A stretch of 64,000 nucleotides of DNA from Candidatus Yanofskybacteria bacterium (GTDB lineage: Bacteria; Patescibacteriota; Minisyncoccia; JACQLN01). The position numbers and the translations under genes are program-made. The notes below the pieces were generated by a model. The model did no database searches and had not been told where the DNA came from. It saw nothing but the letters and a program-made list of their open reading frames with translations. Within the stretch, counting starts at the first letter, position 1. The number at the start of each line of letters is the position of its first letter. The stretch is taken from positions 1,290 through 65,289 of the forward strand of contig CALRHC010000002.1 in the NCBI GenBank assembly GCA_943359335.1, written 5' to 3'. Below are positions 1 through 64,000 of this stretch, one piece after another.

Positions 1-111
1 CAAAGGCAGGTGAAGTGGCGGAAGTCGCCGAAAGCGACCAAGTTGGCAGATTTAGCCGCCTACAACATTTTTATAAAATATCTTTGGCGGCCGCACATGA
101 CTCAAAATAAA

Positions 112-348
112 ATGGTGTTTGTCTATGTAATAAAAAGCAAAAATAAAAATTTCAGATATGTTGGCATTACCAACAACATAAGCGAAAGACTAGATAGACA
201 TAATACTGGTAGAAATGTATCGACAAAAAACCATAAACCCTTTGTACTGATCCGCTCGGAACAATATAATGACTATAAGAAAGCAAGAATTAGAGAAAAA
301 TTTTTAAAAAGCGGAGTTGGAAGAAATTTTTTAGATAGTTTACAATAA
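112..348 (+). CDS. GIY-YIG nuclease family small protein (frame is open upstream to window edge; conserved domain starts at Met-112)
   Basis: MVFVYVIKS..FRYVGITNNISERLDRHN matches GIY-YIG motif; ORF track 10..348. Confidence 0.6.
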   Translation: MVFVYVIKSKNKNFRYVGITNNISERLDRHNTGRNVSTKNHKPFVLIRSEQYNDYKKARIREKFLKSGVGRNFLDSLQ

Positions 349-356
349 ACAACCAT

Positions 357-440
357 GCCCAGGTGGCGGAATTGGCAGACGCACAGGACTCAAAATCCTG
401 CGATAGCAATATCATGAGGGTTCGACCCCCTCCCTGGGCA
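357..440 (+). tRNA. tRNA-Leu(CAA), type II with long variable arm
   Basis: GCCCAGG acceptor / CCTGGGC, D-arm GCGGAATTGGCAGACGC, anticodon loop CTCAAAA, variable arm CGATAGCAATATCATG, T-arm AGGGTTCGACCCCCT; CCA not encoded. Confidence 0.88.
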
Positions 441-453
441 CAATACTAAAAAT

Positions 454-480
454 ACCCTATCAACCAAGAGGGTGTTTTTT
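454..480. terminator. hairpin ACCCT-N10-AGGGT followed by T-run; bidirectional (after tRNA on +, after 483..878 gene on -)
   Basis: stem-loop plus TGTTTTTT; opposite strand also T-rich. Confidence 0.5.
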
Positions 481-482
481 AT

Positions 483-878
483 TTAATTAAACTTTATAGA
501 AAACCCGTACATTCCCATGGCACATGTGCCGTTTATAACAGTGCCAATTTTTTGTGAAGGCACCTCAATTTCGGTAACACCGGATGGTGCTAAGTTTTTT
601 CGGTAATTTAAACTTGGAATAACTAATGCCGAAGAACAATCGAATGTGCCTTGTGTTTTTATTCTAATAACTGTAAGTATATCCGCTTTTGCCAAAATTT
701 CGCGAGGAGTATAGCCACCCTTGGCTTTAATTTCTATAACTTGTTTTCCATCTATAACTTGCGAAACCGCGACAGGTTCTTTATCTGGCAGACCCGAAGA
801 ATCTCTGTTGTTAGCAAAAAGTATTGCAGAAAAAACAACACCGGCAGAAATTATTATAGAAACAATTGTTAATTTCAT
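483..878 (-). CDS. hypothetical secreted/membrane-anchored protein, last gene of copper operon (possible periplasmic metal-binding protein)
   Basis: N-terminal TM/signal segment; Met/Cys-containing C-terminus; adjacent to HMA/CopA genes. Confidence 0.5.
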   Translation of the reverse strand: MKLTIVSIIISAGVVFSAILFANNRDSSGLPDKEPVAVSQVIDGKQVIEIKAKGGYTPREILAKADILTVIRIKTQGTFDCSSALVIPSLNYRKNLAPSGVTEIEVPSQKIGTVINGTCAMGMYGFSIKFN

Positions 879-881
879 TTT

Positions 882-1898
882 TTAAAAATTAAATACTGGA
901 CGCAATAACCCTGCAGCAACTAAGCTATTAATTAAATTTAAAATTCCAAAAAATATAACAATTAATCCAGCTGCTTTAAAGAAAACACCTGAATTACTCT
1001 TGTTAAAACTAAGAGAACTAAAACTTAAAAGTGAAAGCACGGGCAACGTCCCTAAAACAAAAGAAAACATTGTTAAACCACCCGTCCAAAAACTACCTGT
1101 TGTAAGTGTATATATTTGCATTGATTGTGTAAAACCACAAGGCAAAAAGAAAGTAGCTATACCAATTAAAAATGGCGTTAATGTATGGTTAATATTTTTT
1201 AAGCCGTGTATGCGCTTGCCCAAAAAAGCCGGTAGGGTTGGCTGAATTTTTTTAGCCCAAGGAAAAACATCAAGCAAATTTACACCCAAAACAAGAAGAA
1301 TTATTGCCACCAAAAAACTAAGTATAAAAATACCTGTGCCGCCTAATTGGAAAGAAGCACCAGCGATGCCAATAATTCCACCCAACAAAAAGAAAGAAAT
1401 TAAACGCCCAACGTGAAACAATATCTGAGGTTTAACCTTTTCACCTTCTTTGGCAAAATTTGCCGATATAGAAAGCACTAAACCACCCACTACCGCCATA
1501 CAAGTGGAAACAGAGGCTATAAGACCAATAACAAAAGCTGTGCCAAAACCAACATTAGAACTATTAACTAAATTTACTAACCCAATCTTTTGTAGAAAGA
1601 TAAAAAATAAAATAAAACCCAAAGCTACTGGACCGGCAATTAAAAAATCTCGCCACTTAACAGAGCGTTTTTCTTTTTCTAACAAAATTTCGTAACCGTG
1701 CAGTTTAACAACTTCGGTTAAATCTTTGACAATGTGTTCCGCAGTTTTATCGCCAAAATCTCCCGAAACTTCTACACTCAAATCTTTAAGCGAAGCCTGA
1801 GCAGAGTCCACTTCGGATAATTCTTTAAGCTCGGACTCTATTAAAACAACGCAGGCTTTGCAATGCATTCCTTTTACATGGAATTTATATTTTTTCAT
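882..1898 (-). CDS. heavy-metal-associated (HMA) domain fused to CcdA/DsbD_2-like polytopic membrane protein
   Basis: N-terminal GMHCKAC metal-binding motif; multiple TMs with conserved Cys (STCMAV, LPCGFTQ). Confidence 0.65.
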   Translation of the reverse strand: MKKYKFHVKGMHCKACVVLIESELKELSEVDSAQASLKDLSVEVSGDFGDKTAEHIVKDLTEVVKLHGYEILLEKEKRSVKWRDFLIAGPVALGFILFFIFLQKIGLVNLVNSSNVGFGTAFVIGLIASVSTCMAVVGGLVLSISANFAKEGEKVKPQILFHVGRLISFFLLGGIIGIAGASFQLGGTGIFILSFLVAIILLVLGVNLLDVFPWAKKIQPTLPAFLGKRIHGLKNINHTLTPFLIGIATFFLPCGFTQSMQIYTLTTGSFWTGGLTMFSFVLGTLPVLSLLSFSSLSFNKSNSGVFFKAAGLIVIFFGILNLINSLVAAGLLRPVFNF

Positions 1899-1900
1899 AT

Positions 1901-4198
1901 TTATAATTTTTTTGTTTTAATTCTAAGAGAATTAGTTACAACCGAAACACTGGAAGCCGCCATCGCAAAACCGGCAAAAACTGGGTTTAGCAACCAACCT
2001 AAAAATGGGTAAAAAGCACCGGCCGCTAAAGGTATGCCAACAATATTATAAATAAACGCCCAAAAAAGATTCTGCTTTATTCCACGCATTGTTATTTTAG
2101 AAAGTGTTATAGCTTTAACAAGTTTAGAGATATCTCCGTGCAATAAAGTTATACCAGCCGATTCTATAGCTACATCCGTACCTGTGGCCATAGCAATGCC
2201 AATATCGGCCTGTGCCAAAGCCGGAGCATCATTTACACCATCACCCGCCATAACAACAATCTTTCCTTGTTGTTGAAGTTCTTTAATTTTATTTAACTTA
2301 TCTTCTGGTAAAACTTCGGCTACAACTTCGTCTATACCAACTTCTTTAGCAATATAAGCAGCAGTTTGTTTATCGTCGCCAGTTAACATAACCACTTTTA
2401 GGCCTAAGCCGTGCAAACGTTTAACAGCTTCAGCTGATTCTGGTTTTACTGCATCCGCAATCATAACCACACCCAAAACTTTTTCTTTTTCTGCAACTAT
2501 TATAGGAGTTTTTCCTTCGGCAGTATCTTTTTCTATTAAACTAGAATCAAATTGAATATTTAAATCTTTAATAAGTTTAATGTTACCGGCATAATATTCT
2601 GTATTATTTACAATCCCTTTAACACCCTTGCCTTTTATAGCTTCGAAATTATTTATCTGGGTAAAAGAAATATTTTTATCTTTAGCATAATCAATAACCG
2701 AATGAGCTATAGGATGTTCAGAGTTTTTTTCAAGCGAACCTAAAATAGAAATTAATTCCTCATCTTTTTTTTCTGAAAAGTTTTTAATAGAAACAAGTTC
2801 CGGCCTACCTTTAGTTATGGTTCCAGTTTTATCTACCACAACCACATTAGCCTTATGAAGCTTTTCTAGTGTGGCAGCATCTTTAATTAAAATTCCTTCG
2901 CGAGCACCCTTACCTACTCCAACAATAATCGCGGTTGGCGTGGCTAAACCCAGTGCGCATGGACAAGCAATAACTAAAATTCCAACAAAAGAAACCAAGC
3001 CAAAAGAAAGGGCTTGCGAAAATTCCATATAGCGCGAACCAACCAAAAGCCACAAACCCAAAACCACAAAAGATAGTGCCAAAACTATCGGCACAAAAAC
3101 AGCAGAAATTTTATCGGCCAAAGCCTGTATAGGGGCTTTACTGCCCTGAGCATCTTCCACCATTCTAATTATGTGGGCCAACATAGTTTCGGAACCGACT
3201 TTAGTTGCCTTAAAAGTAAAAGCACCACTCGTATTTATTGTGCCTGCTACAACATTTTCTCCAATATCTTTTTTAACAGGGATAGGTTCGCCTGTAATCA
3301 TAGATTCATCTACATAAGAAGAACCTTCGGTTATTATGCCATCCACTGGAATTTTACCGGCGGGTTTAATTAAAATTAAATCTCCATGAATAACCTCGTC
3401 TACAGGAATTTCTTGTTCGCTACCATTACGAATTACCAAAGCGGTTTTTGCTTGCATGTTAATAAGCTTTTCTATGGCATCGCCTGTTTTTATTTTGGAA
3501 CGTGCTTCTAAATATTTCCCCAAAGTTATAAAAGTGATAACCACTATGGTTACATCAAAATAAACATTTTCAACATTTATAAATTTTTCTAAAACATCTT
3601 TAAAAATTGTAACTGCTAAACTATATGTAAAGGCTACCGATGTGCCAATACCAATAAGTGTATCCATATTAGCTTTGCCGTATTTAAGAAAACGATAAAA
3701 ACCCATTAAATATGGTTGGCCGACGTAAAACAAAACATAAGCCGCCATTAAAGGCATTATATTTTGAAAAACATTTCTTAATACAATTGGCATTTCCGAA
3801 ACAATGTCGAACATAGAAAAAATATCCCAAGCCATAAAAACAACGCTAATTATTGCAAGTGGGATAGCGGTTAATAATTTCTTCTTCATATTGGCTAGCT
3901 CCGCCAACTTTTCTTTTTTACTTTGATTTAAACCTAAATGTTCCGCATGCTCGCTTTCCGACATATTCATCTGTTCTGCTGTTAATTGATTTAACAACAA
4001 AGAATAGCCTAATGGTTCTATTTTTTTGGAAAGATTTTCCAAACTTACTTTAGATTCATCGAAAGAAATTTTGGCAGTTTCTGTTCCATAATTAACCTCG
4101 ACTGATTCCACACCATCGATTTTTTTAAATGTTTTTTCTATAATCGCCGCACAAGAAGCGCAGTGCATACCTTTAATTCTAGAGGTTTTTGTTTGCAT
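1901..4198 (-). CDS. copA: copper-translocating P1B-type ATPase
   Basis: N-terminal HMA GMHCASCA, CPC motif ACPCALG, DKTGT phosphorylation site, GDGVNDAP. Confidence 0.95.
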   Translation of the reverse strand: MQTKTSRIKGMHCASCAAIIEKTFKKIDGVESVEVNYGTETAKISFDESKVSLENLSKKIEPLGYSLLLNQLTAEQMNMSESEHAEHLGLNQSKKEKLAELANMKKKLLTAIPLAIISVVFMAWDIFSMFDIVSEMPIVLRNVFQNIMPLMAAYVLFYVGQPYLMGFYRFLKYGKANMDTLIGIGTSVAFTYSLAVTIFKDVLEKFINVENVYFDVTIVVITFITLGKYLEARSKIKTGDAIEKLINMQAKTALVIRNGSEQEIPVDEVIHGDLILIKPAGKIPVDGIITEGSSYVDESMITGEPIPVKKDIGENVVAGTINTSGAFTFKATKVGSETMLAHIIRMVEDAQGSKAPIQALADKISAVFVPIVLALSFVVLGLWLLVGSRYMEFSQALSFGLVSFVGILVIACPCALGLATPTAIIVGVGKGAREGILIKDAATLEKLHKANVVVVDKTGTITKGRPELVSIKNFSEKKDEELISILGSLEKNSEHPIAHSVIDYAKDKNISFTQINNFEAIKGKGVKGIVNNTEYYAGNIKLIKDLNIQFDSSLIEKDTAEGKTPIIVAEKEKVLGVVMIADAVKPESAEAVKRLHGLGLKVVMLTGDDKQTAAYIAKEVGIDEVVAEVLPEDKLNKIKELQQQGKIVVMAGDGVNDAPALAQADIGIAMATGTDVAIESAGITLLHGDISKLVKAITLSKITMRGIKQNLFWAFIYNIVGIPLAAGAFYPFLGWLLNPVFAGFAMAASSVSVVTNSLRIKTKKL

Positions 4199-4202
4199 TT
4201 TA

Positions 4203-4266
4203 TTTTCTTTTTAGCTTATAAACTTTTAATATTTCTTTTTAGCTTATAAACTTTTAATATTTCTTT
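4203..4266. repeat. 28-bp tandem direct repeat (ttagcttataaacttttaatatttcttt x2 plus partial) spanning csoR stop codon and copA RBS region
   Basis: identical 28-mers starting at 4211 and 4239. Confidence 0.7.
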
Positions 4267-4491
4267 TTTGGCTTTATCATTCTCACCAGAAGAAACCTGT
4301 TTTAAAACACAGCTATCCAAATGATTTTCTAACAAAAGATCCTCGGCATTGGAAAGCCCTTGCTTAACAGCAGAAGTTTGAGTAATTACATCTATACAGT
4401 AAACTCCTTTTTTAACCATTTCTTGTAAGCCCCTAACTTGCCCCTCTATTATTTTTAAGCGATGAATTATTTTATTTTTTGTGGGATTCAT
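4216..4491 (-). CDS. csoR: CsoR/RcnR family metal-sensing transcriptional repressor
   Basis: 91 aa, DUF156-like Cys..His..Cys pattern (CIDV...H...C), upstream of copA. Confidence 0.8.
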   Translation of the reverse strand: MNPTKNKIIHRLKIIEGQVRGLQEMVKKGVYCIDVITQTSAVKQGLSNAEDLLLENHLDSCVLKQVSSGENDKAKKEILKVYKLKRNIKSL

Positions 4492-4506
4492 AATGTTTAT
4501 AAGTAT

Positions 4507-4523
4507 ATACCCCTAGGGGGTAT
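4507..4523. promoter_or_regulatory. candidate CsoR operator: GC-rich imperfect palindrome ATACCCCTAGGGGGTAT 16 nt upstream of csoR start
   Basis: closely resembles known CsoR operators (e.g. B. subtilis copZA TACCCTACGGGGGTAT-type). Confidence 0.6.
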
Positions 4524-4542
4524 TATGCAAGTAATATAAAAC

Positions 4543-4557
4543 CCTCCCGAAGGAGGG
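4543..4557 (-). terminator. intrinsic terminator hairpin CCCTCC-CGAA-GGAGGG after CDP-alcohol phosphatidyltransferase gene
   Basis: stem-loop starts 5 nt after stop; minus-strand T-run TTTTATATT. Confidence 0.6.
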
Positions 4558-4561
4558 TGTT

Positions 4562-5131
4562 TTATTTTTGGGAGGGAAAAAACCTTTCTACATAGCCCCA
4601 CAAACTCAAGAAGGCGCAAACAGCAGAGCCAAACAAGTAAAAAAGGAATATGGAATCAAAGGTGGTTCTACCAATAACAGGCACAAAATAAATATCGGCA
4701 AAAAACAAACCAGCTACAAAAAAATATAACCACATTTTTACTTTACCCCAAAAATGGGCACTTACATCTAGATCTCTGAACGCACCGTAAACCCAAGTGC
4801 TAATCAAAAGAGCCTCGAAAATAAGGATAGCAATAAGAAATGCCACAGACAAAACTGCAACAAGACCAGATACATCTAATAATTTATTTAATTCAAAACC
4901 AAAAAGCGGGCAGACAAAGAGCTTGTCTCTAGCTCTATCTAAAGATTTTCCTAGAGTAGAAACGACCTTAAAAATTCTAGCCGCTTTGCCGTCAATCAAA
5001 TCGGTAAAACCGATAAAAATAATCAGAGATATCATGATTATCCCTGAATAGCCCTTGAACAAAAGCGTAATGAAAAGTATTACGGCAATCACACCCACTC
5101 CTGTTACTGCATTGGCCAAATGTTTCTTCAT
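4562..5131 (-). CDS. CDP-alcohol phosphatidyltransferase family protein (PgsA-like); likely start MKKHLAN rather than track start 5221
   Basis: DLIDGKAAR...GKSLDRARD motif (D-G-x-AR...G...D...D). Confidence 0.8.
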   Translation of the reverse strand: MKKHLANAVTGVGVIAVILFITLLFKGYSGIIMISLIIFIGFTDLIDGKAARIFKVVSTLGKSLDRARDKLFVCPLFGFELNKLLDVSGLVAVLSVAFLIAILIFEALLISTWVYGAFRDLDVSAHFWGKVKMWLYFFVAGLFFADIYFVPVIGRTTFDSIFLFYLFGSAVCAFLSLWGYVERFFPSQK

Positions 5132-5226
5132 TTTTCTCCCCCTTTTATGGTGAGTTAATAGAACCATTTTTAAAAGAACAAAAAGCCAGTGTATAGTATT
5201 ACACTGGCTTTTATTTGGCAACTATA

Positions 5227-5763
5227 TTATTTTTTAAATTTATTTTCGGTAAGTTTAAAAATTATATAACTTACTACAGCGCCTACTACCCAACCCGCAA
5301 TAATATCACTCGGCCAATGAACCCCTGCCGCAACTCTTGCTACACCTATTAGTATAGCTGAAGCAAAAAGAAAAACGCTTAACTTTGGTTGCTTGGCTAA
5401 ATAAAAATAAACAGCCAAGGCCATAAAAAAAGTAGCGTGCCCAGAAGGAAAAGATGCCTCTAACGGATTTTGATTTATAAGTGCGTCGAGCCCACCAAAA
5501 ACAAAGGGACGTTCGCGTGGATACAAATAACGAATTAAAGATGTTACACCAAACCTCGCTACTAAAGCCGAAAAAATTGCTAAACCAGTATGAACCGCTC
5601 TAGTTTTTAAATCGGACTTTCTAAATTTTGGTGTCCACAAATAAAAAAGCAAAACTACAACAACTACAAATTCCCAATATGCCGCAAAGAGAATTATTAG
5701 CGTGTCCGTAAAAACATTCTTAAAAGACAGATTATAAATTGATGCAAAAAAAATATTATCCAT
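5227..5763 (-). CDS. PAP2 family phosphatase (undecaprenyl-diphosphatase/PgpB-like)
   Basis: KxxxxxxRP (YPRERPF), PSGH, SRxxxxxHxxxD (ARVAAGVHWPSD) motifs. Confidence 0.8.
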   Translation of the reverse strand: MDNIFFASIYNLSFKNVFTDTLIILFAAYWEFVVVVVLLFYLWTPKFRKSDLKTRAVHTGLAIFSALVARFGVTSLIRYLYPRERPFVFGGLDALINQNPLEASFPSGHATFFMALAVYFYLAKQPKLSVFLFASAILIGVARVAAGVHWPSDIIAGWVVGAVVSYIIFKLTENKFKK

Positions 5764-6973
5764 TAAAAACAAAATTATTGGCCAAACTTTTAACCTCTTC
5801 TCTTATTTTACCTAAATCTTCCTTATTTTGTAAGGTTTTGTGTATAAGTTCAGCTATTTTTTTCATATCATCTTCTTTCATTCCCCTTGTTGTTACCGAA
5901 GGTGTACCAATTCTTATACCCGAAGGATCCCAAGGTTTGCGAAGATCGTACGGAATCATATTTTTATTAACAATAATTCCAACTTCTTCCAACTTTTTAC
6001 CAGCTTCCGAACCAGTTAATTTTAAAGGAGTAACATCTATTAGCATTAAGTGATTATCCGTTCCACCAGAAACCACAGAAAAACCAAAGTTAGATAATTC
6101 TTTAGATAAAGCTTTGGCATTATTAACTACTTGGTTTGCATATTCTTTAAAACTAGATCGGCTAGCTTCTTCTAAAGAAATTCCGATGGCTGCGATTGTA
6201 TGCAGTTGAGGCCCACCCTGTAATCCGGGGAAAATTGCCTTATCGATATTTTCCGATAATTCTTTTTTAGAAATAATTATTGCGCCCCTCGGCCCACGCA
6301 AAGTTTTATGTGTAGTTGTCGTAACGATATCGGCATAAGGAAATGGAGATAAATGAACACCTCCAGCAACCAAGCCTGCGATATGGGATAAATCTACCAT
6401 TAATTTTGCACCAACCGCATCGGCAATTTCTTTAAATTTTTTAAAGTCTATTATTCTAGGATATGCCGTAGCACCCGCAACTATTAATTTTGGGTTAAAC
6501 TTTTTAGCTTGTTCTAAAATATTTTCGTAATCCAATAAACCATCTTTGCCAACACCGTAGTGTTCAAATTTAAATAATTTTCCAGTAAAACTTACACCGT
6601 GTCCGTGTGTTAAATGGCCACCATGCTCTAGCGACATGGCTAAAACTTTATCGCCTAATTCTAACACCCCCAGATATGCAGCTAAATTAGCAATACTGCC
6701 AGAATAAGCCTGAACGTTCACACCCCATTCGGTATCTGAAATTTCAAAAACCTTATAAACCAAGCTCTTTGTTTCGTCTTCTATTTTATCTACAACTTCG
6801 TTACCAAAATAATAACGTTGATGTGATTTACCTTCAGCGTATTTATTGGTTAAAACCGATCCCAGTGTAGTTAAAACATTTTTTGAAACAAAATTTTCCG
6901 AAGGAATTAAATTTATAGTTTCATTTTGACGATCTTTTTCGAGTTGTAAAAGTTTAATTATGTTTGAATCCAT
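5756..6973 (-). CDS. glyA: serine hydroxymethyltransferase
   Basis: 405 aa, THKTLRGPRG PLP-lysine motif. Confidence 0.95.
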   Translation of the reverse strand: MDSNIIKLLQLEKDRQNETINLIPSENFVSKNVLTTLGSVLTNKYAEGKSHQRYYFGNEVVDKIEDETKSLVYKVFEISDTEWGVNVQAYSGSIANLAAYLGVLELGDKVLAMSLEHGGHLTHGHGVSFTGKLFKFEHYGVGKDGLLDYENILEQAKKFNPKLIVAGATAYPRIIDFKKFKEIADAVGAKLMVDLSHIAGLVAGGVHLSPFPYADIVTTTTHKTLRGPRGAIIISKKELSENIDKAIFPGLQGGPQLHTIAAIGISLEEASRSSFKEYANQVVNNAKALSKELSNFGFSVVSGGTDNHLMLIDVTPLKLTGSEAGKKLEEVGIIVNKNMIPYDLRKPWDPSGIRIGTPSVTTRGMKEDDMKKIAELIHKTLQNKEDLGKIREEVKSLANNFVFNG

Positions 6974-6974
6974 T

Positions 6975-7625
6975 TTATTTAATCTGTATAGTTTTTAGAA
7001 TGTTTAAAAAATTTTCTTTATTAGTTGGATTTATTCTAACAATTCTAGCATTGTCTGTTGTTAGATCAATTATGGTCGATGGATCTGATTCTGGCAAAAC
7101 TCCATTATCTATAAATAGATCAGGTTGAATATCTTCTCTACTAAATCTTTCGATAATTTCTCTAGAATCTAACGAGGAAATTTCACCCGAAATATTAGCC
7201 GAAGTTGCTATAACGGGTCCTTCAAAATCTTTTATTAAACTTTGGCAAAAATAATTATCTGGCATTCTTAGAGCAATTGAATTTCTACCAGCGGTAAGCA
7301 AAAAAGAAATGCTGGGCTTTTTCTTTAATATAAAAGTAAATGGACCCGGCCAAAAACTTTTTAATATTTTTTCTCTAGACTTATCTATAACCGCCATGGC
7401 TTTCGCCATACTTATAGAATTAACTATAACCGGCAGAGGTTTTTTCTCTGGGCGTTTTTTAATAGCGAAAATTTTTCTTATAGCATCGTTATCAAAGACA
7501 TTAGCTCCCATACCATAAAGAGTGTCTGTAGGATAAATTATTACCCGCCCTTTTAACAAAGCTAACGCGGCTTCTTTTGAGGCTAACTCCGGAGAGAAAT
7601 TATTACGAATATCTAGTATCTTCAT
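6975..7625 (-). CDS. tsaC: L-threonylcarbamoyladenylate synthase (YrdC/Sua5 family)
   Basis: YPTDTLYGMGANVFD motif, 216 aa. Confidence 0.85.
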   Translation of the reverse strand: MKILDIRNNFSPELASKEAALALLKGRVIIYPTDTLYGMGANVFDNDAIRKIFAIKKRPEKKPLPVIVNSISMAKAMAVIDKSREKILKSFWPGPFTFILKKKPSISFLLTAGRNSIALRMPDNYFCQSLIKDFEGPVIATSANISGEISSLDSREIIERFSREDIQPDLFIDNGVLPESDPSTIIDLTTDNARIVRINPTNKENFLNILKTIQIK

Positions 7626-7669
7626 TAGTTTTCGCTAATATACCAATTATTAAGAATATAGCCAATAAA

Positions 7670-7769
7670 AATTCGCATTGGTTTGAGCGATTTCAAGGAG
7701 GTTCAATTTAAATATAAAGAGGGAGAATGTAAGTACCCCTCCTTGCAGGAGCGAAAACTGATGCGAATT
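7670..7769. repeat. intergenic repeat family F1 copy 1: conserved approx 65-nt core (GAGCGATTTCAAGGAGG...CCTCCTTGCAGGAGCGAAAA) closed by site-specific stem AATTCGCAT/ATGCGAATT
   Basis: 3 near-identical cores in window (also 11132-11216, 31345-31432); internal CAAGGAGG/CCTCCTTG hairpin; lies immediately 3' of leuS. Confidence 0.65.
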
Positions 7770-7772
7770 AAT

Positions 7773-10097
7773 TTAAACAATAAAATTTATAAACTTATCC
7801 TTAACAAATATAACTTTCTTTACTGGCGAAGTAAGATATTTAGAAATATTTTCGTTATTTTTAGCAGCTTCTTCAACATCTTTTTGCAAAGAGTCCACTG
7901 GCATTTTAATAACCGCGCGCATCTTAGCGTTTACTTGCACCACTATATCTACTTCTTTATCTTTAACCAGTTTAGAATCAAACTTTGGCCAAGGCGTTAT
8001 ATGAATAGATTTTTTATTCTTTAAAATTTCTCTAAATATCTCCTCGCTCATATGAGGCGCAAAAGGAGCCATGAGTTTAGCCAAAACTTCTAGTTCGTTT
8101 TTACCAACAGATTCCATATTAGCTTCAAATTCATTTAACAAAACCATCAAAGCCGAAACCGAAGTGTTATAACTCAAATTTTCTAAATCCTCTGTTACTT
8201 TTTTAATAGTCTTATTTAGAACTATTTGTAACTTAGGATTATCGTTTTGAGATTTGAGATTTAAAGTTTGAGATAAATTCCACACTCTATCTAAAAATCT
8301 GGTTATTCCTTTTATTCCACCGTCTCTAAAATCACCACCTTGATCAAACGGACCCAGAAACATTAAATACATTCTTAAAACATCAGCGCCATAATTTTTA
8401 ATGTATTCGTCGGGGTTAATAACATTACCCTTGGATTTAGACATTTTTGCGCCATCTTTTATCAATAATCCATGGGCACGGAATTTTTTAAATGGCTCGT
8501 CAAAATTGGTTAAACGTAAATCTTTAAATACCATCGCTAAAAATCGAACGTATAAAAGATGCAAAACAGAATGTTCTGCTCCGCCAATATACATATCTAC
8601 CGGAAACCATTTCTTAGTTACAGCTTGATCCCAAGCATATTTTTTATCTTTAACCGAAGCATAGCGCAAGTAATACCAAGCCGAATCTAAAAATGTATCG
8701 GAAACATCGGTTTCTCTTCTAGCTACTCCTTCGCATTTAGGACATTTAACTTTAAAAAACTTTTCGTCGGCCGCTAAAGGTGATTCGCTTGTACCGGTTG
8801 GTCTAAAGTTTTTTATGTAAGGTAACCTAACTGGTAAATCTTTTTCTGGCACCGGCTGCCAACCACATTTCTCACAATGAATCATTGGAATAGGTGCACC
8901 CCAATAACGTTGGCGAGAAACTAACCAATCCCGCAATCTAAATTGTGTTGTTTTTTTGCCCACACTCTTTTTTATCCCCTCCTCAATTGAAACGAGCGGC
9001 GCACCGCTTATCGCTAATTTAAATTTATTAGCGAATTCTAAATCGCGTTCATCGTGCGCTGGCACTCCCATAACTGCGCCTGTGCCATAACCTGCTAAAA
9101 CATAATCCGAAATCCAAACTGGAACCTTTTCGTTATTAGCTGGATTAATTGCAGAAATACCAGAAAAAATTCCGGATTTATCCTTATCTTGATTTTGATC
9201 GCGAGTAACTCTATCGGAAAGAGCTTTAGTAATATATTCTTTTACTTCTTCCGAAACTTGCCAACCAATATCTAACCAAAACTTTGCTTTCTCGGGCGAA
9301 ATTGCAATAAAGGTTACACCGAAAATTGTATCTGGGCGCGTGGTAAAAACTTCTACAAAATGTTTACCATCTTTTTGCCCTGTAACATCTGTTAAACGAA
9401 ATTTAATAGAAGCACCTTCCGATTTACCTATCCAATTTTTTTGAGCAATTTTTACTTTTTCACTCCAATCGATTTTATCTAAACCCTTTAAAAGCTTATC
9501 GGCATATTTAGTTATTCTAAAAAACCACTGCTCTAGTTCTTTTTTAATAACTTTTGTACCACATCTTTCACATTCACCACTTATAACCTGTTCGTCGGCT
9601 AAAACAGTTAAACAAGAAGGACACCAATTAACCGCAGATTTTTTGCGGTAAGCCAAACCTTTTTTATAAAGCTGTATAAAAATCCATTGTGTCCATTTGT
9701 AATATTCTGGGTCGTAAGTTTCTAATTTCTCATTCCAAGCAAAACCATTACCTATCATTTGTAGTTGGCGGTAAAAATTTTTCTCGGAAACTCTAGCTTG
9801 ATCCATTGGATGCTCGCCAATTTTTAAAGCATAGTTTTCGGAATGTATCCCAAAACCATCAAGCCCAATGGGCTCAAAAACATTAAAACCTTGCATTCTC
9901 TTAAAGCGACCATGAATATCACTCCCCACAAAAGCGTACATATTACCCACGTGCAATCCTTCGGCCGAAGGATACGGAAACATCATTAGGTTATAGAACG
10001 GATTTTTGGCATTTTTTAGATCTGGTTCATAAACCTTCTCAGCCAGCCATTTCTTATGCCACTTAGATTCTACTTTTTTATGATTATATTTGGCCAT
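7773..10097 (-). CDS. leuS: leucyl-tRNA synthetase
   Basis: 774 aa, HVGN(HIGH-type) and KMSKS motifs, C-terminal ...KVIFV..INFIV. Confidence 0.95.
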   Translation of the reverse strand: MAKYNHKKVESKWHKKWLAEKVYEPDLKNAKNPFYNLMMFPYPSAEGLHVGNMYAFVGSDIHGRFKRMQGFNVFEPIGLDGFGIHSENYALKIGEHPMDQARVSEKNFYRQLQMIGNGFAWNEKLETYDPEYYKWTQWIFIQLYKKGLAYRKKSAVNWCPSCLTVLADEQVISGECERCGTKVIKKELEQWFFRITKYADKLLKGLDKIDWSEKVKIAQKNWIGKSEGASIKFRLTDVTGQKDGKHFVEVFTTRPDTIFGVTFIAISPEKAKFWLDIGWQVSEEVKEYITKALSDRVTRDQNQDKDKSGIFSGISAINPANNEKVPVWISDYVLAGYGTGAVMGVPAHDERDLEFANKFKLAISGAPLVSIEEGIKKSVGKKTTQFRLRDWLVSRQRYWGAPIPMIHCEKCGWQPVPEKDLPVRLPYIKNFRPTGTSESPLAADEKFFKVKCPKCEGVARRETDVSDTFLDSAWYYLRYASVKDKKYAWDQAVTKKWFPVDMYIGGAEHSVLHLLYVRFLAMVFKDLRLTNFDEPFKKFRAHGLLIKDGAKMSKSKGNVINPDEYIKNYGADVLRMYLMFLGPFDQGGDFRDGGIKGITRFLDRVWNLSQTLNLKSQNDNPKLQIVLNKTIKKVTEDLENLSYNTSVSALMVLLNEFEANMESVGKNELEVLAKLMAPFAPHMSEEIFREILKNKKSIHITPWPKFDSKLVKDKEVDIVVQVNAKMRAVIKMPVDSLQKDVEEAAKNNENISKYLTSPVKKVIFVKDKFINFIV

Positions 10098-10122
10098 TTG
10101 TATCTATCTAAAATAGCGAAAA

Positions 10123-10150
10123 AAGAGGTTTAAAGCAAGAAAAACCCCTT
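10123..10150 (-). terminator. hairpin AAGAGGTTT-N10-AAACCCCTT after tatD
   Basis: minus-strand T-run TTTTTTCGC follows stem. Confidence 0.5.
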
Positions 10151-10166
10151 AATCTTAAGTTAAATT

Positions 10167-10997
10167 TTAGATACCAAAAACCGAACGAGCGTTTTCTATG
10201 GTGTGATGAGAAACTTCTTCGAAATCAATATTTTTTATTTCACCAATTTTTTTAGCCACCTCCGCCACATACACAGGCTCGTTACGCTGACCGCGAAATG
10301 GCGCTGGAGTTACATAAGGAGCATCAGTTTCTAAAAGCAAACGGTTAATAGGAACAGTTTTTATAATTTCGTCGTAATCGCGAGTAAAAGTTACTACACC
10401 ACCAAATGTAAAATAAAAACCCATATCTAAAAGCATGGTCGCTTGTTTCAAGTCACCACTAAAAAAATGTATTATACCCGGAACAGTTTGTAATTTATGC
10501 CGATTATCCCTTAAAACATTTAACAAATCGTCGAAAGCTTTGCGACAGTGAATCATTAAAGGTTTTTTAACCTCATATGCTAATTCTATTTGTTCTATGA
10601 AAACTTTCTCCTGTTTTTTTCTATATTCTGCCGAATGATAATAATCTAAGCCGCACTCACCTATAGCCACAACTTTTGGATTAAGTGCCAATTTTTTATA
10701 TTCTTCGTAATCAAAAACCTCACCCTTACTGGTAAATTCCGTTCCTCCTTCACCAAGCTCAGCTTTGTCATGAAAAGATTTATCGGTATGGACCGGATGT
10801 AAACCAACAGTTGCATAAACACCTTGCGAATACTTTTCGGCAAGTTTAATTGCTTCAAGAGAAGTGTCTTTTTGTGTACCAACATTTACCATCCAGATTC
10901 CAGCATCTAAAGATCTTTTTATAACTTCATCTCTATCGTCTTTATAGGCTACAAATTGAACGTGGGTATGGGCGTCGATTAATTTTGGATTATTCAT
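10167..10997 (-). CDS. tatD: TatD family metal-dependent DNase/hydrolase
   Basis: IDAHTH..., GECGLDY, ETDAPY motifs. Confidence 0.9.
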   Translation of the reverse strand: MNNPKLIDAHTHVQFVAYKDDRDEVIKRSLDAGIWMVNVGTQKDTSLEAIKLAEKYSQGVYATVGLHPVHTDKSFHDKAELGEGGTEFTSKGEVFDYEEYKKLALNPKVVAIGECGLDYYHSAEYRKKQEKVFIEQIELAYEVKKPLMIHCRKAFDDLLNVLRDNRHKLQTVPGIIHFFSGDLKQATMLLDMGFYFTFGGVVTFTRDYDEIIKTVPINRLLLETDAPYVTPAPFRGQRNEPVYVAEVAKKIGEIKNIDFEEVSHHTIENARSVFGI

Positions 10998-11017
10998 TAA
11001 TTTAAACTTATTAAAAC

Positions 11018-11110
11018 ATCTCTCCTAACAGCGATATATGAAGTTTGCCTAAGCAAGGTTCATCGTCAACTGACTTAGGTTTTCTCCATAAATGCTGTTG
11101 GGAGAGATGT
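11018..11110. repeat. repeat family F2 copy: palindromic element (GCGATATATGAAGTTTGCCTAAGCAAGGTTCATCGTC) nested inside outer inverted repeat CATCTCTCCTAACA/TGTTGGGAGAGATG
   Basis: RC is approx 85% identical to the 38-nt perfect palindrome at 20014-20051. Confidence 0.5.
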
Positions 11111-11131
11111 TAGGAAAAAACTTACCCTAAT

Positions 11132-11216
11132 ATCATTTTGAGCGATTTCAAGGAGGTTCGATTTAATATAAAGAGGGAGGATGTAAGTGCTCCTCCTTGC
11201 AGGAGCGAAAAATGAT
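11132..11216. repeat. repeat family F1 copy 2 (core plus site-specific closing stem AATATCATTTT/AAAATGATATT), immediately 3' of metG
   Basis: core approx 95% identical to copy 1 with 1-nt indel (excludes coding). Confidence 0.65.
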
Positions 11217-11228
11217 ATTAAAAAACAA

Positions 11229-12692
11229 TTAACTCAACCTAGGAAACAAATTATCACCCTTCTTAAAATTAATAGATGACTCGGAAAACCAAATTTGTTT
11301 TCTAATCTTTTCGCCTGCTTCTGGTAAAAATGGTTCAACTAAGTTTAGAATAACACCAAGTAAATAACCAGAGTTAGTCATTATTTTTTTAAATTGTTCT
11401 TCGTCTTTAACTTCCCAAGGTTTTTTGTCATTAATATATTTATCGGCAAAAGAAATTAAACCCCAAACATTAATTAAGGCTTCGTGTAGTTTAATTTCGC
11501 TTAAAGAAGATTCGTATTCTTTATAAAAATCATTGCAAACTTTTTTAACCTCGGGTTCTATATCTATAGAAAAATCAAATTTTACTGGGCTAATTTTTTC
11601 GCCTAATGTAACTGTACGGGCTACTAAGTTACCCAAACCATTGGCTAAATCGGCGGAATATCTATCTTCAAACTTTCTCAAACTAAAATCTCCATCATCA
11701 TAAGAAGGGATTTCTCGTAAAAGATAATAACGCAACGCATCCGTTCCATATTTTTTAGCAAGCGACACAGGGTCTACAATATTACCCAAACTTTTAGACA
11801 TCTTTTGTCCTTCAACCGAAATAAAACCATGAACAAAAATAGATTTTGGTAATGGCAAACCAGCCGACAAAAGTATACCCGGCCAAATAGCGGCGTGAAA
11901 ACGTAGAATATCCTTGCCTATCACTTGGAGATCGGCTGGCCAAAGTTTTTTAAATTGTTCAGTTTCATTTCCGTAACCAACAGCTGTAATATAGTTAGCC
12001 AAAGCATCGCACCAAACATACATAACTTGTTGTGCATCATTTGGTACTGGAATACCCCAAGGCAAATCTTTTTTGGGTCTAGAGAAACTAATATCTTCCA
12101 AACCAGATTCTATAAAAGATAAAATTTCATTTTTGCGCGATTCTGGAATTATTCTTAATTCATCATTCCTAATTCTTAATTCTATTTCTTTTTGGTATTT
12201 TGAAAGTTTAAAAAACCAGTTTTCTTGCTCCACTGTTTCTGGTTCTTTTTGGTGATCTAGGCATTTACCATCTATTAAATCTTTTTCTGTTTTAAAAGAT
12301 TCACAACCAACACAATAAAGTCCATTATATTTTTTCTTATAAATATCGCCCGAATCCAAAAGTTTCTGCCACAGCTTTTGAACACCTGGCCAATGATTTT
12401 TTTGATCAGTTGTTCTAATAAAACCATCCCAAGAAAGATTTAAAACATCTTTTAACTGTTTAAAATATTCTGCGTTTTCATTTACAAAATCCTGCACATC
12501 TTTATTCTCTCTTTCGGCTGCACGAAAAATCTTAACACCGTGTTCGTCGGTACCTGTTAAAAAGAAAACATCGTCACCTTTTATTCTGTGATAACGTGCC
12601 AAAACATCCGCTTGAATCTTTTCTAAAGCGTGTCCAATATGTGGTTTACCATTAACATAATCAATGGCTGTTGTAATATAAAACTTGTTCAT
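11229..12692 (-). CDS. metG: methionyl-tRNA synthetase (short form)
   Basis: HIGH (PHIGH) and KMSKS motifs, 487 aa. Confidence 0.95.
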   Translation of the reverse strand: MNKFYITTAIDYVNGKPHIGHALEKIQADVLARYHRIKGDDVFFLTGTDEHGVKIFRAAERENKDVQDFVNENAEYFKQLKDVLNLSWDGFIRTTDQKNHWPGVQKLWQKLLDSGDIYKKKYNGLYCVGCESFKTEKDLIDGKCLDHQKEPETVEQENWFFKLSKYQKEIELRIRNDELRIIPESRKNEILSFIESGLEDISFSRPKKDLPWGIPVPNDAQQVMYVWCDALANYITAVGYGNETEQFKKLWPADLQVIGKDILRFHAAIWPGILLSAGLPLPKSIFVHGFISVEGQKMSKSLGNIVDPVSLAKKYGTDALRYYLLREIPSYDDGDFSLRKFEDRYSADLANGLGNLVARTVTLGEKISPVKFDFSIDIEPEVKKVCNDFYKEYESSLSEIKLHEALINVWGLISFADKYINDKKPWEVKDEEQFKKIMTNSGYLLGVILNLVEPFLPEAGEKIRKQIWFSESSINFKKGDNLFPRLS

Positions 12693-12717
12693 GATTTTAG
12701 AACTTAGGATTTAGAGT

Positions 12718-13767
12718 TTAGGAATTTTGGCTTTCTTCATGATGATGTCCAAAATCTTTTATAATTTCTACTAAAACTACAGCTACCGGCACCGAAAGAA
12801 TTATACCTGGTATACCAAATAACTCACCGCCAATAAGTAAAGCAATTATAACCACTACAGGATTGAGTCCAATAGCGCGGTTCATTATATTAGGCACAAA
12901 AACATGATTTTCTAATTGGTGGACAATAGTGTAAATAAGAATAACCCAAAGAGCAACAATTGGAGATTTCAAAAGACCCAAAATAATAGCTGGTACCGCA
13001 GCAAGCACTGGGCCAAATATTGGAATAATTTCCATCATGCCCGCAATTAAAGCCAAAAGAACACTGTGTTTTATACCAAAAATTAAAAGTCCGATATAAA
13101 TTAAAACGCCTACAATTATACTAAGTATAAGTTGAGCTTGCAGCCAACGGCCAAGTTTATATTGCGCACGCGACCAAAGATTTAAAACGTAGGGCTGTTT
13201 TTCTTTTGTTGTAACTGCTCGTAAAAAAATACTAATACCATGCTCTTGAGCAGCCAAGTAAAAAGAAATTACAATAACAAAAACCGCAGAAATAACTCCA
13301 CCAAAAATTCCTGTTGTTGCTCCAAAAATATTTCCAGAAATATTAGCAAGATCATTACTTACGGCAACAAGGTTATCTTGAATTTTGTTTAACAACTGTT
13401 CGTACTGCGGAGCAGAGTCTCTGATGACTTTAAAAAAACCATCTACTTTATCGAAGTACAAAGGAACAACCAAAGAAAGATTATCTAACTCTTCCGATAA
13501 CGGAGAAATTATAAAATATAATACTGTTCCTAAAAATAAAAACAATAAAAGATAGATAGCAAAAACACCGAGCGTTCTGGGTATACCTTTGCTTTGTAAA
13601 TAATTAGCTAGCGGAGTAATGGCAGCTGCTATTATAATGGAAAACAAAAGTACCGCTACTACATCGCGGATCAAATATATGAGTGCCAAACCCAGCACAA
13701 TAGCAAAAGCACGGAGTAAAGTTTCCGTGTTTATGCTGATGTGTGTATGAGATAACGGAGATTTCAA
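12718..13767 (-). CDS. AI-2E family transporter (UPF0118/PerM-like)
   Basis: 8-TM profile, 349 aa, typical PerM architecture. Confidence 0.75.
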   Translation of the reverse strand: MKSPLSHTHISINTETLLRAFAIVLGLALIYLIRDVVAVLLFSIIIAAAITPLANYLQSKGIPRTLGVFAIYLLLFLFLGTVLYFIISPLSEELDNLSLVVPLYFDKVDGFFKVIRDSAPQYEQLLNKIQDNLVAVSNDLANISGNIFGATTGIFGGVISAVFVIVISFYLAAQEHGISIFLRAVTTKEKQPYVLNLWSRAQYKLGRWLQAQLILSIIVGVLIYIGLLIFGIKHSVLLALIAGMMEIIPIFGPVLAAVPAIILGLLKSPIVALWVILIYTIVHQLENHVFVPNIMNRAIGLNPVVVIIALLIGGELFGIPGIILSVPVAVVLVEIIKDFGHHHEESQNS

Positions 13768-15035
13768 AATTTTAATATCCCTTCAAAGCCTGCCTTGTCC
13801 TTAAGCGGCCCAATTACGGCCAAGTTGAGATTCTTATCTTGGAAGATATCTTCGGCCACATTCTTTATGTCGGCCAAAGTAACTTTATCCATCATACTGA
13901 ACTTTTGTTCAACTGTCAATACATCATTGGTTAATACCTCCTGAAGGCCGAAAAATGAGGCTAAATCATCGGAAGCTTCTAATCCTAGTAGCGTTCCACC
14001 TCTTATAAAATCCTTAGCTTTTTGGAGCTCTTTTTCCTCTACTCCATTGGCTTTTATCTTTTTTAGTTCTGCCATTATGGCTTCCACTGCTTCAGCAACT
14101 CTAGCAGTATCAACACCGGAACTTACTTCAAAGTAACCGTGATCTAGTGAAAGTGTAGAAGACGCACGAATGTAATAGCCTAAACCAAGTTCATCGCGAA
14201 TTCTAATAAACAATCTAGAAGACATGCCTCCACCTAAAATTGTGGCAAGCAATCCCAAAGCCCAGCGCCGTGGGTCGAACATATTATAAGCCCGAGCACC
14301 TAAAATTATATGGCACTGATCGGTTTCTTTATAAAAAACTTTTATCTGTGGCGCACTCTGAGATTCCACGCATGGAAGTGGTTTTGGTACATCGCCTTCT
14401 TTTACAGTACTAAAATATTTGTGTACTTTTTCTTTTGCGTTTTCAGCAGTAATGTTTCCCGCAACTACCACGACTACACCCTTTGAACGATAATGCTTAT
14501 CCATATAATCTATAAAATGTTGTCGGTTTATAGAACGTATAACTTCTTTTCTGCCGGCAATATCCCAACCTGCGGGTTGATCGCCGTATAATAATTCTTC
14601 AAAAAGATCACCAATCTTTCGCATTGGTGTATCTTCATACATATCTATTTCGCCAATAATTACACCGCGTTCTTTTTCTATTTCTTCTTGTGGAATTGTA
14701 GAATTTAAAAATATATCACTTACAACATCAAAAGCTAAATCGGAATGTTTGCTGTCTACCTTAACCCAATAGCCTGTTAATTCTTTATCTGTAAAAGCGT
14801 TATACGCCGCACCCACTGCATCTAGTTCGTGGGCAATATCCGATTTCCCTGGGCGTTTGGTAGTGCCTTTAAAAAACATATGCTCCAAAAAATGCGAAAT
14901 ACCATTTATATCTTTTGTTTCGTAACGCGAACCGGTGCCTGCCAAAACAAGCAAGGTTAAAGTTTGAGTTCCTTGCATAGGAACATAAATTGCGCGTAGT
15001 CCATTTGGCCAAACATCTTTTGTAAAATTATGCAT
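13764..15035 (-). CDS. M16 family zinc peptidase (insulinase-like)
   Basis: HFLEHMFFKGT inverted zinc motif HxxEH. Confidence 0.85.
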   Translation of the reverse strand: MHNFTKDVWPNGLRAIYVPMQGTQTLTLLVLAGTGSRYETKDINGISHFLEHMFFKGTTKRPGKSDIAHELDAVGAAYNAFTDKELTGYWVKVDSKHSDLAFDVVSDIFLNSTIPQEEIEKERGVIIGEIDMYEDTPMRKIGDLFEELLYGDQPAGWDIAGRKEVIRSINRQHFIDYMDKHYRSKGVVVVVAGNITAENAKEKVHKYFSTVKEGDVPKPLPCVESQSAPQIKVFYKETDQCHIILGARAYNMFDPRRWALGLLATILGGGMSSRLFIRIRDELGLGYYIRASSTLSLDHGYFEVSSGVDTARVAEAVEAIMAELKKIKANGVEEKELQKAKDFIRGGTLLGLEASDDLASFFGLQEVLTNDVLTVEQKFSMMDKVTLADIKNVAEDIFQDKNLNLAVIGPLKDKAGFEGILKF

Positions 15036-15145
15036 AATTTGTTTTTAAAATTTAGATTAAAATATGTCTTAAAAACAGAATAACAGTTTTTGTTTTATAT
15101 TAAAACCCTCTAGTATAAAATCATTTTGTTTTTATAAATAAAAAA

Positions 15146-15176
15146 CCCTGCACTTAATATGTGTTAAATTGCAGGG
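15146..15176 (-). terminator. hairpin CCCTGCA-N17-TGCAGGG after 15232..15894 gene
   Basis: minus-strand T-run TTTTTTATTTAT. Confidence 0.6.
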
Positions 15177-15231
15177 CCTTTAAAAAATATAATAACTATC
15201 AAGAAACCATAAAAAGTGTCAACGAAAGGAA

Positions 15232-15894
15232 CTATGAAGTCTTTTTCTGACTCATTAACCATGAATAAACAACTACACAAAACAACATTACACCAAATAT
15301 CCAAAGCAATCCATGTTTTAAAAAGGAATGATCGCTATCCCAAAAAATTATGCAGTACAACCAAACTAACCAGTTAAAACCAGGGATCAATAAAACAACG
15401 GCTGGCTCACTTTTTCTACCAGTTGACCAAGCACTTAAATAAGGAAAAATATATATAACCAAGCCACAAAGAAAAAGAACAAAACTCCCAATTATACCGC
15501 TAGAATCCTCTAGGCTCTGTATTTTCTGTTTTATCCCTCTTTCTGACTTGGTTCTTTCGAATTCCTCTTTTTCTTTAGCCGCTATTTCAGCGCGACGTAT
15601 TGCCTCTTCTTTTTCTCTCTTCTGAACTTGCACCCAGTATTCGTCGTTAACTTCCCCATGACAAAGAGGACACCTTGACGCATTACGCTTAAGAGTTTGA
15701 AACAAGCAATGCGGACAACTATGTTGGCCGGGATTAAACTGTTTATACCGCACATCAGAGAGTACATTAAGAGATTCTTCGTGTTCTCTTTTTTGTTGCC
15801 TAAGAATTTCTTCATGCCTTTCTTCCGCCATACATCGAGGACATTCTGATCCTCTATAATCAATGCCATGCCAACCACAATATAAAGTTGCCAT
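15232..15894 (-). CDS. hypothetical membrane protein with N-terminal double zinc-ribbon
   Basis: CGWHG..CPRC, CPHC..CPLC pairs, charged linker, 3-4 C-terminal TMs. Confidence 0.5.
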   Translation of the reverse strand: MATLYCGWHGIDYRGSECPRCMAEERHEEILRQQKREHEESLNVLSDVRYKQFNPGQHSCPHCLFQTLKRNASRCPLCHGEVNDEYWVQVQKREKEEAIRRAEIAAKEKEEFERTKSERGIKQKIQSLEDSSGIIGSFVLFLCGLVIYIFPYLSAWSTGRKSEPAVVLLIPGFNWLVWLYCIIFWDSDHSFLKHGLLWIFGVMLFCVVVYSWLMSQKKTS

Positions 15895-16023
15895 TTATAA
15901 CCCCCCATAGCTACGTATTGTATAAAGATTGTAAAGAACTTTAGAATATATAATATCAGAAATTATACTGTACGTCAAACATAACCGTAAACCACAACAG
16001 TAAGTAATACTATATAATTACAG

Positions 16024-17328
16024 TTATGATCGAATTTTAGATCTCAAAAAATTATCTAATTCCGAAATTTTTATTCTTTCCTGCGTGGTAGTGTCTCTGT
16101 CCCGGATTGTTACTGTTTCGTCTTCCAAAGTTTGAAAATCTACCGTTATGCAATATGGTGTACCAATTTCATCTTGGCTATAATAACGTTTGCCAACATT
16201 ACCTCTATCATCCCACGCTACCACAAATTCTTTTTTTAAACTGGTATAAACTTTTTTGGCCGCTTCCACAAGTTCTGGTTTATTTTTCATTAAAGGAAAC
16301 ACTGCGGCTTTGTAAGGCGCTATCTTGGGGCTTAATTTTAAAACAGTTCGGCTAGAATCGGTATCATCGTAGGCGCTACATAAAATAGCAAGTAACGATC
16401 TATCTACGCCCCACGTAGGTTCAATAACATGCGGCCAATACTCTTCGCCGCTAGACGTATTATCTCCTTGTTCGCGATATTTTAAATTTTGGCCAGATGC
16501 ATTTTCGTGATTTTTTAAATCAAAATCGGTTCTGTAAGCCAAACCATAAAGTTCCTTTCTACCAAAAGGGAAATCAAATTCAAAATCTATTGTGCGCTTA
16601 GAATAATGCGCCCTGTCTTCGGCAGGAATTTCTATTTCGTGAACATGTTTTAAATCTATACCAACATCTTCCATCCAACCTAGCATTTCTTTTCGCCAAT
16701 GTTCAAAGTTTTCCTGCCAAGTATCTTTTTTAATAAAGTATTCAATTTCCATTTGTTCAAATTCACGTGTTCTAAAAATAAAGTTCCCTGGTGTAATTTC
16801 GTTTCTAAAAGCTTTACCAATTTGAGCAATACCAAATGGAATTGTTTTGCGACTAGTGTCTAAAACATTTTTAAAATCTACAAACATAGCCTGCGCAGTT
16901 TCTGGTCTAAAGTAAACCGTATTTTCGGATCCTTCAGCGGGACCCAAAAAAGTTTTTAACATTAAATTAAACTGCTTAGCTTCGGTAAAAACTTTACCAC
17001 CGCACTGTTCACATGCCCCATTAAGTTGATCTTCTCTAAAACGAGAATGGCACTTAACACATTCAACCAAAGGATCGCTGAAAGTTGCTACGTGGCCACT
17101 AGCCTCCCAAACTTTCGAATTCATTATTAAAGCCGCATCTATGCCAACCACATCATCACGGCCATGCACAAATTTTTTCCACCACAACTGTTTTATATTG
17201 TTTTTTAATTCCACGCCCAAAGGGCCATAATCCCAACTATTGGCGAGGCCACCATAAATTTCGCTACCTGGGTAAACAAACCCTCGGCGTTTACATAAAG
17301 ATACAATTTTATCTATAGAATCTGTCAT
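16024..17328 (-). CDS. glyQS: glycyl-tRNA synthetase, class II dimeric type (start likely MTDSIDK)
   Basis: MTDSIDKIVSLCKRRGFVYPGSEIYGG typical GlyRS N-terminus. Confidence 0.9.
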   Translation of the reverse strand: MTDSIDKIVSLCKRRGFVYPGSEIYGGLANSWDYGPLGVELKNNIKQLWWKKFVHGRDDVVGIDAALIMNSKVWEASGHVATFSDPLVECVKCHSRFREDQLNGACEQCGGKVFTEAKQFNLMLKTFLGPAEGSENTVYFRPETAQAMFVDFKNVLDTSRKTIPFGIAQIGKAFRNEITPGNFIFRTREFEQMEIEYFIKKDTWQENFEHWRKEMLGWMEDVGIDLKHVHEIEIPAEDRAHYSKRTIDFEFDFPFGRKELYGLAYRTDFDLKNHENASGQNLKYREQGDNTSSGEEYWPHVIEPTWGVDRSLLAILCSAYDDTDSSRTVLKLSPKIAPYKAAVFPLMKNKPELVEAAKKVYTSLKKEFVVAWDDRGNVGKRYYSQDEIGTPYCITVDFQTLEDETVTIRDRDTTTQERIKISELDNFLRSKIRS

Positions 17329-17395
17329 TAGAATACTATACCAATTTGATAGCTTGTGAGCAAAAAAAATCACCCAATATTCTTTCGGGTGATTG

Positions 17396-17860
17396 CTACA
17401 CCGCTAACACTTCGGTTATTTGGCTTTCTAAAACTATGTTTATATCCTTAAAAAGAACATAGCCTTTAAACTTTTTACCTTCAAGAAACATGGGAAGCCA
17501 TAATTTATCGGCGGGCCACATAGATTCAAATGGGATTTCATTTACGTTAAACCACTCTGGTTTCATTTCTTCACTTTCAACCATGTCCCCAGTAAAATTT
17601 TTTACATGAAAAATGTGAACCTCGAGAGTTTCTGGATTGCCTTCAAATTCAAAATCCATAATACCAACTTTTTCCAATACACCAACAACAATACCTGATT
17701 CTTCTTGCATCTCTCTTTGGGCCGCTTCTTCGATGGCTTCTCCATCTTTAACTTTTCCACCAAAACCATTCCATCTACCAACACCAAAACCACGTTTCTT
17801 CATACCTAAAAGAATTTGAGAACCTTTATAGGGAATACAAAGTGTATATATTTTCTTCAT
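17396..17860 (-). CDS. NUDIX hydrolase
   Basis: Nudix box GGKVKDGEAIEEAAQREMQEESGI. Confidence 0.85.
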   Translation of the reverse strand: MKKIYTLCIPYKGSQILLGMKKRGFGVGRWNGFGGKVKDGEAIEEAAQREMQEESGIVVGVLEKVGIMDFEFEGNPETLEVHIFHVKNFTGDMVESEEMKPEWFNVNEIPFESMWPADKLWLPMFLEGKKFKGYVLFKDINIVLESQITEVLAV

Positions 17861-17913
17861 AACTCTAAGCTCCTTTTAGATTTTAGAAAGGACTAGATTT
17901 GAATAATATACCT

Positions 17914-19284
17914 CTACTTGATTTCTAAGGTCAAACTTTGACTAGAGAAAATTTTAGAAATAGATAACCCCTCTGGCTTAGTGGTGGATTCTATTGTGGC
18001 TGTTATAGGCAACTTTAACCCACCGGAAGCATTATCTTTTACTTTAATTTTTAAAGTTATTTCTTTTTCTTCTTGCGGTTCTATACCAAACAAATCTGTA
18101 TTATTATTTTGATTTAAAATTATTGTTTTAGAAGCAGAGTCTAAACCAGTACTTGGTTGCGCTGAAGTTAAATCAAAGTTATCACTATCTAATTTAATTT
18201 TTAAAGTTAAGTTCGATAGTGGAATATCTAAATTATTTTGATAAACAATTTTATACGTAATAGTTTCTCCAGCACGTGTCGATGTTACGCCGTCCGGGCT
18301 AGTGTTAATAGATAAAGCTAAAGGCGCCACAATAAGTTTTACTGTTCCACTAGCTTCTTTATATGTTTTCCAACTTGTACCTTCCGAACCTTCCACAAAA
18401 GCCCTAAATACTTTTCCTTCGCCTTCTATACCAGTAACTAACCCCTTAATAACCAATGTTTTTTCTTCTTGAGGTAAAATAGAATCTAACTTCCAGACAT
18501 TATTAAATTCCGAAAGTTTCTCGGAAGTTTCTGTTACCCTAAAACCCGCTGGAGATTCTAAACGCAACCTAATATTATTAAAAGCAACCTCACCTTCGTT
18601 TTTTAATTTAAACCTTACCTCTACATTTTCGCCAGAAATAGTTTCGTTGGACGATTCCACATTTAAACTTATTGGGAATGAAGCAATTTTGGTAGCCGCA
18701 GTAGCAACGGATTGAAAAACTATTGTACCGGCCGAAGGCTTAAAGTTAAAAATTGCTTGAGCCTTTCTTTCAAAGTTATCGCCACCGTAAACAACTGCCT
18801 TAAATTCCCTTTCGTATAAACCACTTGGGTTAAGCACTGGAATATTAATCGTTTGTTTTAAAACACTTTGTTTAAACTGATCAGCTTCGGAAGTAGAAAT
18901 TACTGGTTGGGAAAAATCTGGAAACTGAAAGGTTAAAACACCATCCTTAAGTTCTGTTTCATTTTTATTAACCAGTCTTAATTTCCAAGTAACAGTTTCA
19001 CCCGCATCTACCTCGCTTGGAGCACTTAACTTAATTTCTACACGGTCTTTTCTAAAAGCGTAAAAACCCCGAAAGAAAACGTAAACTGCTACAGTTACTG
19101 CCAGCAAAAAGAAAATACCGGCACCAAAAAATATTTTTTTCCAGATAGCTGGCGAAGGCGCTACATCTTCTGTTAATGGCGGCGGGGCAACAACTTCTTC
19201 TTTTACAGCTTCAACTTCGACCGGAGGTAAAACTGGTTTTTGTTCGGTATAAAGCTTTTTTTGTAGTTCTTCTAAATTATCCAT
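17914..19284 (-). CDS. hypothetical membrane-anchored extracellular beta-rich protein
   Basis: Pro-rich N-terminus, single TM, repeated beta-strand domains. Confidence 0.5.
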   Translation of the reverse strand: MDNLEELQKKLYTEQKPVLPPVEVEAVKEEVVAPPPLTEDVAPSPAIWKKIFFGAGIFFLLAVTVAVYVFFRGFYAFRKDRVEIKLSAPSEVDAGETVTWKLRLVNKNETELKDGVLTFQFPDFSQPVISTSEADQFKQSVLKQTINIPVLNPSGLYEREFKAVVYGGDNFERKAQAIFNFKPSAGTIVFQSVATAATKIASFPISLNVESSNETISGENVEVRFKLKNEGEVAFNNIRLRLESPAGFRVTETSEKLSEFNNVWKLDSILPQEEKTLVIKGLVTGIEGEGKVFRAFVEGSEGTSWKTYKEASGTVKLIVAPLALSINTSPDGVTSTRAGETITYKIVYQNNLDIPLSNLTLKIKLDSDNFDLTSAQPSTGLDSASKTIILNQNNNTDLFGIEPQEEKEITLKIKVKDNASGGLKLPITATIESTTKPEGLSISKIFSSQSLTLEIK

Positions 19285-19377
19285 GGAGTATTCGCTAACA
19301 TACTAATTGATACTAATATTGCTAATAAAATTCATTCGCTATATTGGCACTAATTAGCCATATTCACGATAACTTAA

Positions 19378-19929
19378 TTATATCAGCTTGTCTAAATTAA
19401 CCCCAAAATTATTTAAAAACATATCTTTTATCCTTGTTCTAAGTATAGCGGAATCTGCTAGTTTAAAATCTGGTGCTCTAGGGTTTAAACCGTTGGAATC
19501 TAAGATATGGTAACACCACAAATAAGCCGACTCTTTTAAACCTTCTCGGGTGGCATATTTATTATTTAAAATAGAAAAAAAATCTGCAGTTTGTTGCCAA
19601 ATTTTTTCTTCACCCATGCCTGGTTCAAAAATCCTAAATATAATTTGTGTGGCAAAATGTGCCAACTTTAAACGATATAAATCACTTTTTAAAACCAAAT
19701 GAGAATCTTTAATTTTAAAATCTGTAATTATTGGTATATGTTTTGACGGCACAAAAAAAACTTCGGTATGATTAAACATATCTAAACCATGCCGAAGTTT
19801 GCCACTATGTTTGCGTACACTTTTTGCCTGCAATTCCATTAAGCCAAATTCTTTGGTATAAAGCGTAAAAACAGCGTCCGCTTCGCGACGTGGCGAATTT
19901 TTTAAAATAATACCTTCTATAGATTTCAT
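19378..19929 (-). CDS. recO: DNA repair protein RecO (short)
   Basis: N-terminal OB-fold pattern GIILK..GE.D.....T...G......AK..RK. Confidence 0.7.
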   Translation of the reverse strand: MKSIEGIILKNSPRREADAVFTLYTKEFGLMELQAKSVRKHSGKLRHGLDMFNHTEVFFVPSKHIPIITDFKIKDSHLVLKSDLYRLKLAHFATQIIFRIFEPGMGEEKIWQQTADFFSILNNKYATREGLKESAYLWCYHILDSNGLNPRAPDFKLADSAILRTRIKDMFLNNFGVNLDKLI

Positions 19930-20013
19930 AAACGCTAAAAGTATAACAAATTAGCGCGTAAGACACAGCATCATTCCGAGTAGCATTATGGAGAAGACTA
20001 TCTAAAATCAATT

Positions 20014-20051
20014 GACGATAAACCTTGCTTAAGCAAGGTTTATATATCGTC
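20014..20051. promoter_or_regulatory. 38-nt near-perfect palindrome GACGATAAACCTTGC-TTAA-GCAAGGTTTATATATCGTC in divergent recO/glycosyltransferase promoter region (repeat family F2)
   Basis: perfect dyad; second diverged copy at 11031-11067. Confidence 0.5.
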
Positions 20052-20104
20052 TACGAGGAATAACGTTGTCTATAAAAACATATTTTGCGCTACACTATAT
20101 AAAA

Positions 20105-21700
20105 ATGAGCAGAAACAAAAAAATTCTAATAGCAATTATGGCCCTAGCTGGCATTTTGCGCTTGTGGGGTTTAGGCTCGACCGAACTCGTTTTTGACGAA
20201 TCTTTTTATTCTTTTCGTTCTATTGGCTGGCTAGATTACCTAGAAAGCTCCTACCAAACCACACCTGTGCAGTGGTTAAATGGTGTAAATATGCCATGGT
20301 GGCTTAATCTTTCTTTTCACGACCACCCACCCTTATTCTTTCTGGTTCAAAAAATATTCTTTAATTTATTTGGCGATTCACTTTTTGTTTCACGCTTGCC
20401 TTCGGCAATTTTTGGAATTTTATTTGTTTATTTAATTTACTTAACTAGCAAAAAACTTTTTAAAAAAGAAGAGGTTGGTTTAGTTTCGGCCTTTATTGTG
20501 GCTATTAGTTTTGCCCATGTTTCGCTTTCGCGTATGGCCATGATGGAATCGGTTTTGTTCTTTTTTATACTGCTTAATATTTATTATTTTCTACAACTAC
20601 TCGAAAATAAAAAATACTGGTGGCGTTTCGGCTTAACATTTGGCCTCGCCATGTTAACCAAATACATTGCCGTATTTTTAATACCAACCTATCTTGTATA
20701 CCTTTTAATTTTTAGACGCGACTTATTTAAAAATTCTAAGCTTTATTTAGCTTTAATTTTAGCCGTAATAATTTTCTCGCCAGTTATTGTTTATAATATT
20801 TATTCTTACAAAAGCTTTGGCCATTTCGATTTACAGCTAGCTTACGTATTGAAACAAAACACGCCTTGGCCAACCGAAGCTTTTGGCGGCAAAACCCAAG
20901 ATCCTTTCTCTAAAATCGGCGAGAACTTGCCAGTGGTTTTTTCTGTGCCGTTTTTAGCGACAGCTTTGATTGGAATAATTTTATCGTCGATTAAATTTAG
21001 AAAAGAACTTGCCTTAATATTAATTTATTTTATTTTTATAATCTTACTTCTAGTGCAAACAGGTTCGGCTATTAGATTTATTTCTTTACTTGTAATTCCT
21101 GCTACTTTTTTTATAACAGCACTTATTTTATTTTTATGGCAAAAACCTTACAAATTTTTAAGCGTTGGGATTATTTTATTATCGATACTAGTTGGCGAAT
21201 TATATAACTATGCTTTTTTGCGCCCAGATTATGGCGTAGTAAAATTAGATAAATATTTTGATTCTGTGTTCGAAAATAATCGACCAGAAATTTTACCTAC
21301 GCACCCCAACCCATATTTAAATACTGTTATTAAAAAATATGCAGAAAAATACCCTGCCACACTTGCACCAACCGGCATAATTTACGACGACAATATTGCT
21401 TTGCAATCATCCTTATGGCTTTTTGCTCGCCGCCAGTACTACCACGGCGCCCCTGTTATGACAGCAAGTAACTTTGAAAATATTATACAGAAAAACGGCG
21501 TCTCGGCTTTTAAAGATTTTACACTCTACTTTATTAAGGCCGAGGAAGCGGCACCCTTAAAGCCAACTGCTCCAACCGAATATGCTAAAAATGTAGAATT
21601 ACTTTTACAAAAAAATAACCAAAAACCGGTAATTGTAATTACCGGTTTTGGAGCAAACAATATTCCTGCTTTTAAAGTCTATAAATTTTCTCTTAAGTAG
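20105..21700 (+). CDS. GT39/GT83-like (ArnT/PMT family) membrane glycosyltransferase
   Basis: N-terminal polytopic region with DE..Y..RS motif typical of ArnT/PMT; ATG at 20105 preferred over TTG 20066. Confidence 0.75.
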   Translation: MSRNKKILIAIMALAGILRLWGLGSTELVFDESFYSFRSIGWLDYLESSYQTTPVQWLNGVNMPWWLNLSFHDHPPLFFLVQKIFFNLFGDSLFVSRLPSAIFGILFVYLIYLTSKKLFKKEEVGLVSAFIVAISFAHVSLSRMAMMESVLFFFILLNIYYFLQLLENKKYWWRFGLTFGLAMLTKYIAVFLIPTYLVYLLIFRRDLFKNSKLYLALILAVIIFSPVIVYNIYSYKSFGHFDLQLAYVLKQNTPWPTEAFGGKTQDPFSKIGENLPVVFSVPFLATALIGIILSSIKFRKELALILIYFIFIILLLVQTGSAIRFISLLVIPATFFITALILFLWQKPYKFLSVGIILLSILVGELYNYAFLRPDYGVVKLDKYFDSVFENNRPEILPTHPNPYLNTVIKKYAEKYPATLAPTGIIYDDNIALQSSLWLFARRQYYHGAPVMTASNFENIIQKNGVSAFKDFTLYFIKAEEAAPLKPTAPTEYAKNVELLLQKNNQKPVIVITGFGANNIPAFKVYKFSLK

Positions 21701-21701
21701 A

Positions 21702-22073
21702 CTATTCTTTTTCTAAATCCAAACACACAGAATTTATACAATAACGCTTACCGCCTTTCTCGGCTGGGCCATCGTCGAACACATGGCCCAAATGTGCACC
21801 ACATTTTTTACAAACAACTTCGGTACGAGCCATACCCAAACTATTATCTTCTTTTAATTCTACGTTTTCTAAATTGGCAGGTTGGGTAAAACTTGGCCAA
21901 CCAGTACCGGAATCAAATTTAGTATCCGAAGAAAAAAGTTCTGTACCACAAACCGCGCACTTATACATTCCCTTTTCTTTTGTATCTACGTATTTACCAC
22001 TAAAAGGCACCTCGGTGCCTTTTTCGCGAGCTACATGATAAAGCTCTGGATCTAATTCTTTATCGTCTTTCAT
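21702..22073 (-). CDS. msrB: peptide-methionine (R)-S-oxide reductase
   Basis: GWPSF, two CxxC pairs, RYCINS. Confidence 0.95.
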
Positions 22074-22076
22074 ATT

Positions 22077-22601
22077 TTATTTCTTTAATAGTTCGTAAAA
22101 CTTCTCCTTCAACTTTTCTAACTTGGGGCTAATTATTAACTGACAATATGGTTTATCTTTATTTCTAGCATAAAAATCTTTGTGATAACTTTCAGCTTCG
22201 TAAAATTTTTCTAGCGATTTAACTTGTGTAACAACTTTCTCGCCCGATTGATTCAACTCTGTAATAAATTCTTTGACCTCTTTTTCTTGCTCGAGCGAAG
22301 TATACAAAATTATAGAACGATACTGCGTACCCACATCATTACCTTGGCGGTTTAGCGTTGTCGGATCGTGTGTAGCAAAAAACACCGTAAGTAAATCTTT
22401 AAAAGAAGTTTCGGCCGAATCAAACTCTATTTTAATAACTTCGGCGTGGCCAGTATTACCACTACTAACTTCCTCATATGTAGGGTTTTCTTTTGCTCCA
22501 CCCGCATAACCCGAAGTTACGCTTTTAACCCCTTTTAATTGTTTGAATACGGCTTCGGTACACCAAAAACAACCGCCACCAAATACTATAGTTTGAATCA
22601 T
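22077..22601 (-). CDS. msrA: peptide-methionine (S)-S-oxide reductase
   Basis: GGGCFWC active site. Confidence 0.95.
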   Translation of the reverse strand: MIQTIVFGGGCFWCTEAVFKQLKGVKSVTSGYAGGAKENPTYEEVSSGNTGHAEVIKIEFDSAETSFKDLLTVFFATHDPTTLNRQGNDVGTQYRSIILYTSLEQEKEVKEFITELNQSGEKVVTQVKSLEKFYEAESYHKDFYARNKDKPYCQLIISPKLEKLKEKFYELLKK

Positions 22602-22611
22602 AAAAAATTAA

Positions 22612-22884
22612 CTAATCTCGGCCGTGTCCTCTGTTCCAAACAAAAGCGAAAACAAAGCCAACTACATAACCCATCAAAGCTGTAAACACTATAAGTTTAA
22701 CAGCTCGTGTGGCTATAAACGGAGAAACAACAAAAGGATTATTTAAAAAATGAATTCTGTAAATCATATCAAGCATTTTTTGCCCCAAACCCATAAAAAC
22801 CATAAGCGACCACATTGCATGCATCAAACCCACAAATAAACTTACAGTTAGAGCTGTTCTATTTTTATTTAATTTAACTGCCAT
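22612..22884 (-). CDS. small hypothetical membrane protein
   Basis: 90 aa, 3 TM. Confidence 0.4.
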   Translation of the reverse strand: MAVKLNKNRTALTVSLFVGLMHAMWSLMVFMGLGQKMLDMIYRIHFLNNPFVVSPFIATRAVKLIVFTALMGYVVGFVFAFVWNRGHGRD

Positions 22885-23015
22885 ATTTTTCTATGAATGA
22901 AATGAATAGTTAAAAATATGTGTCCGCCGTAGCTTTGCTTGATTCTTTATCAGTACCTGATAAATACGGGCGAAGGCGGGCCATACTCCTAAATATCTAT
23001 TTATTTAACGACCTT

Positions 23016-23270
23016 TTATTTTTTACTTCCCAATAACTTAGATAAAACAAAAGTGAAAAGTCCAATCATAACTGTCATAATGCCAGCATAAACAAATTTA
23101 GCTTGTACGGTATCTTTAGTTAAAGGAAAAGCATATTCAATAGAAGTCTTAACTGCATCGTTCCAAGCTAGACCCGCCACCAAACCCAATGCTGTTACAA
23201 TATAACCCAAAGTTTTTTCTCTAAGTTCTTGCCTAATCTCCGATTGAGTTTTTTTGATCCGATCCATCAT
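23016..23270 (-). CDS. small hypothetical membrane protein
   Basis: 84 aa, 2 TM. Confidence 0.4.
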   Translation of the reverse strand: MMDRIKKTQSEIRQELREKTLGYIVTALGLVAGLAWNDAVKTSIEYAFPLTKDTVQAKFVYAGIMTVMIGLFTFVLSKLLGSKK

Positions 23271-23289
23271 AAATTTATTTTACCATAAT

Positions 23290-23823
23290 TTAAGTTGCCA
23301 TTCCTTTTTTTAGACTTTTTCTTATAGCCAAATAATTAGGAACTGTTTTAGCTACCAAATTCCAAAAATTACGCGAGTGGTTAAATTCGCCCAAGTGGCA
23401 AAGTTCGTGAACAATAATATAATCTGCTTGTTCTGGCGATAACAAAGCAATTTTGTAATTAAAATTTAAGTTCCCCTTTTTAGAACAACTGCCCCAACGA
23501 GTTTTTTGGTTTCTTATATTTATTTTATTAAATTTAAAACCATAAAATTGGTTAAAATAACTAACTCGGTTTTGAGCCAGCGCCAAAGCTTCGGCTTTAT
23601 ATTTTTTAAAATCTTTTCTGCCTAGTAAAATTCTTGGAGTAAAAGGCTTAAAGCCTTCCAGCTTTTTTAAAATCCATTCTGTATTTTTAGTAACAAATTG
23701 GTTTATAAAATTCTGGCTCGCCGAATGCGGCGCGGTTAACACCACCGCGCCATCGCAATAAATAGCGAGCCGTAATCTTCTAGATTTTTTACTTAATTTT
23801 AGAGTGTATTTAATATCGCTCAT
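23290..23823 (-). CDS. YgjP-like (DUF45/M48-type) zinc metallopeptidase
   Basis: RWGSCS...ADYIIVHELCHLGEFNHSRNFW HExxH motif. Confidence 0.8.
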   Translation of the reverse strand: MSDIKYTLKLSKKSRRLRLAIYCDGAVVLTAPHSASQNFINQFVTKNTEWILKKLEGFKPFTPRILLGRKDFKKYKAEALALAQNRVSYFNQFYGFKFNKINIRNQKTRWGSCSKKGNLNFNYKIALLSPEQADYIIVHELCHLGEFNHSRNFWNLVAKTVPNYLAIRKSLKKGMAT

Positions 23824-23862
23824 TTAATCTTGATCTAATTTTACTTTCAAAACATTAAAAAA

Positions 23863-23884
23863 CCCAGCAGTACCACCTGCTGGG
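23863..23884 (-). terminator. hairpin CCCAGCAG-TACCAC-CTGCTGGG after 23895..24380 gene
   Basis: minus-strand T-run TTTTTTAATG. Confidence 0.6.
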
Positions 23885-23894
23885 TTAAATCTAC

Positions 23895-24380
23895 CTATGG
23901 AAGAACTTCTCTTTTGCTGAACAAAAGAGGGATTTCACATACAAGAAACACTATAGTAAAAATCATTAGATCGTTTATATCTCCACCATAATTTGATGCT
24001 TTACCCTTTGCGTTTGCCATATCACCCAAAGAAAGCTGAAACATCTCCACCATGATAGCGGCAACCCAAGAAAGAAAAATGGACTTAAGTAATATTTTTC
24101 TTAATGGGTTCTTGATAAAAAACGGTCCATCAAACATGGTTGCTATACCAAAAGCAAAGCCCGGAACAAAGAATACATCAGCCATGTACCAACGAATATA
24201 CCATGGACCGATAATCCAAGAGGAAAGGGCTTTTCCTACTGCCCAAAACAACAAGCAGTTCGCGCACATCCATGCCGTGTAGCTAGTTCTTTTAAACGCA
24301 ATAATCTGAAGAGGAAACAAGCCTATTGAGACTACAGTAAAGATAACCCTACCAACCATTAAAGGTGTGTAAAATTCCAT
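23895..24380 (-). CDS. hypothetical 4-TM membrane protein
   Basis: 161 aa, hydrophobic. Confidence 0.5.
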   Translation of the reverse strand: MEFYTPLMVGRVIFTVVSIGLFPLQIIAFKRTSYTAWMCANCLLFWAVGKALSSWIIGPWYIRWYMADVFFVPGFAFGIATMFDGPFFIKNPLRKILLKSIFLSWVAAIMVEMFQLSLGDMANAKGKASNYGGDINDLMIFTIVFLVCEIPLLFSKREVLP

Positions 24381-24464
24381 ACTAACCCTCCTTTGTTTTT
24401 ACTCATTTTATTTTAGAGAACTTGTAAAGATACTAAAACAAAGTATAAATAAAGTCAAGTTAAA

Positions 24465-24728
24465 TCAACCAATCCTTACGGGTTGAATTTGACCTTGGTT
24501 TAATTTTACTGCGGGTGCGCCGTGAATTAATTGTATGGTGCCTATCCTCTCGCCACACTTAGAACACAAAACACTTGCTCCAGTGGGCAAGTGTTTTGGC
24601 AAAGAAATATAGTCTTCTAAAATTCTGCCAAGAAAACATTTAATCAATCGGCCAGTGCCGGCTTTTTGATATTTAAAAATATCCTTTCCGCACTTACACT
24701 CCACAACAACAGTCGAAAGACGAGACAT
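24465..24728 (-). CDS. hypothetical zinc-ribbon protein
   Basis: CKC...C and CSKCGE pairs. Confidence 0.4.
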   Translation of the reverse strand: MSRLSTVVVECKCGKDIFKYQKAGTGRLIKCFLGRILEDYISLPKHLPTGASVLCSKCGERIGTIQLIHGAPAVKLNQGQIQPVRIG

Positions 24729-24730
24729 TT

Positions 24731-24931
24731 TTATTTTCTGCGTTTTTTAAAATCATGCGTATATATAAAAACAATCAATACGAACAATAAAACAATGACG
24801 CCGATCAGACCTCTTAATAAATCTTTTCCATATATAAACGCAACAGTGGCAAAACTCAATCCGATTATCGAAACGGTCATTCTAACTCTTTGCGCATATT
24901 CACTAAGCTTCGAAAAAAAATCAGTGATCAT
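24731..24931 (-). CDS. small hypothetical membrane protein
   Basis: 66 aa, 2 TM. Confidence 0.35.
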   Translation of the reverse strand: MITDFFSKLSEYAQRVRMTVSIIGLSFATVAFIYGKDLLRGLIGVIVLLFVLIVFIYTHDFKKRRK

Positions 24932-24939
24932 TTACATTT

Positions 24940-27900
24940 TTAAACCCTTTTGATTCCTACTCCAATCTCAAAACCTTCGTAATTCCAAACTTTGTGAACC
25001 AAGAAACTTTCGGTTTCGGTTATGCCAAAGTGAATTTGGGTAGAACGAGTTTCTTGTTTAATTACATCCTCCCAACGGGCTAATAATTCTTTAAAACCAG
25101 TGTTTTGGTTTAGTTCGTAATACAAAATTATTTTATCTTCGGGTGTTAACTTCGCTTCTTTTCTCATTTCGTTAATATTCCTAATCATCTCGCGCACCAT
25201 ACCTTCTTCTTTAAGTTCCGCCGTAAGCACAGTATCCAAACTAACACTATTTTTTTCTATTTTTCTATCGCTTAAAACTTTTTTAACATTAAGTTCTTCG
25301 GCCACAATGTATAAAACATCACCAATTAAATTGTAATCGGCTGGCGAAACATACAACGCATTAAGTGGCTGGCGTACGCGCAAACCTGCTTGAGCGCGTT
25401 CAGCAAGGCCCAATGCCACAATTTCGCGAGCTCTTTCCATAGCTTTCATAACATCGGAAGCTTTAACTGCTTTTGTATTTGGCCAAGGCTCTAAGTGAAC
25501 AGATTCTCTGTATCCAGCAACTTGAGTTAGATCTTTTAAGCTTTGGTGTAACCATTCCGATATAAACGGTGCGAATGGCGCCATTATAATTGCGGTGCGT
25601 TTTAAAACTTCGGTTAAAGTATTTTGAGCCGATAATTTTTCGGCATCTATATTTTGTTTTTGAAATTTGCGGCGGCTACGGCGAATATACCAATTAGAAA
25701 GTTCGTCTATAAATTCTTCTATGGCACGCGAAGCGGAAGTTATATCGTACGAATCTAAAAATTTATTTACATCAAATTCCAATTTTTCTAAACGCATTAA
25801 AACCCATTTATCTAGAATATCTGTTTTAGCCGCCAAAGATTTTGGAGGCACAACAAAATATGTTTCTAAAAACAAAAACGAATTAATTAGAGTATCGGCA
25901 AACCTGCGCTTTTTACTTTCTATATCGCGCATACTAAAAAGTTTATTATCGCCCGGCGCGTTTACAGTGTAAAAGTACCAACGCATCATGTCGAAACCAA
26001 CTTTCTCGCCTACCATCCATGGGTCTACAATATTCCCCTTCGATTTAGACATCTTTTCGCCTTTTTCATCTAATACATGGTTTAAACTAATTACATTTTT
26101 GTATGGCGCGCCTTCGCCCAAGGCTGTGCTAACCGCCATTAAGGTGTAGAACCAACCACGGGTTTGGTCGATAGCTTCGCAAATGTAATCTGCTGGAAAT
26201 TTGTCCTTACCCAAGTTTTGAGATTTAAGTTTTGAGATTTGAGATCCATGTTGGGCCCACGGCATCGCGCCCGAATCAAACCAAACATCGGCTAAGTCTT
26301 TTATACGTTCCATCTTTGAGGAACACATAGAACACTTGAGGAACACATTGTCTGCGTACGGGCGATGCAGGTTTAAATTCCCTTCTTCGTCGCGTGGCCA
26401 GTTATTTGTTTCTACAAAAGCAAATTCGGCAGGATCCAATGCTAACTTAGTGTTCTTAATTACGTTTCTATATAAAAGCGCTTCGTCTTCACCATAAATT
26501 CCGTTAGATAACAAAAGCAAAAATAGGGGATCCATATGGCTTACCACTGCAATTTTTTTACCCGCATGTTTTTTGGAAACTTCCACCATAAATTCACGAA
26601 CTCTTTTAGATACATCTAGCCACGATTCGCCTTCTGGTGGGCGGCGCATAAACCTTTCTTTATAGGAATTAAAATAGTTTTTATATTCAATCGCCGGCCC
26701 GCCGTTAAATTCGCCAGTATTAAGTTCGCGTAAACGTTCGTCGAAAATAACTTCTTTTATTTTTAATTCGTCGGCTAAAATTTGCGCAGTTTCGCGAGTG
26801 CGTAATAAATCGGAAGCATAAATTGCTACCACCTTTTCTTTATCTAATTGTTTTTTAATTTTCTTAGCGGATTCTTCTGCCTGCTTCCTACCTTTTTCGG
26901 TTAAAGGGTTTAAAAACTTTTCTGGGTAACAACTACACAAATTTTTTACATTAGATTCTGCCTCGCCGTGACGCATTAAAACCAAAGTAGCTGGGGTATC
27001 TGGGCGGTGTTGGTTAAGTTCTTCTAAAGAACCGATTACGGTTTTGTGTTCGCATTTGGTGCATTCCCAAATTGGCAGTGGCGTACCCCAATACCTTTCA
27101 CGGCTTATGGCCCAGTCCTTAACTTCGCGTAACCATTCGCCAAACCTACCTTCTTTAATGTGTTCGGGTACCCAATTAACTTTTTCGTTATTTTTAATTA
27201 AATCGCCACGTAACGCCGACATTTTTATAAACCAACTTTCTTGTGCGTAATATAGTAACGGCGATTTACAACGCCAACAGAATGGATATTCGTGTTTGTA
27301 GCTAGCTTCGCTAAATAACAAATTTTTTGTTTTTAAATAAAACAAAATTGTTTTTTCGGTTATAGGGTCTTTTTTGTTTTCGCTAACAATAGCAAGACCG
27401 CCTACCACTGGAACAGATTTTATAAAAACTCCTTCGCGATTAACCGTGTGGAATTTTGGCAAATTTAATTTGGTACCAAGTTCAAAATCGTCGGCGCCAT
27501 ACATTACTGCGGTATGCACAATCCCCGTGCCGTCTTCTGTGGTTACAAAATCGGCTTCGTAAACTTTGTAAGAATTTTCACTTTCTAATTCTTTAACTGC
27601 AAATAAAGCCTCGTAAGAAAGTTTGGTAAGATCACCCGCTTTTAATTCTTTATTTATTTTATATTCGTGTCCTGCTAAAACTTTCTCGGCCAAGTCTTTG
27701 GCTAAAATATATTTCTCACCGTTAACTTCGGCCTCTACATAAACAACTTTTGGCCCTACTGCCAAAGCAACATTACCTGGTAAAGTCCATGGCGTGGTAG
27801 TCCACGCTAATAAGTATGTATTTTCTAGTTCTTTAACTTTAAATTTTATAGTTACCGATCTATCTGTAACTGTTTCGTAACCTTGCGCCACTTCGTGGCT

Positions 27901-28455
27901 AGAAATCGGCGTACCGCAACGCACACAAAACGGAACGATTTTATAATCTTTAACTAAAAGTTTTTTATCGTAAATTCTTTTTAAAATATTCCAAACATTT
28001 TCTATGTATTGAGGTTCGTAGGTTATGTATGGATTTTTTAAGTCTAACCAGTAACCCATGCGGCGTGTCATTTTTTCCCATTCGTCTTTATATTGCCAAA
28101 CAGATTCTTGGCAATCTTTGTTGAATTTAGCAATGCCGTATTTTTCTACATCGCGTTTGTTTTTTAACCCAAGTTTTTTCTCTACTTCTATTTCTACCGG
28201 TAAACCATGAGTATCCCAACCTGCGCGACGTTGAACAAACCGTCCTTTCATGGTTTGAAAACGGCAAATAATATCTTTAAACGAACGCGCCACGATATGA
28301 TGAATACCTGGCTTGCCGTTAGCCGTAGGCGGGCCTTCGTAAAATACAAAAGGCTTACCATCTTTAGTGGCTTCTAATGTTTTTTCAAAAATCTGGTTAT
28401 CGTGCCAATGTTTTAAAACTTTTTCTTCTTCTTGAGGTAGATTTACTTGTCTCAT
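24940..28455 (-). CDS. ileS: isoleucyl-tRNA synthetase (type 2) carrying an inserted histidine phosphatase (PGAM-like) domain (approx residues 488-690)
   Basis: PPTANGKPGIHH, WTTTPWTLP editing motif, KMSKS; insert has LMRHGEAESN, DLLRTRETA, AVVSHMD. Confidence 0.93.
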   Translation of the reverse strand: MRQVNLPQEEEKVLKHWHDNQIFEKTLEATKDGKPFVFYEGPPTANGKPGIHHIVARSFKDIICRFQTMKGRFVQRRAGWDTHGLPVEIEVEKKLGLKNKRDVEKYGIAKFNKDCQESVWQYKDEWEKMTRRMGYWLDLKNPYITYEPQYIENVWNILKRIYDKKLLVKDYKIVPFCVRCGTPISSHEVAQGYETVTDRSVTIKFKVKELENTYLLAWTTTPWTLPGNVALAVGPKVVYVEAEVNGEKYILAKDLAEKVLAGHEYKINKELKAGDLTKLSYEALFAVKELESENSYKVYEADFVTTEDGTGIVHTAVMYGADDFELGTKLNLPKFHTVNREGVFIKSVPVVGGLAIVSENKKDPITEKTILFYLKTKNLLFSEASYKHEYPFCWRCKSPLLYYAQESWFIKMSALRGDLIKNNEKVNWVPEHIKEGRFGEWLREVKDWAISRERYWGTPLPIWECTKCEHKTVIGSLEELNQHRPDTPATLVLMRHGEAESNVKNLCSCYPEKFLNPLTEKGRKQAEESAKKIKKQLDKEKVVAIYASDLLRTRETAQILADELKIKEVIFDERLRELNTGEFNGGPAIEYKNYFNSYKERFMRRPPEGESWLDVSKRVREFMVEVSKKHAGKKIAVVSHMDPLFLLLLSNGIYGEDEALLYRNVIKNTKLALDPAEFAFVETNNWPRDEEGNLNLHRPYADNVFLKCSMCSSKMERIKDLADVWFDSGAMPWAQHGSQISKLKSQNLGKDKFPADYICEAIDQTRGWFYTLMAVSTALGEGAPYKNVISLNHVLDEKGEKMSKSKGNIVDPWMVGEKVGFDMMRWYFYTVNAPGDNKLFSMRDIESKKRRFADTLINSFLFLETYFVVPPKSLAAKTDILDKWVLMRLEKLEFDVNKFLDSYDITSASRAIEEFIDELSNWYIRRSRRKFQKQNIDAEKLSAQNTLTEVLKRTAIIMAPFAPFISEWLHQSLKDLTQVAGYRESVHLEPWPNTKAVKASDVMKAMERAREIVALGLAERAQAGLRVRQPLNALYVSPADYNLIGDVLYIVAEELNVKKVLSDRKIEKNSVSLDTVLTAELKEEGMVREMIRNINEMRKEAKLTPEDKIILYYELNQNTGFKELLARWEDVIKQETRSTQIHFGITETESFLVHKVWNYEGFEIGVGIKRV

Positions 28456-28500
28456 GATGTTCTAAAATTAGCGTAAATTTTAATTATAGTAAAGAAAAAA

Positions 28501-28517
28501 CCCAGCTTAGCGCTGGG
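28501..28517. terminator. hairpin CCCAGC-TTAGC-GCTGGG with T-runs on both strands (terminates 28542..29015 gene)
   Basis: flanked by AAAGAAAAAA and CTTTGTTTG. Confidence 0.6.
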
Positions 28518-28541
28518 CTTTGTTTGTACAAAATTAACCTG

Positions 28542-29015
28542 TTATTCGAAGACGAGGAAACCCTTGAGTTTCTCGATGGTACTCTTGCTCTCAAGAACTT
28601 CTCCCCCAATCTCCAAAGAAAACGTTACGGGCTCATTGGGGAATGTCCCGCCAAATACTGCAGTAGGACTTTCGAAGAAGATCTTCAGCTTTTTTGTGAT
28701 CTTGGTTACAAGGTGCTGCAAGCTTACATCTACAGCTTCCCAGATACCACAACCAACCACAGCAAGAGCTGAAAAATCAGGGCCTCCGCTGGGAATATCC
28801 CTTAAAGGGAAGGTTACCAAGAAATCAACTTCGCATTCTCTGAGGTTTCCACTTTTCGTTTCTCTATGCAACAAAATACCTAACACTAAATAGTTATTTT
28901 TGACATTCCACTTAACCTGAACAAGAACTTCTGTACCTTTCGGCAAAGTAATATGCTTGTAACACTTTACTTTGTTTCTGGGCAAGTCCAAGTATTCATG
29001 ACTTTTTATAAGCAT
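28542..29015 (-). CDS. hypothetical protein in GC-rich island
   Basis: AAGGAG SD 9 nt upstream of ATG; composition distinct from flanks; overlapping + ORFs are probably GC artefacts. Confidence 0.5.
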   Translation of the reverse strand: MLIKSHEYLDLPRNKVKCYKHITLPKGTEVLVQVKWNVKNNYLVLGILLHRETKSGNLRECEVDFLVTFPLRDIPSGGPDFSALAVVGCGIWEAVDVSLQHLVTKITKKLKIFFESPTAVFGGTFPNEPVTFSLEIGGEVLESKSTIEKLKGFLVFE

Positions 29016-29120
29016 GACCGAATCTCCTTCTCTATGAGTTTAAAATGAACAATCTACGTATTAATTATTATATAATACTACAATAACTCTTGTCAATAAT
29101 AGATATTTGTATTAAACTTA

Positions 29121-29567
29121 TTGTTAATGGAAGCAAAAACAAACAAAAAAGCATTTTTTAATTATGAAATCCTCGAGACATTCGAGGCGGGTTTGGTTTT
29201 GCTTGGCGGTGAAGTTAAGTCTATAAGGAATAGCCACTATAGTTTACAGGGCGCATACATAGTTGTAGAAGATGAAGAAGCTTGGTTAGTGAAAGCTATG
29301 ATCGCCCCCTACCAACCTAAAAACATGCAAAAGGGTTATGACCCCGAACGCAGGCGAAAACTTTTACTTAATAAAAAAGAACTTCAATATTTACAAGGAA
29401 AAACCAAAGAAAAAGGATTGACTATTGTGCCATTAAAAGTCTATAATAAGCACGGTCAAATCAAACTAGAAATTGGTTTAGCTAAAGGTAAAAGCAAGGG
29501 CGATAAACGAGAAGTTTTAAAAAAACGCATCGCCGAAAGAGATATCGCCAGAGAACTAAAGTATTAG
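29121..29567 (+). CDS. smpB: SsrA-binding protein
   Basis: 148 aa SmpB fold, TTG start. Confidence 0.9.
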   Translation: MLMEAKTNKKAFFNYEILETFEAGLVLLGGEVKSIRNSHYSLQGAYIVVEDEEAWLVKAMIAPYQPKNMQKGYDPERRRKLLLNKKELQYLQGKTKEKGLTIVPLKVYNKHGQIKLEIGLAKGKSKGDKREVLKKRIAERDIARELKY

Positions 29568-29605
29568 ATCTTTAATATTTTTATAGTTTAGAATTTTACT
29601 TTTAA

Positions 29606-29964
29606 GGGGATGACTTGAATCGTCAAGGAACGTATCGATAAGAATTCGAAGCTGAGGTATACCACAAACTCATAAAACTGGTTACAAATAGTAAGTGCAA
29701 ACTTATTTAACGCTAAACCAGCGTTTGCCGTAGCTTAAAATCTATCGGCCATCGCCCTGTTTTTGCCCAAGAAGACAGTGTGCGGTGTTAACCTTTTGGG
29801 CTGCTGTCTAATGAAGGCGAACTTTAGACTTAAGACAATCGCCGAAAGTTTAACTTTTTTCACCATTCTTTAAGGGTTAAACTTAAACCAAGAATGGTTA
29901 GGCTTCGTAGCAGTTCAATCGAGAAATTTTTTGCACGCGGGTTCAATTCCCGCCATCTCCACCA
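29606..29964 (+). ncRNA. ssrA: tmRNA (transfer-messenger RNA)
   Basis: 5' GGGGATG pairs with CATCTCC-A-CCA 3'; T-arm GGTTCAATTCC; tag ORF GCA AAC TTA TTT AAC GCT AAA CCA GCG TTT GCC GTA GCT TAA (ANLFNAKPAFAVA) at 29697-29738. Confidence 0.9.
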
Positions 29965-29999
29965 CTTCGCTCCTCAAATAAAATAGATAAAACAAAAGT

Positions 30000-30491
30000 T
30001 TGAAAATAAATAACCAAATACGTTCCGAAAAATTAGTAGTTATAGATGAAACCGGCAAAAGCTTGGGTGTTTTAAGCTTGCAAGAAGCCTTAAAAATAGC
30101 CAAAGAAAAAGGTATGGATTTGGCGGAGGTTAACCCTACCGCTACCCCACCAGTTGCCAAAATCATAGATTATGGTAAATTTGAGTACCGCCAAAGGAAA
30201 GCAGAACAGAAGATGAAAGCTGCAAACAAACGGCAGGAGCTTAAAACGGTACGTATAGGGCTTAAAACATCTGTTCACGATACCGAGGTAAAAGCCGGTT
30301 TGGCCGATAAATTCTTAAAAAAGGGCGACCAAGTTAAGTTAGAAATATTCTTAAAAGGCAGAGAAAAGGCCTTTAGAGATCTCGCCAGAACAAAATTAGT
30401 AGCCTTCGAAAAAATGGTTACCGAACAGCATAAAACAGATGGCACGCCAGCAAGCTCACCTTCTGGATGGTCTATAACAATACATAAATAA
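30000..30491 (+). CDS. infC: translation initiation factor IF-3 (non-ATG start)
   Basis: IRSEKLVVIDETGKSLGVLS..., 163 aa. Confidence 0.9.
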   Translation: MKINNQIRSEKLVVIDETGKSLGVLSLQEALKIAKEKGMDLAEVNPTATPPVAKIIDYGKFEYRQRKAEQKMKAANKRQELKTVRIGLKTSVHDTEVKAGLADKFLKKGDQVKLEIFLKGREKAFRDLARTKLVAFEKMVTEQHKTDGTPASSPSGWSITIHK

Positions 30492-30492
30492 T

Positions 30493-30696
30493 ATGGGTGC
30501 AAAAACAAACAAATCGATGGCAAAAAGATTCCGTAGAACTAAAAACGGAAAGCTTATGCATAGAACTCCAAACCAAAATCATTTTAGAGCTAAGAAATCT
30601 AGCAATAGAAAAAGGAGTATAAGCAAAGGTTCAGCAATGGCAAAACCAGAAGTTAAAAACATTATGGAAAAAATGCCTTTTGCAAGATTAAGTTAA
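30493..30696 (+). CDS. rpmI: 50S ribosomal protein L35
   Basis: 67 aa basic protein, infC-rpmI-rplT order. Confidence 0.9.
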   Translation: MGAKTNKSMAKRFRRTKNGKLMHRTPNQNHFRAKKSSNRKRSISKGSAMAKPEVKNIMEKMPFARLS

Positions 30697-30702
30697 AAAA
30701 AT

Positions 30703-31047
30703 ATGGCACGTGTAAAAAGAGGAACAATTGCGTCTAAACGCAGAAAGAATTTATTAAAATATACCAAAGGCTTTAAGTGGTCTCGTAATACACATTACCG
30801 AGCTGCTAAAGAAGCTTTGTTGCACGCTTGGTCTAAAGCCTATCATGATCGCAAAAAGAAAAAAGGTGACTTTAGAACTTTATGGCAAGTTAAAGTTGGC
30901 GCTGCCGCTAAACAAAATGGTATTTCTTACAGCCGTTTTATAAACGCTTTAAAGAAAGCCAATGTTGAGCTAGATAGAAAAATATTAGCCGACCTCGCCG
31001 AAAACAATCCAGAAGTATTTGCTAAGATTGTAGAAAAAGTTAAATAA
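30703..31047 (+). CDS. rplT: 50S ribosomal protein L20
   Basis: MARVKRGTIASKRRK... Confidence 0.95.
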   Translation: MARVKRGTIASKRRKNLLKYTKGFKWSRNTHYRAAKEALLHAWSKAYHDRKKKKGDFRTLWQVKVGAAAKQNGISYSRFINALKKANVELDRKILADLAENNPEVFAKIVEKVK

Positions 31048-31327
31048 AGCTTTTAGGAATAACTTTTAAACCATCCATCAAAACTCCTTCTCTCTGAAGG
31101 AGTTTTGCTTTTATAGCAATACCTCCACGGTTATAGCCGCCTAAATTGCCGTCTGATCTGACTACACGATGGCATGGAATTTTAGGATCAAAGTTTTTAG
31201 ATAACACCATAGCCACTCCTCTCGCTGCTTTGGGCGAGCCAATAGCTATAGCAACTTTTTTATATGTTGCTACTTTTCCTTTTGGAATTTTTTTAGTAAA
31301 TTCGTAAACTTTTTCTCTAAATATCAT
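31040..31327 (-). CDS. ogt: methylated-DNA-protein-cysteine methyltransferase DNA-binding/active-site domain protein
   Basis: PCHRVV active-site motif, 95 aa. Confidence 0.85.
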   Translation of the reverse strand: MIFREKVYEFTKKIPKGKVATYKKVAIAIGSPKAARGVAMVLSKNFDPKIPCHRVVRSDGNLGGYNRGGIAIKAKLLQREGVLMDGLKVIPKSFI

Positions 31328-31344
31328 TTCTTATTTTACCCTTG

Positions 31345-31432
31345 TTTGCTGCTGAACGATTTCAAGGAGGTTCGTTTTATTTATAAAGAGGGAGGATGTA
31401 AGTGCCCCTCCTTGCAGGAGTGAAGTAGCAAA
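31345..31432. repeat. repeat family F1 copy 3 (core plus site-specific closing stem TTTGCT.../...AGCAAA), between polX stop and ogt start
   Basis: core approx 90% identical to copies 1 and 2. Confidence 0.65.
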
Positions 31433-31445
31433 CAAAAAACATTAA

Positions 31446-33176
31446 CTATTTATTTTTTAAAAAACCTAACATTTTTTCTACCGACCAAGCGTTTATAATA
31501 TCCGCCTTAGTCGCCCATGCTCTGCGTGCCTGCGCAATACCAAGTTCTAAATATTTAAAGTGGTCGGTATGATGTGCATCAGAATCTATAGATAATTTTA
31601 CTCCTGCCTCTAGAGCCATTCTTACATGTTCATCTTTTAAATCTAACCTATCGGCAAAAGCATCTATTTCTAAAACTGTGCCAGTTCTTTTGGCGGCTTT
31701 TATAATTTCTTCAATATCTATTTCGTAAGCTGGTCGTTTATTAATAATCCTGCCAGTGGGGTGAAAAAGAATATCTACATTAGGGTTTTCCATCGCCTTA
31801 ATTATTCTTTTTGTTTGTTCGGCTTTAGTTAAATTAAATAAAGAATGCACCGCCACACCCACTACATCCAATTTAGCTAAAGTTTTATCGTCTATATCTA
31901 ACGAACCATCTTTTAAAATATTTACTTCTGCACCCTTTAAAACACGAAACTTGTAACCTGAAGCTTGAAACTTTTTATTTATTTTTTCTATCTCCGCCAT
32001 CTGCTTTTCTAGTTTCTTTTCATCCGATCCACCCGTCATCGCCAAAGATTTTGTATGGTCGGTAATTAAAATATATTCCAAACCCATTTTCATAGCAGCT
32101 TCAGCCATTTCTTCTATAGAGTTTTCGCCATCTGTCCAAGTTGTTTGAATCTGTAAATCGCCTTTTAAATCAGCGTAATTAATTAGCTTAGGAAGTTTAT
32201 TTTTACCAGCGGCCTCAACCTCCCTGTTTAAGTTCCTAAGTTCGGGTTCAATGTATTCTAAACCTAATTTGTTATATATTTCTTCTTCTGTTTTTCCTGC
32301 TATTAATTTCTCACCCTTATACAAGCCGTATTCGTTTAACTTATAGCCTTTTTCTATCGCGATTTTTCTTAATTCTACGTTGTGGTTTTTATCTCCCGTA
32401 AAATATTGCGCCGCCGCACCAAAACTTTCCGGTGCCACCACACGTAAATCTATTTCCAAACCATTATTTAGTTTAATAACACTTTTAGTTTCACCTTTAG
32501 CTACTACCCTTCCAACTTCGGGCATTTTTATAAACATATCCATAACTTCTCTGGGGTTTTTAGAAGTTATTAAAATATCTACATCGCCTATAGTTTCTTG
32601 CATTCGACGCGTCGAACCACATAATAAAACTTTATCGGCATATTTGCTTTTTTCTAAACGAGAAACAATTTCTCTAATTTCGGGTAAAACAAAACCCAAA
32701 ACATAGCGCCCACTATGTTTTTTAACAAACTCTAAACCTTTTAAAATTTTCTCTTCCGATTTTTCACCAAAACCTTCTAAATTTTTAATTAAACCCGCCT
32801 TAGCCGCCTTTTCTAACTGAGCTAAATTTTTAATGCCTAATTTTTTATATAGTTTATAAACACCTTTAGGGCCAACTCCTTCCACACTGGTTAAACCCTC
32901 TACATCTACCGGAATTTTTTTCTTTAAAGCTAAGTGCTCTTTAATTTTTTTTGTTTTAATATATTCTTCTATCATTTCCGACATGCTTTTACCCACACCC
33001 TGAATTTCTTCTAGAGCTTTGGTACCACCTCTTTTGTATATGTCTTTTAAATCTTCGCCTAAGTTTTCTATATTTACCGCCGCGCGTTCAAAAGCCTGTG
33101 GTTTAAAAGCCACCTCTTGCATAGCAAACAATATGGAAATTTCCTTGAATATTTTGGTTATCTCTTGGTTTATCAT
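31446..33176 (-). CDS. polX: DNA polymerase X family with C-terminal PHP domain
   Basis: HhH motifs, GSTRRMQETIGDVDIL Pol-beta NT motif, PHP histidines. Confidence 0.9.
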   Translation of the reverse strand: MINQEITKIFKEISILFAMQEVAFKPQAFERAAVNIENLGEDLKDIYKRGGTKALEEIQGVGKSMSEMIEEYIKTKKIKEHLALKKKIPVDVEGLTSVEGVGPKGVYKLYKKLGIKNLAQLEKAAKAGLIKNLEGFGEKSEEKILKGLEFVKKHSGRYVLGFVLPEIREIVSRLEKSKYADKVLLCGSTRRMQETIGDVDILITSKNPREVMDMFIKMPEVGRVVAKGETKSVIKLNNGLEIDLRVVAPESFGAAAQYFTGDKNHNVELRKIAIEKGYKLNEYGLYKGEKLIAGKTEEEIYNKLGLEYIEPELRNLNREVEAAGKNKLPKLINYADLKGDLQIQTTWTDGENSIEEMAEAAMKMGLEYILITDHTKSLAMTGGSDEKKLEKQMAEIEKINKKFQASGYKFRVLKGAEVNILKDGSLDIDDKTLAKLDVVGVAVHSLFNLTKAEQTKRIIKAMENPNVDILFHPTGRIINKRPAYEIDIEEIIKAAKRTGTVLEIDAFADRLDLKDEHVRMALEAGVKLSIDSDAHHTDHFKYLELGIAQARRAWATKADIINAWSVEKMLGFLKNK

Positions 33177-33214
33177 TGTTTATATACTAGCAACTTTCAG
33201 TGCAAATAAAAAAG

Positions 33215-33235
33215 CCCGACGGATTTTACGTCGGG
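33215..33235 (-). terminator. hairpin CCCGACG-GATTTTA-CGTCGGG after small-protein operon
   Basis: T-runs both sides (AAATAAAAAAG / TTTTTT). Confidence 0.6.
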
Positions 33236-33244
33236 ACCAGTTTT

Positions 33245-33439
33245 TTAGGAAGCATGGTTTGCCACACTACACGGAAAAGGCGGGATCAAGAAAAAAGATA
33301 ATACAAAACATATTTTCCAGCCAACTGCCGCCAACATAATACATGTACATCCAGCAACAAACATAGATGGATATAACCAAATTCTGTTCTTCCGCAATAA
33401 TGTTTTCCCCTTATCCTTGATCTTTAAAAGGTCTTTCAT
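33245..33439 (-). CDS. small Cys-containing membrane protein P1 (64 aa; start MKDLLKIKD)
   Basis: GGAGGT SD 7 nt upstream; ATGA overlap with upstream ORF; terminator downstream. Confidence 0.5.
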   Translation of the reverse strand: MKDLLKIKDKGKTLLRKNRIWLYPSMFVAGCTCIMLAAVGWKICFVLSFFLIPPFPCSVANHAS

Positions 33440-33615
33440 GTAAAACCTCCGTTTTTTATGAGAGGACGAATCCAACTTAGAGCATACCTATCCACCAACC
33501 CGCAACCAATACAAATACACAAAAGAGTAAAAAGAAAGACTAAACTCAGACCCAAACAAAGGACCAGGGCAAGCGACACAAGTACCACAACCCCGATACT
33601 TTTTATAAATCCCAT
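33436..33615 (-). CDS. small hydrophobic Cys-rich peptide P2 (59 aa MGFIKSIGVVVLVSL...), not in ORF track
   Basis: ATG 3 nt after P3 stop; stop TGA overlaps ATG of P1 (ACATGA). Confidence 0.4.
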   Translation of the reverse strand: MGFIKSIGVVVLVSLALVLCLGLSLVFLFTLLCICIGCGLVDRYALSWIRPLIKNGGFT

Positions 33616-33618
33616 ATC

Positions 33619-33834
33619 TTACCCTTTCTCCTTTTTTTGTTTTCTAATCGCATTAACAATTCTGACTATTTTTTCTTTACCCTGCCAAAAACTTCCGGAC
33701 GGAGAAATAAGTCTTGGCGCCTCGCATTCAGAAGAAACTTCCCGTTGAACAAACCTATCGTAATTCAATACTTCCGGCACCCAACCATCTCTGGTTACTA
33801 ACTTCCAAGTACCAGGAAATTTTAACTTGTGCAT
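33619..33834 (-). CDS. small hydrophilic protein P3 (71 aa)
   Basis: GGGAG SD; 13-nt overlap with P4. Confidence 0.45.
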   Translation of the reverse strand: MHKLKFPGTWKLVTRDGWVPEVLNYDRFVQREVSSECEAPRLISPSGSFWQGKEKIVRIVNAIRKQKKEKG

Positions 33835-34013
33835 TTAGGCCTACTCCCTATTAAAATATAATTTCTTTTTTGGGCATACTCCTCCCACAAAAGAAGGTTA
33901 TGAAAATAATCCAAGACTTCAGGATCCAATTCTATTTTAGAGCCAAGAACTTCCTTTGAGTCTCCTGCTGTAGGAATATCTTTAGACTTATCCTTTTCTG
34001 AACACATAAACAC
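33822..34013 (-). CDS. small acidic protein P4 (63 aa)
   Basis: AAGGAGGG SD 7 nt upstream of ATG. Confidence 0.5.
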   Translation of the reverse strand: MFMCSEKDKSKDIPTAGDSKEVLGSKIELDPEVLDYFHNLLLWEEYAQKRNYILIGSRPKCTS

Positions 34014-34077
34014 CCTCCTTTTTTAAAGAACGTTTAAATAGTCTTATCAAGAAACTACCAAATATATAAAAGTAAGT

Positions 34078-34716
34078 CTACTGTACTATCTTTCTGTGAC
34101 GTTCGGGTATGGTTCTATCTTGGTATCGTTTTTTAGGATCAAGATGGCTAAGTAAACCCAGTAATAAAAATGCCGACAAAAGAGATATTGCGCTTGCCGA
34201 AAGAAACAGTGTAACAAAACCATATTTATCGGCAACGTAACCACCAACCGCCGTTGCTACAGAAGCGGCGAGGCCGACCGAAAAAACACTATCCAAACTC
34301 CATTCAAAACTTATTCTCCATTTATCTACGTGGCGTGTAAAAATGGAATACCAAGCTGGTACCGCCCACGCCATTATAAAACCATAAAAACCCTGCACAA
34401 TGTATAAATGTACTGGCTTTGTAACAAAAATATAAGCAATAGGAATAAGTGAGCTTAAAAAATAACCCAAAAATAGTGCCCAAAAATCATCGCGTTCGCC
34501 GTCGGTTTTATCTAAAAAGCGTGCAATTGGCAATTGAAAAATAGATTTAACTATCCAGTAAATTGAGGCGGCAAAACCAGCAACTTTAGCTGAACCACCT
34601 TGTATTTGATTTGTTAAAAAAATTGCAAACACCGGACCAAAAGAAGCAAAAGCAGAATTATAAAAAAAATCTGCTGCAACAATAACTTTTATAATACGAT
34701 TTACACCTGTAAACAT
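34078..34716 (-). CDS. 6-TM MFS-half-like membrane protein
   Basis: GGYVADKYG MFS loop motif, 212 aa. Confidence 0.55.
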   Translation of the reverse strand: MFTGVNRIIKVIVAADFFYNSAFASFGPVFAIFLTNQIQGGSAKVAGFAASIYWIVKSIFQLPIARFLDKTDGERDDFWALFLGYFLSSLIPIAYIFVTKPVHLYIVQGFYGFIMAWAVPAWYSIFTRHVDKWRISFEWSLDSVFSVGLAASVATAVGGYVADKYGFVTLFLSASAISLLSAFLLLGLLSHLDPKKRYQDRTIPERHRKIVQ

Positions 34717-34763
34717 GCCAATTTTATTTATGAACGAAGTGAGTAATTATAAATATTGAGCAC
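34717..34763 (-). promoter_or_regulatory. conserved 47-nt 5' leader/promoter motif (family F3 copy A) immediately upstream of start codon; contains TATAAT
   Basis: approx 87% identical to 52916-52962 upstream of MazG-like gene. Confidence 0.5.
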
Positions 34764-34852
34764 CCCAACGTAAGGTCGGGGTAAGATTTGATATATAAGA
34801 AATAATCACTTCATTTTAGTTCTTATACTATGTCCTTACAGTATAACAAAAA

Positions 34853-34873
34853 ATCCCGCTTAATAGTCGGGAT
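34853..34873 (-). terminator. hairpin ATCCCG-N9-CGGGAT after S8 peptidase gene
   Basis: minus-strand T-run TTTTTTGTT. Confidence 0.6.
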
Positions 34874-34901
34874 AAGTTATGCGTCTAATTTATTTAATTT
34901 A

Positions 34902-36209
34902 TTAAGGCAATAACGAAGACGTAGAAACTTCTACTTTGGCTTTCGGTAATACTATAATTCCAAATCCTGTAGCATTGTCATCGCCTACTAAACCAACATC
35001 CTGGCTTAATTTTTCTAAATTAACCAATGTGCTTGTAGCCGAACCATTCCAGGTTTTAGCAGCAACACCAGAAACAAAAGCTGCAGACATAGAAGTTCCG
35101 GAAAGGAACCTATAACCACCATCAGCCCAAGTTGATTCTACGTTTACACCTGGAGCAATAAAAATAATTTCTCTTTCTTCTTTAATAAAGTCGCCATCAT
35201 TTACCCCTCTACTAGACCACGTAGCTACGGTTTTATCTTCGGCTAGTGCTCCCACAGAAACAGTATTTTTATATGCAGATGGCCAATCTATAGAAGCCTT
35301 ATCCGGGCCATCATTGCCAGCGCCAGTAATAATTAAAACATTTTTAGCAAAAGCAGAATCAATCGAATTTTTTAAAATAGAAGCTTCGTTATTTCCTCCT
35401 AAACCAATAAAGGCTATATCGGCTTTGCCTGCACCAGCGGCATAATCTAAAGCAGTGGCCACATCGTCAGCCCAACATGTTCCATCATTCCTACAAACTT
35501 TGTAAACCAATAAGTTAGCTTCACTGGCCACACCCCAAATACCCTTCGCATCAAAACCTCCGTTACCTGAAATTATTCCGGCAACATGAGTGCCGTGACC
35601 ATTTTTATCTTCACAAGTAGAGCGGGCTATAGGACCACGTGTAAAATCTTTACAGTCTTTTATATTATCTACTAAATCTGAATGAGCAGCATTAACACCA
35701 GTGTCTAAAACAGCCACGTTAACATTCTTACCTCCAGATGTAGAGATTATAGAATCATCGCCATATACAGAAACAACCCCCCAAGAAATTGGGTTTGCAG
35801 GTAAAATATTTCTATCTTTTATCTTTTGAGTATCTTTTTGCAAAGAAGCAACTGTTTCAGAAACAACTCCAACAACATTAGCCGAAACAGTTTCAACAAC
35901 ACCTACTCCATTAATCTTATACAAAGGCACAGGAGAAACATTAACTTTAAATATTTTCTCTAGTGTCCAAACCTCACCAGTAGTTAAATCGGCGGTAAAG
36001 CCATAATCAAATTCATGCTGAACACCAAATAGAGACTTTATAAAGTAACTTTTGGTTGAAATTAAATATCGGCCACTCTCTAAATTAGCATTTTTAGAAG
36101 CAGCCAAGACCATATTCGAGGAAACCAGAAAAACAGCTAGAAAAGCTGTTAAAACAAGAAAAAACCTAAGTTGTGGTTTTTTATACATTAAAAGCAGATT
36201 GTTCGTCAA
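34902..36209 (-). CDS. secreted subtilisin-like serine peptidase (S8 family)
   Basis: signal peptide; VLDTGV (Asp), HGTHVAGII (His), GTSMSAAFVSG (Ser). Confidence 0.9.
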   Translation of the reverse strand: MTNNLLLMYKKPQLRFFLVLTAFLAVFLVSSNMVLAASKNANLESGRYLISTKSYFIKSLFGVQHEFDYGFTADLTTGEVWTLEKIFKVNVSPVPLYKINGVGVVETVSANVVGVVSETVASLQKDTQKIKDRNILPANPISWGVVSVYGDDSIISTSGGKNVNVAVLDTGVNAAHSDLVDNIKDCKDFTRGPIARSTCEDKNGHGTHVAGIISGNGGFDAKGIWGVASEANLLVYKVCRNDGTCWADDVATALDYAAGAGKADIAFIGLGGNNEASILKNSIDSAFAKNVLIITGAGNDGPDKASIDWPSAYKNTVSVGALAEDKTVATWSSRGVNDGDFIKEEREIIFIAPGVNVESTWADGGYRFLSGTSMSAAFVSGVAAKTWNGSATSTLVNLEKLSQDVGLVGDDNATGFGIIVLPKAKVEVSTSSLLP

Positions 36210-36320
36210 TTATACGCTTTTTGGGTTCGTAAAGTCAAGCTTGAAACCAACCCCAGAAATAGGCTTAAAAGGGGGTATATTTTGATACAAAAACACTATT
36301 TTTCCACAGACCTTTTTAAA

Positions 36321-36878
36321 TTAGCTTTCGCACTTCTTAAGGGCTCTTGGTATCTTCTTAAAAGCTACCTTTAACGCCTCCATATTCCTAGTCGATCTTA
36401 AGGCTGCCGCAGGGTGAAAAACAGGAACAATGAACCTATTACCAAACTTAGAAGTCTTGCCTTGGTCTCGACTAATTTTAGCTGTGGGTAAAAAATAATT
36501 CATAGAAAACCTACCCAATGTAACTATAAGTACGGGGTTAATTATTTCTATTTGTTTAGCTAAATATGGTCGGTACGAATCTATTTCATTAGGCAATGGA
36601 TCGCGGTTTTCTGGTGGGCGCCTTTTAACAATATTTGTTATATAAACATCTTCCCTCTTCCAGCCAATACCGTTTATTAAATTATTTAAAAGTTCACCCG
36701 ATCTACCTACAAAAGGTCGCTTGAGTTCGTCTTCTTTAGCGCCCGGCGCTTCACCAATAAACATGACTTTGCAATTTATATCACCTTCACCAAAAACCAA
36801 GTTTGATTTACGCAAAGGTAAGGCTTTGTTATTTTCTAGTTCTTTTTTAAGCTCTTCTAATTTGGCCAGTTTCGACAT
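36321..36878 (-). CDS. uracil-DNA glycosylase family 4
   Basis: GEAPGAKEDELKRPFVGRSG motif; start MSKLAKLE. Confidence 0.85.
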   Translation of the reverse strand: MSKLAKLEELKKELENNKALPLRKSNLVFGEGDINCKVMFIGEAPGAKEDELKRPFVGRSGELLNNLINGIGWKREDVYITNIVKRRPPENRDPLPNEIDSYRPYLAKQIEIINPVLIVTLGRFSMNYFLPTAKISRDQGKTSKFGNRFIVPVFHPAAALRSTRNMEALKVAFKKIPRALKKCES

Positions 36879-36879
36879 C

Positions 36880-38025
36880 TTAAATAGTATAAATAACTTC
36901 GTATACAATTCCCAGTAAAAACATTATCGCCAAAAGAAAAACTAAGCCTGTTTTTAAAGATAAAGAATATTCTGGAATTTGCGTGCCTTTTTTTCTGGCC
37001 TTTAGCCAAAGAAAAATAATAAGTAACGCCTCTAACCCACCCATAACACCGCCTGCCAAAGAGATCAGCTTAATAAAATCGGAAAAACCAGAGAAAAATA
37101 AATACATAGGAACACCCACCGTTAAAACAAAGCTCACTAAAACAGAAAGTTTAAAATCTAATTGAAATGAATTTTTTAAATTTAAACCTATAATAAAAAA
37201 AGAAGTTATTACGGCCAGAAAACCAACAACGGCTCCGTATTTTATAAAACCACTACCCAAAAAATCACTCAATCCAGCTATTGCCTCTCTTGAGGTAGAA
37301 ACACCACTAATACTCACAACGGCCAAAGTAAAAACAATATAAACAAAAACTGGAATAATTGTTCCCAAAATTATGGCTTTGTAATAATTTTTTGTACTTG
37401 TTTTAAAAAAAGAACGTATTTCTGGTATGGCCGACCCACCGGCTAAAGCAAAAAGGATTATGCCGTATGGAAAAAAGATTGAATCCACCGAAGAAAATTT
37501 AATTAAATTATCTGTATCGGCTAAATCAAAAGCATAAAAAACAAAGCTAAAAATTAATAACACTATGGCTGCCACCATAAAAAAATCGACCCAGCCGGCT
37601 AATTTTATACCTTTAAAAACAACTGAAAAACCAATAATAGCTAAAATAATAGAACCCACTTGCGAAGAAAAATTTAAAAAACCAGAAAAAATAATTCTTA
37701 AAAATTCACCGCCAACAACAAGGTAAACCAAAAGAGCTAAGTATAAATTTACAAAGAAAATAAAACTGCCAATTATTTTACCCCATGATCCAAAATAAAC
37801 TTCGGCATAGCCCGCCAATCTGTGCTTAGTAGAAGTTCTAAGCACAATTTCCCCATACATTAAATGGAGTAATGTTACTAAAATACCTAAAACAACCAAA
37901 TAAAAAATAACTGGAATAATTCCAGAAATTGCAGCGGCGTAAGGCAAACTAAACATTCCCACTCCTATTATTGTCCCAACAAGAGTAGAAACAGCTAGGG
38001 TAAAATTACTTAAACTTTTTAGCAC
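36880..38025 (-). CDS. amino acid permease, HAAAP/aromatic amino acid transporter-like
   Basis: 11 TM, N-terminal LVGTIIGVGMFSLPYAAAISG. Confidence 0.6.
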   Translation of the reverse strand: MLKSLSNFTLAVSTLVGTIIGVGMFSLPYAAAISGIIPVIFYLVVLGILVTLLHLMYGEIVLRTSTKHRLAGYAEVYFGSWGKIIGSFIFFVNLYLALLVYLVVGGEFLRIIFSGFLNFSSQVGSIILAIIGFSVVFKGIKLAGWVDFFMVAAIVLLIFSFVFYAFDLADTDNLIKFSSVDSIFFPYGIILFALAGGSAIPEIRSFFKTSTKNYYKAIILGTIIPVFVYIVFTLAVVSISGVSTSREAIAGLSDFLGSGFIKYGAVVGFLAVITSFFIIGLNLKNSFQLDFKLSVLVSFVLTVGVPMYLFFSGFSDFIKLISLAGGVMGGLEALLIIFLWLKARKKGTQIPEYSLSLKTGLVFLLAIMFLLGIVYEVIYTI

Positions 38026-38031
38026 AGTATT

Positions 38032-38241
38032 TTATATAACGCTTACTGGCAAATATTTAGTAGACAACCAAAAAGCCAACGCACCCCAAACAACAGCTAT
38101 TGGTAAAATAATACGTCCGTACTTCTTTAAACCCGGTTCGGTTAAATACATTGCACCCAAAATTAAACCCGAAAAAATTGGGTTAAGAATTGCAATAATC
38201 AAACCAGTATAAAACCATTTTTTTGAAAATATTTGTTCCAT
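38032..38241 (-). CDS. small 2-TM membrane protein
   Basis: 69 aa. Confidence 0.35.
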   Translation of the reverse strand: MEQIFSKKWFYTGLIIAILNPIFSGLILGAMYLTEPGLKKYGRIILPIAVVWGALAFWLSTKYLPVSVI

Positions 38242-38268
38242 ATATTTAATTTACATAATTTAGAGTTT

Positions 38269-39627
38269 TTATAATTCAACTATTTGATCTGCCTGCGGGA
38301 CCACCGCTTCTATACCTAGATCATTTTTAATTTTACCTGCTAGTGTCGTCGCTGGCCCTACTTCGCCTTGAACCACAAAAACTTTTTTAGCACCTTTAAT
38401 TTGCCCTACCCATTTTAAAAGGCCGGTTTGATCGGCGTGAGCCGAATAACCACCAATAGCTTTAACCTCGGCTCGAACCGGAACAACCTCGCCAAACATT
38501 TTTATTTCTTGCGCACCATCCAAAAGCCTGCGTCCTAATGTACCCGCAGTTTGGTAACCGATCATTAAAAGAATAGATTTTGGATCAGATAAATAACGGC
38601 GCTCATGATGAAGTATTCGCCCGCCTTCCGACATGCCCGAACCCGCAATTATAATTTTAGGCGGCAGAACTTCGTTTATGGCCTTAGAAGATTCGGTGGT
38701 TAAAGAAAATTGTAAGCCTGGAAAATTAAAAAGATCATCTCCAGATTTTATTAAAAAATTTGCATCCTTATTAAAGTAATCCAAATATTTTTGATAAACT
38801 GCTGTGGCTTTTATAGCAAGCGGGCTATCTAGAAAAACCGGAATTCTTTTTAACCTACCAGATTCCACAAGATTATTTAGTTCGAAAAGTAATTCTTGAG
38901 TTCTTTCTAAAGCAAAAGCTGGAATCATTAGAGTTCCACCATTTTTAACAACAGATTCAATGACTAGTTTTAATTTTTCTTTTCTTTGTGAACGATCTTC
39001 GTGAATTCTATCGCCATAAGCCGACTCCACTAAAACATAATCGGCTTCTGTTATAACTTCTGTATTTTTTAAAAGCGGTGTTGGGGAATTTCCTAAATCG
39101 CCCGAGAAAACAATTTTAATTTTTTTATCGCCCTCCGAAAGATAAAATTCTATAATGGATGAACCTAAAATATGCCCGGCGTCTCTAAAAAAAACCCTAA
39201 CATTGTTATTTATCTTAACTTCCTCTCCATATGGTTTGCCGTGCGTTAGCTTCCAGGACTCAATTAAATCATTTTCGTTAAATAAAGGCTCTAAACCAGT
39301 TTCTTCGGCTTCTCTTTCTAGTAAATGTAAAGAATCATCTAAATTAACACGAGCTAAATCCAACGTTGCGTGCGTAGCAAAAATTTTTCCCCTAAAACCC
39401 TCTTTATAAAGTTTAGGAACACGTCCCACATGATCCAAATGTGCGTGCGTTATAAAAACAACATCTATGGTTGAAGGATCATAGGCAAATTTTTCGTAGT
39501 TTTCTTTTTCGGCCATCCGCCCACCCTGTTGCAAACCACAATCAATTAAAATTCTGGTACCATCACATTCTAATAAGTAATTTGCACCAGTAACTACGCC
39601 TGCGCCACCGTAAAAATATAATTTCAT
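38269..39627 (-). CDS. MBL-fold beta-CASP family ribonuclease (RNase J/CPSF-like)
   Basis: HAHLDH motif, beta-CASP motifs incl. GYSAHAD. Confidence 0.85.
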   Translation of the reverse strand: MKLYFYGGAGVVTGANYLLECDGTRILIDCGLQQGGRMAEKENYEKFAYDPSTIDVVFITHAHLDHVGRVPKLYKEGFRGKIFATHATLDLARVNLDDSLHLLEREAEETGLEPLFNENDLIESWKLTHGKPYGEEVKINNNVRVFFRDAGHILGSSIIEFYLSEGDKKIKIVFSGDLGNSPTPLLKNTEVITEADYVLVESAYGDRIHEDRSQRKEKLKLVIESVVKNGGTLMIPAFALERTQELLFELNNLVESGRLKRIPVFLDSPLAIKATAVYQKYLDYFNKDANFLIKSGDDLFNFPGLQFSLTTESSKAINEVLPPKIIIAGSGMSEGGRILHHERRYLSDPKSILLMIGYQTAGTLGRRLLDGAQEIKMFGEVVPVRAEVKAIGGYSAHADQTGLLKWVGQIKGAKKVFVVQGEVGPATTLAGKIKNDLGIEAVVPQADQIVEL

Positions 39628-39628
39628 T

Positions 39629-40249
39629 TTAAATATTATTTAGAGTCTGCCATTTTTTACGAACAATTATAGGCCATTCGCCTTTTTTAGCCTTCCACCA
39701 TTTTAGCCAATTTATTGTTGATTCGTCTGATGGATAACCAGAACCAAAATCTCCGTATGTCTTTTTTAAAATTTTAACATGTTTTTCACGTTCCGACTTA
39801 GCTAAAATAGATGCCGCAGCTACTGCAACGTTATGACTATCCATTTTATTAGCGCCTATAATTTTGTGATCTTTGTTTAAACAAAACGAGCCAATAGAAG
39901 CACAATATTTTTTAATACCACCCCCAGAAACTGGTGCGTCCAAATATGTTCGGTGAGGTAAAAAATGATTAATTAAATTAGCTGAATGTTTAATTTCTAA
40001 ATTGTTTATAGAATATTTATCTATATCGGTTGGGCTAATTTTTATAACTTTATAACCATGCGCTATTTTTTTAATTTCCCCAACAATACTTTCGCGTTTT
40101 TTAGCTACAAGCAGTTTTGAATCTGTAACTCCAAGATCGTTAAGCTTATCTATTAAATAGTCTTCTTCGGAAATTAAAAACCCACCCAAAAATAAAGGGC
40201 CGATTACACAACCTCTACCAGCTTCGTCTATACCCAATATTTTATCCAT
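39629..40249 (-). CDS. rnhB: ribonuclease HII
   Basis: LGIDEAGRGCVIGPL; TATAAT 6 nt upstream of ATG (leaderless-like). Confidence 0.9.
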   Translation of the reverse strand: MDKILGIDEAGRGCVIGPLFLGGFLISEEDYLIDKLNDLGVTDSKLLVAKKRESIVGEIKKIAHGYKVIKISPTDIDKYSINNLEIKHSANLINHFLPHRTYLDAPVSGGGIKKYCASIGSFCLNKDHKIIGANKMDSHNVAVAAASILAKSEREKHVKILKKTYGDFGSGYPSDESTINWLKWWKAKKGEWPIIVRKKWQTLNNI

Positions 40250-40280
40250 TGAGTAATTATAGCTTAAACAACAACAGCTA

Positions 40281-40350
40281 AGCCTCGCTAGTGAATTTCC
40301 GACTTATCTTTTTGATGCTAAAAGCATCTTTCGGAAATTCTACTACGGGG
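40281..40350. repeat. repeat family F4 copy 1: approx 70-nt imperfect long hairpin (GAATTTCCGA...GATGCT-AAA-AGCATC...TCGGAAATTC) upstream of rnhB promoter
   Basis: RC aligns approx 85% with 50447-50518; compensatory change in inner stem. Confidence 0.6.
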
Positions 40351-40359
40351 AATAAAAAA

Positions 40360-40377
40360 CCCTCCGCTTTGGGAGGG
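40360..40377 (-). terminator. hairpin CCCTCC-GCTTT-GGGAGGG after 40390..40656 gene
   Basis: minus-strand T-run TTTTTTATT. Confidence 0.6.
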
Positions 40378-40389
40378 CTAAGAAGAAAA

Positions 40390-40656
40390 TTATTTTTTTA
40401 ATATCAATATTCCAAAAATAGAGACAAGAAAAGGTATTACTGCCATACATATAAGAACATTTCTTTTTAATATCTTGTCTCGGTATAAATTAAATATGTA
40501 ACCTTTGCCAGTATTGAGATCGACGAATCCTCCATATTCTTTTTGTATTCTTTCTTCTAGACTAAGAATACTAAACTGAAAAAAAAGGAATATTAACGAA
40601 TTAGTCGCAGACATAAGAAAACATGAAAGCGACAATGTTTCTATGTAGTAGTTCAT
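40390..40656 (-). CDS. small hypothetical membrane protein
   Basis: 88 aa, 2-3 TM. Confidence 0.4.
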   Translation of the reverse strand: MNYYIETLSLSCFLMSATNSLIFLFFQFSILSLEERIQKEYGGFVDLNTGKGYIFNLYRDKILKRNVLICMAVIPFLVSIFGILILKK

Positions 40657-40737
40657 TTATAACCTCCTTTAAAGAACTTTTTTGCATGTTAGCAACACAC
40701 ACTAAATAAATCAAAGAATCTGGGGAAAATAAAAAGG

Positions 40738-40757
40738 CCGGAGTGTTTCCACTCCGG
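40738..40757 (-). terminator. hairpin CCGGAGTG-TTTC-CACTCCGG at 3' end of GC-rich island
   Basis: minus-strand T-run TTTTTATTTTCCCC. Confidence 0.6.
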
Positions 40758-40781
40758 ACCAAGGTACTGCAGATAGCTGTT

Positions 40782-40985
40782 TCACCGAGCTCTGGGGGAG
40801 AGCATTAAGGACTCTCCCTGAACTAGGGCGAAGGGACTATCGTCCCTTACTTCGGTTGTTCCGAGAATCACCATTGCGGCCTGGATGTCCAACTCGCGAA
40901 AGAAACCAGGTTGGGTCAGATCCACTACTTCCTTTTCCATACAACGACTCCCCGCGTGTATGAGAAAATTAGGAATCCATTCCAT
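40782..40985 (-). CDS. 67-aa ORF in GC-rich, hairpin-dense segment; alternatively a structured ncRNA bounded by two terminators
   Basis: no SD; starts right after a terminator; multiple GC stems (GGGAGAG/CTCTCCC, GGGAC/GTCCC). Confidence 0.3.
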   Translation of the reverse strand: MEWIPNFLIHAGSRCMEKEVVDLTQPGFFRELDIQAAMVILGTTEVRDDSPFALVQGESLMLSPRAR

Positions 40986-40993
40986 AAAATTTA

Positions 40994-41012
40994 TAAGAGC
41001 GTCATGCTCTTA
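40994..41012 (-). terminator. hairpin TAAGAGC-GTCAT-GCTCTTA after 41023..41346 gene
   Basis: minus-strand TAAATTTTATGG tail. Confidence 0.5.
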
Positions 41013-41022
41013 TGATTTTAAT

Positions 41023-41346
41023 CTAGAACAGCTGGTAGTATCCTACTACGAATACCACCACCAACGAGACGATGGACCCGATCCCGATTCCCCTAAAGAT
41101 GGGACCAGGTTTTTCTGGGTACTCGGCACTTCCGCCGTCGTATCCCATAAAAAGGCCCATCTTTGTGAACAGCGGAGACAGATACGGCCGCCCCGACTCT
41201 TCTCGCACATAAAACGCGATAACCAGGATAGAAACCAGCATTATCGTGCCGCCAACTAGAAGCGGCGTAATTAGGGGTATTATGGAACCAGCAGCCGCAG
41301 CTGTTAGCAGTACAATCCAGAACTTCGAGCTTTTTAATGTATCCAT
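41023..41346 (-). CDS. hypothetical membrane protein (GC-rich island)
   Basis: 107 aa, 2 TM at both ends. Confidence 0.5.
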   Translation of the reverse strand: MDTLKSSKFWIVLLTAAAAGSIIPLITPLLVGGTIMLVSILVIAFYVREESGRPYLSPLFTKMGLFMGYDGGSAEYPEKPGPIFRGIGIGSIVSLVVVFVVGYYQLF

Positions 41347-41380
41347 TTTCTCCCTCCCTAAGAGGTTAAGTTGAGATTAG

Positions 41381-41632
41381 TTATCTACCGGTTTCGTAAA
41401 ATGAAACCATCCTCTGAACCGGGTCTATGTGACTCCTATCATCTATCTCTTGCACGATAGACTCCGCAAACTCCTTGGCTTCCTCAAGAGAAATGCCTAT
41501 GTATTCGGCTTCCTTTTCAATCTTACGCTTGAAGCCAGATGCAAGTCGGATTCCCTTTCGGCGTAATTGCTGTTTCAGAAACAAAAATGCGATCTGACCC
41601 TTGCGAACATCGTCCACAATGAACCTCCTCAT
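41381..41632 (-). CDS. hypothetical 83-aa protein (GC-rich island)
   Basis: downstream of consensus promoter. Confidence 0.5.
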   Translation of the reverse strand: MRRFIVDDVRKGQIAFLFLKQQLRRKGIRLASGFKRKIEKEAEYIGISLEEAKEFAESIVQEIDDRSHIDPVQRMVSFYETGR

Positions 41633-41665
41633 AAGTTAAAGATCAAGCATTAACTGTATGCCTTA

Positions 41666-41693
41666 ATTATACACTATTTACAGTTCTTGTCAA
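41666..41693 (-). promoter_or_regulatory. consensus sigma70-like promoter TTGACA-16nt-TATAAT driving 41632 gene
   Basis: exact hexamers on minus strand. Confidence 0.55.
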
Positions 41694-41715
41694 GAGACAA
41701 CCTAGCCAACCAAAA

Positions 41716-41735
41716 AACAGCCTTTTCAGGCTGTT
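41716..41735. terminator. bidirectional hairpin AACAGCC-TTTTCA-GGCTGTT
   Basis: A-run left, T-run right. Confidence 0.6.
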
Positions 41736-41738
41736 TTT

Positions 41739-42089
41739 CTATATTCTTTGACTATTTATAAGTCCCAAAAGCATTTTTGAAACCTCTGTATAATCTTTAT
41801 AAAAACTACTAAAAACTTCCTCATTTATATGACCATCGTCTTTTATTAGTTCAAGAAGTGATACGCATTCATAAACAGAACCACGAGCTATGGTATAAAA
41901 ATTTCTTTTATCTGCTTTAGAAAATTTACCACTACCTTCGGCAATATTTATTACCGAGCTAATTGAAGCCCTTCTTAATTGATCTCTAATATAAGAATCA
42001 ATCAACTTGTTGTTTCTCAATAAGTTAAGGATATTCTTATTCAATAATTTTGACTTGGAGTAAACGGAAAGTTTTTCAAAATCAAACAT
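41739..42089 (-). CDS. four-helix-bundle protein (23S rRNA intervening-sequence protein / Avd-like family)
   Basis: MFDFEKL...QLRRASISSVINIAEGSGKFSKADKRNFYTIARGSVYE matches TIGR02436-type pattern. Confidence 0.8.
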   Translation of the reverse strand: MFDFEKLSVYSKSKLLNKNILNLLRNNKLIDSYIRDQLRRASISSVINIAEGSGKFSKADKRNFYTIARGSVYECVSLLELIKDDGHINEEVFSSFYKDYTEVSKMLLGLINSQRI

Positions 42090-42218
42090 AACAAGAAGTA
42101 ATTAGTGTGAGTATTTAGTATTTAGGTAAATTTTTTCTATTTTTTATTATCTTTTATTGTCCTAATTACTAATTACAAATTACTAACTACTTTAAATTTT
42201 TGAACGAAGCGAAAAAAT

Positions 42219-42713
42219 TTATGTATGCCTATCCGCAACCACAAAAGCCCCGAAAGACATTGGCTTTGTTTTTACTTCGTAGCCATTTCCCCTAACCATA
42301 CCTACTACCTCTTTTATCATTTCGCGTGTAGCACCATTTTCGCCTACATCTACATGGATTTCGAAATTAAAATTATCTAACAAATTTTCTTTCTTTAAAG
42401 ATTCAAAAAGTTCTTTGTAAACAACTTCGGCCACACTTAAAGATTTTAAAGTTTCGGTATAAATTCTTTCTCGTAATGTTTTAAAATTTTTATGTTCTTG
42501 CCGAGCCCAAAAATACCGGCCACCTGCACCCACGCGACGAACAACAATAGCCGTCACAAAATCTGTGCGGTCTATATAAACTTGAGAATCTGTACCCACT
42601 ATAACTTGGTATTTATGCTTAGCGCTTTCGTGCAAATAATCGTAAACATCGCGAATAACATCGGCAACCGGCATAACACCCTTAGATGGGCTATTAAATT
42701 TGCTGTCTATCAT
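42219..42713 (-). CDS. DUF458/YkuK-like protein (predicted RNase H-like fold)
   Basis: 164 aa, VIVGTDSQ...FVTAIVV pattern. Confidence 0.5.
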   Translation of the reverse strand: MIDSKFNSPSKGVMPVADVIRDVYDYLHESAKHKYQVIVGTDSQVYIDRTDFVTAIVVRRVGAGGRYFWARQEHKNFKTLRERIYTETLKSLSVAEVVYKELFESLKKENLLDNFNFEIHVDVGENGATREMIKEVVGMVRGNGYEVKTKPMSFGAFVVADRHT

Positions 42714-42740
42714 ATTTAGGAATATAGCAAAACAAACTAA

Positions 42741-43547
42741 CTAAAACAAACTTGGGATTTTATGTTCTTCATCTATAACTCTAGCATCTAAAATTCTATG
42801 AACCTTAAAATATCTTTTGTCTTTGCGAGTGTGGCAATAAGCTTCTACAGTATCTTTGTTTATAGAATAAATTTCTATGTTTCTTTTCTTGCGAGCTTCT
42901 TCGCCATCTTCCGATTTCATAGAAACATAATCTATTTCTACTAATTTTTTATTCTTATATGCATCGGCCAAAATTGCCTGTATATCTTTTTTTTCTTTAT
43001 CGTTAAACCAACTAGCAACCACTGTTTGCAAACCGCTTACGCGCGATTCAAACAAAACCGAACCATGATTTAAACCATATTCGTAAACTTCTTTGGTTAA
43101 CTTAACATCTTGCAAACAATATTTTTTAATCTGGTCGATCTTGCCTTCCTTATACCATTGCAAAGCTTCTAAGCCATGCCCAGATTTTTGCTCGCCTAGT
43201 GTTGCACTGGCCAAAGCACCAAGCCCTGGCCGGTAACCTAAAACCGCTTCTAACTTCTCCATTAAATCTAGTGTAGGCGCTTCGGCTATAGTAAAGTTTT
43301 TAAAATAAGGTTGTATAACTTGATTATCGAAATGCTTGGTATTAAAACCAATTATCAAACTGGCATCCGCCATTACTTTTTCTAGTTCGGGTAAATCTTT
43401 TTCTTCGTAGGCTTTATAGGTGTTGTCGGCATAAGTGTATACACCAACAACAGAAATACCCAACATATGAACATTTCTAAAACCACCGACTTCGGCGAGT
43501 TCCTTTTGAGTTTCTACATCAAAAACAAGTCTTTTATCTTGTTGCAT
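42741..43547 (-). CDS. DEDD-type 3'-5' exonuclease (DnaQ-like) fused to C-terminal WYL-like domain
   Basis: FDVETQ, GFNTKHFD, YCLQDV exo motifs; C-terminal KRYFKVHRILDARVID. Confidence 0.6.
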   Translation of the reverse strand: MQQDKRLVFDVETQKELAEVGGFRNVHMLGISVVGVYTYADNTYKAYEEKDLPELEKVMADASLIIGFNTKHFDNQVIQPYFKNFTIAEAPTLDLMEKLEAVLGYRPGLGALASATLGEQKSGHGLEALQWYKEGKIDQIKKYCLQDVKLTKEVYEYGLNHGSVLFESRVSGLQTVVASWFNDKEKKDIQAILADAYKNKKLVEIDYVSMKSEDGEEARKKRNIEIYSINKDTVEAYCHTRKDKRYFKVHRILDARVIDEEHKIPSLF

Positions 43548-43572
43548 TAGACGATATTACCATAAAATCAAA

Positions 43573-43590
43573 CCCCGCCAAAAGACGGGG
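43573..43590 (-). terminator. hairpin CCCCG-CCAAAAGA-CGGGG after 43618..44163 gene
   Basis: minus-strand TTTGATTTTATGG. Confidence 0.55.
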
Positions 43591-43617
43591 TTTGTAATTA
43601 CGTAATTACTTAGTTGC

Positions 43618-44163
43618 CTAATTACTTCTAATTTTCTTATATCCCAACCAAATAAGAATTGCGAGCGCAACACCCAAAACAATAAAACGTAAGTAATCGT
43701 TCATATCGGACCAATAACGAATAGTGCCAACAATAAGCGACAGAAGTCCTCCACCCAAAAAGCCATTGGCTACTGGCGCAGCGCTGATAACTAAAAAACC
43801 AAGGCCAAGCGAAATAAGGCCTAAAATAACAAGGGCTATAAATACATTGCGGTTATAAACATCGCGTGCGGATTCATAACTTTCGCGGCACTTAGCCGTA
43901 GAATCGCACCAACTCGTCTCGCCTGTTTGAGGTTGAGGCTTCATGGGTACTATCTGCCCATCGTAATTAACTTGATTACTTTCGTACCACTTTCCACCCA
44001 CCGCTTCGCACGAAGCTTTTTCGGTATAAACTTTTTGAGTTAACTCGACCGAACAAAAGTTTTCAAACTTAGGTTCCGGATAAAAAGTAAAAACCCCGTA
44101 ATTAAAAAACAAATTGAGCACTATTACTATGGCCAAAGCCAAAATTATTTCTTTTATTTTCAT
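43618..44163 (-). CDS. hypothetical membrane protein with Cys-rich extracytoplasmic segment
   Basis: 181 aa. Confidence 0.5.
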   Translation of the reverse strand: MKIKEIILALAIVIVLNLFFNYGVFTFYPEPKFENFCSVELTQKVYTEKASCEAVGGKWYESNQVNYDGQIVPMKPQPQTGETSWCDSTAKCRESYESARDVYNRNVFIALVILGLISLGLGFLVISAAPVANGFLGGGLLSLIVGTIRYWSDMNDYLRFIVLGVALAILIWLGYKKIRSN

Positions 44164-44165
44164 AT

Positions 44166-44753
44166 TTATTTAAACAACCTAAAAGAGTTATAAATTTTAT
44201 TTAAAATATCATTATCATCTTCACTATAGAAAATAAGGATTTTACCATCGCCGAGCCAAACATACATTTCATAAACATTACCTATCATTCCTTCGAAATT
44301 TCTGCGATGCAAAATAACCATGGCCTCGCCTAGTTTTTTTACCACAAAGGTGGAATAAAATTTTTCACCAATTACATTGTTTCCACCAAGATTAAAATAT
44401 AAACTCCTTAAGTTATTTTCATATTCGGCTAAGGATTTAAATTTAACATCTTGATAATATGCCTTGATTCCAGAAGCTTCATAATATCCATCCTTTTTAA
44501 AAAAACCAACAATCGCCACACCATCAGGATTTTCTTCTGCGCTATAATATTCCGGATATTTTATCTCAAACCCATACTTTTCATTTCTATAAGTTTTCCA
44601 ATTCGCGGTTTCGTCTGCGACTTTTTGATTTGCATTTGAATTTTCCGCTGGAGCATAAGCTGGTTTTTTAGAGAGATAAAAATACCCGCCACCGAGTAGT
44701 AAAATTCCTAGTGCGATGATAACAACATCTTTTATAAATCCTTTTTGGTTCAT
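44166..44753 (-). CDS. secreted/anchored protein, paralog A (shares N-terminal approx 70 aa with 45310..45819)
   Basis: MNQKGFIKDVVIIALGILLLGGGYFY... approx 80% nt identity over first 200 nt with paralog B. Confidence 0.55.
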   Translation of the reverse strand: MNQKGFIKDVVIIALGILLLGGGYFYLSKKPAYAPAENSNANQKVADETANWKTYRNEKYGFEIKYPEYYSAEENPDGVAIVGFFKKDGYYEASGIKAYYQDVKFKSLAEYENNLRSLYFNLGGNNVIGEKFYSTFVVKKLGEAMVILHRRNFEGMIGNVYEMYVWLGDGKILIFYSEDDNDILNKIYNSFRLFK

Positions 44754-44754
44754 G

Positions 44755-44976
44755 TTATTTTAATAACTTCTCAAATTCAGACGGGGATAATTCGGCGTCT
44801 CGTAAAATTTTTCTTAACAGACCATGACCAATAATTTTATGATCTGGTATGGTTACTGATTTTCTACCTGGGCAAAACAATCGCATATGACTACCGCGCT
44901 GACGAACTTGCCTGTAACCAATTCTGCTAAGAGTTTTTGTTAATTCCTTACCTGAAAATAAAGGCAGGCGAGTCAT
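44755..44976 (-). CDS. hicA: HicA family toxin (mRNA interferase)
   Basis: YcfA/HicA signature ...RQRGSHMRL...VTIPDHK. Confidence 0.8.
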   Translation of the reverse strand: MTRLPLFSGKELTKTLSRIGYRQVRQRGSHMRLFCPGRKSVTIPDHKIIGHGLLRKILRDAELSPSEFEKLLK

Positions 44977-44981
44977 ATATA

Positions 44982-45233
44982 CTAGAAAGACATTGTATAT
45001 AAACTTAATTCTTTAGAACGATAGGCTTTAAGCAAATCTTTATTTCCTTTGTCTTCTATAATTAGCTCAATAACTTCGCGTATGTTTTTTAAAGCCTCGT
45101 TTTTTGTTTTACCTTGACTGTAACATCCTTCAAAAACAGGACATTCCACCACATAAAAACCGTCCTCGTCTTTTTCTACAAGCAAGGGCAGTTTAGAGCC
45201 TAATCGTTTGGTTTTAGTACTAACCTTTGACAT
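44982..45233 (-). CDS. hicB: HicB-like antitoxin (UPF0150)
   Basis: DGFYVVECPVFEGCYSQGKTKNEALKNIREVIELII. Confidence 0.75.
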   Translation of the reverse strand: MSKVSTKTKRLGSKLPLLVEKDEDGFYVVECPVFEGCYSQGKTKNEALKNIREVIELIIEDKGNKDLLKAYRSKELSLYTMSF

Positions 45234-45309
45234 ATTGATTTTACCTTAGCTTATTTTGAGACCTTTGCCAATTATTCTTTAATCACCGCTAAAGCCAAAA
45301 TTATTTATT

Positions 45310-45819
45310 TTATTTTGTGAATTTGAAGGTTGATAAAACCTTGTTACAAAAATCCAAAATATCTAATCCACCATAATCTACACAATTGGCATAAACTTTC
45401 CGATTATCTTTATAAAAATAAATTGGATTCTCGCCGTCTATATTATTATTTTTAGTAAATAAAACAGTTTTCACTGATACGATTTGATATCTACTATCCG
45501 CCACATTACTTATCGTTAATCTTGCTGGCTCGTAACCTCCCGCCAATAAATCATAACTCACATCTACCTGAAAATCGGCGGCATTTTGAAAAAAAGACTG
45601 ATCAATAACGTCTGAACTTTTTGGGTATCTGAATTCAATTTCATATTTTTCATTTCTATAAGTCTTCCAATCTTTAGTTTCATCGGCAATTTGATTTTGA
45701 TTCGTATTTTCCGCTGGAGCATAGGCTGGGTTTTTGGAAAAATAAAAATACCCACCGCCTAGCAGTAGAATCGCTAGTACAATAATGACAATGTCTTTAA
45801 TAAAACCTTTTTGGTTCAT
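45310..45819 (-). CDS. secreted/anchored protein, paralog B
   Basis: MNQKGFIKDIVIIVLAILLLGGGYFY... Confidence 0.55.
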   Translation of the reverse strand: MNQKGFIKDIVIIVLAILLLGGGYFYFSKNPAYAPAENTNQNQIADETKDWKTYRNEKYEIEFRYPKSSDVIDQSFFQNAADFQVDVSYDLLAGGYEPARLTISNVADSRYQIVSVKTVLFTKNNNIDGENPIYFYKDNRKVYANCVDYGGLDILDFCNKVLSTFKFTK

Positions 45820-45831
45820 AGTTTAAATGTA

Positions 45832-47160
45832 TCACTTTTTACTTAACTTCTCTATCTCCTCTAAAACAATAGCTTTTTCATCCCAATCCATGGAACCAAA
45901 CTTGGTCATCATGGTTTTTTCGGCGCCTTTGCCCGTTATTAAAACCACATCACCGTGCCTGGCGGATTCTAACGCTTCGCGTATAGCCAAACGCCTGTCC
46001 ATAATTTTTCTGTATTTTTTATGCTTAATGCCTTTAGCCACCTCGTTAACAATTTTTTCTGGGTCTTCGGTATAAGGGTCTTCGTCGGTCAAAAATATTT
46101 CGTCGCAATAATTTTCGGAAATTGTACCCATTTCTTTTCTCTTCCATTTATCGCGCCCTCCACCAGCTGCCCCCAAGACACCAATTAATTTATGGCTATT
46201 TTTTGTCCAGAACGATTTTGCCACACGATAAACCGCTTCTAGAGCATCTGGTGTATGTGCGTAATCTATAACCACCAAAAATGGTTTTTCCTGTAAAATT
46301 TCTAACCTACCTGGTGCACCCTTAAAACTTTCTATGGCTTTCTTAATATGTTTATGTGGGATTTCGTAAGCACGAGCCACCGCCACAGCCGCCAAAGTGT
46401 TATATAAATTAAAATCCCCTAACAATGGGCTTTGGTATTTTTCTTCTTCTAAAACAAACTCTACGCCATTTGCCGAAAACTTTATATTTTCTGGAATAAA
46501 ATTATTTTTAACACCTGCGCGAATATTTTCTTTTAATAAACCATAGCCTATTTTTTCGTCTGCGTTAAAGTTGGCGTAATAGTAAGCCGAGGGGTCATCT
46601 AGATTTATTACACTTATCTTTTTATTCTTTTTAGGCACAAAAAATTTATCTACGGTTTTTTTCTTTAAGGAGTCAAAAAGTATACCTTTAGCTTTTTTAT
46701 ATTTTTCGAACGAGCCATGGCTTTCTATGTGTTCCGGCCGAACATTGGTTAAAACTGCGGTATCAAAATTTATAAAAGCAGCACGATTTTGCTTTAAGCC
46801 TTCCGAAGTAACTTCTACAATTGCATACTGGCAACCAGCATTGGCAGCTTTACGCAAAAAATCTTGCAAGGCAAAACGCCCCGGCATAGTCATTTTAAGT
46901 TTGTTGTCTTCGTATTTATCTTTAATACGAAAGCGTATTGTAGAGGTAGAAGCTATATTTAAACCAAAATCTGTAAAAATTTCGTGAAGTAGTTGAACAA
47001 CTGTAGATTTTCCATTTGTACCCGTTACACCTATTACAATAAGTTCACGCGAAGGAAACTTGTTTTTAATGGCCCCAATAAAAGAAGCAAGCCAATGAAA
47101 ATATTCGTAAAAACTTTTTGGTAAAACTTTTCTTACTATTTTTTTAATTTCTGAAATCAT
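45832..47160 (-). CDS. Mur ligase family protein (MurE-like, short)
   Basis: GVTGTNGKST P-loop, DYAHTPDALEAV motif. Confidence 0.8.
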   Translation of the reverse strand: MISEIKKIVRKVLPKSFYEYFHWLASFIGAIKNKFPSRELIVIGVTGTNGKSTVVQLLHEIFTDFGLNIASTSTIRFRIKDKYEDNKLKMTMPGRFALQDFLRKAANAGCQYAIVEVTSEGLKQNRAAFINFDTAVLTNVRPEHIESHGSFEKYKKAKGILFDSLKKKTVDKFFVPKKNKKISVINLDDPSAYYYANFNADEKIGYGLLKENIRAGVKNNFIPENIKFSANGVEFVLEEEKYQSPLLGDFNLYNTLAAVAVARAYEIPHKHIKKAIESFKGAPGRLEILQEKPFLVVIDYAHTPDALEAVYRVAKSFWTKNSHKLIGVLGAAGGGRDKWKRKEMGTISENYCDEIFLTDEDPYTEDPEKIVNEVAKGIKHKKYRKIMDRRLAIREALESARHGDVVLITGKGAEKTMMTKFGSMDWDEKAIVLEEIEKLSKK

Positions 47161-47741
47161 TTAGATAATAATTTTAAAGCTTCTTCTATTCTACGCTCAA
47201 CACCTTTGGTTTCTGCTGGTATTTTTTTAAGAACATCGCGCGCCTGATAACTTGTATAGCCCAAGCTTTGTAAAGCTTCTAGAATATCGGAATCTTCGGA
47301 AATAGTTTGAGAAGCCATACTTGTAGCCAATGATGCTAAGGTTAACGCTTTCGATTTTAAATCTATTATTATTTTCTGCGCTGTTTTTGCGCCAATACCC
47401 GAAACTCTTTTTAAAACCCCTTCCTCGCCTTTTGTTATAGCGGCAATAATCATTTCGAACGGAACTTCGTCTACCATAGCCATAGCACTACGTGGCCCAA
47501 CACCAGAAACTGTTATTAACATTTCAAAAATATCTAGTTCTTCTGTATTTAAAAAACCGTATAATTCTTGCGTGTCTTCACGCTGATATGGATGCGTAAA
47601 AACCTTTACAAGTTCGCCATTTTCTTGTATTTTTCCAAGTGCACTGTTAGTCATAAAAATGCGGTAACCCAAAGACCCGCATTTAAGTATGCACCTGCGA
47701 TCATATTTTTTTATTAATTCACCTTCTAGGTAGCCGATCAT
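47157..47741 (-). CDS. ruvA: Holliday junction DNA helicase RuvA
   Basis: LITVSGVGPRSAMAM HhH; start MIGYLEGELI. Confidence 0.85.
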   Translation of the reverse strand: MIGYLEGELIKKYDRRCILKCGSLGYRIFMTNSALGKIQENGELVKVFTHPYQREDTQELYGFLNTEELDIFEMLITVSGVGPRSAMAMVDEVPFEMIIAAITKGEEGVLKRVSGIGAKTAQKIIIDLKSKALTLASLATSMASQTISEDSDILEALQSLGYTSYQARDVLKKIPAETKGVERRIEEALKLLSK

Positions 47742-47764
47742 GATAAAAATATCATAACCCGAAT

Positions 47765-49705
47765 ATGTCACGATTCAAACTCGTATCAAAATTTAAACCA
47801 ACAGGAGATCAGCCAGAAGCAATCAAAAAATTGACCGAGGGAGTTTTAGCTGGCGCAAAAGCTCAAACTTTACTGGGTGTAACTGGTTCTGGTAAAACAT
47901 TCACAATAGCTAATGTTATAGAAAACGTTCAAAAGCCAACCTTAGTAGTTTCTCACAATAAAACTCTGGCTTGGCAATTATACCAAGAGTTTAAAGATTT
48001 CTTTCCCGAAAACGAAGTTCATTATTTTGTTTCTTACTACGACTACTACCAACCCGAAGCCTATATGCCCCAAACCGATACCTATATAGAAAAAGACGCA
48101 AAGATAAACCAAGAAATAGACAAACTTCGCCATGCCGCCACCCAAGCCGTACTTTCAAACCCCGACACCATAATAGTGGCTTCAGTTTCTTGTATATACA
48201 ATATTGGCGATCCTAACGAATACCAAAATGCGGCTATGTTTTTAAAAACCGGTATTAATATTTCTAGAAAAGATTTTTTAAAAAGATTAGTGCTGATGCA
48301 GTTTTCTCGTAACAATATTGCACCGCTCCCTGGAACATTTAGAACTAAAGGCGAAACTATAGAAGTTAACCTACCAACCGGCGAAGAAATTATACGTGTA
48401 AATTTTTTTGGTAGTGAAATAGAAAAAATATGGAGCTCGAAGCAAGGAATTTTAAACGAATATACTCTATTCCCTGCCAAACACTTTATTACTTCGGAGC
48501 GGAAGCTAAAAATTGCGCTTGCCAACATTCAAACAGAACTAGATGAATGTTTAAAAGAATTAAGAAAAGAAAATAAAGTTTTAGAAGCCGCCCGCTTAGA
48601 ACAGCGCACTCATTACGATATGGAAATGTTAGCTGAAGCCGGTTATTGCTCGGGTATAGAAAACTATTCTCGCCATTTAGCTTTTAAAAAACCTGGGGAA
48701 TCGCCTTATACACTTTTAGATTTTTTTCCTAAAGATTCCTTGCTTATAGTAGACGAATCTCATATGACTATCCCCCAAATACGGGGAATGTACAACGGCG
48801 ACCGAGCCAGAAAAACCACTTTGGTTGAACATGGCTTTAGAATGCCTTCGGCTTTAGATAATCGCCCTATGATGTTTAAAGAATGGGAGGATAAAAATAA
48901 ACAAACAATTTTCTCTTCGGCTACACCCAACGATTATGAATTAGAAAAATCACACAACCCTTCGGCAGGCTCAGGGCAAGCTAAGCAAAATTTGTATTTA
49001 GCCGAACAATTAATAAGACCAACTCATATTTTAGATCCTATAGTTGAAGTACGGCCAACCGAAGGTCAAATTGATAACGCCCTAAAAGAAATAAAAGACC
49101 GAGCTAAGCTTGGTGAGAGGGTTTTAATTACCGTGGTTACGAAACGTTTAGCCGAAGACCTAGCCGAACATTTAGCTAAAGCTGGTATTAAAGCGGCTTA
49201 TTTACATTCGGAAATTAAAACCATGAACCGCCCCGAAATTTTAAACGATCTGCGAAGCGGAAAAATAGATGCGCTGGTGGGTGTAAATTTACTTCGTGAG
49301 GGTTTAGATTTACCCGAAGTTTCTTTAATTTTAATTTTTGACGCCGATAAAGAAGGTTTTTTAAGAAATGAAACTACTATGGTACAAACCATCGGCCGCG
49401 CCGCGCGCCACATAGACGGCAAAGTTATTATGTATGCCGATAAAATAACAGGCTCTATGAAATCGGCAATTAGAGAAACTGAACGCCGCCGCACTGCTCA
49501 AGAAAAATATAATAAAGAAAACGGCTTTGAACCTGTAGCTATTAAAAAAGATATTAAACTTACACCAGTTATACCCGAACCAGAAAGGATCTGGTTGGAA
49601 TCTAAAACCAAAAAAGAACTGGAGCGCGAACTTAAAGCCGCCATTGCGGAATGGGATTTTGAAAAATCTATTTTAATTAGAGATTATTTAAAAACATTAG
49701 AATAA
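47765..49705 (+). CDS. uvrB: excinuclease ABC subunit B
   Basis: 646 aa, GVTGSGKT, helicase motifs, beta-hairpin region. Confidence 0.95.
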   Translation: MSRFKLVSKFKPTGDQPEAIKKLTEGVLAGAKAQTLLGVTGSGKTFTIANVIENVQKPTLVVSHNKTLAWQLYQEFKDFFPENEVHYFVSYYDYYQPEAYMPQTDTYIEKDAKINQEIDKLRHAATQAVLSNPDTIIVASVSCIYNIGDPNEYQNAAMFLKTGINISRKDFLKRLVLMQFSRNNIAPLPGTFRTKGETIEVNLPTGEEIIRVNFFGSEIEKIWSSKQGILNEYTLFPAKHFITSERKLKIALANIQTELDECLKELRKENKVLEAARLEQRTHYDMEMLAEAGYCSGIENYSRHLAFKKPGESPYTLLDFFPKDSLLIVDESHMTIPQIRGMYNGDRARKTTLVEHGFRMPSALDNRPMMFKEWEDKNKQTIFSSATPNDYELEKSHNPSAGSGQAKQNLYLAEQLIRPTHILDPIVEVRPTEGQIDNALKEIKDRAKLGERVLITVVTKRLAEDLAEHLAKAGIKAAYLHSEIKTMNRPEILNDLRSGKIDALVGVNLLREGLDLPEVSLILIFDADKEGFLRNETTMVQTIGRAARHIDGKVIMYADKITGSMKSAIRETERRRTAQEKYNKENGFEPVAIKKDIKLTPVIPEPERIWLESKTKKELERELKAAIAEWDFEKSILIRDYLKTLE

Positions 49706-49717
49706 CATCCTTACATT

Positions 49718-49737
49718 CCTGCCTGCCGGCAGGCAGG
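49718..49737. terminator. perfect 20-nt GC palindrome CCTGCCTGCCGGCAGGCAGG (inside CTTACA...TGTAAG) 13 nt after uvrB stop
   Basis: no T-run; possible terminator or protein site. Confidence 0.4.
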
Positions 49738-49809
49738 CTCAAGTTTGTAAGTATGATATAAATGTTATGTAATAAAATAAGCAGGCCGTTTTGACCTGCT
49801 TCGCAGAAG

Positions 49810-50199
49810 CTACACCATACCAAGTTCACTTTTTAATTTATCGAGTTCCTCCATAGAACTTATAGGAAATTGTCTTTCGCCTACTGATACTACTATAGGC
49901 ATTTTCTGCACAGAAACAGAGTTGTTTATAACTCTCACAAAAGCCGGATCACTTACAGCGCCTCTCAGTATATCTCGAATATCAGCATCAAGTTTTTGAC
50001 ATGCAAATTCATAAGCCATTCGTCTAAACCTTAAGGCAAGTAATGACCATAAAAAGGTCATGGTGAGCCAAATAGCACCTGTAATAATAAAGGCAATATC
50101 TGTATCTAAGTAAAAAAGAATGAATGTGTTAGCTATGCCAACAACCAAAGTAAAAACCCACAATATTCCAAACCACTTATCCAACCCCTTGATATTCAT
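49810..50199 (-). CDS. hypothetical membrane protein
   Basis: AAGGAGGG SD; 2 N-terminal TMs. Confidence 0.5.
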   Translation of the reverse strand: MNIKGLDKWFGILWVFTLVVGIANTFILFYLDTDIAFIITGAIWLTMTFLWSLLALRFRRMAYEFACQKLDADIRDILRGAVSDPAFVRVINNSVSVQKMPIVVSVGERQFPISSMEELDKLKSELGMV

Positions 50200-50227
50200 A
50201 GAAAACCCTCCTTTTTATTTAAAGAAC

Positions 50228-50365
50228 TCACCAAAACCAGTCTATTATGTATCCGGCACAAGCCATCGGCAAAAGAAGAATGATTGCCTCTAATACGAAT
50301 AGCACTGCAAAGTTAGGTTCATATTCCATTCTCGCTACACTTAATAACTCCGACCTCTTTGCCAT
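50228..50365 (-). CDS. small 45-aa membrane peptide (MAKRSELLSVARMEYEPNFAVLFVLEAIILLLPMACAGYIIDWFW), not in ORF track
   Basis: AAGGAG SD 6 nt upstream; immediately precedes 49810..50199. Confidence 0.4.
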   Translation of the reverse strand: MAKRSELLSVARMEYEPNFAVLFVLEAIILLLPMACAGYIIDWFW

Positions 50366-50446
50366 ACTTTGCTCCTTTGTTTAAATTAACTTGCCTAAAA
50401 TCAATGATTCTGATATTATCAAACCTACTTATTAAACGCAATTATG

Positions 50447-50518
50447 CCCCGTAGTAGAATCTCCGAAAGATGCCTTTGGCATCAATTGGATACAGATCGG
50501 AAATTCACTAGCAGGGCT
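50447..50518. repeat. repeat family F4 copy 2, immediately upstream of TATAAT of rpsT
   Basis: GATGCC-TTT-GGCATC inner stem (compensatory vs copy 1 GATGCT/AGCATC). Confidence 0.6.
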
Positions 50519-50557
50519 ATAATTTTGTAGCTAAACGCTACGCTTATAGACAAAATT

Positions 50558-50821
50558 ATGCCTATCAAAAAATCGGCCAAAAAGGCCTTAAGACAAACAG
50601 AAAAAAGAACCAAAGTTAATAAAGACAGAAAGTCTAATATTAAAGATTTGGAAAAGAAGCTGGTTAAGGAAATTTCGGCTAAAAACAAAAAAGAGGCTGC
50701 TCAAGCTTTGAGTAATTTTTCACAAGCTTTAGATAAAGCTGTAAAAAATCACGTACTTCTTAAGAACACAGCTTCCCGCCAAAAATCACGCTTTCAAAAA
50801 GCTATAAACAAAATCAGTTAA
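50558..50821 (+). CDS. rpsT: 30S ribosomal protein S20
   Basis: MPIKKSAKKALRQTEKRTKVN. Confidence 0.9.
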   Translation: MPIKKSAKKALRQTEKRTKVNKDRKSNIKDLEKKLVKEISAKNKKEAAQALSNFSQALDKAVKNHVLLKNTASRQKSRFQKAINKIS

Positions 50822-51736
50822 CGCTTCTCTGCCATCTTTGCCGCCAGTTTTTATAGCTAAATCAACATCTACCAAACTTTGGTAGATGTTTTTTAATTCT
50901 ACTTGAGAAAAGTTTTTTAAAGCACTTAAAGTTTTTTGTGCCACCCAAGGGTTTAGTTTAAATTTTTGAACAGCTTCGGCTTGTGTAATTTTGACATCGG
51001 CTAGTTTTAACATATTTCTAAACTGCCAAACTAAAGCTCCTAAAACCAAAACAGGGTCTTCGTTTTTTTGCCACAACTCTTCCAACCCTTCTAAAGCTAA
51101 GCTAACTTTTTTCTGAACCAAAGCGTCAGTAACTTTAAAACTACTCGCCACCACATTAAATACAACTAAATTCTCTATATCTTTTTTTGTTATAGTACTA
51201 TTGCTATGAGCCGATAGTTTAGCTACTTCGTTCCAAACTCTATTAGCATCACAGCCCACACCATCTATCAAAAACGCTAAATCTGTACGAGAAATTTTAA
51301 TATTTTCTTCTTCGGTCTTTTTTAAACACCAATCTATTAATTTGGGTTTATCTAAATTTTTAAATTCTTTAACTTCGCCTAATGTTTTTAAAAACTCAAC
51401 TCTTTTTTTAATACCTTCTTTTAAATCGCCTAAAATATCGTATAGAACTAAAATGACGTCGTCGGATTCTTTTAAAAATTTGTTTTTATTTATAATATCT
51501 TCAACTTCTTTATACTTAGGCTCTACAGTAGATAAAACTCCTCTTAAAAAAACTAACTTCTTTTCGCTAAACATAGACTGGCTTTCCAAAGAAGATTTTA
51601 ATTCGTCGCAGTTTTCTTCTAAATCGAACTTAAACAAATTTAAACCACTCTTAAACTTAGCCCTATAAGATTCGCTAATCTTGGCCAATTTTTCTTGTAT
51701 TAAAAAAGAATTTTCTCCGTAATATGTATAGATCAT
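50786..51736 (-). CDS. holA: DNA polymerase III delta subunit
   Basis: MIYTYYGENSFLIQEKL N-terminus typical of HolA. Confidence 0.78.
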   Translation of the reverse strand: MIYTYYGENSFLIQEKLAKISESYRAKFKSGLNLFKFDLEENCDELKSSLESQSMFSEKKLVFLRGVLSTVEPKYKEVEDIINKNKFLKESDDVILVLYDILGDLKEGIKKRVEFLKTLGEVKEFKNLDKPKLIDWCLKKTEEENIKISRTDLAFLIDGVGCDANRVWNEVAKLSAHSNSTITKKDIENLVVFNVVASSFKVTDALVQKKVSLALEGLEELWQKNEDPVLVLGALVWQFRNMLKLADVKITQAEAVQKFKLNPWVAQKTLSALKNFSQVELKNIYQSLVDVDLAIKTGGKDGREALTDFVYSFLKA

Positions 51737-52584
51737 TTATATAATCTTTGGCATTTTGGGCAAAAATGCGCCGTACGCGAGCCCACTGTTACTGTTTTGA
51801 TTCTGCTGCCGCAGGCTCGCCCGCCGCTTTGGAGGGCACATTTTTCGCCTTTACGGGCATAAACTAAACGCTGATTAAAATAATCCCCCTTCTTACCAGA
51901 TGTGTCCCGATAGTCTTGGCGGGTTGTACCACGCAATTTAATTGATCGCTCTAAAACAGAAATTAATTTTATAAATAATATTTTTAAGTTACCTTGTGGT
52001 ATTTTTTCAACCAAACTTAGTGGATGAATTTTGGCCATATACAAAGCTTCGTCGGAATATATATTACCCACACCGGCCAAAAATTCTTGGTTTAATAAAA
52101 CTGTTTTAACTTTTCCTTTACGCTTGGAAATTAGTTGTAAAAAATCTCTGGTAGTAATTTCTAAAGGATCGGGGCCAAGTTTTTTAATTTCTGGCCGAGC
52201 TAAAACCTTGTCTTTTTCGCCAAAAATAATCCGGCCGAATTTTCTAACATCGGAAAAATAAAGCTTTGAATGCTTTTTGCCTTTTTTAATATTAAAAATT
52301 AAATGAACAAAGCTTTTTCTTTCTGGTTCGTTAAACAAAAAATGCCCAGTCATTTTTAAATGAACCGCCAACATATACCCACTCGAAAGATGAAAAAGAA
52401 TATTCTTACCCCTGCGTTCTATTTTATTTATTTTTTTATTCTTTACGAGGCGTTGAACACTAGAAAGTCCACCGCTTAAAGAAAAATATTTAGGCCAATC
52501 ACTCCAAATACTAACAAAAACATAACCTGAAAGTCTTTTTTTAAGGTCTTGAGTTATAGTTTCAACTTCTGGTAATTCTGGCAT
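51733..52584 (-). CDS. mutM: formamidopyrimidine-DNA glycosylase
   Basis: MPELPEVE N-terminus, C-terminal CxxC-x-CxxC zinc finger. Confidence 0.9.
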   Translation of the reverse strand: MPELPEVETITQDLKKRLSGYVFVSIWSDWPKYFSLSGGLSSVQRLVKNKKINKIERRGKNILFHLSSGYMLAVHLKMTGHFLFNEPERKSFVHLIFNIKKGKKHSKLYFSDVRKFGRIIFGEKDKVLARPEIKKLGPDPLEITTRDFLQLISKRKGKVKTVLLNQEFLAGVGNIYSDEALYMAKIHPLSLVEKIPQGNLKILFIKLISVLERSIKLRGTTRQDYRDTSGKKGDYFNQRLVYARKGEKCALQSGGRACGSRIKTVTVGSRTAHFCPKCQRLYK

Positions 52585-52585
52585 G

Positions 52586-52915
52586 TTATCTATTGTCTCC
52601 GCTACCGTGAATTTTATCTTTTTTAAACCTAGACGATAATTTTTCTATGTTTGCTTTTGCAATATCTTCTAGAGAAAATTTTAGCTCACCTGCCATTTGC
52701 GATATGTACCACAAAACATCGCCTAGTTCTTTTTTTATATCCTCCCTCTTTTCTTTGGTAATAATACCTTTATCATCTCTTAAAATTTTCTTTACCTTGT
52801 TAGCAACTTCTCCGGCTTCACCCACCAAACCCAGCGTTGGGTAAATAATATTTTTTCCAATATTAGGATAAGCTGCAGTTTTCTTAGCTTTATTTTGATA
52901 TTCTTTAAAATCCAT
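52586..52915 (-). CDS. MazG-like nucleotide pyrophosphohydrolase (ATG at 52915; track uses upstream TTG 52945)
   Basis: GEAGEVANKVKK...LGDVLWYISQMA MazG EExxE/D motifs. Confidence 0.75.
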   Translation of the reverse strand: MDFKEYQNKAKKTAAYPNIGKNIIYPTLGLVGEAGEVANKVKKILRDDKGIITKEKREDIKKELGDVLWYISQMAGELKFSLEDIAKANIEKLSSRFKKDKIHGSGDNR

Positions 52916-52962
52916 GCCAATTTTATTTGCGAACAAAGTGAGCAATTATTAAAATTGAGCAC
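52916..52962 (-). promoter_or_regulatory. conserved 47-nt 5' leader/promoter motif (family F3 copy B)
   Basis: approx 87% identical to 34717-34763. Confidence 0.5.
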
Positions 52963-52987
52963 TCTGAGTGTAATCGAAGAGTAACGA

Positions 52988-53551
52988 CTACCCATTCTTA
53001 CTCTTTCTTTTTACTATGTAAATAGACGTAACTAAAAGTATTGCCGAAAAATTTAAAATCATAAACCAAGGCGTACTCCAAGGAATACCATCAAATTTCC
53101 AATTGGCTAATGGCCAAAGTATTGGTGTTGGATAAAATTTATAAGAATGAGTTGGTAAATCTATTAATATGTGAAGTAACCAACCCAGCATCTCCCATCT
53201 TATTTTTTTAGTTAAGAAATAAACTAAACCAAAAATAAAAGTAAAAACTACCGCGCTGTGGCTAATGTTATAAAGTGAGTGAGTTAATCTAAATATAAAA
53301 AGTGTATCGCGATTTACAGGTTCAAGCTCGAAGGGATGTGGGATAGTAAATATATTTTGATCTCCCATGCCCAATAAAAAAACTAATGCCGCTGAAATAA
53401 AAATAGGAGCAAAAGCAAAAATATCGGGTAAGATTCCCCATGTTGCTGCCCAAACAGTATTTATTCCCTTTTTATCTTTAAAATATTTAAGTTTAGAACT
53501 AGCAGTTTTAGCAGCTACAGCTGTCCAAAAAGCATGAGAAAATATATCCAT
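52988..53551 (-). CDS. membrane-bound metal-dependent hydrolase (YdjM/DUF457-like)
   Basis: MDIFSHAFW..., HILIDLPTHS His motifs, 4-5 TM. Confidence 0.5.
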   Translation of the reverse strand: MDIFSHAFWTAVAAKTASSKLKYFKDKKGINTVWAATWGILPDIFAFAPIFISAALVFLLGMGDQNIFTIPHPFELEPVNRDTLFIFRLTHSLYNISHSAVVFTFIFGLVYFLTKKIRWEMLGWLLHILIDLPTHSYKFYPTPILWPLANWKFDGIPWSTPWFMILNFSAILLVTSIYIVKRKSKNG

Positions 53552-53560
53552 TTTTTAATT

Positions 53561-55762
53561 TTATTTTAGATCACCCCAATTTTTACCAACCTCTACTTCA
53601 GCTACTATTGGCACACCGATATCGGCAACGTTTTCCATAATATTTTTTACAATCTTTGAATATTTTTCTGCAACTTCTTCCTTAACTTCAAAAACCAATT
53701 CATCGTGAACTTGTAAAATCATTTTTATATCTTTTTTGGAACCTAATTCTTTTTCTATTTCTACCATCGCTGCTTTAACAATATCTCCTGTAGCCGTTCC
53801 TTGTATGGGCATATTTACAGCTTCTCTTTCGGCTGCCGCTCGCATCATTGGGTTAGGTGAATTTAAATCTACAAAACGTTTTCTACCCCATAAAGTTTCA
53901 ACATAACCCTGCGAACGAGCCTTGTTTTTTATATCGCGAATAAATTTAGCCAAACCCGAAAAACCAGCTTCGTAACCACGAATAAATTCTTGGGCCTCAC
54001 TTAATGTTACACCGGCTGATTGACTAAAAGCTCTTGGGCCCATGCCATAAAGCACGCCGAAGTTTAATGTTTTAGCTTCACGGCGCATGTCTTTTGTAAC
54101 TTTATCTAGCGGAACATTAAAAACTTCAGCTGCGGTTCTAGTATGAATATCTTCGCCTTTTTTAAAAGTGTCTATCATTTTTTCGTCGCCCGACATCGCC
54201 GCCGCTACACGAAGCTCTATTTGAGAATAGTCTGCCGCCAAAATCAGCCAACCATCTGGAGCAGTAAATGCTCGCCTAATTTCTAAACCATATTCACCTT
54301 TGGTTGGAATATTTTGTAAGTTTGGATTTTCCGAAGATAATCTACCTGTAACTGCGCCCAACTGTTTAAATGTTGTATGCAATCTACCGTCTGTACCAAC
54401 TAATCTTGGTAAGGCATCAACATATGTAGATTTTAATTTTGAAAGTTCGCGCCAACGCAAAATCAAAGGGAAAATTGGATGAGAATCTTTTAATTTATCT
54501 AGCTGATCAAATGCAGTAGAATATGCCCCGCTCTTTTTTGTTTTTTTAATTTTAGCTCCACCTAAATTTAGCTTTTCAAAAAGTATTCGGCCAAGTTCTT
54601 GAGTGGAATTTATATTAAATTCTTCTCCGGCAAATTCTATTATTTTATTTTTAATTTCAGCTAGTTCTTTTTCGAACTTTTCGCTTAAATTTTTTAACAG
54701 CTTAACGTCTAATAAAATACCTGTTTTTTCCATCTTTCTTAACACCGGCCGTACATCTTTTTCTAGTTTGTATATTTTTTCCGAAAAAATTCCTTTTTTA
54801 TAATATTCGTCTAGTTCGTCACCAATTAATTGAGCCTGCTCTGGAATTGATTCCTGTTCAGCCTCTATGCCCTTAAGATCATTAAGACGATTAATCAAAC
54901 TTTTAAAACCAAATCTAAAAAAAAGTTTTTTAATTTCTTCGTTTTCTACCAAATTAAAAGCGGTTTTTATAAAATCTAAATCAACCGGAACATCTCTTTT
55001 TATGGTTGCCAATCTTTTACTTAAAAATGCATCATCTTTGTTTACCGAAAGTTTTTCGAATAACTTAACACTTTTAACTTTAATCTTTTCTAAATTTTTA
55101 TATATATTTTCTAAACTGCCATATTCATTTAATAAATTAATAGCTGTTTTTTCGCCAATACCAAGCACGCCCGGGATATTGTCGGAAGCATCGCCTTTTA
55201 AGCCTTTAAGATCTGTTATTTGGCTTGGCCCCAAACCTTCGTATCTTTCACGAACAAGGACTTCGTTATATATAACGGTATCGTTTACGCCTTTTTTAAG
55301 CGTATAAACCAAAATATTTTCGTCGTCTATTAATTGTAAACAATCTAAATCACCCGTAACTATTATTTTTGTAAGTTCTTTTTTATTTTTTAATTTTTCT
55401 ACAACCGTGCCGATAATATCGTCAGCCTCAAAACTTTGAAGTTGTAAGACCGGAATTTTAAAAGCTTCTACAAGTTCCTTAACCAAAGAAAATTGATTAA
55501 TTAACGCATCATCTGTTGCAGGCCTATGGGCCTTATATTCTTTGTATTCTTTTTCCCGAAAAGTTGGGCCGGCCATATCAAACGCCGCCACAATATATTG
55601 TGGTTTTAATTCTTTAATAACGCGCATCAACACGCTGGCGAAACCATAAACAGCCTGCACTTGCCTACCATCTGGCGCAGTTAAAATTGGCAAAGCGTGA
55701 TAAGCGCGGTGGATTAAAGCATGACTGTCGATAATTACTAATTTTTCTTTTTCGTTTTTCAT
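53561..55762 (-). CDS. polA: DNA polymerase I (5'-3' exonuclease plus polymerase; short)
   Basis: 733 aa, 5' nuclease N-terminus, polymerase motifs A/B/C incl. QVHDELVFEV. Confidence 0.9.
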   Translation of the reverse strand: MKNEKEKLVIIDSHALIHRAYHALPILTAPDGRQVQAVYGFASVLMRVIKELKPQYIVAAFDMAGPTFREKEYKEYKAHRPATDDALINQFSLVKELVEAFKIPVLQLQSFEADDIIGTVVEKLKNKKELTKIIVTGDLDCLQLIDDENILVYTLKKGVNDTVIYNEVLVRERYEGLGPSQITDLKGLKGDASDNIPGVLGIGEKTAINLLNEYGSLENIYKNLEKIKVKSVKLFEKLSVNKDDAFLSKRLATIKRDVPVDLDFIKTAFNLVENEEIKKLFFRFGFKSLINRLNDLKGIEAEQESIPEQAQLIGDELDEYYKKGIFSEKIYKLEKDVRPVLRKMEKTGILLDVKLLKNLSEKFEKELAEIKNKIIEFAGEEFNINSTQELGRILFEKLNLGGAKIKKTKKSGAYSTAFDQLDKLKDSHPIFPLILRWRELSKLKSTYVDALPRLVGTDGRLHTTFKQLGAVTGRLSSENPNLQNIPTKGEYGLEIRRAFTAPDGWLILAADYSQIELRVAAAMSGDEKMIDTFKKGEDIHTRTAAEVFNVPLDKVTKDMRREAKTLNFGVLYGMGPRAFSQSAGVTLSEAQEFIRGYEAGFSGLAKFIRDIKNKARSQGYVETLWGRKRFVDLNSPNPMMRAAAEREAVNMPIQGTATGDIVKAAMVEIEKELGSKKDIKMILQVHDELVFEVKEEVAEKYSKIVKNIMENVADIGVPIVAEVEVGKNWGDLK

Positions 55763-56193
55763 TTAATAACAACTTTTCTTTCTTTTTCATTTAGAACACT
55801 AAAGTAAATTCTAACAGTATTTTTGGGTAAAAGCTTTTCTATTTTTTCTGGCCACTCTATTACCAAAATATTTTCTTTATCTTTTAATAAATCTTTTAAA
55901 CCTAAACTTGTTAAATCTTTTGCCGAATTTAAACGATAAGTATCTATATGAGTTAAAAATTTAAAACTACCAACTGGTTTTGATAAAGAAAAAGTTTTCA
56001 TAATAACAAAAGTTGGGCTTAGTATTTTTTCTTTTACACCCAAAGCCTTAGCCAAAAATTGGGTAAACGTAGTTTTACCCGAACCTAAGTTTCCGTACAA
56101 CGCCAAAACAGAACCGCTGTTTTTTGCTAAATCTTTGGTTATTTTTTTAGCCAGTTTTTCGGTGTCTTTTAAACTCTTTAATACAATCTCCAT
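55759..56193 (-). CDS. tsaE: tRNA threonylcarbamoyladenosine biosynthesis ATPase TsaE
   Basis: GNLGSGKTTF Walker A, 144 aa. Confidence 0.85.
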   Translation of the reverse strand: MEIVLKSLKDTEKLAKKITKDLAKNSGSVLALYGNLGSGKTTFTQFLAKALGVKEKILSPTFVIMKTFSLSKPVGSFKFLTHIDTYRLNSAKDLTSLGLKDLLKDKENILVIEWPEKIEKLLPKNTVRIYFSVLNEKERKVVIK

Positions 56194-56229
56194 CAGCCCA
56201 ATGTTAGCAAACGCGCGAGTATAAAAAAA

Positions 56230-56251
56230 GGAGCGTTCGTTTGAACACTCC
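56230..56251 (-). terminator. hairpin GGAGCGTTCG-TT-TGAACACTCC after lipoprotein gene
   Basis: minus-strand T-run TTTTTTTAT. Confidence 0.55.
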
Positions 56252-56260
56252 TTTAAAAGG

Positions 56261-56896
56261 TTATGGGTTTCTGACTTTGTGAATTCCGCGCTGAAGTAAC
56301 ATGTTCACATCAATCGTCATGTTCAGTGTATTCGAACCACGATATTCCCGCGGATTTCTGTCGGGTAGGTAAACCACGTCGTTTACCACTTCTCTGACGT
56401 GTTCACCAGCATTTGTACCCAAGTACGGGATATAGGTATAAACGTCACTGGCGGGCTCTGTAGCCACCCTGCCAGTACATATCTGCGGAGGGCCAACCAT
56501 ACAATCAGTCATATCTTTAGATATCACCAAAAGAGTGTACTCCTGCCCCGGATAAAACCCACCCATTAGCTTGGTTATGTATTGGGGATAAGGATCCCTA
56601 GGGCTGTCGGCCGGCCCCAAACCGAAAGATCCGATTGGAACCACACAGAGAGCCGGATAACCCTTATCATCGTACACAATAAGATCGTCTCTATAGTAGT
56701 GCCCGTTAAAAACCAAGACATCCCGCCATACAGACGACCTATTAACAAATAGCAGATTACCCTGACGCAAGCGCTCTCTACCAAGATCCTTTACTGGCAT
56801 CACCTGCGGGTTTTGAACCACGGGCAGTTGATATGTATGGATCGCACAGCTATTTAGCACGATTATTGCTAAAAAAACTAGACTTTTAAGGAACAT
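56261..56896 (-). CDS. hypothetical lipoprotein in GC-rich single-gene island
   Basis: signal peptide plus lipobox LNSC; composition unlike flanks. Confidence 0.6.
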   Translation of the reverse strand: MFLKSLVFLAIIVLNSCAIHTYQLPVVQNPQVMPVKDLGRERLRQGNLLFVNRSSVWRDVLVFNGHYYRDDLIVYDDKGYPALCVVPIGSFGLGPADSPRDPYPQYITKLMGGFYPGQEYTLLVISKDMTDCMVGPPQICTGRVATEPASDVYTYIPYLGTNAGEHVREVVNDVVYLPDRNPREYRGSNTLNMTIDVNMLLQRGIHKVRNP

Positions 56897-57025
56897 AACG
56901 CACCTCCATCGTATATGTTTTAGCGTTTTTTAACTTTTTATATACTACATAAAAGTAATATCTTTGTCAAATAGATAGTTTACTTGATAAAATGTTTGTA
57001 TATGCCCAGTAACACTACTTCAAAC

Positions 57026-57286
57026 ATGTTCTTCTACACGTATGTGTTGCTGAGTTTAAAAGACGGTAGGTTCTATATGGGTTATACTAATGATTTAAAG
57101 CGTAGAGTAGAAGAACATAATTCTGGCAAAAGTTTTGCTACCGAACCCAGAAGACCATTTAAACTGGTTTACTACGAAGCATGTCTGAACAAGAATGATG
57201 CCGAGAACAGAGAAGATTATTTAAAAAGTACTATTGGTCGAAGATTTTTATCAAAAAGATTAAGAAACTTTAAAAGGGAAATATAA
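57026..57286 (+). CDS. GIY-YIG nuclease family small protein
   Basis: MFFYTYVLLSLKDGRFYMGYTNDLKRRVEEHN. Confidence 0.65.
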   Translation: MFFYTYVLLSLKDGRFYMGYTNDLKRRVEEHNSGKSFATEPRRPFKLVYYEACLNKNDAENREDYLKSTIGRRFLSKRLRNFKREI

Positions 57287-57319
57287 AACTTTTGCCTTTT
57301 GAAGTAGAGTTAACTGGGT

Positions 57320-58966
57320 ATGGATGAACTAACTCAACAACGCGATGATAAATTAACCGATATTCATCGTGGGCAAGAAGAATCTGCTTGCGAATTAAAA
57401 GCCCAAAAACTTGGTTTAAATTATATCAACCTCGCGCATGTTCCAGTTGAACGCGATAGTTTACACTTTATTCCCAAAGAAGAGGCCGAGAGAATAAGGG
57501 CTATCGTTATTCTTAAAAAAGGCCAAACTCTTAAACTGGGTGCAGTTGAACCAGCAAACGAAGAAACTAAACAGGTTGCAGAAAGATTAAAATCTCAAGG
57601 TTTTAATATAGAAATTTTTATGATTTCTATATCATCTTTCAAAAAAGCCTTAGATGAATTTAAGTTTCTACCCTCACAAATTAAAGGTGCCTCTACTTCT
57701 GGCGAAATATCTTTAGAAAAAATAGAAATATTAAAAAAAGAATTAGCAACCTTTGCCAATCTTAAAACTAAATTATCGCAAGTGAACCAAACCGATACTA
57801 GCGCTCTTTTAGAAATATTTTTAAGCGCAGCTTTAACGCTAGAAGTTTCCGATATTCATGTGGAGCCTCAAGAAAATCAAACACAGATACGTTTTAGGTT
57901 AGATGGTGTTTTACAAGATGCCGGAACAGTTATAAAGACTGTTTACGAATCGGTTCTTTCCAGAATCAAATTGCTTTCCGGTTTAAGGTTAAATGTTAAA
58001 GATGTTCCGCAAGATGGTCGTTTTACCATTAAAGAAGATGGTGCGGAAGTTGAAGTTAGGGTTTCTATACTCCCTGGTGCTTATGGCGAATATATAGTTT
58101 TAAGAATTTTAAACCCTAACGCAATTAAATTAAATATTAAAGATTTAGGTTTTAGAGATTATCTTTGGCAAAAATTAGAACCAGAAATTAAAAAACCTAG
58201 TGGCATAATTTTAGTAACAGGCCCAACAGGATCTGGTAAAACAACAACACTTTACGCTTTTTTAAAACACTTAAACCAACCAGGAATTAAAATTATTACA
58301 TTAGAAGATCCTATTGAATACCATCTGCAAGGTATAGATCAATCACAAGTTGAACCAGAAAAAGGCTACACTTTTGCCCAAGGACTGCGCTCTATTTTGC
58401 GCCAAGACCCAAATATTATATTGGTTGGAGAAATTCGCGACGAAGAAACTGCCGATGTTGCGCTTCACGCCGCCTTAACCGGACATTTAGTTTTTTCTAC
58501 ACTTCATACCAACGATGCCATTGGTGCCATCCCCCGCTTTCTAGATTTAAATGCTAAGTCTCAAATTTTAGCTTCTGCATTAAATGCAGCTATCGGGCAA
58601 AGATTGGTTAGAAAATTATGTTCTAGCTGCAAAGCTCCAGCCGATGGAGATGACGTAGAAAAAATTAAAAAGAATTTATCGGATATTCCTGAAAACATAA
58701 TTCCTAAAGAAATCACTGTTTACAAAAAAGTTGGTTGTGAAAAATGTGGCGGCACAGGGTACAAGGGTAGAATCGGTATTTACGAAGTAGTTTTTGTTAG
58801 CGACTCTTTAGAAAAATTAATAGCAACAAACCCTTCCCATCAAGATATTTTAACGGAAGCCAAAAAAAATGGTTTTATAACAATGTTCCAAGATGGTTTA
58901 CTTAGAGTACTCGAAGGAGAAACAACACTAGAAGAAATATCTAGAGTTACGTCTTCTAATGTATAA
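57320..58966 (+). CDS. pilB: type II/IV secretion system ATPase (PilB/GspE family)
   Basis: GSPII_E N-domain, Walker A GPTGSGKTTT, tetracysteine CxxC...CxxC. Confidence 0.9.
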   Translation: MDELTQQRDDKLTDIHRGQEESACELKAQKLGLNYINLAHVPVERDSLHFIPKEEAERIRAIVILKKGQTLKLGAVEPANEETKQVAERLKSQGFNIEIFMISISSFKKALDEFKFLPSQIKGASTSGEISLEKIEILKKELATFANLKTKLSQVNQTDTSALLEIFLSAALTLEVSDIHVEPQENQTQIRFRLDGVLQDAGTVIKTVYESVLSRIKLLSGLRLNVKDVPQDGRFTIKEDGAEVEVRVSILPGAYGEYIVLRILNPNAIKLNIKDLGFRDYLWQKLEPEIKKPSGIILVTGPTGSGKTTTLYAFLKHLNQPGIKIITLEDPIEYHLQGIDQSQVEPEKGYTFAQGLRSILRQDPNIILVGEIRDEETADVALHAALTGHLVFSTLHTNDAIGAIPRFLDLNAKSQILASALNAAIGQRLVRKLCSSCKAPADGDDVEKIKKNLSDIPENIIPKEITVYKKVGCEKCGGTGYKGRIGIYEVVFVSDSLEKLIATNPSHQDILTEAKKNGFITMFQDGLLRVLEGETTLEEISRVTSSNV

Positions 58967-58972
58967 AAATAT

Positions 58973-59002
58973 CCCCCGACGTAAAGTCGAGGGACATTTT
59001 TT
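58973..59002 (+). terminator. intrinsic terminator CCCCCGAC-GTAAA-GTCGAGGG plus TTTTTT after pilB
   Basis: GC stem plus T-run. Confidence 0.6.
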
Positions 59003-59019
59003 GTGTTTCTGTTAAAAAA

Positions 59020-59183
59020 GTCTGCAGGCAAACCCCTTGGGCGTAAACGCCTTCGGGGTAACCCCCGAATCTTGGGAAACACAGGGAGAGAATCTCGCTG
59101 AGGATAGGCTCAGCCTCCTGATACAAGACCAGAAAACCAATCCGTCCTAAACTAAGCCAAGTTCCCTTTGCCTACAGGCTTTT
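59020..59183 (+). ncRNA. candidate structured RNA (class unknown): ends pair (TCTGCAGGCAAA/TTTGCCTACAGG), internal GC hairpins, 3' T-run
   Basis: GC-rich relative to flanks; hairpins CCCCTTGGGCG-TAAA-CGCCTTCGGGG, GAGA-GAA-TCTC, GCTGAG-GATAGG-CTCAGC. Confidence 0.4.
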
Positions 59184-59323
59184 AAAACGAAACAACAATA
59201 CTCTTATTTTAATTCTTAAAATGCATTATGTCAAGCCTATGTGGAAAACGTGTGGAAACAGCCTAAAGCAGGCATTTTTACCACTGTTTAAGGCCTTTTG
59301 CCTGTGTTAATCTTATAGTTAAT

Positions 59324-60331
59324 ATGCTAACAACTCCCAAAAACCAGCCAGAGGATAATAGTCTAGACCAAACTCTTCGCCCATCTACTCTTTCCGAATA
59401 TGTTGGGCAAGAGCAAATAAAAGAAAACCTTGGTATTTTCTTAACTGCTGCTAAAAAAAGAGGTGAGGTTTTAGAGCATATTTTGCTTTACGGCCCCGCA
59501 GGACTAGGAAAAACCACATTAGCTTATATAATTGCTGGGGAATTAAGTAAAAATATTAAAATGACTTCGGGACCAGCACTCGAAAAGTCTGGCGATTTAG
59601 GCGCTATTTTAACCAACCTTAAAGAAGGCGACGTTTTGTTTATAGACGAAATCCACAGGTTAAACAAAGTTGTGGAAGAAATGCTTTACCCCGCTATGGA
59701 AGATTTTGTTTTCGATATTATTATTGGCAAAGGTCCATCGGCAAAAACAATACAATTAAAACTTCCTCACTTTACTATGATTGGCGCTACCACAAGCATT
59801 GGGAATCTAACATCTGCTTTTAGAAGCAGATTTGGTGCCACTTATAAGCTAGAATTTTATGAAAATTCGGATATAGAAAAAATATTAAAACGTTCGTCTA
59901 GAATATTAAATGTTAAATCTGACGCCGAAGGAATTAATTTAATAGCTTCGCGTAGTCGCCAGACCCCACGCGTAGCAAACAGATTATTAAAAAGAGTGCG
60001 AGATTATGTAGAGGTAAAAGCCGATGGTGTTATTAAGAAAGACATTGCGGAGAAAGCATTGGCAATGTTAGCAGTAGATGAACTAGGTTTAGAAAACGCC
60101 GATAGAAAAATTTTAGAAACTATAATAAAAAAGTTTAACGGTGGACCAGTTGGTATTCAGGCGCTCGCTGCTTCCGCAGGCGAAGAGGAAAATACTATTT
60201 TGGAAGTTTACGAACCTTATTTGTTACAGCTTGGTTTTATAAACCGCACTCCACGTGGACGCGAAGCTACATTATCGGCTTATAATCATTTAAAAATAAA
60301 AGCACCTCCGCAAACTAAAAATCTTATATAA
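59324..60331 (+). CDS. ruvB: Holliday junction DNA helicase RuvB
   Basis: [11 protein letters not shown] Walker A, 335 aa. Confidence 0.95.
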
Positions 60332-60336
60332 AAAAA

Positions 60337-60359
60337 CCCGCCACGTTGGACGTGGCGGG
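60337..60359. terminator. GC hairpin CCCGCCACG-TTGGA-CGTGGCGGG between convergent ruvB and adhesin gene
   Basis: T-run on minus strand side (AAAAAAA on +). Confidence 0.6.
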
Positions 60360-60366
60360 GGTAGAG

Positions 60367-62997
60367 TTAAGGAACTGTTTCGCCGAAATGATCAGCGAAA
60401 ATGAAAAAGTCATTGTTGTTGATAAAGTTGTCTCCGTCGAGGTCAAACCTCGCCAACTCCTGCGGAGTATGTTCAACCTTGTCGGTCTGCTCCACAAACA
60501 GAAAGAAGTCTGCGAAATCGATCCTCTTGTCGCCGGTGAAATCCGGCGACGGCGGCAACCTAACGATTTGGATATATTCCTCTTTGGTTTTCGGCGAAAC
60601 TTTCTCACCGTTAACCAAAGTTACCACCAAACTCGGGGAATACTTCCCCCGAGTCCGGTATACATGGGTCGGATTATTCACAATACTCGAATCTCCATCA
60701 CCAAAATACATGACGTGAGAAGAGTATCGCAACCCCTCCAACTTGTAAGTGAACTGAACTTCCAAACTATCAACTCCCTGCCGAGCATTGACAGAGAAAT
60801 CGACAACGGAAGCTGGTCCCCATGGAGGATCAGTTGCTGTTGAAGACAACTTCACCCTGATCGGACTCCCCAGACCAACGAAGTACAGATAGACGTACGT
60901 CTGCTTGTCTCCGATGGTTCTTGTAGGAGTGAACTCGACCCAAATATCCTTGGTTGAGTTCGGTGAAATGGTGAAGTTGGGTTCCGTAAGAACACGGAAA
61001 TCCAACGAATCCAATCCGCCCACCCTATATCGAAAAACCTCGGTTCCAACATCTCCAGTATTGGAAATACTGAACTTGGCAGTGCTACTACCCTTGCCAA
61101 GCTCAACAGGAGGAAGACCAACAATTTCCTGCGAAGCTACGATATTGGCATCGCGTGTAGCGATCCAAATTGTATCCGACATTGGTTGATGATCTGCACC
61201 TCCTGGTCCTTCAAATTCCGCCTCTACCACATACGCGCCAACTTCAGTGAACACATATGTGAGAGTGTCTCTGTAACCAGATTGTCTGAAACTCTTGAAC
61301 TCTCTTGAGTTCGTGAGACTAGAAAGACGGGTTATCTGCCAATCCGAAAGAGTGACAGATCCTCCAAGATTCTCGTTCCTGAAAAAGATTGAGTATGGAG
61401 GAGAACCTGCGAGAGAGGACGGAATAATGTTAATAGTCGGCCTCGCTTGCGGAGGAGGGTCTTTCCCTACTCCACTTAAAAACACAGAACTGCTTCCACC
61501 TTGACCGTTATGATTAATGTTCAGGGTGGCCGTACGAGAACCTACAACCTGCGGCGAGAAAATCACCGACGCGTTGTAGGTTTCTCCTGGAGCGATAGTG
61601 ATGGCAGACGGACCACTTAATGTAAAAGCGGTACTGCTCCCACCGATGTACATACTAGTGATAAATAAATTACTACCACCAGTATTTTGAAGCGGGATAG
61701 TAAAACTAGAACCACTGCTTCGCACGATAGTGCTATCGGCCGAGTAGTTAGTACTCGAAACCGTAAGCACGGGCACGGGAGTAGTTGTTCCAGTTCCAGT
61801 TCCAGTAAACACAGCAGACGCCGTACTACCAGAACCGTAACTTGCAACCAGCGTTGCGGATTTACTTCCCGCAGACGCCGGTGTAAAGCTGACAGTTACC
61901 AACAGACTATCGTTCGCTGGAACTGAAGCGCTCACAGGACTTACCCCGAACTCGCTATTTGTGGTAGCAAGCCCAATCGCAATCACACCAGAAGTAGGAT
62001 TGCGTAGGTAAACCGTTCTGCTGGCACTCCCACCGGTATTGGTAGAACCAATATCGACAGAAGTTACTGAGAAAGCTACAGGACCAGTGACCACAGAGCC
62101 ACCACTCGAACTTCCTCCTCCACCAGTTGCAACGCCATTTCCAGTCATCGCAATCACCGCAGGACTATTAACCCCATTGTGATTCATCGTGATATTTCCA
62201 GAAGCACTTCCGGCCGACGTCGGCGTAAAGCCAACAGTGACCGTAGTGCTATCACCCACATTCACGTTTACGCTCGGAGGAATCGCCGGTGAAACAGTGA
62301 ACAGTGGATTACTGGAAACAACACCGCTGATCGACATTACTGCCGTACCAGTATTCTTGATCTTGAGAGTGAGCTGGGAGGTTAATCCCGTGTTCACATC
62401 TCCAAAACCAAGACTATTTGGTACTGGAGTGGCTTGAGCTAGTGGAGTTGTATAACCCGAAAGGGCCATAGCAAATCCAATACCAGCAGAAGGACTGACC
62501 CATCCTCCATTTCTGAAGAAGGACATCCCTCCGTGTTCAACACCACCAAAGCTCGTAGTTCCAGCGCCACGCCGAACCTTGTAATAGTTGGCGTTGCTAC
62601 CGGAACCAGAACGAGTCAGTACGATAGATATATTCGGTGAAGTAGTAATCGCGGGAGACGAAAGCGTATAGGTTCTCTCTGAAAAAGAATTATCCAGAGA
62701 CGCCCCAGATGCTGAAGCGCTCGAAAGAAGAACGCCTCCTTGTCTTACCTCGATCACCACATTGTCGTTAGGGCTTCCGCCTTTAGACAATGCCGTAGTG
62801 ACACTGGTAATTACGTATCCCGGAGGAACGGTCACGTTTTCCATAACCTGTTCGTCGGTTCCTACTTCGCCACCGAACCCAGAACTGCAGCACATGTCCG
62901 TATTTACACCACCCAACACAACCACCGTTTGAGCCGACGAAATCGTCGCCCAAACCAACATCAAAATGGCCAAAATACGGCCGATTGCATTGTTCAT
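60367..62997 (-). CDS. large secreted protein with tandem Ig-like (ASH/choice-of-anchor-D-like) repeats, PKD-like domain and C-terminal dockerin-like Ca-binding module; GC-rich island
   Basis: signal peptide; repeats ...FTPTSAGSASGNITMNHNG / FTPASAGSKSATL / FSPQVVGSRTATLNINHNG; C-terminal DFTGDKRIDFADFF...DLDGDNFINNNDFFIF; GAGGAGG SD. Confidence 0.8.
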   Translation of the reverse strand: MNNAIGRILAILMLVWATISSAQTVVVLGGVNTDMCCSSGFGGEVGTDEQVMENVTVPPGYVITSVTTALSKGGSPNDNVVIEVRQGGVLLSSASASGASLDNSFSERTYTLSSPAITTSPNISIVLTRSGSGSNANYYKVRRGAGTTSFGGVEHGGMSFFRNGGWVSPSAGIGFAMALSGYTTPLAQATPVPNSLGFGDVNTGLTSQLTLKIKNTGTAVMSISGVVSSNPLFTVSPAIPPSVNVNVGDSTTVTVGFTPTSAGSASGNITMNHNGVNSPAVIAMTGNGVATGGGGSSSGGSVVTGPVAFSVTSVDIGSTNTGGSASRTVYLRNPTSGVIAIGLATTNSEFGVSPVSASVPANDSLLVTVSFTPASAGSKSATLVASYGSGSTASAVFTGTGTGTTTPVPVLTVSSTNYSADSTIVRSSGSSFTIPLQNTGGSNLFITSMYIGGSSTAFTLSGPSAITIAPGETYNASVIFSPQVVGSRTATLNINHNGQGGSSSVFLSGVGKDPPPQARPTINIIPSSLAGSPPYSIFFRNENLGGSVTLSDWQITRLSSLTNSREFKSFRQSGYRDTLTYVFTEVGAYVVEAEFEGPGGADHQPMSDTIWIATRDANIVASQEIVGLPPVELGKGSSTAKFSISNTGDVGTEVFRYRVGGLDSLDFRVLTEPNFTISPNSTKDIWVEFTPTRTIGDKQTYVYLYFVGLGSPIRVKLSSTATDPPWGPASVVDFSVNARQGVDSLEVQFTYKLEGLRYSSHVMYFGDGDSSIVNNPTHVYRTRGKYSPSLVVTLVNGEKVSPKTKEEYIQIVRLPPSPDFTGDKRIDFADFFLFVEQTDKVEHTPQELARFDLDGDNFINNNDFFIFADHFGETVP

Positions 62998-63145
62998 AAC
63001 TACCTCCTCTTATCCACATGGGATAGGTATAGGGGTTGGTTAATAAAATTAATGACACCTTTTGACTTTTTTGTAAAGGTACTATTAAACAAACTATACC
63101 ACTCTGAAAGTTGTTTGTAAAGGGCTGAGCAATTACCAAAAAAGT

Positions 63146-64000
63146 TTACGGTTGAGGGATGTTTTGTGTCTGCAGAGGTGCTGTTTCTGTACTAATTACA
63201 GGTATTGGTCCAAACCAACTTCTTATTGCAGTCTCCCAATTATTAAACATTGGATCCGCAGACGGATTAGAAGGATTTGAGCCAGTAGGGTCATCTTTTT
63301 TTATATAATATAAAACAGAATGTATTTCTCCGTTTATTAAATATTGTCCATTTAAAATCGGCTTAGAAACTTCTGGAAAATGTGGTGGCGTAAAACTTTC
63401 TGGGGCTAAATTTAATTTATCGAAAGCGCGCGCCATAAAGTCGTGCCAAATTGGAGCAGCAACATAAGACCCTGGTTCTTGTTTAATGGGCGTATTGTCA
63501 TTATTACCAACCCAAACACCGGCAACTAAAGAAGGTGTATAACCCATTGTCCAACCATCTCTAAATTCATTTGTGGTACCGGTTTTTGCAGCAATAGGTC
63601 TATCTGTAAAAAATAACGGACTACGCGCGCCAAAAGTTGGAGTTCGTGCAGCATTATCGGAAAGAATATTTGTTACCATTCTAGAAACCTCTGTATCTAA
63701 AACCTGAACTGGTTCGTCTTTATATTCTTCTAAAACATTTCCCCTATTATCTTCTATACGCAAAATAGATGAAACTGGATGTTTAACACCTTCCGTAGCA
63801 AAGGCCCCATAAGCCGAGGCCATTTCTAAAAGCTTAACTTCACCTCCCCCTAAAACCAAAGATAAACCAAATCTAGATCTATCTTTTAATGTAGTAATTC
63901 CCATATCTTCAGCTGTGTTTATAGAATCATCTACTCCAGCTAAATAAAGAAGTTGAACCGCGGGAATGTTTAAAGAGTTAGCCAGAGCCTGCCTCACTGT
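63146..64000 (-). CDS. penicillin-binding protein, class A transpeptidase C-terminal region (partial; N-terminus beyond window)
   Basis: KTGT motif (AAKTGTTNEF), 283 aa in-frame to window edge. Confidence 0.85.
   Translation of the reverse strand, partial: TVRQALANSLNIPAVQLLYLAGVDDSINTAEDMGITTLKDRSRFGLSLVLGGGEVKLLEMASAYGAFATEGVKHPVSSILRIEDNRGNVLEEYKDEPVQVLDTEVSRMVTNILSDNAARTPTFGARSPLFFTDRPIAAKTGTTNEFRDGWTMGYTPSLVAGVWVGNNDNTPIKQEPGSYVAAPIWHDFMARAFDKLNLAPESFTPPHFPEVSKPILNGQYLINGEIHSVLYYIKKDDPTGSNPSNPSADPMFNNWETAIRSWFGPIPVISTETAPLQTQNIPQP

Follow-up and report, generated by a model that had tools for sequence, protein, structure and literature searches.

The Correia (NEMIS), ERIC/IRU and RUP/BOX elements are imperfect intergenic palindromes of 100-150 nt, known from Neisseria, enterobacteria and pneumococci; they carry fixed terminal inverted repeats, which in Correia and RUP come with duplication of a TA target, and they have occasionally taken on secondary roles as terminators or processing sites. 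REP repeats usually flank a RAYT gene, encoding a Y1 HUH transposase, in the same genome. The genomes of CPR bacteria (Patescibacteria) are tiny, tightly packed and usually called repeat-poor. REPINs are non-coding extragenic repeats of about 100 nt that form a long hairpin in single-stranded DNA or RNA with frequent compensatory changes; they lie at gene ends in either orientation, spread through a genome in a population-like manner, and combine conserved outer ends (16-mers overlapping REP) with a variable middle spacer (PMC3116915). For elements of the IS200/IS605 type, targeting of the lagging-strand template has been described (PMC6006769).

Here we describe F1, a hairpin repeat of groundwater Parcubacteria; the literature that we searched reports nothing of this kind from CPR bacteria. 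F1 is a previously undescribed repeat family, and it is mobile-element-like, unlike a conserved RNA gene. It shares features with each of the systems above, and its conserved and variable parts are arranged in another way.

Three F1 copies in the window

In the 64,000-nt stretch of DNA analysed here (the window), a repeat search returned F1 as the top direct-repeat family, and its three hairpins are 93-100 nt long (Table 1). A sequence-only reading of the window had placed a conserved core at these three sites, and we recovered all three as whole hairpins, together with most of the features ascribed to them. The copies indeed follow minus-strand stop codons, lying 3-10 nt past those of leuS, metG and polX. 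The cores, put at more than 90% identity, show pairwise identities of 89-93% with one 1-nt indel, and the outer stems are copy-specific and self-complementary as described, and longer than had been noted (15, 12 and 12 bp, with G.U pairs). The inner SD/anti-SD-like stem was likewise borne out, since the window contains exactly three matches to the pattern CAAGGAGG-N20-45-CCTCCTTG, where 100 shuffles predict 0.00.

The argument that the indel excludes coding also held in our ORF check: the only plus-strand ORF, which crosses copy 1, is shifted by the 1-nt indel, and the F1 core is thus non-coding. A small ORF, or the start-stop ORF AUGUAA in the loop, was rejected on the same indel and on the loss of the AUG from the divergent copies L001b, L018 and L019. 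As RNA, the plus strands of copies 1, 2 and 3 fold at -34.9, -28.8 and -33.6 kcal/mol (z -5.0, -4.1 and -4.5), and the minus-strand folds of the window copies are weaker by 5.5-8 kcal/mol. Since F1 lies on the plus strand and its neighbours on the minus strand, the window copies are antisense to the genes around them; the next minus-strand genes, upstream of which copies 1, 2 and 3 are located, are tsaC/YrdC, tatD and an Ogt-like gene, respectively.

The T-run reported at copy 1 is present 3' of the hairpin on the minus strand (GCGAATTTTTATTGG) and is absent from the plus strand; neither strand carries a T-run at copies 2 and 3. None of the window copies qualifies as an intrinsic terminator, which would need a GC-rich stem with a short loop and, behind it, a U-tract on the transcribed strand; a T-run is present in some of the other copies (L003a, L005 and L019). 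Searches at the three window copies gave neither a promoter-like site on the plus strand nor a terminator-like one.

Table 1. Positions of the F1 hairpins, their parts and the adjoining features in the window
Feature	Position	Strand	Remarks
F1 copy 1, whole hairpin	7670-7769	+	model score 96.2 bits
F1 copy 1, P1	7670-7684 / 7755-7769		15 bp, 2 G.U
F1 copy 1, P2 zone	7685-7693 / 7746-7754		GAGCGAUUU / CAGGAGCGA
F1 copy 1, P3	7694-7701 / 7738-7745		CAAGGAGG / CCUCCUUG
F1 copy 1, loop	7702-7737		
F1 copy 1, flank: leuS stop	7773-7775	-	
F1 copy 1, flank: tsaC/YrdC start	7625		
leuS	7773-10097	-	
F2-like hairpin, left half of composite with copy 2	11015-11111	-	reads AACATCTCTCCC-AACAGCATTTATGGAGAAAAC...CTTCATATATCGCTGTTA-GGAGAGATGTT, 18-nt arms
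Composite linker	11112-11127	+	AGGAAAAAACTTACCC; common to second composite at dprA-topA
F1 copy 2, whole hairpin	11128-11220	+	model score 100.1 bits
F1 copy 2, P1	11128-11139 / 11209-11220		TAATATCATTTT / AAAATGATATTA
F1 copy 2, P2	11140-11148 / 11200-11208		
F1 copy 2, P3	11149-11156 / 11192-11199		
Composite 3' tail	11221-11228	+	AAAAACAA; common to second composite copy; homology between composites ends here
metG stop	11229-11231	-	copy 2 lies 8 nt past it
metG	11229-12692	-	
F1 copy 3, whole hairpin	31342-31435	+	model score 94.3 bits; insertion between polX and ogt-like gene
F1 copy 3, P1	31342-31353 / 31424-31435		TTGTTTGCTGCT / AGTAGCAAACAA, 1 G.U
F1 copy 3, P2	31354-31362 / 31415-31423		GAACGAUUU / CAGGAGUGA, G-C to A-U
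F1 copy 3, P3	31363-31370 / 31407-31414		
polX	31446-33176	-	

Distribution among relatives

An exact-pattern scan of 185,579 species genomes (596 Gb) returned six loci in four Parcubacteria-type groundwater MAGs, and the same scan of JGI/ENA metagenome contigs returned six loci, four of them distinct; all of the exact-pattern loci came from Parcubacteria or from groundwater. A covariance model built from 14 copies, an approach that the sequence-only reading had proposed, recovered further and more divergent copies in the retrieved loci of related groundwater Parcubacteria. The resulting model alignment comprises 18 sequences, namely the three window copies and 15 from related groundwater Parcubacteria, and the whole study draws on only some 25 copies, found in roughly 370 kb. 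The carriers of F1 are thus a narrow clade of groundwater Parcubacteria (Patescibacteria).

Within single genomes the family is multi-copy. The MAG JACQLN01 holds at least five F1 copies, on small contigs, and even the variable part of the loop is identical among them. A fourth copy in the genome of the window lies about 6 kb outside the window, at the dprA-topA junction (10 kb were examined on each side). One contig (L014) ends inside copy 3.

A phage or plasmid origin of F1 was rejected, as blastn gave no match to either in the two collections and true copies were lacking in viral contigs, where the strict F1 pattern had no match and looser half-patterns gave 15 matches, all of them chance occurrences in GC-rich coding sequence and none supported by the covariance model.

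Anatomy of the hairpin

Read on the plus strand, every F1 copy forms one continuous rod. The closing stem P1 has 8-18 bp and a variable sequence. It is followed by P2, a zone of 9 nt per side (GAGCGAYUU and CAGGAGCGA) that pairs as G.A, A.G, G-C, C-G, G.A, A.G, Y-G and U-A and ends in one U.C mismatch, so that two tandem G.A/A.G pairs flank a 2-bp helix. In copy 3 and in L003a this short helix has changed from G-C to A-U, and the three pairs beside the G.A tandem covary as pairs, so that there is no 3-nt bulge at this place. In L002 (Niyogibacteria), the G.A zone of P2 is replaced by seven Watson-Crick pairs, CGCGGCC/GGCCGCG, and the G.A positions therefore sit within the helix; this copy also has an extra hairpin inserted in the variable part of the loop.

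P3 is the 8-bp SD/anti-SD-like stem, CAAGGAGG/CCUCCUUG, for which we found compensatory variants in L001b (CAGGGAGG/CCTCCCTG), L019 (CGGGGAGG/CCTCCCTG) and L015 (CAAGGGGG/CCCCCTTG). The loop spans 34-36 nt; its 5' half, UUC and an AU-rich stretch, varies in sequence and length, and its 3' half, AGGGAGGAUGUAAG-NRC, is conserved. An alternative purine/pyrimidine pairing is formable in 98% of cells, where AGGGAGG of the loop can replace the 5' arm of P3 opposite CCUCCUU, but it shows no two-sided covariation in the model alignment. A two-state switch by way of this pairing is possible. Hammerhead, k-turn and C/D-like motifs were considered and set aside, as their core motifs do not match F1.

Covariation and the folding strand

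The pairing scheme is strongly supported by covariation, in line with one of the two explanations given in the sequence-only reading. In the 18-sequence alignment, 17 of the 26 pairs show double-sided change (8.2 in shuffles), 83.5% of cells are paired (66.4% in shuffles), and the covariation score is 0.47, as against 0.13 for shuffles. Sliding the register by 1-3 columns leaves a score of at most 0.11, and the observed pairing values were attained in 0 of 500 shuffles.

The departures from Watson-Crick pairing are polar. The full-length P1 stems of 14 copies contain 169 Watson-Crick pairs, 18 G.U, 1 A.C and 2 others, and the model alignment has 20 G.U against 4 A.C (binomial p = 0.0015), an excess that is partly inherited, with an estimate of about 14 independent G.U events against 2-4 A.C. 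Since G.U far outnumbers A.C on one strand, this strand is the folding strand, and selection on its ability to fold, whether as DNA or as RNA, is what the asymmetry points to. In the window, the folding strand coincides with the C-rich one (GC skew -0.14). Mutation bias was rejected as the source of the G.U excess, by reasoning rather than measurement: with the usual, replication-linked C-to-T excess on the G-rich strand, A.C and not G.U would be expected on a C-rich folding strand.

The genes dnaA and dnaN are located about 7 kb past the right end of the window, the genes of the window point away from the origin on the G-rich minus strand, and all four F1 copies of the genome are on the plus strand. 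For 15 of the 18 copies, the surrounding locus has a negative GC skew when read along the strand of the element; this measure is confounded with gene orientation, so the link to a replication strand is a lead only.

Strong covariation and G.U polarity are also what speaks for F1 as a functional structured RNA, be it an sRNA or a hairpin that acts in cis, from a 3'-UTR or an intergenic position, on RNA stability, processing or termination, in which the closing helix covaries, the SD/anti-SD stem and the duplicate purine tract form a two-state switch, and the spread through the genome is secondary. The conservation of the core across genera, including L002 with its P2 rebuilt from Watson-Crick pairs, the widespread ability of AGGGAGG to pair with CCUCCUU, and a T-run that follows the stem in about half of the copies, on the same strand as the upstream gene (by-eye reading of the flanks), agree with such an RNA. 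However, the alternative pairing on which the switch would depend lacks two-sided covariation, no Rfam family matches, no plus-strand promoter-like site accompanies the window copies, and the orientation and the turnover of the copies, described in the next section, fit it poorly. We therefore regard an RNA function as the basis of the family as unlikely. Pairing and covariation of the closing helix, which the sequence-only reading had put forward as a structured RNA, thus stand, whereas an RNA gene or cis-regulator is opposed by the occurrence in both orientations, the presence and absence among relatives, the decayed remnant and the lack of plus-strand promoter and terminator sites at the window copies.

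Orientation, gain and loss at gene junctions

The orientation of F1 to the neighbouring genes is not fixed. An antisense position with respect to the genes on both sides is seen in at least nine copies (the three window copies, L001, L003b, L008, L015, L018 and L019); six are sense to their neighbours (L002, L004, L007, L010, L001b and the fourth copy of the window's genome), and another three sit where two genes converge. No protein gene is conserved alongside the F1 copies. For the RNA alternative, this means that the strand that folds is antisense to both neighbouring genes in at least nine cases.

Syntenic loci in relatives were located by way of LeuS and PolX homologues, the proteins being 75-88% identical, and four junctions could thus be compared. 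Between polX and ogt, copy 3 of the window occupies a 118-nt gap, the genes of L021 overlap by 4 nt (ATGA), L020 has a NUDIX gene and no element, and L022 has a hairpin of the sister family F2. Between tsaC and glyA, the window is empty (TAA-A-ATG) and so is L019 (7 nt), L018 carries a complete F1, and L015 retains a decayed, half-deleted F1 remnant with the L018 arm. Between glyA and PAP2, the genes overlap in the window, which is empty, and in L018, while L015 has an F1-like copy and L019 has F2. Between AI-2E and metG, the window is again empty (25 nt), L015 has F2, L018 has a hairpin of a third, CGAAT-rich family, and L019 has F1. The presence and absence of F1 among such close relatives, the remnant, and the different families that occupy one and the same junction weigh against a conserved RNA.

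The comparison of orthologous junctions, proposed in the sequence-only reading as a way to look for an uninterrupted terminator hairpin, speaks against one. Four empty sites (gaps of 1, 7 and 25 nt, and overlapping genes) contain no palindrome, so the whole hairpin including the closing stem is inserted DNA. The sequences of the closing-stem arms are also absent from the empty sites, and a closing stem copied from the target site was rejected on this ground.

At the orthologous junction of L005 and L006, the cores are 92% identical and the stems unrelated, in flanking coding sequence of about 85% identity. Because junctions are often hit independently, two separate insertions are here as likely as divergence in place. 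The core is kept, across genera and at this junction, more closely than a purely selfish repeat would require, which speaks against the mobile reading; it could mean that a host function is under selection, that the copies undergo gene conversion, or that the insertions were independent.

A composite unit and a travelling stem

Copy 2 is the right half of a composite with an F2-like hairpin (Table 1), and the fourth copy of the genome, at dprA-topA, is embedded in a corresponding unit of 213 nt, consisting of an F2-like hairpin, the linker AGGAAAAAACTTACCC, an F1 with the P1 stem TAATATCATTTT, and the tail AAAAAACAA. Its identity to positions 11015-11228 of the window (metG-tatD) is 94%, and the homology stops sharply at both ends. 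The two composites are on the same DNA strand, antisense to the genes at metG-tatD and sense at dprA-topA. Parts of the composite recur elsewhere, as the TTACCC of the linker is also found 5' of copy 3 (TTTTACCC) and, in the form TAACCC, 5' of L010, and the tail appears as AAAAACA at copy 3 and L001b.

The P1 stem TAATATCATTTT is present at two loci of one genome and at L001 of another genome, and the P1 consensus (A)nATATCATTCY / RGAATGATAT(T)n is also found in F2. Being shared across loci, across genomes and, as a consensus, with F2, the stem is thus carried along when the element moves. In other F1 copies the stems are unrelated despite near-identical cores, and these unlike stems may derive from different source copies, from fast compensated change within the stem, or from gene conversion that affects the core alone.

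These results decide on the second explanation offered by the sequence-only reading, a miniature mobile element of which the core, 65-70 nt, inserts into the loops of pre-existing site-specific terminator hairpins and splits their stems. Its mobile part is upheld by the insertion polymorphisms and the composite copy. As for the target, L003a, L005 and L006 lie between convergent genes, where their GC-rich arms, together with an A-run and a T-run, recall bidirectional terminators, and the L005/L006 junction keeps the core between wholly different arms, as insertion into terminator loops would have it. Yet the four empty sites hold no palindrome and lack the whole hairpin, stem included, which contradicts insertion into terminator loops; the stem TAATATCATTTT recurs at two loci of one genome, in L001 and as a consensus in F2, and T-runs are missing from both strands of copies 2 and 3. 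We thus consider such a target very improbable.

Searches for an enzyme, a target and an RNA family

No transposase was detected by Pfam among the 30 ORFs of the window, and tblastn with IS608 and IS200 TnpA queries, a weak test for a Y1 transposase such as TnpA or RAYT, returned nothing below E = 0.1 in 223 kb. No parent IS and no split ends were found in the sequence examined, and no fixed target motif at 25 flanks. Flanking direct repeats of at least 7 nt occur at 6 of 25 copies, against 5% expected; their offsets are inconsistent and some lie partly inside conserved coding sequence, and a target-site duplication was for this reason not accepted as established.

In Rfam 15 at the gathering threshold, only a tmRNA and one tRNA passed in the window, and permissive scans of copies 1, 2 and L002 gave only chance hairpin matches far below threshold. 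A known RNA family was therefore rejected, in keeping with the sequence-only reading, which had recognised none.

These searches also bear on a classical MITE, in which a DDE transposase would act on double-stranded inverted terminal repeats (P1 and P2) and the target duplication would be hidden by AT-rich flanks. F1 is small and non-coding, its ends are inverted repeats with a consensus common to F1 and F2, it has inserted at junctions in both orientations, and some insertions can be framed by AT-rich direct repeats of roughly 7-9 nt. On the other hand, the arms covary and their mismatches are mostly of the G.T type on one strand, which is unexpected for double-stranded terminal repeats, copies whose cores are near-identical have wholly different outer arms, the offsets of the candidate duplications are inconsistent, some of these duplications fall in conserved coding sequence, and the parent IS or split ends are missing in the sequence examined. 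A DDE-type origin of F1 is thus, in our judgement, distinctly improbable.

Discussion

We consider it probable, though well short of certain, that F1 copies are small, non-coding and non-autonomous mobile DNA elements of about 95 nt that belong among the interspersed palindromic repeats of the REP or MITE kind. Gain and loss at gene junctions, occurrence in either orientation, movement as a composite with an F2 hairpin, decay, and folding of one strand are all seen in the loci compared here. As the G.U asymmetry suggests, such an element would be copied or moved through a single-stranded intermediate of the folding strand; this would be single-stranded DNA, as for REP/REPIN-RAYT or IS200/IS605-type elements, and less likely RNA. 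An enzyme acting in trans, its gene located elsewhere in the genome, may recognise the conserved apical core, in which case the P1 stem would only have to pair.

A more far-reaching interpretation, which we think doubtful, is that F1 represents a new type of strand-specific mobile hairpin, in which an apical module (the SD/anti-SD stem, the duplicate purine tract and the tandem G.A pairs) is a recognition or switching unit on a freely evolving closing stem, and which is either moved by a class of enzyme not yet linked to such elements in CPR or is a domesticated RNA or DNA device oriented by the replication strand. It is possible that some copies now serve the host as terminators or RNA-stabilising hairpins, and F1 may in this way give terminators or processing sites to hosts with few regulatory tools.

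The family matters for genomes of this kind in that several related hairpin families of about 90 nt colonise the same junctions and turn overlapping genes into spacers of 100-230 nt. F1 is of further interest as a cause of assembly breaks (as in L014) and as a marker of strain history. Furthermore, the one-strand folding signature points to a single-strand mechanism, with an enzyme not known in this phylum.

Comparison with known systems

F1 and REPINs are alike in being extragenic and multi-copy and in the compensatory changes of their hairpins. The conservation is inverted, however: in F1 the core at the apex is conserved (89-100%) and the closing stem variable, where REPINs keep their ends. 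No GTAG-type motif as in REP was recognised in F1, and its host is a CPR bacterium. With Correia, ERIC and RUP/BOX elements F1 shares the occurrence in either orientation, the presence or absence at a site, and the location at the 3' ends of genes, whereas its closing stem is variable, no duplication is established, and there is no sequence similarity; we know of no one-strand G.U bias in those elements. A classical MITE is likewise small, non-coding and insertion-polymorphic, but the arms of F1 have no fixed sequence, only a loose consensus.

The IS200/IS605-derived PATEs, which transpose by single-strand 'peel and paste', resemble F1 in having a strand-specific hairpin (recognised as single-stranded DNA in PATEs), no clear duplication, seamless gain and loss, and, tentatively for F1, an orientation linked to the replication strand. 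PATEs have two distinct subterminal hairpins, a left-end and a right-end one, and their insertion site is 3' of a fixed tetra- or pentanucleotide. F1 is a single hairpin for which no fixed target motif was found, and it folds mostly from the C-rich strand, contrary to the IS608 rule. F1 is not a new principle, since proteobacteria, Neisseria and streptococci all have well-known repeats of a comparable kind; it resembles REPINs, Correia/ERIC/RUP elements and IS200/IS605 miniatures, and yet it does not match any of them in its defining features.

F2 and the composite unit

F1 has a sister family of hairpins, F2, which occupies gene junctions of F1-bearing genomes and shares with F1 both its architecture and its closing-stem consensus. 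The F2 core reads GAACAGC-AUUAUGGAGAAGAC...AAAGAGGCUCCAU-AUCGUCUGUGA. The two families also occur joined, in a 213-nt composite consisting of an F2-like hairpin, a linker, F1 and a tail, which is present twice in the genome of the window with 94% identity between the copies. The dprA–topA junction of another MAG (L001 6845-7040) holds F1 twice, in opposite orientations and separated by 18 nt.

We compared the bases adjoining 25 F1/F2 hairpins. G is the first unpaired base on the 3' side in 14 of these copies, frequently as GA or GT, and the base directly 5' of the hairpin is mostly A; F1 copies 2 and 3, together with L001b, form a second group whose 3' end is instead AAAAACA. These 3' G, 5' A and AAAAACA ends may be the true ends of the element or cleavage sites. 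The 993-nt metagenome contig L014, from the same strain as the window, ends at its position 1 within F1 copy 3, a break of the kind expected when an assembler encounters a repeat.

Locations of F2, the composite and other features in the window, its left flank (L025) and relatives (other L-handles, loci of related genomes or metagenomes)
Feature	Location	Remarks
F2	window 11015-11111	- strand sense
F2	L004 4211-4293	
F2	L015 ~6983-7109	plus two additional GC-rich stem-loops
F2	L015 8608-8686	
F2	L015 12402-12479	
F2	L018 8942-9018	
F2	L019 14417-14500	
F2	L022 11766-11843	
Composite, first site	window 11015-11228	metG–tatD
Composite, second site	L025 17950-18172	dprA–topA, ~6 kb left of window start
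Third-family hairpin	L018 7355-7454	
Third-family hairpin	L018 12482-12589	fold energy -40.7 kcal/mol
80-nt hairpin, orthologous pair	L020 12610-12689; L022 12248-12327	3' of ogt-like gene
50-nt repeat CATGCCAATTTTATTTATGAACGAAGTGAGTAATTATAAATATTGAGCAC	window 22877-22926, 34714-34763, 52913-52962	66-88% identical
Multi-stem GC-rich structure	window 58985-59100	-41 kcal/mol; in 357-nt gap between + strand genes
tmRNA	window 29606-29964	Rfam match, 106.8 bits
tRNA	window 357-440	Rfam match
PsbP_2-like genes, tandem paralogues	window 44166-44753, 45310-45819	
bAvd + RVT_1 pair	L018 3700-5011; L020 20094-21514; L021 2336-3848	
23S_rRNA_IVP (Avd-like) ORF	window 41739-42089	alone at matching region

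Other hairpins at gene junctions of relatives

In L018, the AI-2E–metG and leuS–tsaC junctions are occupied by a third family of hairpins of ~100 nt each, in which CGAAT/ATTCG units are abundant. The leuS–tsaC junction of L019 carries a different long hairpin (180 nt, -69 kcal/mol), and metG–tatD of the same relative holds another long hairpin, again unlike the third family of L018. The outer stem of the 80-nt hairpin shared by L020 and L022, AAGGAGGTTTTGAT / ATCAAAACCTCCTT, is a further SD/anti-SD-type stem in these genomes.

Other features of the window

The 50-nt repeat is unrelated to F1; at least its first two copies begin at the start-codon CAT of - strand genes, and it looks like a common leader or promoter region. 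The sub-hairpins of the multi-stem structure include, for example, GGGCGTAAACGCC, and no Rfam family scored above the gathering threshold here; across the window, Rfam matches were confined to the tmRNA and one tRNA. The direct repeats D2 (130 nt) and D6 (70 nt) are explained by the two PsbP_2-like paralogues.

Past the right end of the window (L023 1-4900), rnpA, yidD and yidC are divergent from dnaA and dnaN, which places the probable replication origin ~7 kb beyond that end. The GC skew of the window is -0.14 on the + strand, and its genes run in the direction of replication.

Relatives carry a bAvd and RVT_1 gene pair that is diversity-generating-retroelement-like. In the window, the matching region has only the Avd-like ORF, and a scan of window ORFs revealed no reverse transcriptase.

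Follow-up and report, generated by a model that had tools for sequence, protein, structure and literature searches.

An undescribed family of structured hairpin elements in operon spacers of Parcubacteria/Patescibacteria, with features of unit-copied interspersed repeats

The hairpin between tatD and metG in the 64-kb stretch of DNA analyzed here (the window), F1 copy 2, belongs to an undescribed family of structured elements (F1/F2), and on balance we favor the reading that it is the resident copy of an interspersed, non-autonomous structured repeat, copied as a unit in the manner of the REP/BIME/REPIN or ERIC elements. As part of this reading, F1 would not be a cis-regulator of tatD or metG. 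The genomes of CPR/Patescibacteria are tiny and tightly packed and are thought to be poor in selfish or regulatory non-coding DNA, and to our knowledge almost nothing is known of their non-coding RNAs and repeats.

The whole hairpin of F1 copy 2 spans 93 nt on the plus strand (11128-11220), slightly more than the 11132-11216 at which an earlier note had rightly placed an F1 copy, and it scores 114.6 bits against the F1 covariance model R1. It folds at -28 kcal/mol (z = -4.25), with none of 200 shuffles folding equally well. In the closing stem, P1, the 5' arm TAATATCATTTT (11128-11139) pairs with the 3' arm AAAATGATATTA (11209-11220), the latter ending 8 nt short of the metG stop codon (11229-11231). 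The description of this stem as AT-rich was correct, all of its pairs being A-T except for one C-G, and its length is 12 bp rather than the 11 bp first given. Inward of P1 lie two GAGCGA boxes (11140-11145 and 11203-11208), the central GC of the 5' box pairing with the GC of the 3' box, then a short UUUC/GCAG segment, and then helix P2, in which the Shine-Dalgarno-like (SD-like) arm CAAGGAGG (11149-11156) pairs with the anti-SD-like arm CCTCCTTG (11192-11199) and which is written, as a family unit, CAAGGAGG/CCUCCUUG. The 35-nt terminal loop (11157-11191) has a variable, A/U-rich 5' portion followed by a G-tract, AAAGAGGGAGGATGTAAG (11170-11187), that is conserved in the family alignments. These alignments support no pairing within the loop, and optional hairpin inserts occur on its 3' side in L015, L017, L020, and L013:9150.

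F1 copy 2 shares the 231-nt spacer (10998-11228) with a second element, F2, and both flanking genes lie on the minus strand, with metG upstream (11229-12692; Pfam PF09334, E = 3.1e-107) and tatD downstream (10167-10997; Pfam PF01026, E = 1.4e-80). F2 had been noticed as a nested inverted repeat at 11018-11110, and it is confirmed as a nested hairpin of 97 nt at 11015-11111, where the covariance model R2 matches the minus strand at 64.3 bits, with no plus-strand match listed, and where the fold reaches -46 kcal/mol (z = -8.1). Together, the two elements occupy 190 of the 231 bases. The claim that the spacer consists almost entirely of two different repeat families therefore holds as to extent but not as to difference, because the families of F1 and F2 are related sisters; the distance of about 20 nt given between the elements is likewise right for the narrower coordinates then used, and 16 nt (11112-11127) separate the full stems.

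R2, which was built from F2-type elements, cross-detects every F1 copy in the same orientation (25-44 bits). On the minus strand, F2 has the plan [P1]-AGCAUU-UAUGGAG...CUUCAUA-UAUCGCU-[P1'], and the plan common to the F1b/F2 elements of relatives is [P1]-GARC-AGCA-UYAYGGAG...CUCCRUR-UCGYCU-GYGA-[P1']; the F1b/F2 alignment (A4) contains compensatory changes in 12 of 23 predicted pairs. The loop of F2 carries an insert, a nested inner hairpin (11045-11069; minus-strand TTGACGATGAACCTTGCTTAGGCAA), that is absent from other family members and common to the second F2-type copy of the window (19958-20079, plus strand; R2 59.2 bits). This second copy is degenerate on its 3' side and has as neighbors, according to Pfam, a recO-like gene (19378-19929, minus strand) and a PMT-family glycosyltransferase gene (plus strand).

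Scanning the window with R1 gave exactly three F1 copies, all on the plus strand. Copy 1 (c1; 7670-7769, 117.9 bits) neighbors leuS (7773-10097) and tsaC/Sua5 (6975-7625), and copy 3 (c3; 31342-31435, 110.3 bits) neighbors polX (31446-33176) and an MGMT-like gene (31040-31327), all four genes being on the minus strand; orthologous copies of c1 and c3 are present in L017 and L018, respectively. The 70-nt cores of the three copies are 89-93% identical pairwise, and the closing stems (12-15 bp) differ in sequence with their complementarity kept. The window thus holds three F1 and two F2 elements per 64 kb, in a genome that is A/T-rich (35% GC). Spurious ORFs overlap the elements, for example at 7683-8024.

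The covariance model R1 yielded 28 confident copies in Parcubacteria/Patescibacteria MAGs, and, beyond the three of the window, MAGs of Parcubacteria, Patescibacteria, and Minisyncoccia together with groundwater metagenomes supplied about 30 F1 copies. All F1 cores that turned up in exact-pattern scans of public collections came from Parcubacteria, Patescibacteria, Minisyncoccia, or Niyogibacteria MAGs or from groundwater metagenomes; by chance, 0.00 matches to a 32-nt core pattern would be expected, and a strict 20-base pattern gave one to six exact matches per GTDB MAG. The F1 family appears to be confined to one clade of Parcubacteria/Patescibacteria. One further pattern match, in L010, which carries the label Pelobacteraceae, seems to represent some other sequence. 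Viral contigs gave no matches, and a phage origin of F1 was rejected. At the gathering score, Rfam detected only the tmRNA and one tRNA in the whole window; between 10990 and 11240, Rfam 15 at E <= 10 returned only sub-threshold generic hairpins (10-21 bits versus gathering scores of 34-178), mostly microRNA-precursor and other long-hairpin models, and at E <= 0.05 across the whole window nothing further was found at F1 or F2. A known Rfam RNA family was therefore rejected, both the gathering and the E-value thresholds having come back empty, and literature searches found no published description of CPR/Parcubacteria repeats or structured RNAs that matches F1.

The predicted pairs were examined in two alignments: (i) 15 copies aligned with MAFFT and not guided by structure (A2) and (ii) 28 copies fitted to the model (A5). 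In the first, 97.6% of the pair cells are paired, compared with 47-52% when the partners are slid, and both-sided changes occur in 14 of 25 pairs; in the second, the values are 97.7% and 43-56%, with compensatory changes in 16 of 25 pairs. No shuffle out of 500 matched the observed values in A2, and the shuffle control of A5 gave 0/500 on four measures and 1/500 on the fifth. Family-wide, the P1 columns show compensatory changes in 13/13 pairs, the sequence of P1 being free across the family and its pairing maintained. P2 covaries in divergent members (CAGGGAGG/CCUCCCUG, CACGGAG/CUCCGUG, and CAUGGAG/CUCCAUG), and the G-C pair of the GAGCGA boxes becomes A-U in 4 of 28 copies (GAACGA...GAGTGA). 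One variant, L001:6836, has UU/AA Watson-Crick pairs in place of the outer GA/GA, from which we infer that the facing GA dinucleotides of the boxes may form tandem G.A pairs stacked within an uninterrupted helix. Pairing of the loop G-tract with CCUCCUU, as an alternative helix, was rejected: it shows no covariation, and a G to A change in c1 is uncompensated.

The pairing cells also differ between the two strands. Wobble cells number 36 G.U on the F1 strand versus 11 A.C (an A.C cell being a G.U on the opposite strand), and the A.C cells lie largely in the outermost stem columns. All unpaired cells of A2 fall in the two outermost P1 columns or in two internal-loop pairs, with none in the other 11 P1 pairs. 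The plus strand of the window is C-rich (GC skew -0.04 to -0.20), and most other window spacers fold better on the minus strand. Deamination bias on a G-rich leading or coding strand predicts an asymmetry opposite to the observed G.T excess. Mutational bias was rejected as the source of this excess, given this prediction and the better minus-strand folding of the other spacers. Because the wobble bias of F1 runs against the background, the F1-sense strand appears to be under selection for its fold, either as RNA or as single-stranded DNA. Action as single-stranded DNA of the lagging-strand template, in the style of IS200/IS605, is unlikely since the folding strand in the window is the C-rich strand, which would be the leading-strand template.

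Within the tatD-metG spacer, F2 (minus strand) and F1 (plus strand) lie on opposite strands with their 5' ends facing, separated by the 16-nt linker AGGAAAAAACTTACCC (11112-11127). The same F2-linker-F1 block, with the linker kept, is found between dprA and topA in L003 (MAG JBBTRR01), where it is about 96% identical outside the center of F2. In the alignment of the two, the doublet forms one homology block of 212 nt (11014-11225), the homology stops at the doublet borders, and the flanks are unrelated. A third head-to-head doublet, made of a canonical F1 and an F1 variant, is found in L001, also in dprA-topA, which brings the loci with such doublets to three (window, L003, and L001); CTTACCC also precedes F1 in c3, L002, and L003. 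To judge from the alignment, the doublet appears to be copied as one unit. Its head-to-head geometry presents the same order to transcripts from either side. A transcript across the doublet contains the antisense form of the element at the upstream stop codon and the sense form of the one at the downstream start codon.

To follow the spacer across relatives, syntenic tatD-metG loci were located via TatD homologues, and ten relatives were compared. A hairpin of about 90-110 nt occupies the spacer in 10/10 of them, although its kind differs, and at least five element types were observed: a single F1b element (F2 family) in L023, L027, and L026; an F1b without G.A boxes in L025; canonical F1 in L029 and L030 (= L013 and L021); an unrelated "CGAAT" hairpin (F3) in L028; and another hairpin, with a G+C-rich center, in L031. 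Loci L014-L029 originate from the Hainich groundwater wells. DNA identity to the window is 87-90% for L025, 79-96% for L023, and 77-87% for L026. Since the three nearest relatives hold a single F1b and lack the doublet, the doublet is recent, or derived, in the window lineage.

Other spacers of the same genomes were found filled, empty, or decayed. The AI-2E/metG spacer measures 25 nt in the window and in L025, and it contains a 149-nt F1b in L023 and a 100-nt F3 in L026; at the empty site there is no P1-like palindrome, and P1 was seen only together with the element, indicating that P1 arrives with the element. The tsaC/SHMT spacer is 1 nt in the window and holds a full F1 in L026 and a decayed 50-nt 3' remnant of F1 in L023. 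In the leuS/tsaC spacer, the window and L017 have F1, L023 has F1b, and L026 has F3, and in L013 the two genes overlap. The idea that P1 is derived from the target, the core having been inserted into a pre-existing hairpin, was rejected because the empty AI-2E/metG site lacks P1 and because the L003 doublet has the same P1 in another context. These comparisons show that the unit which is gained, replaced, decayed, and lost in operon spacers is the whole hairpin, including P1. The earlier suggestion of a hotspot for structured elements is thus supported by the spacer comparison in ten relatives, the empty sites, the remnant, and the doublet in another context; a spacer conserved among relatives and free of signs of insertion, which would have spoken against it, is not what was found.

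This turnover could be attributed either to transposition or to recombination and gene conversion. tatD is 96% identical to that of L023 and the neighboring genes about 80%, and the turnover could arise from homologous recombination among related populations rather than from transposition. Between copies, cores are 86-100% identical, with 2/13 to 13/13 matching positions in the P1 arms; for copies of the same MAG, the cores are 97-100% identical and the P1 arms match at 2/13 (L005a/b) or 9-10/13 (L008b/L011) positions, and full-length near-identity was not seen between any two copies of one genome. Identical cores with different P1 arms point to copying of the core or gene conversion and not to slow divergence in place, and the cores have probably been homogenized in this way. 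The orthologous pairs c1/L017 and c3/L018, on the other hand, occupy the same locus in the same orientation and have related P1 arms, even though the flanking proteins are only 60-79% identical, and the differences within each pair are compensatory or are G.U-only on the strand of the element. The persistence of orthologous copies with the fold kept argues for selection in place and hence for some host-level or RNA-level function.

Elements nearly fill their spacers, the gaps to genes being mostly 0-25 nt, with the element 0-10 nt past the upstream stop codon and 5-25 nt ahead of the next start. Where the flanking genes are co-directional, 27 elements run antisense to them and 8 run sense; for independent singletons, after de-duplication of orthologous sites by hand, the figures are roughly 19-20 antisense versus 5 sense. 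The simplest explanation for the antisense excess is that the stronger sense fold is counter-selected inside mRNAs. The neighbors of the elements include aminoacyl-tRNA synthetases, polX, MGMT, topA, dprA, mfd, fructose-bisphosphate aldolase, and LytR, with no association to a gene class. A cis-regulatory leader or riboswitch was rejected on the ratio of 27 antisense to 8 sense elements and on the functionally unrelated neighboring genes.

A Pfam scan of 68 window ORFs revealed no gene for a transposase, a RAYT/HUH nuclease, an integrase, or a reverse transcriptase. Neither c1 nor copy 2 (c2) has a sigma-70-like promoter or, on either strand, an intrinsic terminator-like site (the foot of the stem being A-U rich), and an own promoter or terminator of these types was rejected for F1. 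The flanks of 36 copies lack conserved termini, with the exception of CTTACCC/AAAAAAC in one clade, and show no terminal inverted repeats (TIRs) of fixed sequence; no target-site duplication was seen in these flanks or in the alignment of empty versus filled sites.

The REP/BIME/REPIN elements of Proteobacteria, with their RAYT transposases, served as the first comparison system (PMC3116915, PMC3337134). Like REP/BIME, F1 is an imperfect palindrome found in extragenic operon spacers, in several copies and in either orientation, and like REP it combines vertical persistence with gain and loss and depends on the fold of one single strand. BIMEs alternate two types of palindromic unit in opposite orientations. 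The inverted doublet, in turn, behaves as a unit as in a REPIN, the homology between the window and L003 ending at its borders. However, REP elements are 20-40 nt long with a conserved stem sequence and occur in tens to hundreds of copies per genome, whereas F1 is about 95 nt long with a free stem and a conserved core, and few copies were seen (3 per 64 kb). Unlike the halves of a REPIN, those of the doublet belong to two families, and neither folds onto the other; no RAYT gene, which such repeats usually flank, is present among the 68 window ORFs.

The ERIC (IRU) elements of Enterobacteria are imperfect palindromes of about 100-130 nt with outer arms that are conserved in sequence. F1 resembles them as an intergenic palindrome of transcribed regions that occurs in both orientations at low copy number, is strongly conserved across species, shows presence or absence at orthologous sites, and has variants with internal insertions. 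Homology was nevertheless rejected, since a real ERIC copy from E. coli (L032) reached 2.9 bits with R1 (E = 2.2); only short words (GTAAGTG and GAGCGAA) are common to the two, and the outer arms of F1 are not conserved. Bacterial MITEs (Correia/NEMIS, RUP, and BOX) have fixed TIRs, target-site duplications, and a cognate IS transposase. F1 is similarly small, non-coding, intergenic, and able to fold as an RNA hairpin, but it lacks fixed TIRs and target-site duplication, and there is no transposase in the window. F1 therefore fails the defining tests of REP (size and conserved stem), ERIC (homology), and MITE (TIR and target-site duplication), and its design, with a free closing stem, a fixed core, and selection on its own strand, is distinctive.

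Integron attC sites have a variable center and a conserved foot with R''/R' sites (RYYYAAC/GTTRRRY). F1 shares with them a hairpin formed by one folded strand, located just 3' of a gene and usually antisense, in which the stem is free and the structure is conserved; in F1, however, the foot is variable and the center conserved, the neighbors are syntenic housekeeping genes and not cassettes, and the window has no integrase. An intrinsic terminator has a short G+C-rich stem with a U-tract immediately behind it, unlike F1 with its A-U-rich stem foot and no terminator-like site. TIGR arrays consist of CPR hairpin units that adjoin a tas gene, with variable spacers between C/D boxes (PMC12045711). 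CPR hosts, a palindromic closing stem, and tandem G.A-type motifs by the stem are common to F1 and such TIGR/box C/D-like guides, but F1 is dispersed, has a conserved loop, and lacks the 3-nt kink-turn bulge, and no Nop-domain ORF occurs in the window; a TIGR/box C/D identity was rejected on this difference in architecture.

Under the REP/ERIC-like reading that we favor, the mobile unit of about 95 nt would comprise P1, the GAGCGA/GAGCGA box, P2, and the 35-nt loop with its conserved G-tract. Such elements would colonize operon spacers, pair in inverted orientation, persist, decay, and get replaced, and the doublet would have been installed recently in the window lineage, in a spacer that always holds some hairpin in relatives. 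What is selected would be the folding of the element's own top strand, be it RNA or single-stranded DNA, irrespective of the direction of the host genes, and sense insertions in operons would be selected against, leaving the antisense excess. For its copying, the element would need either a factor whose gene lies elsewhere or recombination or gene conversion between copies. The absence of mobility genes from the window, the low copy number, the lack of target-site duplications or fixed TIRs, and the persistence of copies in place argue against this reading.

The main rival, possible although we think it rather unlikely, is that F1 and F2/F1b are independently transcribed small RNA genes or cis-antisense RNAs, in which the closed hairpin would offer the single-stranded, strongly SD-like G-tract GAGGGAGG to a partner such as the anti-SD end of the 16S rRNA, a C-rich mRNA site, or a protein; in that case, the gain or loss of a copy would simply be the ordinary turnover of paralogues. 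Own-strand selection, even where an element is antisense to both neighbors, would fit such genes, as would orthologous copies that keep their fold via wobble intermediates on the strand of the element only, a loop sequence strongly conserved across MAGs, and the antisense excess, which suits independent genes. Canonical AAGGAGG SD sites are used at 7/60 genes, so the anti-SD partner exists in the organism. However, c1 and c2 lack a sigma-70-like promoter or intrinsic terminator, most copies lie 2-25 nt from genes, so that any promoter would have to overlap coding sequence, and single copies are dispensable, as the empty sites and the decayed remnant illustrate. Nor is the AUG-UAA of the loop conserved: the start-stop mini-ORF GGAGGAUGUAA was rejected as a conserved feature, AUG-UAA being absent from L022, L013, L019:3498, L002:939, and L001:6836.

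We also entertain, as a speculative and unlikely proposal, that F1 and F2/F1b represent an unrecognized class of CPR structured replicators or small RNAs, which may decoy the ribosome or its anti-SD in trans. Such hairpin modules of about 95 nt would be maintained by own-strand selection independently of host transcription, with homogenized cores and fast-changing but compensated closing stems, and would be spread by an as yet unrecognized machinery, no recognizable transposase being present in the window. The SD-like G-tract would in that case be displayed beside a helix that mimics the SD:anti-SD duplex.

It is quite improbable, in our view, that the hairpins serve to punctuate the polycistronic mRNAs of the host, as 3' stabilizers, RNase III-type processing sites, weak bidirectional terminators, or a means of juxtaposing stop and start codons, with the tatD-metG spacer needing a hairpin, of whatever family. 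Such a role would account for a hairpin of about 90-110 nt in the spacer of 10/10 relatives regardless of family, for the placement 0-10 nt past the stop and 5-25 nt ahead of the start, for the A-tracts and U-tracts that many copies have at the P1 foot, and for a reverse strand that still folds (-22 to -26 kcal/mol). What makes it less likely is that the mRNA mostly has the weaker of the two strands: for antisense elements, which are the majority, the transcript would contain the A.C and tandem U.C/C.U mismatches, and all wobble-type substitutions preserve the other strand. Moreover, the window copies have no U-tract right after the stem and no terminator-like site, other operon spacers of 1-25 nt do without an element, and the sequence-conserved 70-nt core is left unexplained.

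Finally, the idea that F1 is a palindrome arisen by chance, a low-complexity stretch rich in A/T, or a small ORF of the protein-coding or start-stop kind is refuted in spite of the 35% GC genome, the SD, start, and stop that can be read in GGAGGAUGUAA, and the open frame through F1 copy 2, given that 0.00 pattern matches are expected, that shuffles never fold as well or reproduce the covariation (0/500 for A2), that 1-2 nt indels between copies break every reading frame and with it any small peptide from F1, and that AUG-UAA becomes AUAAA, GUGAAA, or other sequences in several members.

In a phylum group considered poor in such DNA, a conserved, strongly covarying family of about 95 nt fills most of the larger operon spacers of a 64-kb stretch, turns over between genomes that are 80-90% identical, and builds doublets resembling those of REPIN/BIME. 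The models R1 and R2 provide a marker for strain-level rearrangement in these MAGs and flag spots where assemblers and gene callers may err. If the family is an RNA gene family, it would be a new structured RNA class in an uncultivated phylum; if it is mobile, REP-like intragenomic replicators would also occur beyond the well-studied phyla, and their design there would differ, the stem being free and the core fixed.

The window holds a second element of the F2 type, the sister hairpin family (F1b) of the ~95-nt intergenic F1 hairpins, on the plus strand at 19958-20079, scoring 59 bits with R2, the covariance model for such elements. The spacer that contains it is divergent, with a recO-like gene on one side and a gene for a PMT-family glycosyltransferase on the other. 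The loop insert TTGACGATRAACCTTGCTTARGCAA is common to this element and to that at 11015-11111, and the 3' arm of the inner helix (P2) is degenerate in the element at 19958-20079.

Apparent decay and nesting were both encountered at loci from related genomes. At L023 8442-8491, a 50-nt F1 remnant retains only the 3' half, consisting of CCTCCTTGTAGGAGCGA and the 3' arm of the closing stem (P1). Because the same site carries a full copy in L026 and a 1-nt spacer in the window, the remnant looks like a decay intermediate. One element also nests in another: some F1 or F1b loops contain, at fixed positions, inserted G+C-rich mini-hairpins 30-40 nt long (in L015, L017 and L020, and at L013:9150, L021:4767 and L023:2274-2413).

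A third family of long hairpins, F3 (the 'CGAAT' repeats), is unrelated to F1/F1b. Its copies (L026 7449-7556, L026 2322-2421 and L028 2411-2500) occupy spacers where other relatives carry F1/F1b. For the copy at L026 7449-7556, the gene-antisense strand folds far better than the other strand (-40.7 versus -24.9 kcal/mol), and for the L028 copy the sense strand is the better one (-31.6 versus -25.4 kcal/mol for antisense).

Two short words, GTAAGTG and GAGCGAA, occur in both the F1 core and a genuine Escherichia coli ERIC copy (L032 201-244), where they keep the same order and lie close to the 3' side of the central helix. Since F1 and this ERIC locus have no similarity at the model level (2.9 bits), the sharing is probably a coincidence. 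Across all 60 gene starts examined in the window, a canonical AAGGAGG-type Shine-Dalgarno sequence was found at only 7, and A/U-rich sequence precedes most start codons; 6 of the 22 plus-strand GGAGG words in the window fall within its three F1 copies.

Other repeats and structures were also recorded. A direct repeat of ~50 nt (D3) has three copies (22877-22926, 34714-34763 and 52913-52962). Each overlaps the start codon of a minus-strand gene and the sequence upstream of it; the genes are an uncharacterised 90-aa ORF, one for an MFS transporter and one that is MazG-like, and the repeat may serve them as a common promoter or leader. An intergenic region of 357 nt (58967-59323, minus strand; -122 kcal/mol, z = -5.3), which lies upstream of ruvB but on the other strand, is predicted to fold into a multi-hairpin domain of ~190 nt and, after it, a stem and U-tract that resemble a terminator; as it has no match in Rfam, it may be an unannotated ncRNA.

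Among the protein-coding genes, an isoleucyl-tRNA-synthetase-like protein of 1171 aa (24940-28455, minus strand) carries a histidine-phosphatase domain (His_Phos_1) at residues 491-649, which splits the class I catalytic domain into two halves. Two small ORFs with GIY-YIG nuclease domains (10-348, directly upstream of the tRNA at 357-440, and 56984-57286) both lie on the plus, minority strand. Two paralogous PsbP_2-like genes (44166-44753 and 45310-45819, minus strand), matched by repeats D2 and D7 at 73-82% identity, flank a HicB-like antitoxin gene (44982-45233).

Finally, identity between the window and L023 is mosaic. In DNA identity, tatD reaches 95.8% (compared over 10189-10991), whereas the flanking leuS, metG and tsaC reach 79-82%, a contrast suggestive of a recent homologous exchange between related populations.

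What the first reader, a model, noticed from the sequence alone, without database searches (positions are those of the whole stretch)
26388..26994. Isoleucyl-tRNA synthetase with an embedded histidine-phosphatase (PGAM-like) domain
Residues approx 488-690 lie between the end of the editing/CP region (..WGTPLPIWECTKCEH) and the ..LHRPYADN..KMSKS half. They form a complete histidine phosphatase superfamily branch-1 domain with every catalytic signature: LMRHGEAESN (phospho-His), DLLRTRETA (Arg), ERLRELNTGEF (Glu), AVVSHMD (second His). Canonical IleRS has only a short linker here. An apparently intact phosphatase inside an aaRS would be a new domain architecture. Possible roles are dephosphorylation of a nucleotide/alarmone or a moonlighting function.
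Basis: partly seen in the sequence, partly recalled or inferred. Interest (0 to 1): 0.7.

Follow-up and report, generated by a model that had tools for sequence, protein, structure and literature searches.

The report
Phosphatase domain embedded in IleRS
The isoleucyl-tRNA synthetase of this Patescibacteria (CPR) genome carries a complete, apparently active histidine-phosphatase domain in one loop of its catalytic core; related genomes encode the same phosphatase as a separate gene just upstream of ileS, so the two proteins look like long-standing partners whose joint role is unknown.

Summary

It is not unique to this genome. All 120 best database homologues (Paceibacteria/Parcubacteria lineages) carry the insert, and some have UniProt and NCBI accessions. 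I found no paper that describes it.

New here: the closest free-standing relatives of the insert are almost always encoded between argS and ileS. Among 80 species-representative loci, 39 have the phosphatase embedded in ileS and 37 have it free-standing just upstream of ileS. None has two copies. On an IleRS tree the two states switch at least 4 times.

Best reading: an active small-molecule-type phosphomonoesterase, captured repeatedly from the neighbouring gene into one permissive hairpin of IleRS, and probably a functional partner of IleRS. The substrate is unknown. It does not pass the tests for a dPGM, a SixA-type phosphatase or an intein.

The parts
24940..28455 (-). ileS ORF, 1171 aa: type-2 isoleucyl-tRNA synthetase with an inserted phosphatase domain
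   Evidence: ORF list. TIGR00392 at 861.6 bits against cut-off 621.4. Pfam tRNA-synt_1, His_Phos_1, Anticodon_1 and DUF5915. AF2 model with pLDDT 90.9 and pTM 0.83. Foldseek TM 0.81-0.90 (target-normalised) to solved IleRS2 structures.
27004..28455 (-). IleRS aa 1-484: N-terminal Rossmann half, CP1 editing domain, CP2, strand WGTPLPIW, first Zn knuckle and a short helix
   Evidence: Aligns to 8C8W residues 11-478.
28297..28308 (-). Non-canonical HIGH motif G50-I-H-H53 (GXHH type)
   Evidence: Read from the sequence. G50, H52 and H53 are at least 90% conserved in the family. GXHH is the mupirocin hyper-resistance variant described for IleRS2 (PMC10485003).
27052..27063 (-). First half of the Zn knuckle, C465-x-x-C468
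   Evidence: C465 is invariant and C468 is at least 90% conserved in 119 homologues.
26395..27003 (-). Insert, aa ~485-687: N-linker plus a complete histidine-phosphatase (branch 1) domain
26509..26985 (-). Pfam His_Phos_1 match, aa 491-649
   Evidence: E=1.4e-32.
26965..26973 (-). R495-H496-G497: RHG motif with the phospho-accepting histidine
   Evidence: R and H invariant in 119/119, G in 115/119.
26800..26802 (-). R552: second phosphate-binding arginine
   Evidence: Invariant in 119/119. Aligns with the corresponding Arg of PhoE.
26725..26727 (-). E577: predicted general acid (LRE motif)
   Evidence: E in 108 and D in 11 of 119 sequences. Aligns with the LREIHLG motif of PhoE.
26536..26538 (-). 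H640: second catalytic histidine (SH motif)
   Evidence: Invariant in 119/119.
26323..26334 (-). Second half of the Zn knuckle, C708-x-x-C711
   Evidence: Both invariant.
24943..26394 (-). IleRS aa 688-1171: native linker P-x-D-E-x-G-x-L-N-L-HRPY, second Rossmann half with KMSKS, and anticodon-binding domains
   Evidence: Aligns to 8C8W residues 484-890. Anticodon_1 and DUF5915.
26041..26055 (-). KMSKS motif, aa 801-805
   Evidence: K801, M802, S803 and S805 invariant.
29121..30491 (+). Conserved context: smpB (29121-29567), tmRNA (29606-29964), infC (30000-30491), divergent from ileS
   Evidence: ORFs and Rfam tmRNA. The same smpB / infC-rpmI-rplT block flanks argS-phosphatase-ileS or argS-ileS::phosphatase in related loci.

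Best explanation
The insert is a catalytically competent branch-1 histidine phosphatase of the short, small-molecule type (like PhoE, PspA or GpgP).

Predicted mechanism: it works through the family's phospho-histidine mechanism. His496 accepts the phosphoryl group. Arg495, Arg552 and His640 hold the phosphate. Glu577 protonates the leaving group.

Position: it sits as an independent globular domain at the tip of the zinc-knuckle hairpin in the second half of the IleRS Rossmann fold. IleRS itself keeps all of its own catalytic and editing motifs.

Origin: the domain was captured from the gene that lies directly upstream of ileS (between argS and ileS) in related Patescibacteria. The two arrangements, neighbour gene and embedded domain, are mutually exclusive and have interchanged several times.

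Function: one copy expressed together with IleRS is what is kept. I infer that the phosphatase is a functional, probably physical, partner of IleRS. It most likely hydrolyses a small phosphorylated compound, and the covalent tether is useful but not essential.

Shown: domain identity, conserved catalytic residues, insertion site, origin from the neighbour gene, repeated switching. Inferred: enzymatic activity, partnership with IleRS, class of substrate.
For: Domain identity and integrity:
- Pfam E=1.4e-32.
- PhoE and PspA are the best solved sequence relatives.
- R495, H496, R552, E610, R618 and H640 are invariant, and E577 is E or D, in 119 homologues whose inserts are on average only 39.7% identical pairwise.

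Independent, well-folded domain inside an intact IleRS:
- AF2 pLDDT 90.9 and pTM 0.83.
- KMSKS, the Zn cysteines and the editing motifs are invariant.

Origin and linkage:
- Free-standing relatives at 40-49% identity to the window's insert (up to 72% to the embedded domains of other clades) lie directly upstream of an insert-less ileS.
- Among 80 GTDB species loci, 39 are embedded, 37 are free-standing with ileS downstream (24 within 100 nt), 4 show no ileS, and none has two copies.
- Syntenic sister loci differ only in where the phosphatase sits: L004 (argS-phos-ileS) against L010 and L011 (argS-ileS::phos).
- Bootstrapped NJ trees: free-standing P0137/P0139 group with embedded P0034/P0027 in 200/200 replicates. 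The insert-less L004 IleRS groups with embedded hosts in 95/100. Monophyly of embedded forms is recovered in 0 replicates.
- At least 4 state changes are needed on a 73-gene IleRS tree, against 19-24 when the states are shuffled.
- One ArgRS-phosphatase fusion also exists.
Against: - No activity or substrate has been measured.
- The arrangement rplT-rpmI-infC / smpB / argS-phos-ileS-recO could be inherited housekeeping gene order, with no functional meaning.
- The phosphatase works equally as a free protein, so tethering is not required.
- Three loci (L064, L082, L091) have it away from ileS.
- The genes occasionally found between the phosphatase and ileS are heterogeneous.
- I could not read model coordinates, so the position of the phosphatase pocket relative to the IleRS active site is unknown.
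- The trees are NJ on divergent sequences. The number and direction of switches are approximate.
Confidence: 0.55

Rival explanations
1. The phosphatase is an independent housekeeping metabolic enzyme. It could be the phosphoglycerate mutase reported missing in some Parcubacteria, a PspA-like phosphoserine phosphatase, or a broad PhoE-like phosphatase. Under this reading it has no functional link to aminoacylation. It entered ileS by neutral capture of the neighbouring gene into a permissive loop in streamlined genomes.
For: - The top structural neighbours are metabolic small-molecule phosphatases.
- The best NCBIfam hit is archaeal dPGM, although far below its cut-off.
- Jaffe et al. 2020 report that PGM is absent in several shallow Parcubacteria clades, possibly because it is too divergent to detect (PMC7304191).
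- Free-standing and embedded forms are interchangeable, and a few loci have the gene away from ileS.
Against: - dPGM models are not met: 93 bits against 225, and 35 against 81.7.
- By my own reading against E. coli GpmA, the dPGM substrate-binding signatures (ERHYG, HGNSLR) are absent. Instead the subfamily has its own S-x-W-P-E-K loop.
- Neutral capture does not easily explain at least 4 switches at the same loop, or linkage to ileS in 76 of 80 loci even where the IleRS is of a different subtype.
Confidence: 0.28
2. The phosphatase acts on a macromolecule of the aminoacylation system. One option is that it removes an inhibitory phosphate from IleRS or ArgRS, such as one placed by a HipA-type toxin kinase near the KMSKS loop. 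Another is that it heals a 2'/3'-phosphate at the tRNA 3' end so that the tRNA can be charged.
For: - The gene lies between two class I synthetase genes and is fused to either of them.
- It sits in the Rossmann-fold half that carries KMSKS.
- One locus has P-loop kinase (Zeta_toxin/AAA_33) genes next to ileS.
- That HipA and HipT target GltX and TrpS is from my own knowledge.
Against: - The SixA model scores 34.5 against a cut-off of 74.5.
- No kinase is consistently nearby.
- No histidine phosphatase is known to me to act on RNA ends.
Confidence: 0.1
3. The insert is a catalytically dead structural module (a pseudo-phosphatase), or the finding is an artefact: an assembly chimera, a frameshift fusion or an intein.
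For: One related contig (L001) shows split genes of the kind produced by sequencing errors.
Against: - The catalytic residues are invariant across 119 sequences despite about 40% mean identity in the insert.
- The same in-frame architecture is seen in at least 120 protein clusters from many samples and sources.
- There is no compositional break.
- There is no Hint/intein domain hit, the junction residues are variable, and there is no conserved C/S/T at the start or H-N at the end.
Confidence: 0.03

Closest known systems
PhoE (Geobacillus stearothermophilus, PDB 1EBB/1H2E) and PspA phosphoserine phosphatase (Hydrogenobacter thermophilus, 4IJ5): short branch-1 histidine phosphatases
   Different: Those are free-standing enzymes. 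This one is embedded in an aaRS, or encoded next to one. Its subfamily has its own S-x-W/Y-P-E-K-x-x-x-P-L-T loop after the RHG motif. It falls below every NCBIfam equivalog cut-off, so no specific substrate can be assigned.
Type-2 IleRS with the non-canonical GXHH motif (Brkic et al. 2023, PMC10485003; PDB 8C8W)
   Same: Best solved relative of the host enzyme (802 bits; TM 0.81). Same GXHH signature motif, Zn knuckles, KMSKS and ARD-type C-terminus.
   Different: The solved enzymes have about 5 residues where this protein has a ~203-aa phosphatase domain.
Other two-enzyme proteins that contain a histidine-phosphatase domain: mycobacterial MutT1 (Nudix + His phosphatase; 3FJY, 9CXX) and Rv2228c (RNase H + CobC-like acid phosphatase; NCBIfam NF005567)
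   Same: A branch-1 histidine phosphatase is joined to an enzyme of nucleotide or nucleic-acid metabolism. Both appear among the hits.
   Different: Those are end-to-end fusions. Here the domain is nested inside the partner's catalytic fold, and the partner is an aaRS.
Idiosyncratic insertions and fusions in class I aaRS, such as the leucine-specific domain of bacterial LeuRS (own knowledge) and 'IleRS with GNAT domain' (NCBIfam NF040702)
   Same: Extra modules are grafted onto or into the Rossmann fold of class Ia synthetases. NF040702 shows that IleRS can carry an additional enzymatic domain.
   Different: The leucine-specific domain is not an enzyme. The GNAT model is matched only through the IleRS part (297.9 bits against cut-off 1999). 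I know of no described aaRS with an inserted phosphatase.

Membership tests
Histidine phosphatase superfamily, branch 1 (Pfam PF00300) | Profile match above the curated threshold | tested here: met
   113.4 bits against cut-off 21.7, E=1.4e-32, aa 491-649.
Histidine phosphatase superfamily, branch 1 (Pfam PF00300) | Catalytic core: RHG nucleophile His, two Arg, second His, acidic proton donor | tested here: met
   R495, H496, R552 and H640 invariant; E577 is E or D in 119/119. They align with the catalytic residues of PhoE.
Histidine phosphatase superfamily, branch 1 (Pfam PF00300) | Alpha/beta fold of the family | tested here: met
Histidine phosphatase superfamily, branch 1 (Pfam PF00300) | Phosphatase or mutase activity through a phospho-histidine intermediate | not testable with these tools
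   Needs an enzyme assay with an H496A control.
Cofactor-dependent phosphoglycerate mutase (dPGM) | Match to the curated dPGM equivalog models | tested here: not met
   NF038349 at 93.4 bits against 225. TIGR01258 at 35.1 against 81.7. All GpmA/GpmB models are far below their cut-offs.
SixA-type phosphohistidine (protein) phosphatase | Match to TIGR00249 and the short ~155-aa fold | tested here: not met
Isoleucyl-tRNA synthetase, type 2 | Equivalog model TIGR00392 above its cut-off | tested here: met
   861.6 bits against 621.4, in two stretches interrupted by the insert.
Isoleucyl-tRNA synthetase, type 2 | Class I signature motifs, editing domain and type-2 C-terminus | tested here: met
   KMSKS at aa 801-805 is conserved (K801, M802, S803 and S805 invariant; K804 in at least 90%). 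The HIGH motif is present as the known IleRS2 variant GIHH. WTTTPWT and GTG.VH editing motifs are invariant. Anticodon_1 and DUF5915 are present. TM 0.81-0.90 to solved IleRS2.
Isoleucyl-tRNA synthetase, type 2 | Ile-tRNA(Ile) formation, and status as the only IleRS of the genome | not testable with these tools
   No second ileS in the 64-kb window. The whole genome is not available.
Intein / Hint domain | Hint fold, conserved C/S/T at the N-junction, H-N plus C/S/T at the C-junction | tested here: not met
   No Hint or intein Pfam hit. Junction columns 483-490 are variable and the C-junction is N-W-P-R-D-E-E-G.

The most novel reading that the evidence does not exclude
The phosphatase is an obligatory accessory subunit of IleRS in Paceibacteria. 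As a free protein it docks on the zinc-knuckle hairpin next to the synthetic site, and that is why evolution has repeatedly welded it into exactly this loop. Its activity is coupled to aminoacylation. It might destroy a phosphorylated nucleotide by-product or a natural inhibitor of IleRS, or it might reverse an inhibitory phosphorylation. This would make it the first aaRS with a built-in phosphatase activity serving translation.
Probability: 0.22. Interest if true: 0.8.

Novelty: new variant of a known kind. Interest (0 to 1): 0.62.

Why it matters
Aminoacyl-tRNA synthetases are among the most conserved enzymes, and extra domains in them usually mark added functions such as editing, regulation or signalling. 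Here an apparently active phosphatase is nested in the catalytic fold of an essential synthetase across a large part of the Patescibacteria. The same enzyme is otherwise kept as the gene directly in front of ileS.

This gives three things:
- a strong guilt-by-association link between IleRS and a phosphatase of unknown role in organisms with minimal genomes;
- a natural series of 'free' and 'embedded' states that can be compared biochemically;
- a clear case of repeated neighbour-gene capture into the same loop, which is useful for understanding how nested domain architectures arise.

It also explains why NCBI names many of these proteins only 'class I tRNA ligase family protein', and it may bear on the reported gap for phosphoglycerate mutase in Parcubacteria.

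Tried and rejected
1. Assembly chimera or frameshift fusion: rejected. Contig L001, which seemed to show a split ileS (P0133), has many split genes and is an error-ridden assembly.
2. Intein: rejected.
3. The duplicated 'HRP' (LNQHRPD before the insert, LNLHRPY after it) looked like a target-site duplication. The first copy is not conserved in homologues (columns 483-485), so it is coincidence.
4. dPGM, CobC, PspA and SixA equivalog membership: every score is below its cut-off.
5. A functional theme in the genes between the free phosphatase and ileS: HIT and NUDIX genes in two loci looked suggestive, but other loci have toxin-antitoxin-like, PLP-enzyme-like or unknown ORFs, by my reading of the translations and not confirmed with Pfam. 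There is no consistent theme.
It worked with 10 sequences.
8. Eight literature searches found no description of the fusion.
9. My first bootstrap run had a distance-cap bug that produced NaN values. It was repeated correctly.
10. argS, which precedes the phosphatase or ileS in most relatives, is not next to ileS in this window. An unannotatable 157-aa ORF sits there instead.
Full report
**What is there**

The finding lies inside one long ORF, window 24940-28455 on the minus strand, 1171 aa.

- Pfam splits the protein into tRNA-synt_1 (two stretches), His_Phos_1 at aa 491-649 (E=1.4e-32, 113.4 bits, cut-off 21.7), Anticodon_1 and DUF5915.
- NCBIfam's isoleucine-tRNA ligase equivalog TIGR00392 is passed (861.6 bits against 621.4), again in two stretches.
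- Aligned to the solved type-2 IleRS of Priestia megaterium (8C8W), residues 7-484 match 11-478 and residues 692-1108 match 484-890. About 203-207 residues therefore stand where the solved enzyme has about five.
- Comparison with insert-less relatives places the insert at about aa 485-687. The following P-x-D-E-x-G-x-L-(D/N)-L-H-R-P-Y is native IleRS sequence.
- The insertion point lies between the two halves of a zinc knuckle (C465-x-x-C468 ... C708-x-x-C711, conserved). This is after the strand WGTPLPIW and a short helix, in the second half of the Rossmann fold and about 110 residues before KMSKS (aa 801-805).

**Is it real and intact?**

- Base composition runs smoothly through the insert.
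- All 120 best homologues in a 5.8-billion-protein collection (47-100% identical; 119 full-length proteins of 1111-1249 aa plus one 848-aa partial) carry PF00300 as well.
- In an alignment of 119 of them, R495, H496, R552, E610, R618 and H640 are invariant. G497 is present in 115/119. The predicted general acid E577 is E (108) or D (11).
- Mean pairwise identity of the insert is only 39.7%, against 61-63% for the IleRS catalytic core and 44% for the anticodon-binding part. The catalytic residues are therefore under strong purifying selection in a domain that otherwise diverges fast.
- AlphaFold2 on this alignment gives mean pLDDT 90.9 and pTM 0.83, with block means of about 86-97 across aa 490-650 and one soft segment at about 650-670.
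- The host part superposes on solved IleRS2 structures with target-normalised TM 0.81-0.90.
- Protein-directed members match less well: SixA 17.6, tau55 15.2, PGAM5 14.8, Sts-2 14.1.
- No NCBIfam equivalog threshold (dPGM, GpmB, CobC, PspA, SixA) is reached. The domain can be called a short small-molecule-type histidine phosphatase, but no substrate can be assigned.
- The subfamily has its own loop after the RHG motif: S-x-(W/Y)-P-E-K-x-x-x-P-L-T.

**Where it comes from**

Searching with the insert alone returned mostly free-standing proteins of 186-218 aa, 40-52% identical, and where a source names the organism it is a Patescibacteria lineage.

- In every contig I looked up, that gene lies on the same strand just upstream of an insert-less ileS (945-1035 aa). 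It is usually preceded by argS, and the block is divergent from smpB and infC-rpmI-rplT. The window shows the same smpB-tmRNA-infC neighbourhood.
- A scan of one genome per GTDB species returned 80 loci, which I classified with tblastn probes:
  - 39 have the phosphatase embedded in ileS.
  - 24 have it free-standing with ileS starting within 100 nt, often with overlapping stop and start codons.
  - 13 have it free-standing with one or two variable genes before ileS.
  - 4 are free-standing with no ileS in view. One of these ends at the contig edge, and one (L082) still follows what reads as an ArgRS gene by its N-terminal sequence.
  - None has two copies.
- The named lineages are Staskawicz-, Nealson-, Portnoy-, Azam-, Wildermuth- and Liptonbacteria, Paceibacter normanii and Paceibacterota. 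Many MAGs carry generic or probably wrong labels.
- In a search of 1.84 billion 50%-identity representatives, 1,255 proteins match at E<=1e-10. Of the best 149, 65 are free-standing, 60 are full IleRS with the insert, 23 are fragments of such proteins, and one is an ArgRS-phosphatase fusion.

**Repeated switching**

- Free-standing and embedded forms are interleaved in both trees.
- Free-standing P0139 is 72.5% identical to the embedded domain of P0027, and P0137 is 65% identical to that of P0034.
- By my reading of the sequences, P0137 and P0034 share two distinctive indels.
- In bootstrapped NJ trees, P0137+P0139 group with the embedded domains of P0034/P0027 in 200/200 replicates. The insert-less IleRS of L004 (the locus encoding P0137) groups with the embedded hosts P0034, P0027, P0028 and P0053 in 95/100. 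Monophyly of embedded forms is never recovered.
- The syntenic loci L004 (argS-phos-ileS-x-recO) and L010/L011 (argS-ileS::phos-x-recO) differ only in the position of the phosphatase coding sequence.
- On a 73-gene IleRS tree (35 embedded, 38 free), at least 4 state changes are needed (4-5 across 100 bootstraps), against 19-24 for shuffled states.
- Ten of 72 domains have their nearest relative in the other state.
- L074 and L083, which have a different IleRS subtype, show a shorter C-terminal junction that looks like a separate insertion event.
- The free state occurs with all IleRS subtypes and in the lineages that branch outside the embedded groups. I therefore take it as ancestral and the embedded state as captured more than once. 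A reversal in some lineages cannot be excluded.
- I did not work out the DNA mechanism by which a whole ORF moves about 1.45 kb downstream, in frame.

**How it most likely works**

- Shown: the domain has everything the family needs for catalysis, and it folds as a separate globule on a hairpin of an otherwise complete IleRS.
- From established knowledge of the family: His496 would be transiently phosphorylated; Arg495, Arg552 and His640 bind the phosphate; Glu577 is the proton donor.
- Inferred: three observations argue that it works together with IleRS, and that the Zn hairpin is either the only permissive site or the place where the free protein docks.
  - A single copy is always kept.
  - That copy is almost always co-transcribed, and often translationally coupled, with ileS.
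  - It has entered the same loop several times.
- The loop follows a Rossmann strand. By general knowledge of such folds, it should emerge on the nucleotide-binding face. I could not check this on coordinates.

The main rival is that this is an ordinary housekeeping phosphatase or mutase whose linkage to ileS is inherited gene order and whose capture was neutral. Jaffe et al. 2020 note that PGM is missing in several shallow Parcubacteria clades, but the dPGM tests fail here. A protein- or tRNA-directed role is possible but less supported. The pseudo-enzyme and artefact readings are effectively excluded.

**Novelty**

- Both families are well known, and proteins with this architecture have been in public databases since at least the 2016 groundwater genomes (UniRef100_A0A1G2LBS9, OHA09096.1). 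NCBI often names them only 'class I tRNA ligase family protein'.
- Eight full-text searches found no description of the fusion.
- Two recent IleRS evolution studies do not use the word 'phosphatase' in their main text. One of them compiled 96,219 IleRS sequences and annotated their domain architectures.
- I rate it a new variant of a known kind. The embedded-or-adjacent alternation and its recurrence are, as far as I can tell, unreported.

**Limits**

- No activity data, no whole genomes and no model coordinates were available.
- The trees are NJ only.
- The GTDB census is biased by the two peptide patterns used in the scan.

Noticed in passing
window 28297-28308 (-), aa 50-53 of IleRS: The class I HIGH signature is the swapped form G-I-H-H (GXHH). 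Brkic et al. 2023 (PMC10485003) showed that this form confers mupirocin hyper-resistance on IleRS2. It is conserved in the whole family (consensus PGIHH).
   Followed up: partly
window 28542-29015 (-): A 157-aa ORF with no Pfam match sits between smpB and ileS. Most relatives have argS (and the free phosphatase) at this position. No argS was found anywhere in the 64-kb window.
   Followed up: partly
window 29121-30491 (+): smpB, tmRNA (Rfam 106.8 bits) and infC lie in a row, divergent from ileS. This block is conserved next to the ileS locus across many Patescibacteria loci.
   Followed up: yes
P0277 (689 aa, from the 50%-identity representative library): An ArgRS with the same phosphatase fused to its C-terminus (Arg_tRNA_synt_N, tRNA-synt_1d and DALR_1, then His_Phos_1 at aa 509-671). 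This is a second synthetase-phosphatase fusion. It is a single example and could be a stop-codon loss or a sequencing error.
   Followed up: partly
L007 6558-7043; L009 6630-7121 and 11415-11924; L019 and L060/L072 gaps: Variable accessory genes are wedged between the free phosphatase and ileS. These include a HIT-family gene overlapping the phosphatase stop codon, NUDIX genes and Zeta-toxin/AAA_33 P-loop kinase genes, all by Pfam. Some ORFs look like a RelE-type toxin pair and Cas2-like proteins, by my reading only. There is no consistent theme.
   Followed up: partly
L001 (ENA contig_258, 63.8 kb): ileS::phosphatase appears split into three ORFs, but infC, SIS, DUF4147 and MOFRL genes on the same contig are split as well. 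This is most likely frameshift errors from sequencing, not a genuinely split IleRS.
   Followed up: yes
window 7773-10097 (-), 10167-10997 (-), 11229-12692 (-): LeuRS, a TatD-family DNase and MetRS are clustered. Neither synthetase carries an extra enzymatic domain.
   Followed up: yes
window 23016-24728 (-): Downstream of ileS lie an 87-aa protein with two CxxC pairs (no Pfam match), a 161-aa membrane-like ORF (no Pfam match), a YgjP-like metallopeptidase (E=1.1e-42) and a DUF5654 protein. In relatives the corresponding position holds a small unknown ORF and recO.
   Followed up: partly
L074 and L083 (Liptonbacteria-type loci), junction region: The embedded phosphatase has a shorter C-terminal junction (...KIDVGIADLHRPYID), and the host IleRS is of a different subtype (RYWGNPIPVW, with an extended first knuckle). 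This suggests an independent insertion at the same loop.
   Followed up: partly
window 357-441 (+): ARAGORN finds a single tRNA gene, tRNA-Leu(CAA), in the 64-kb window.
   Followed up: no
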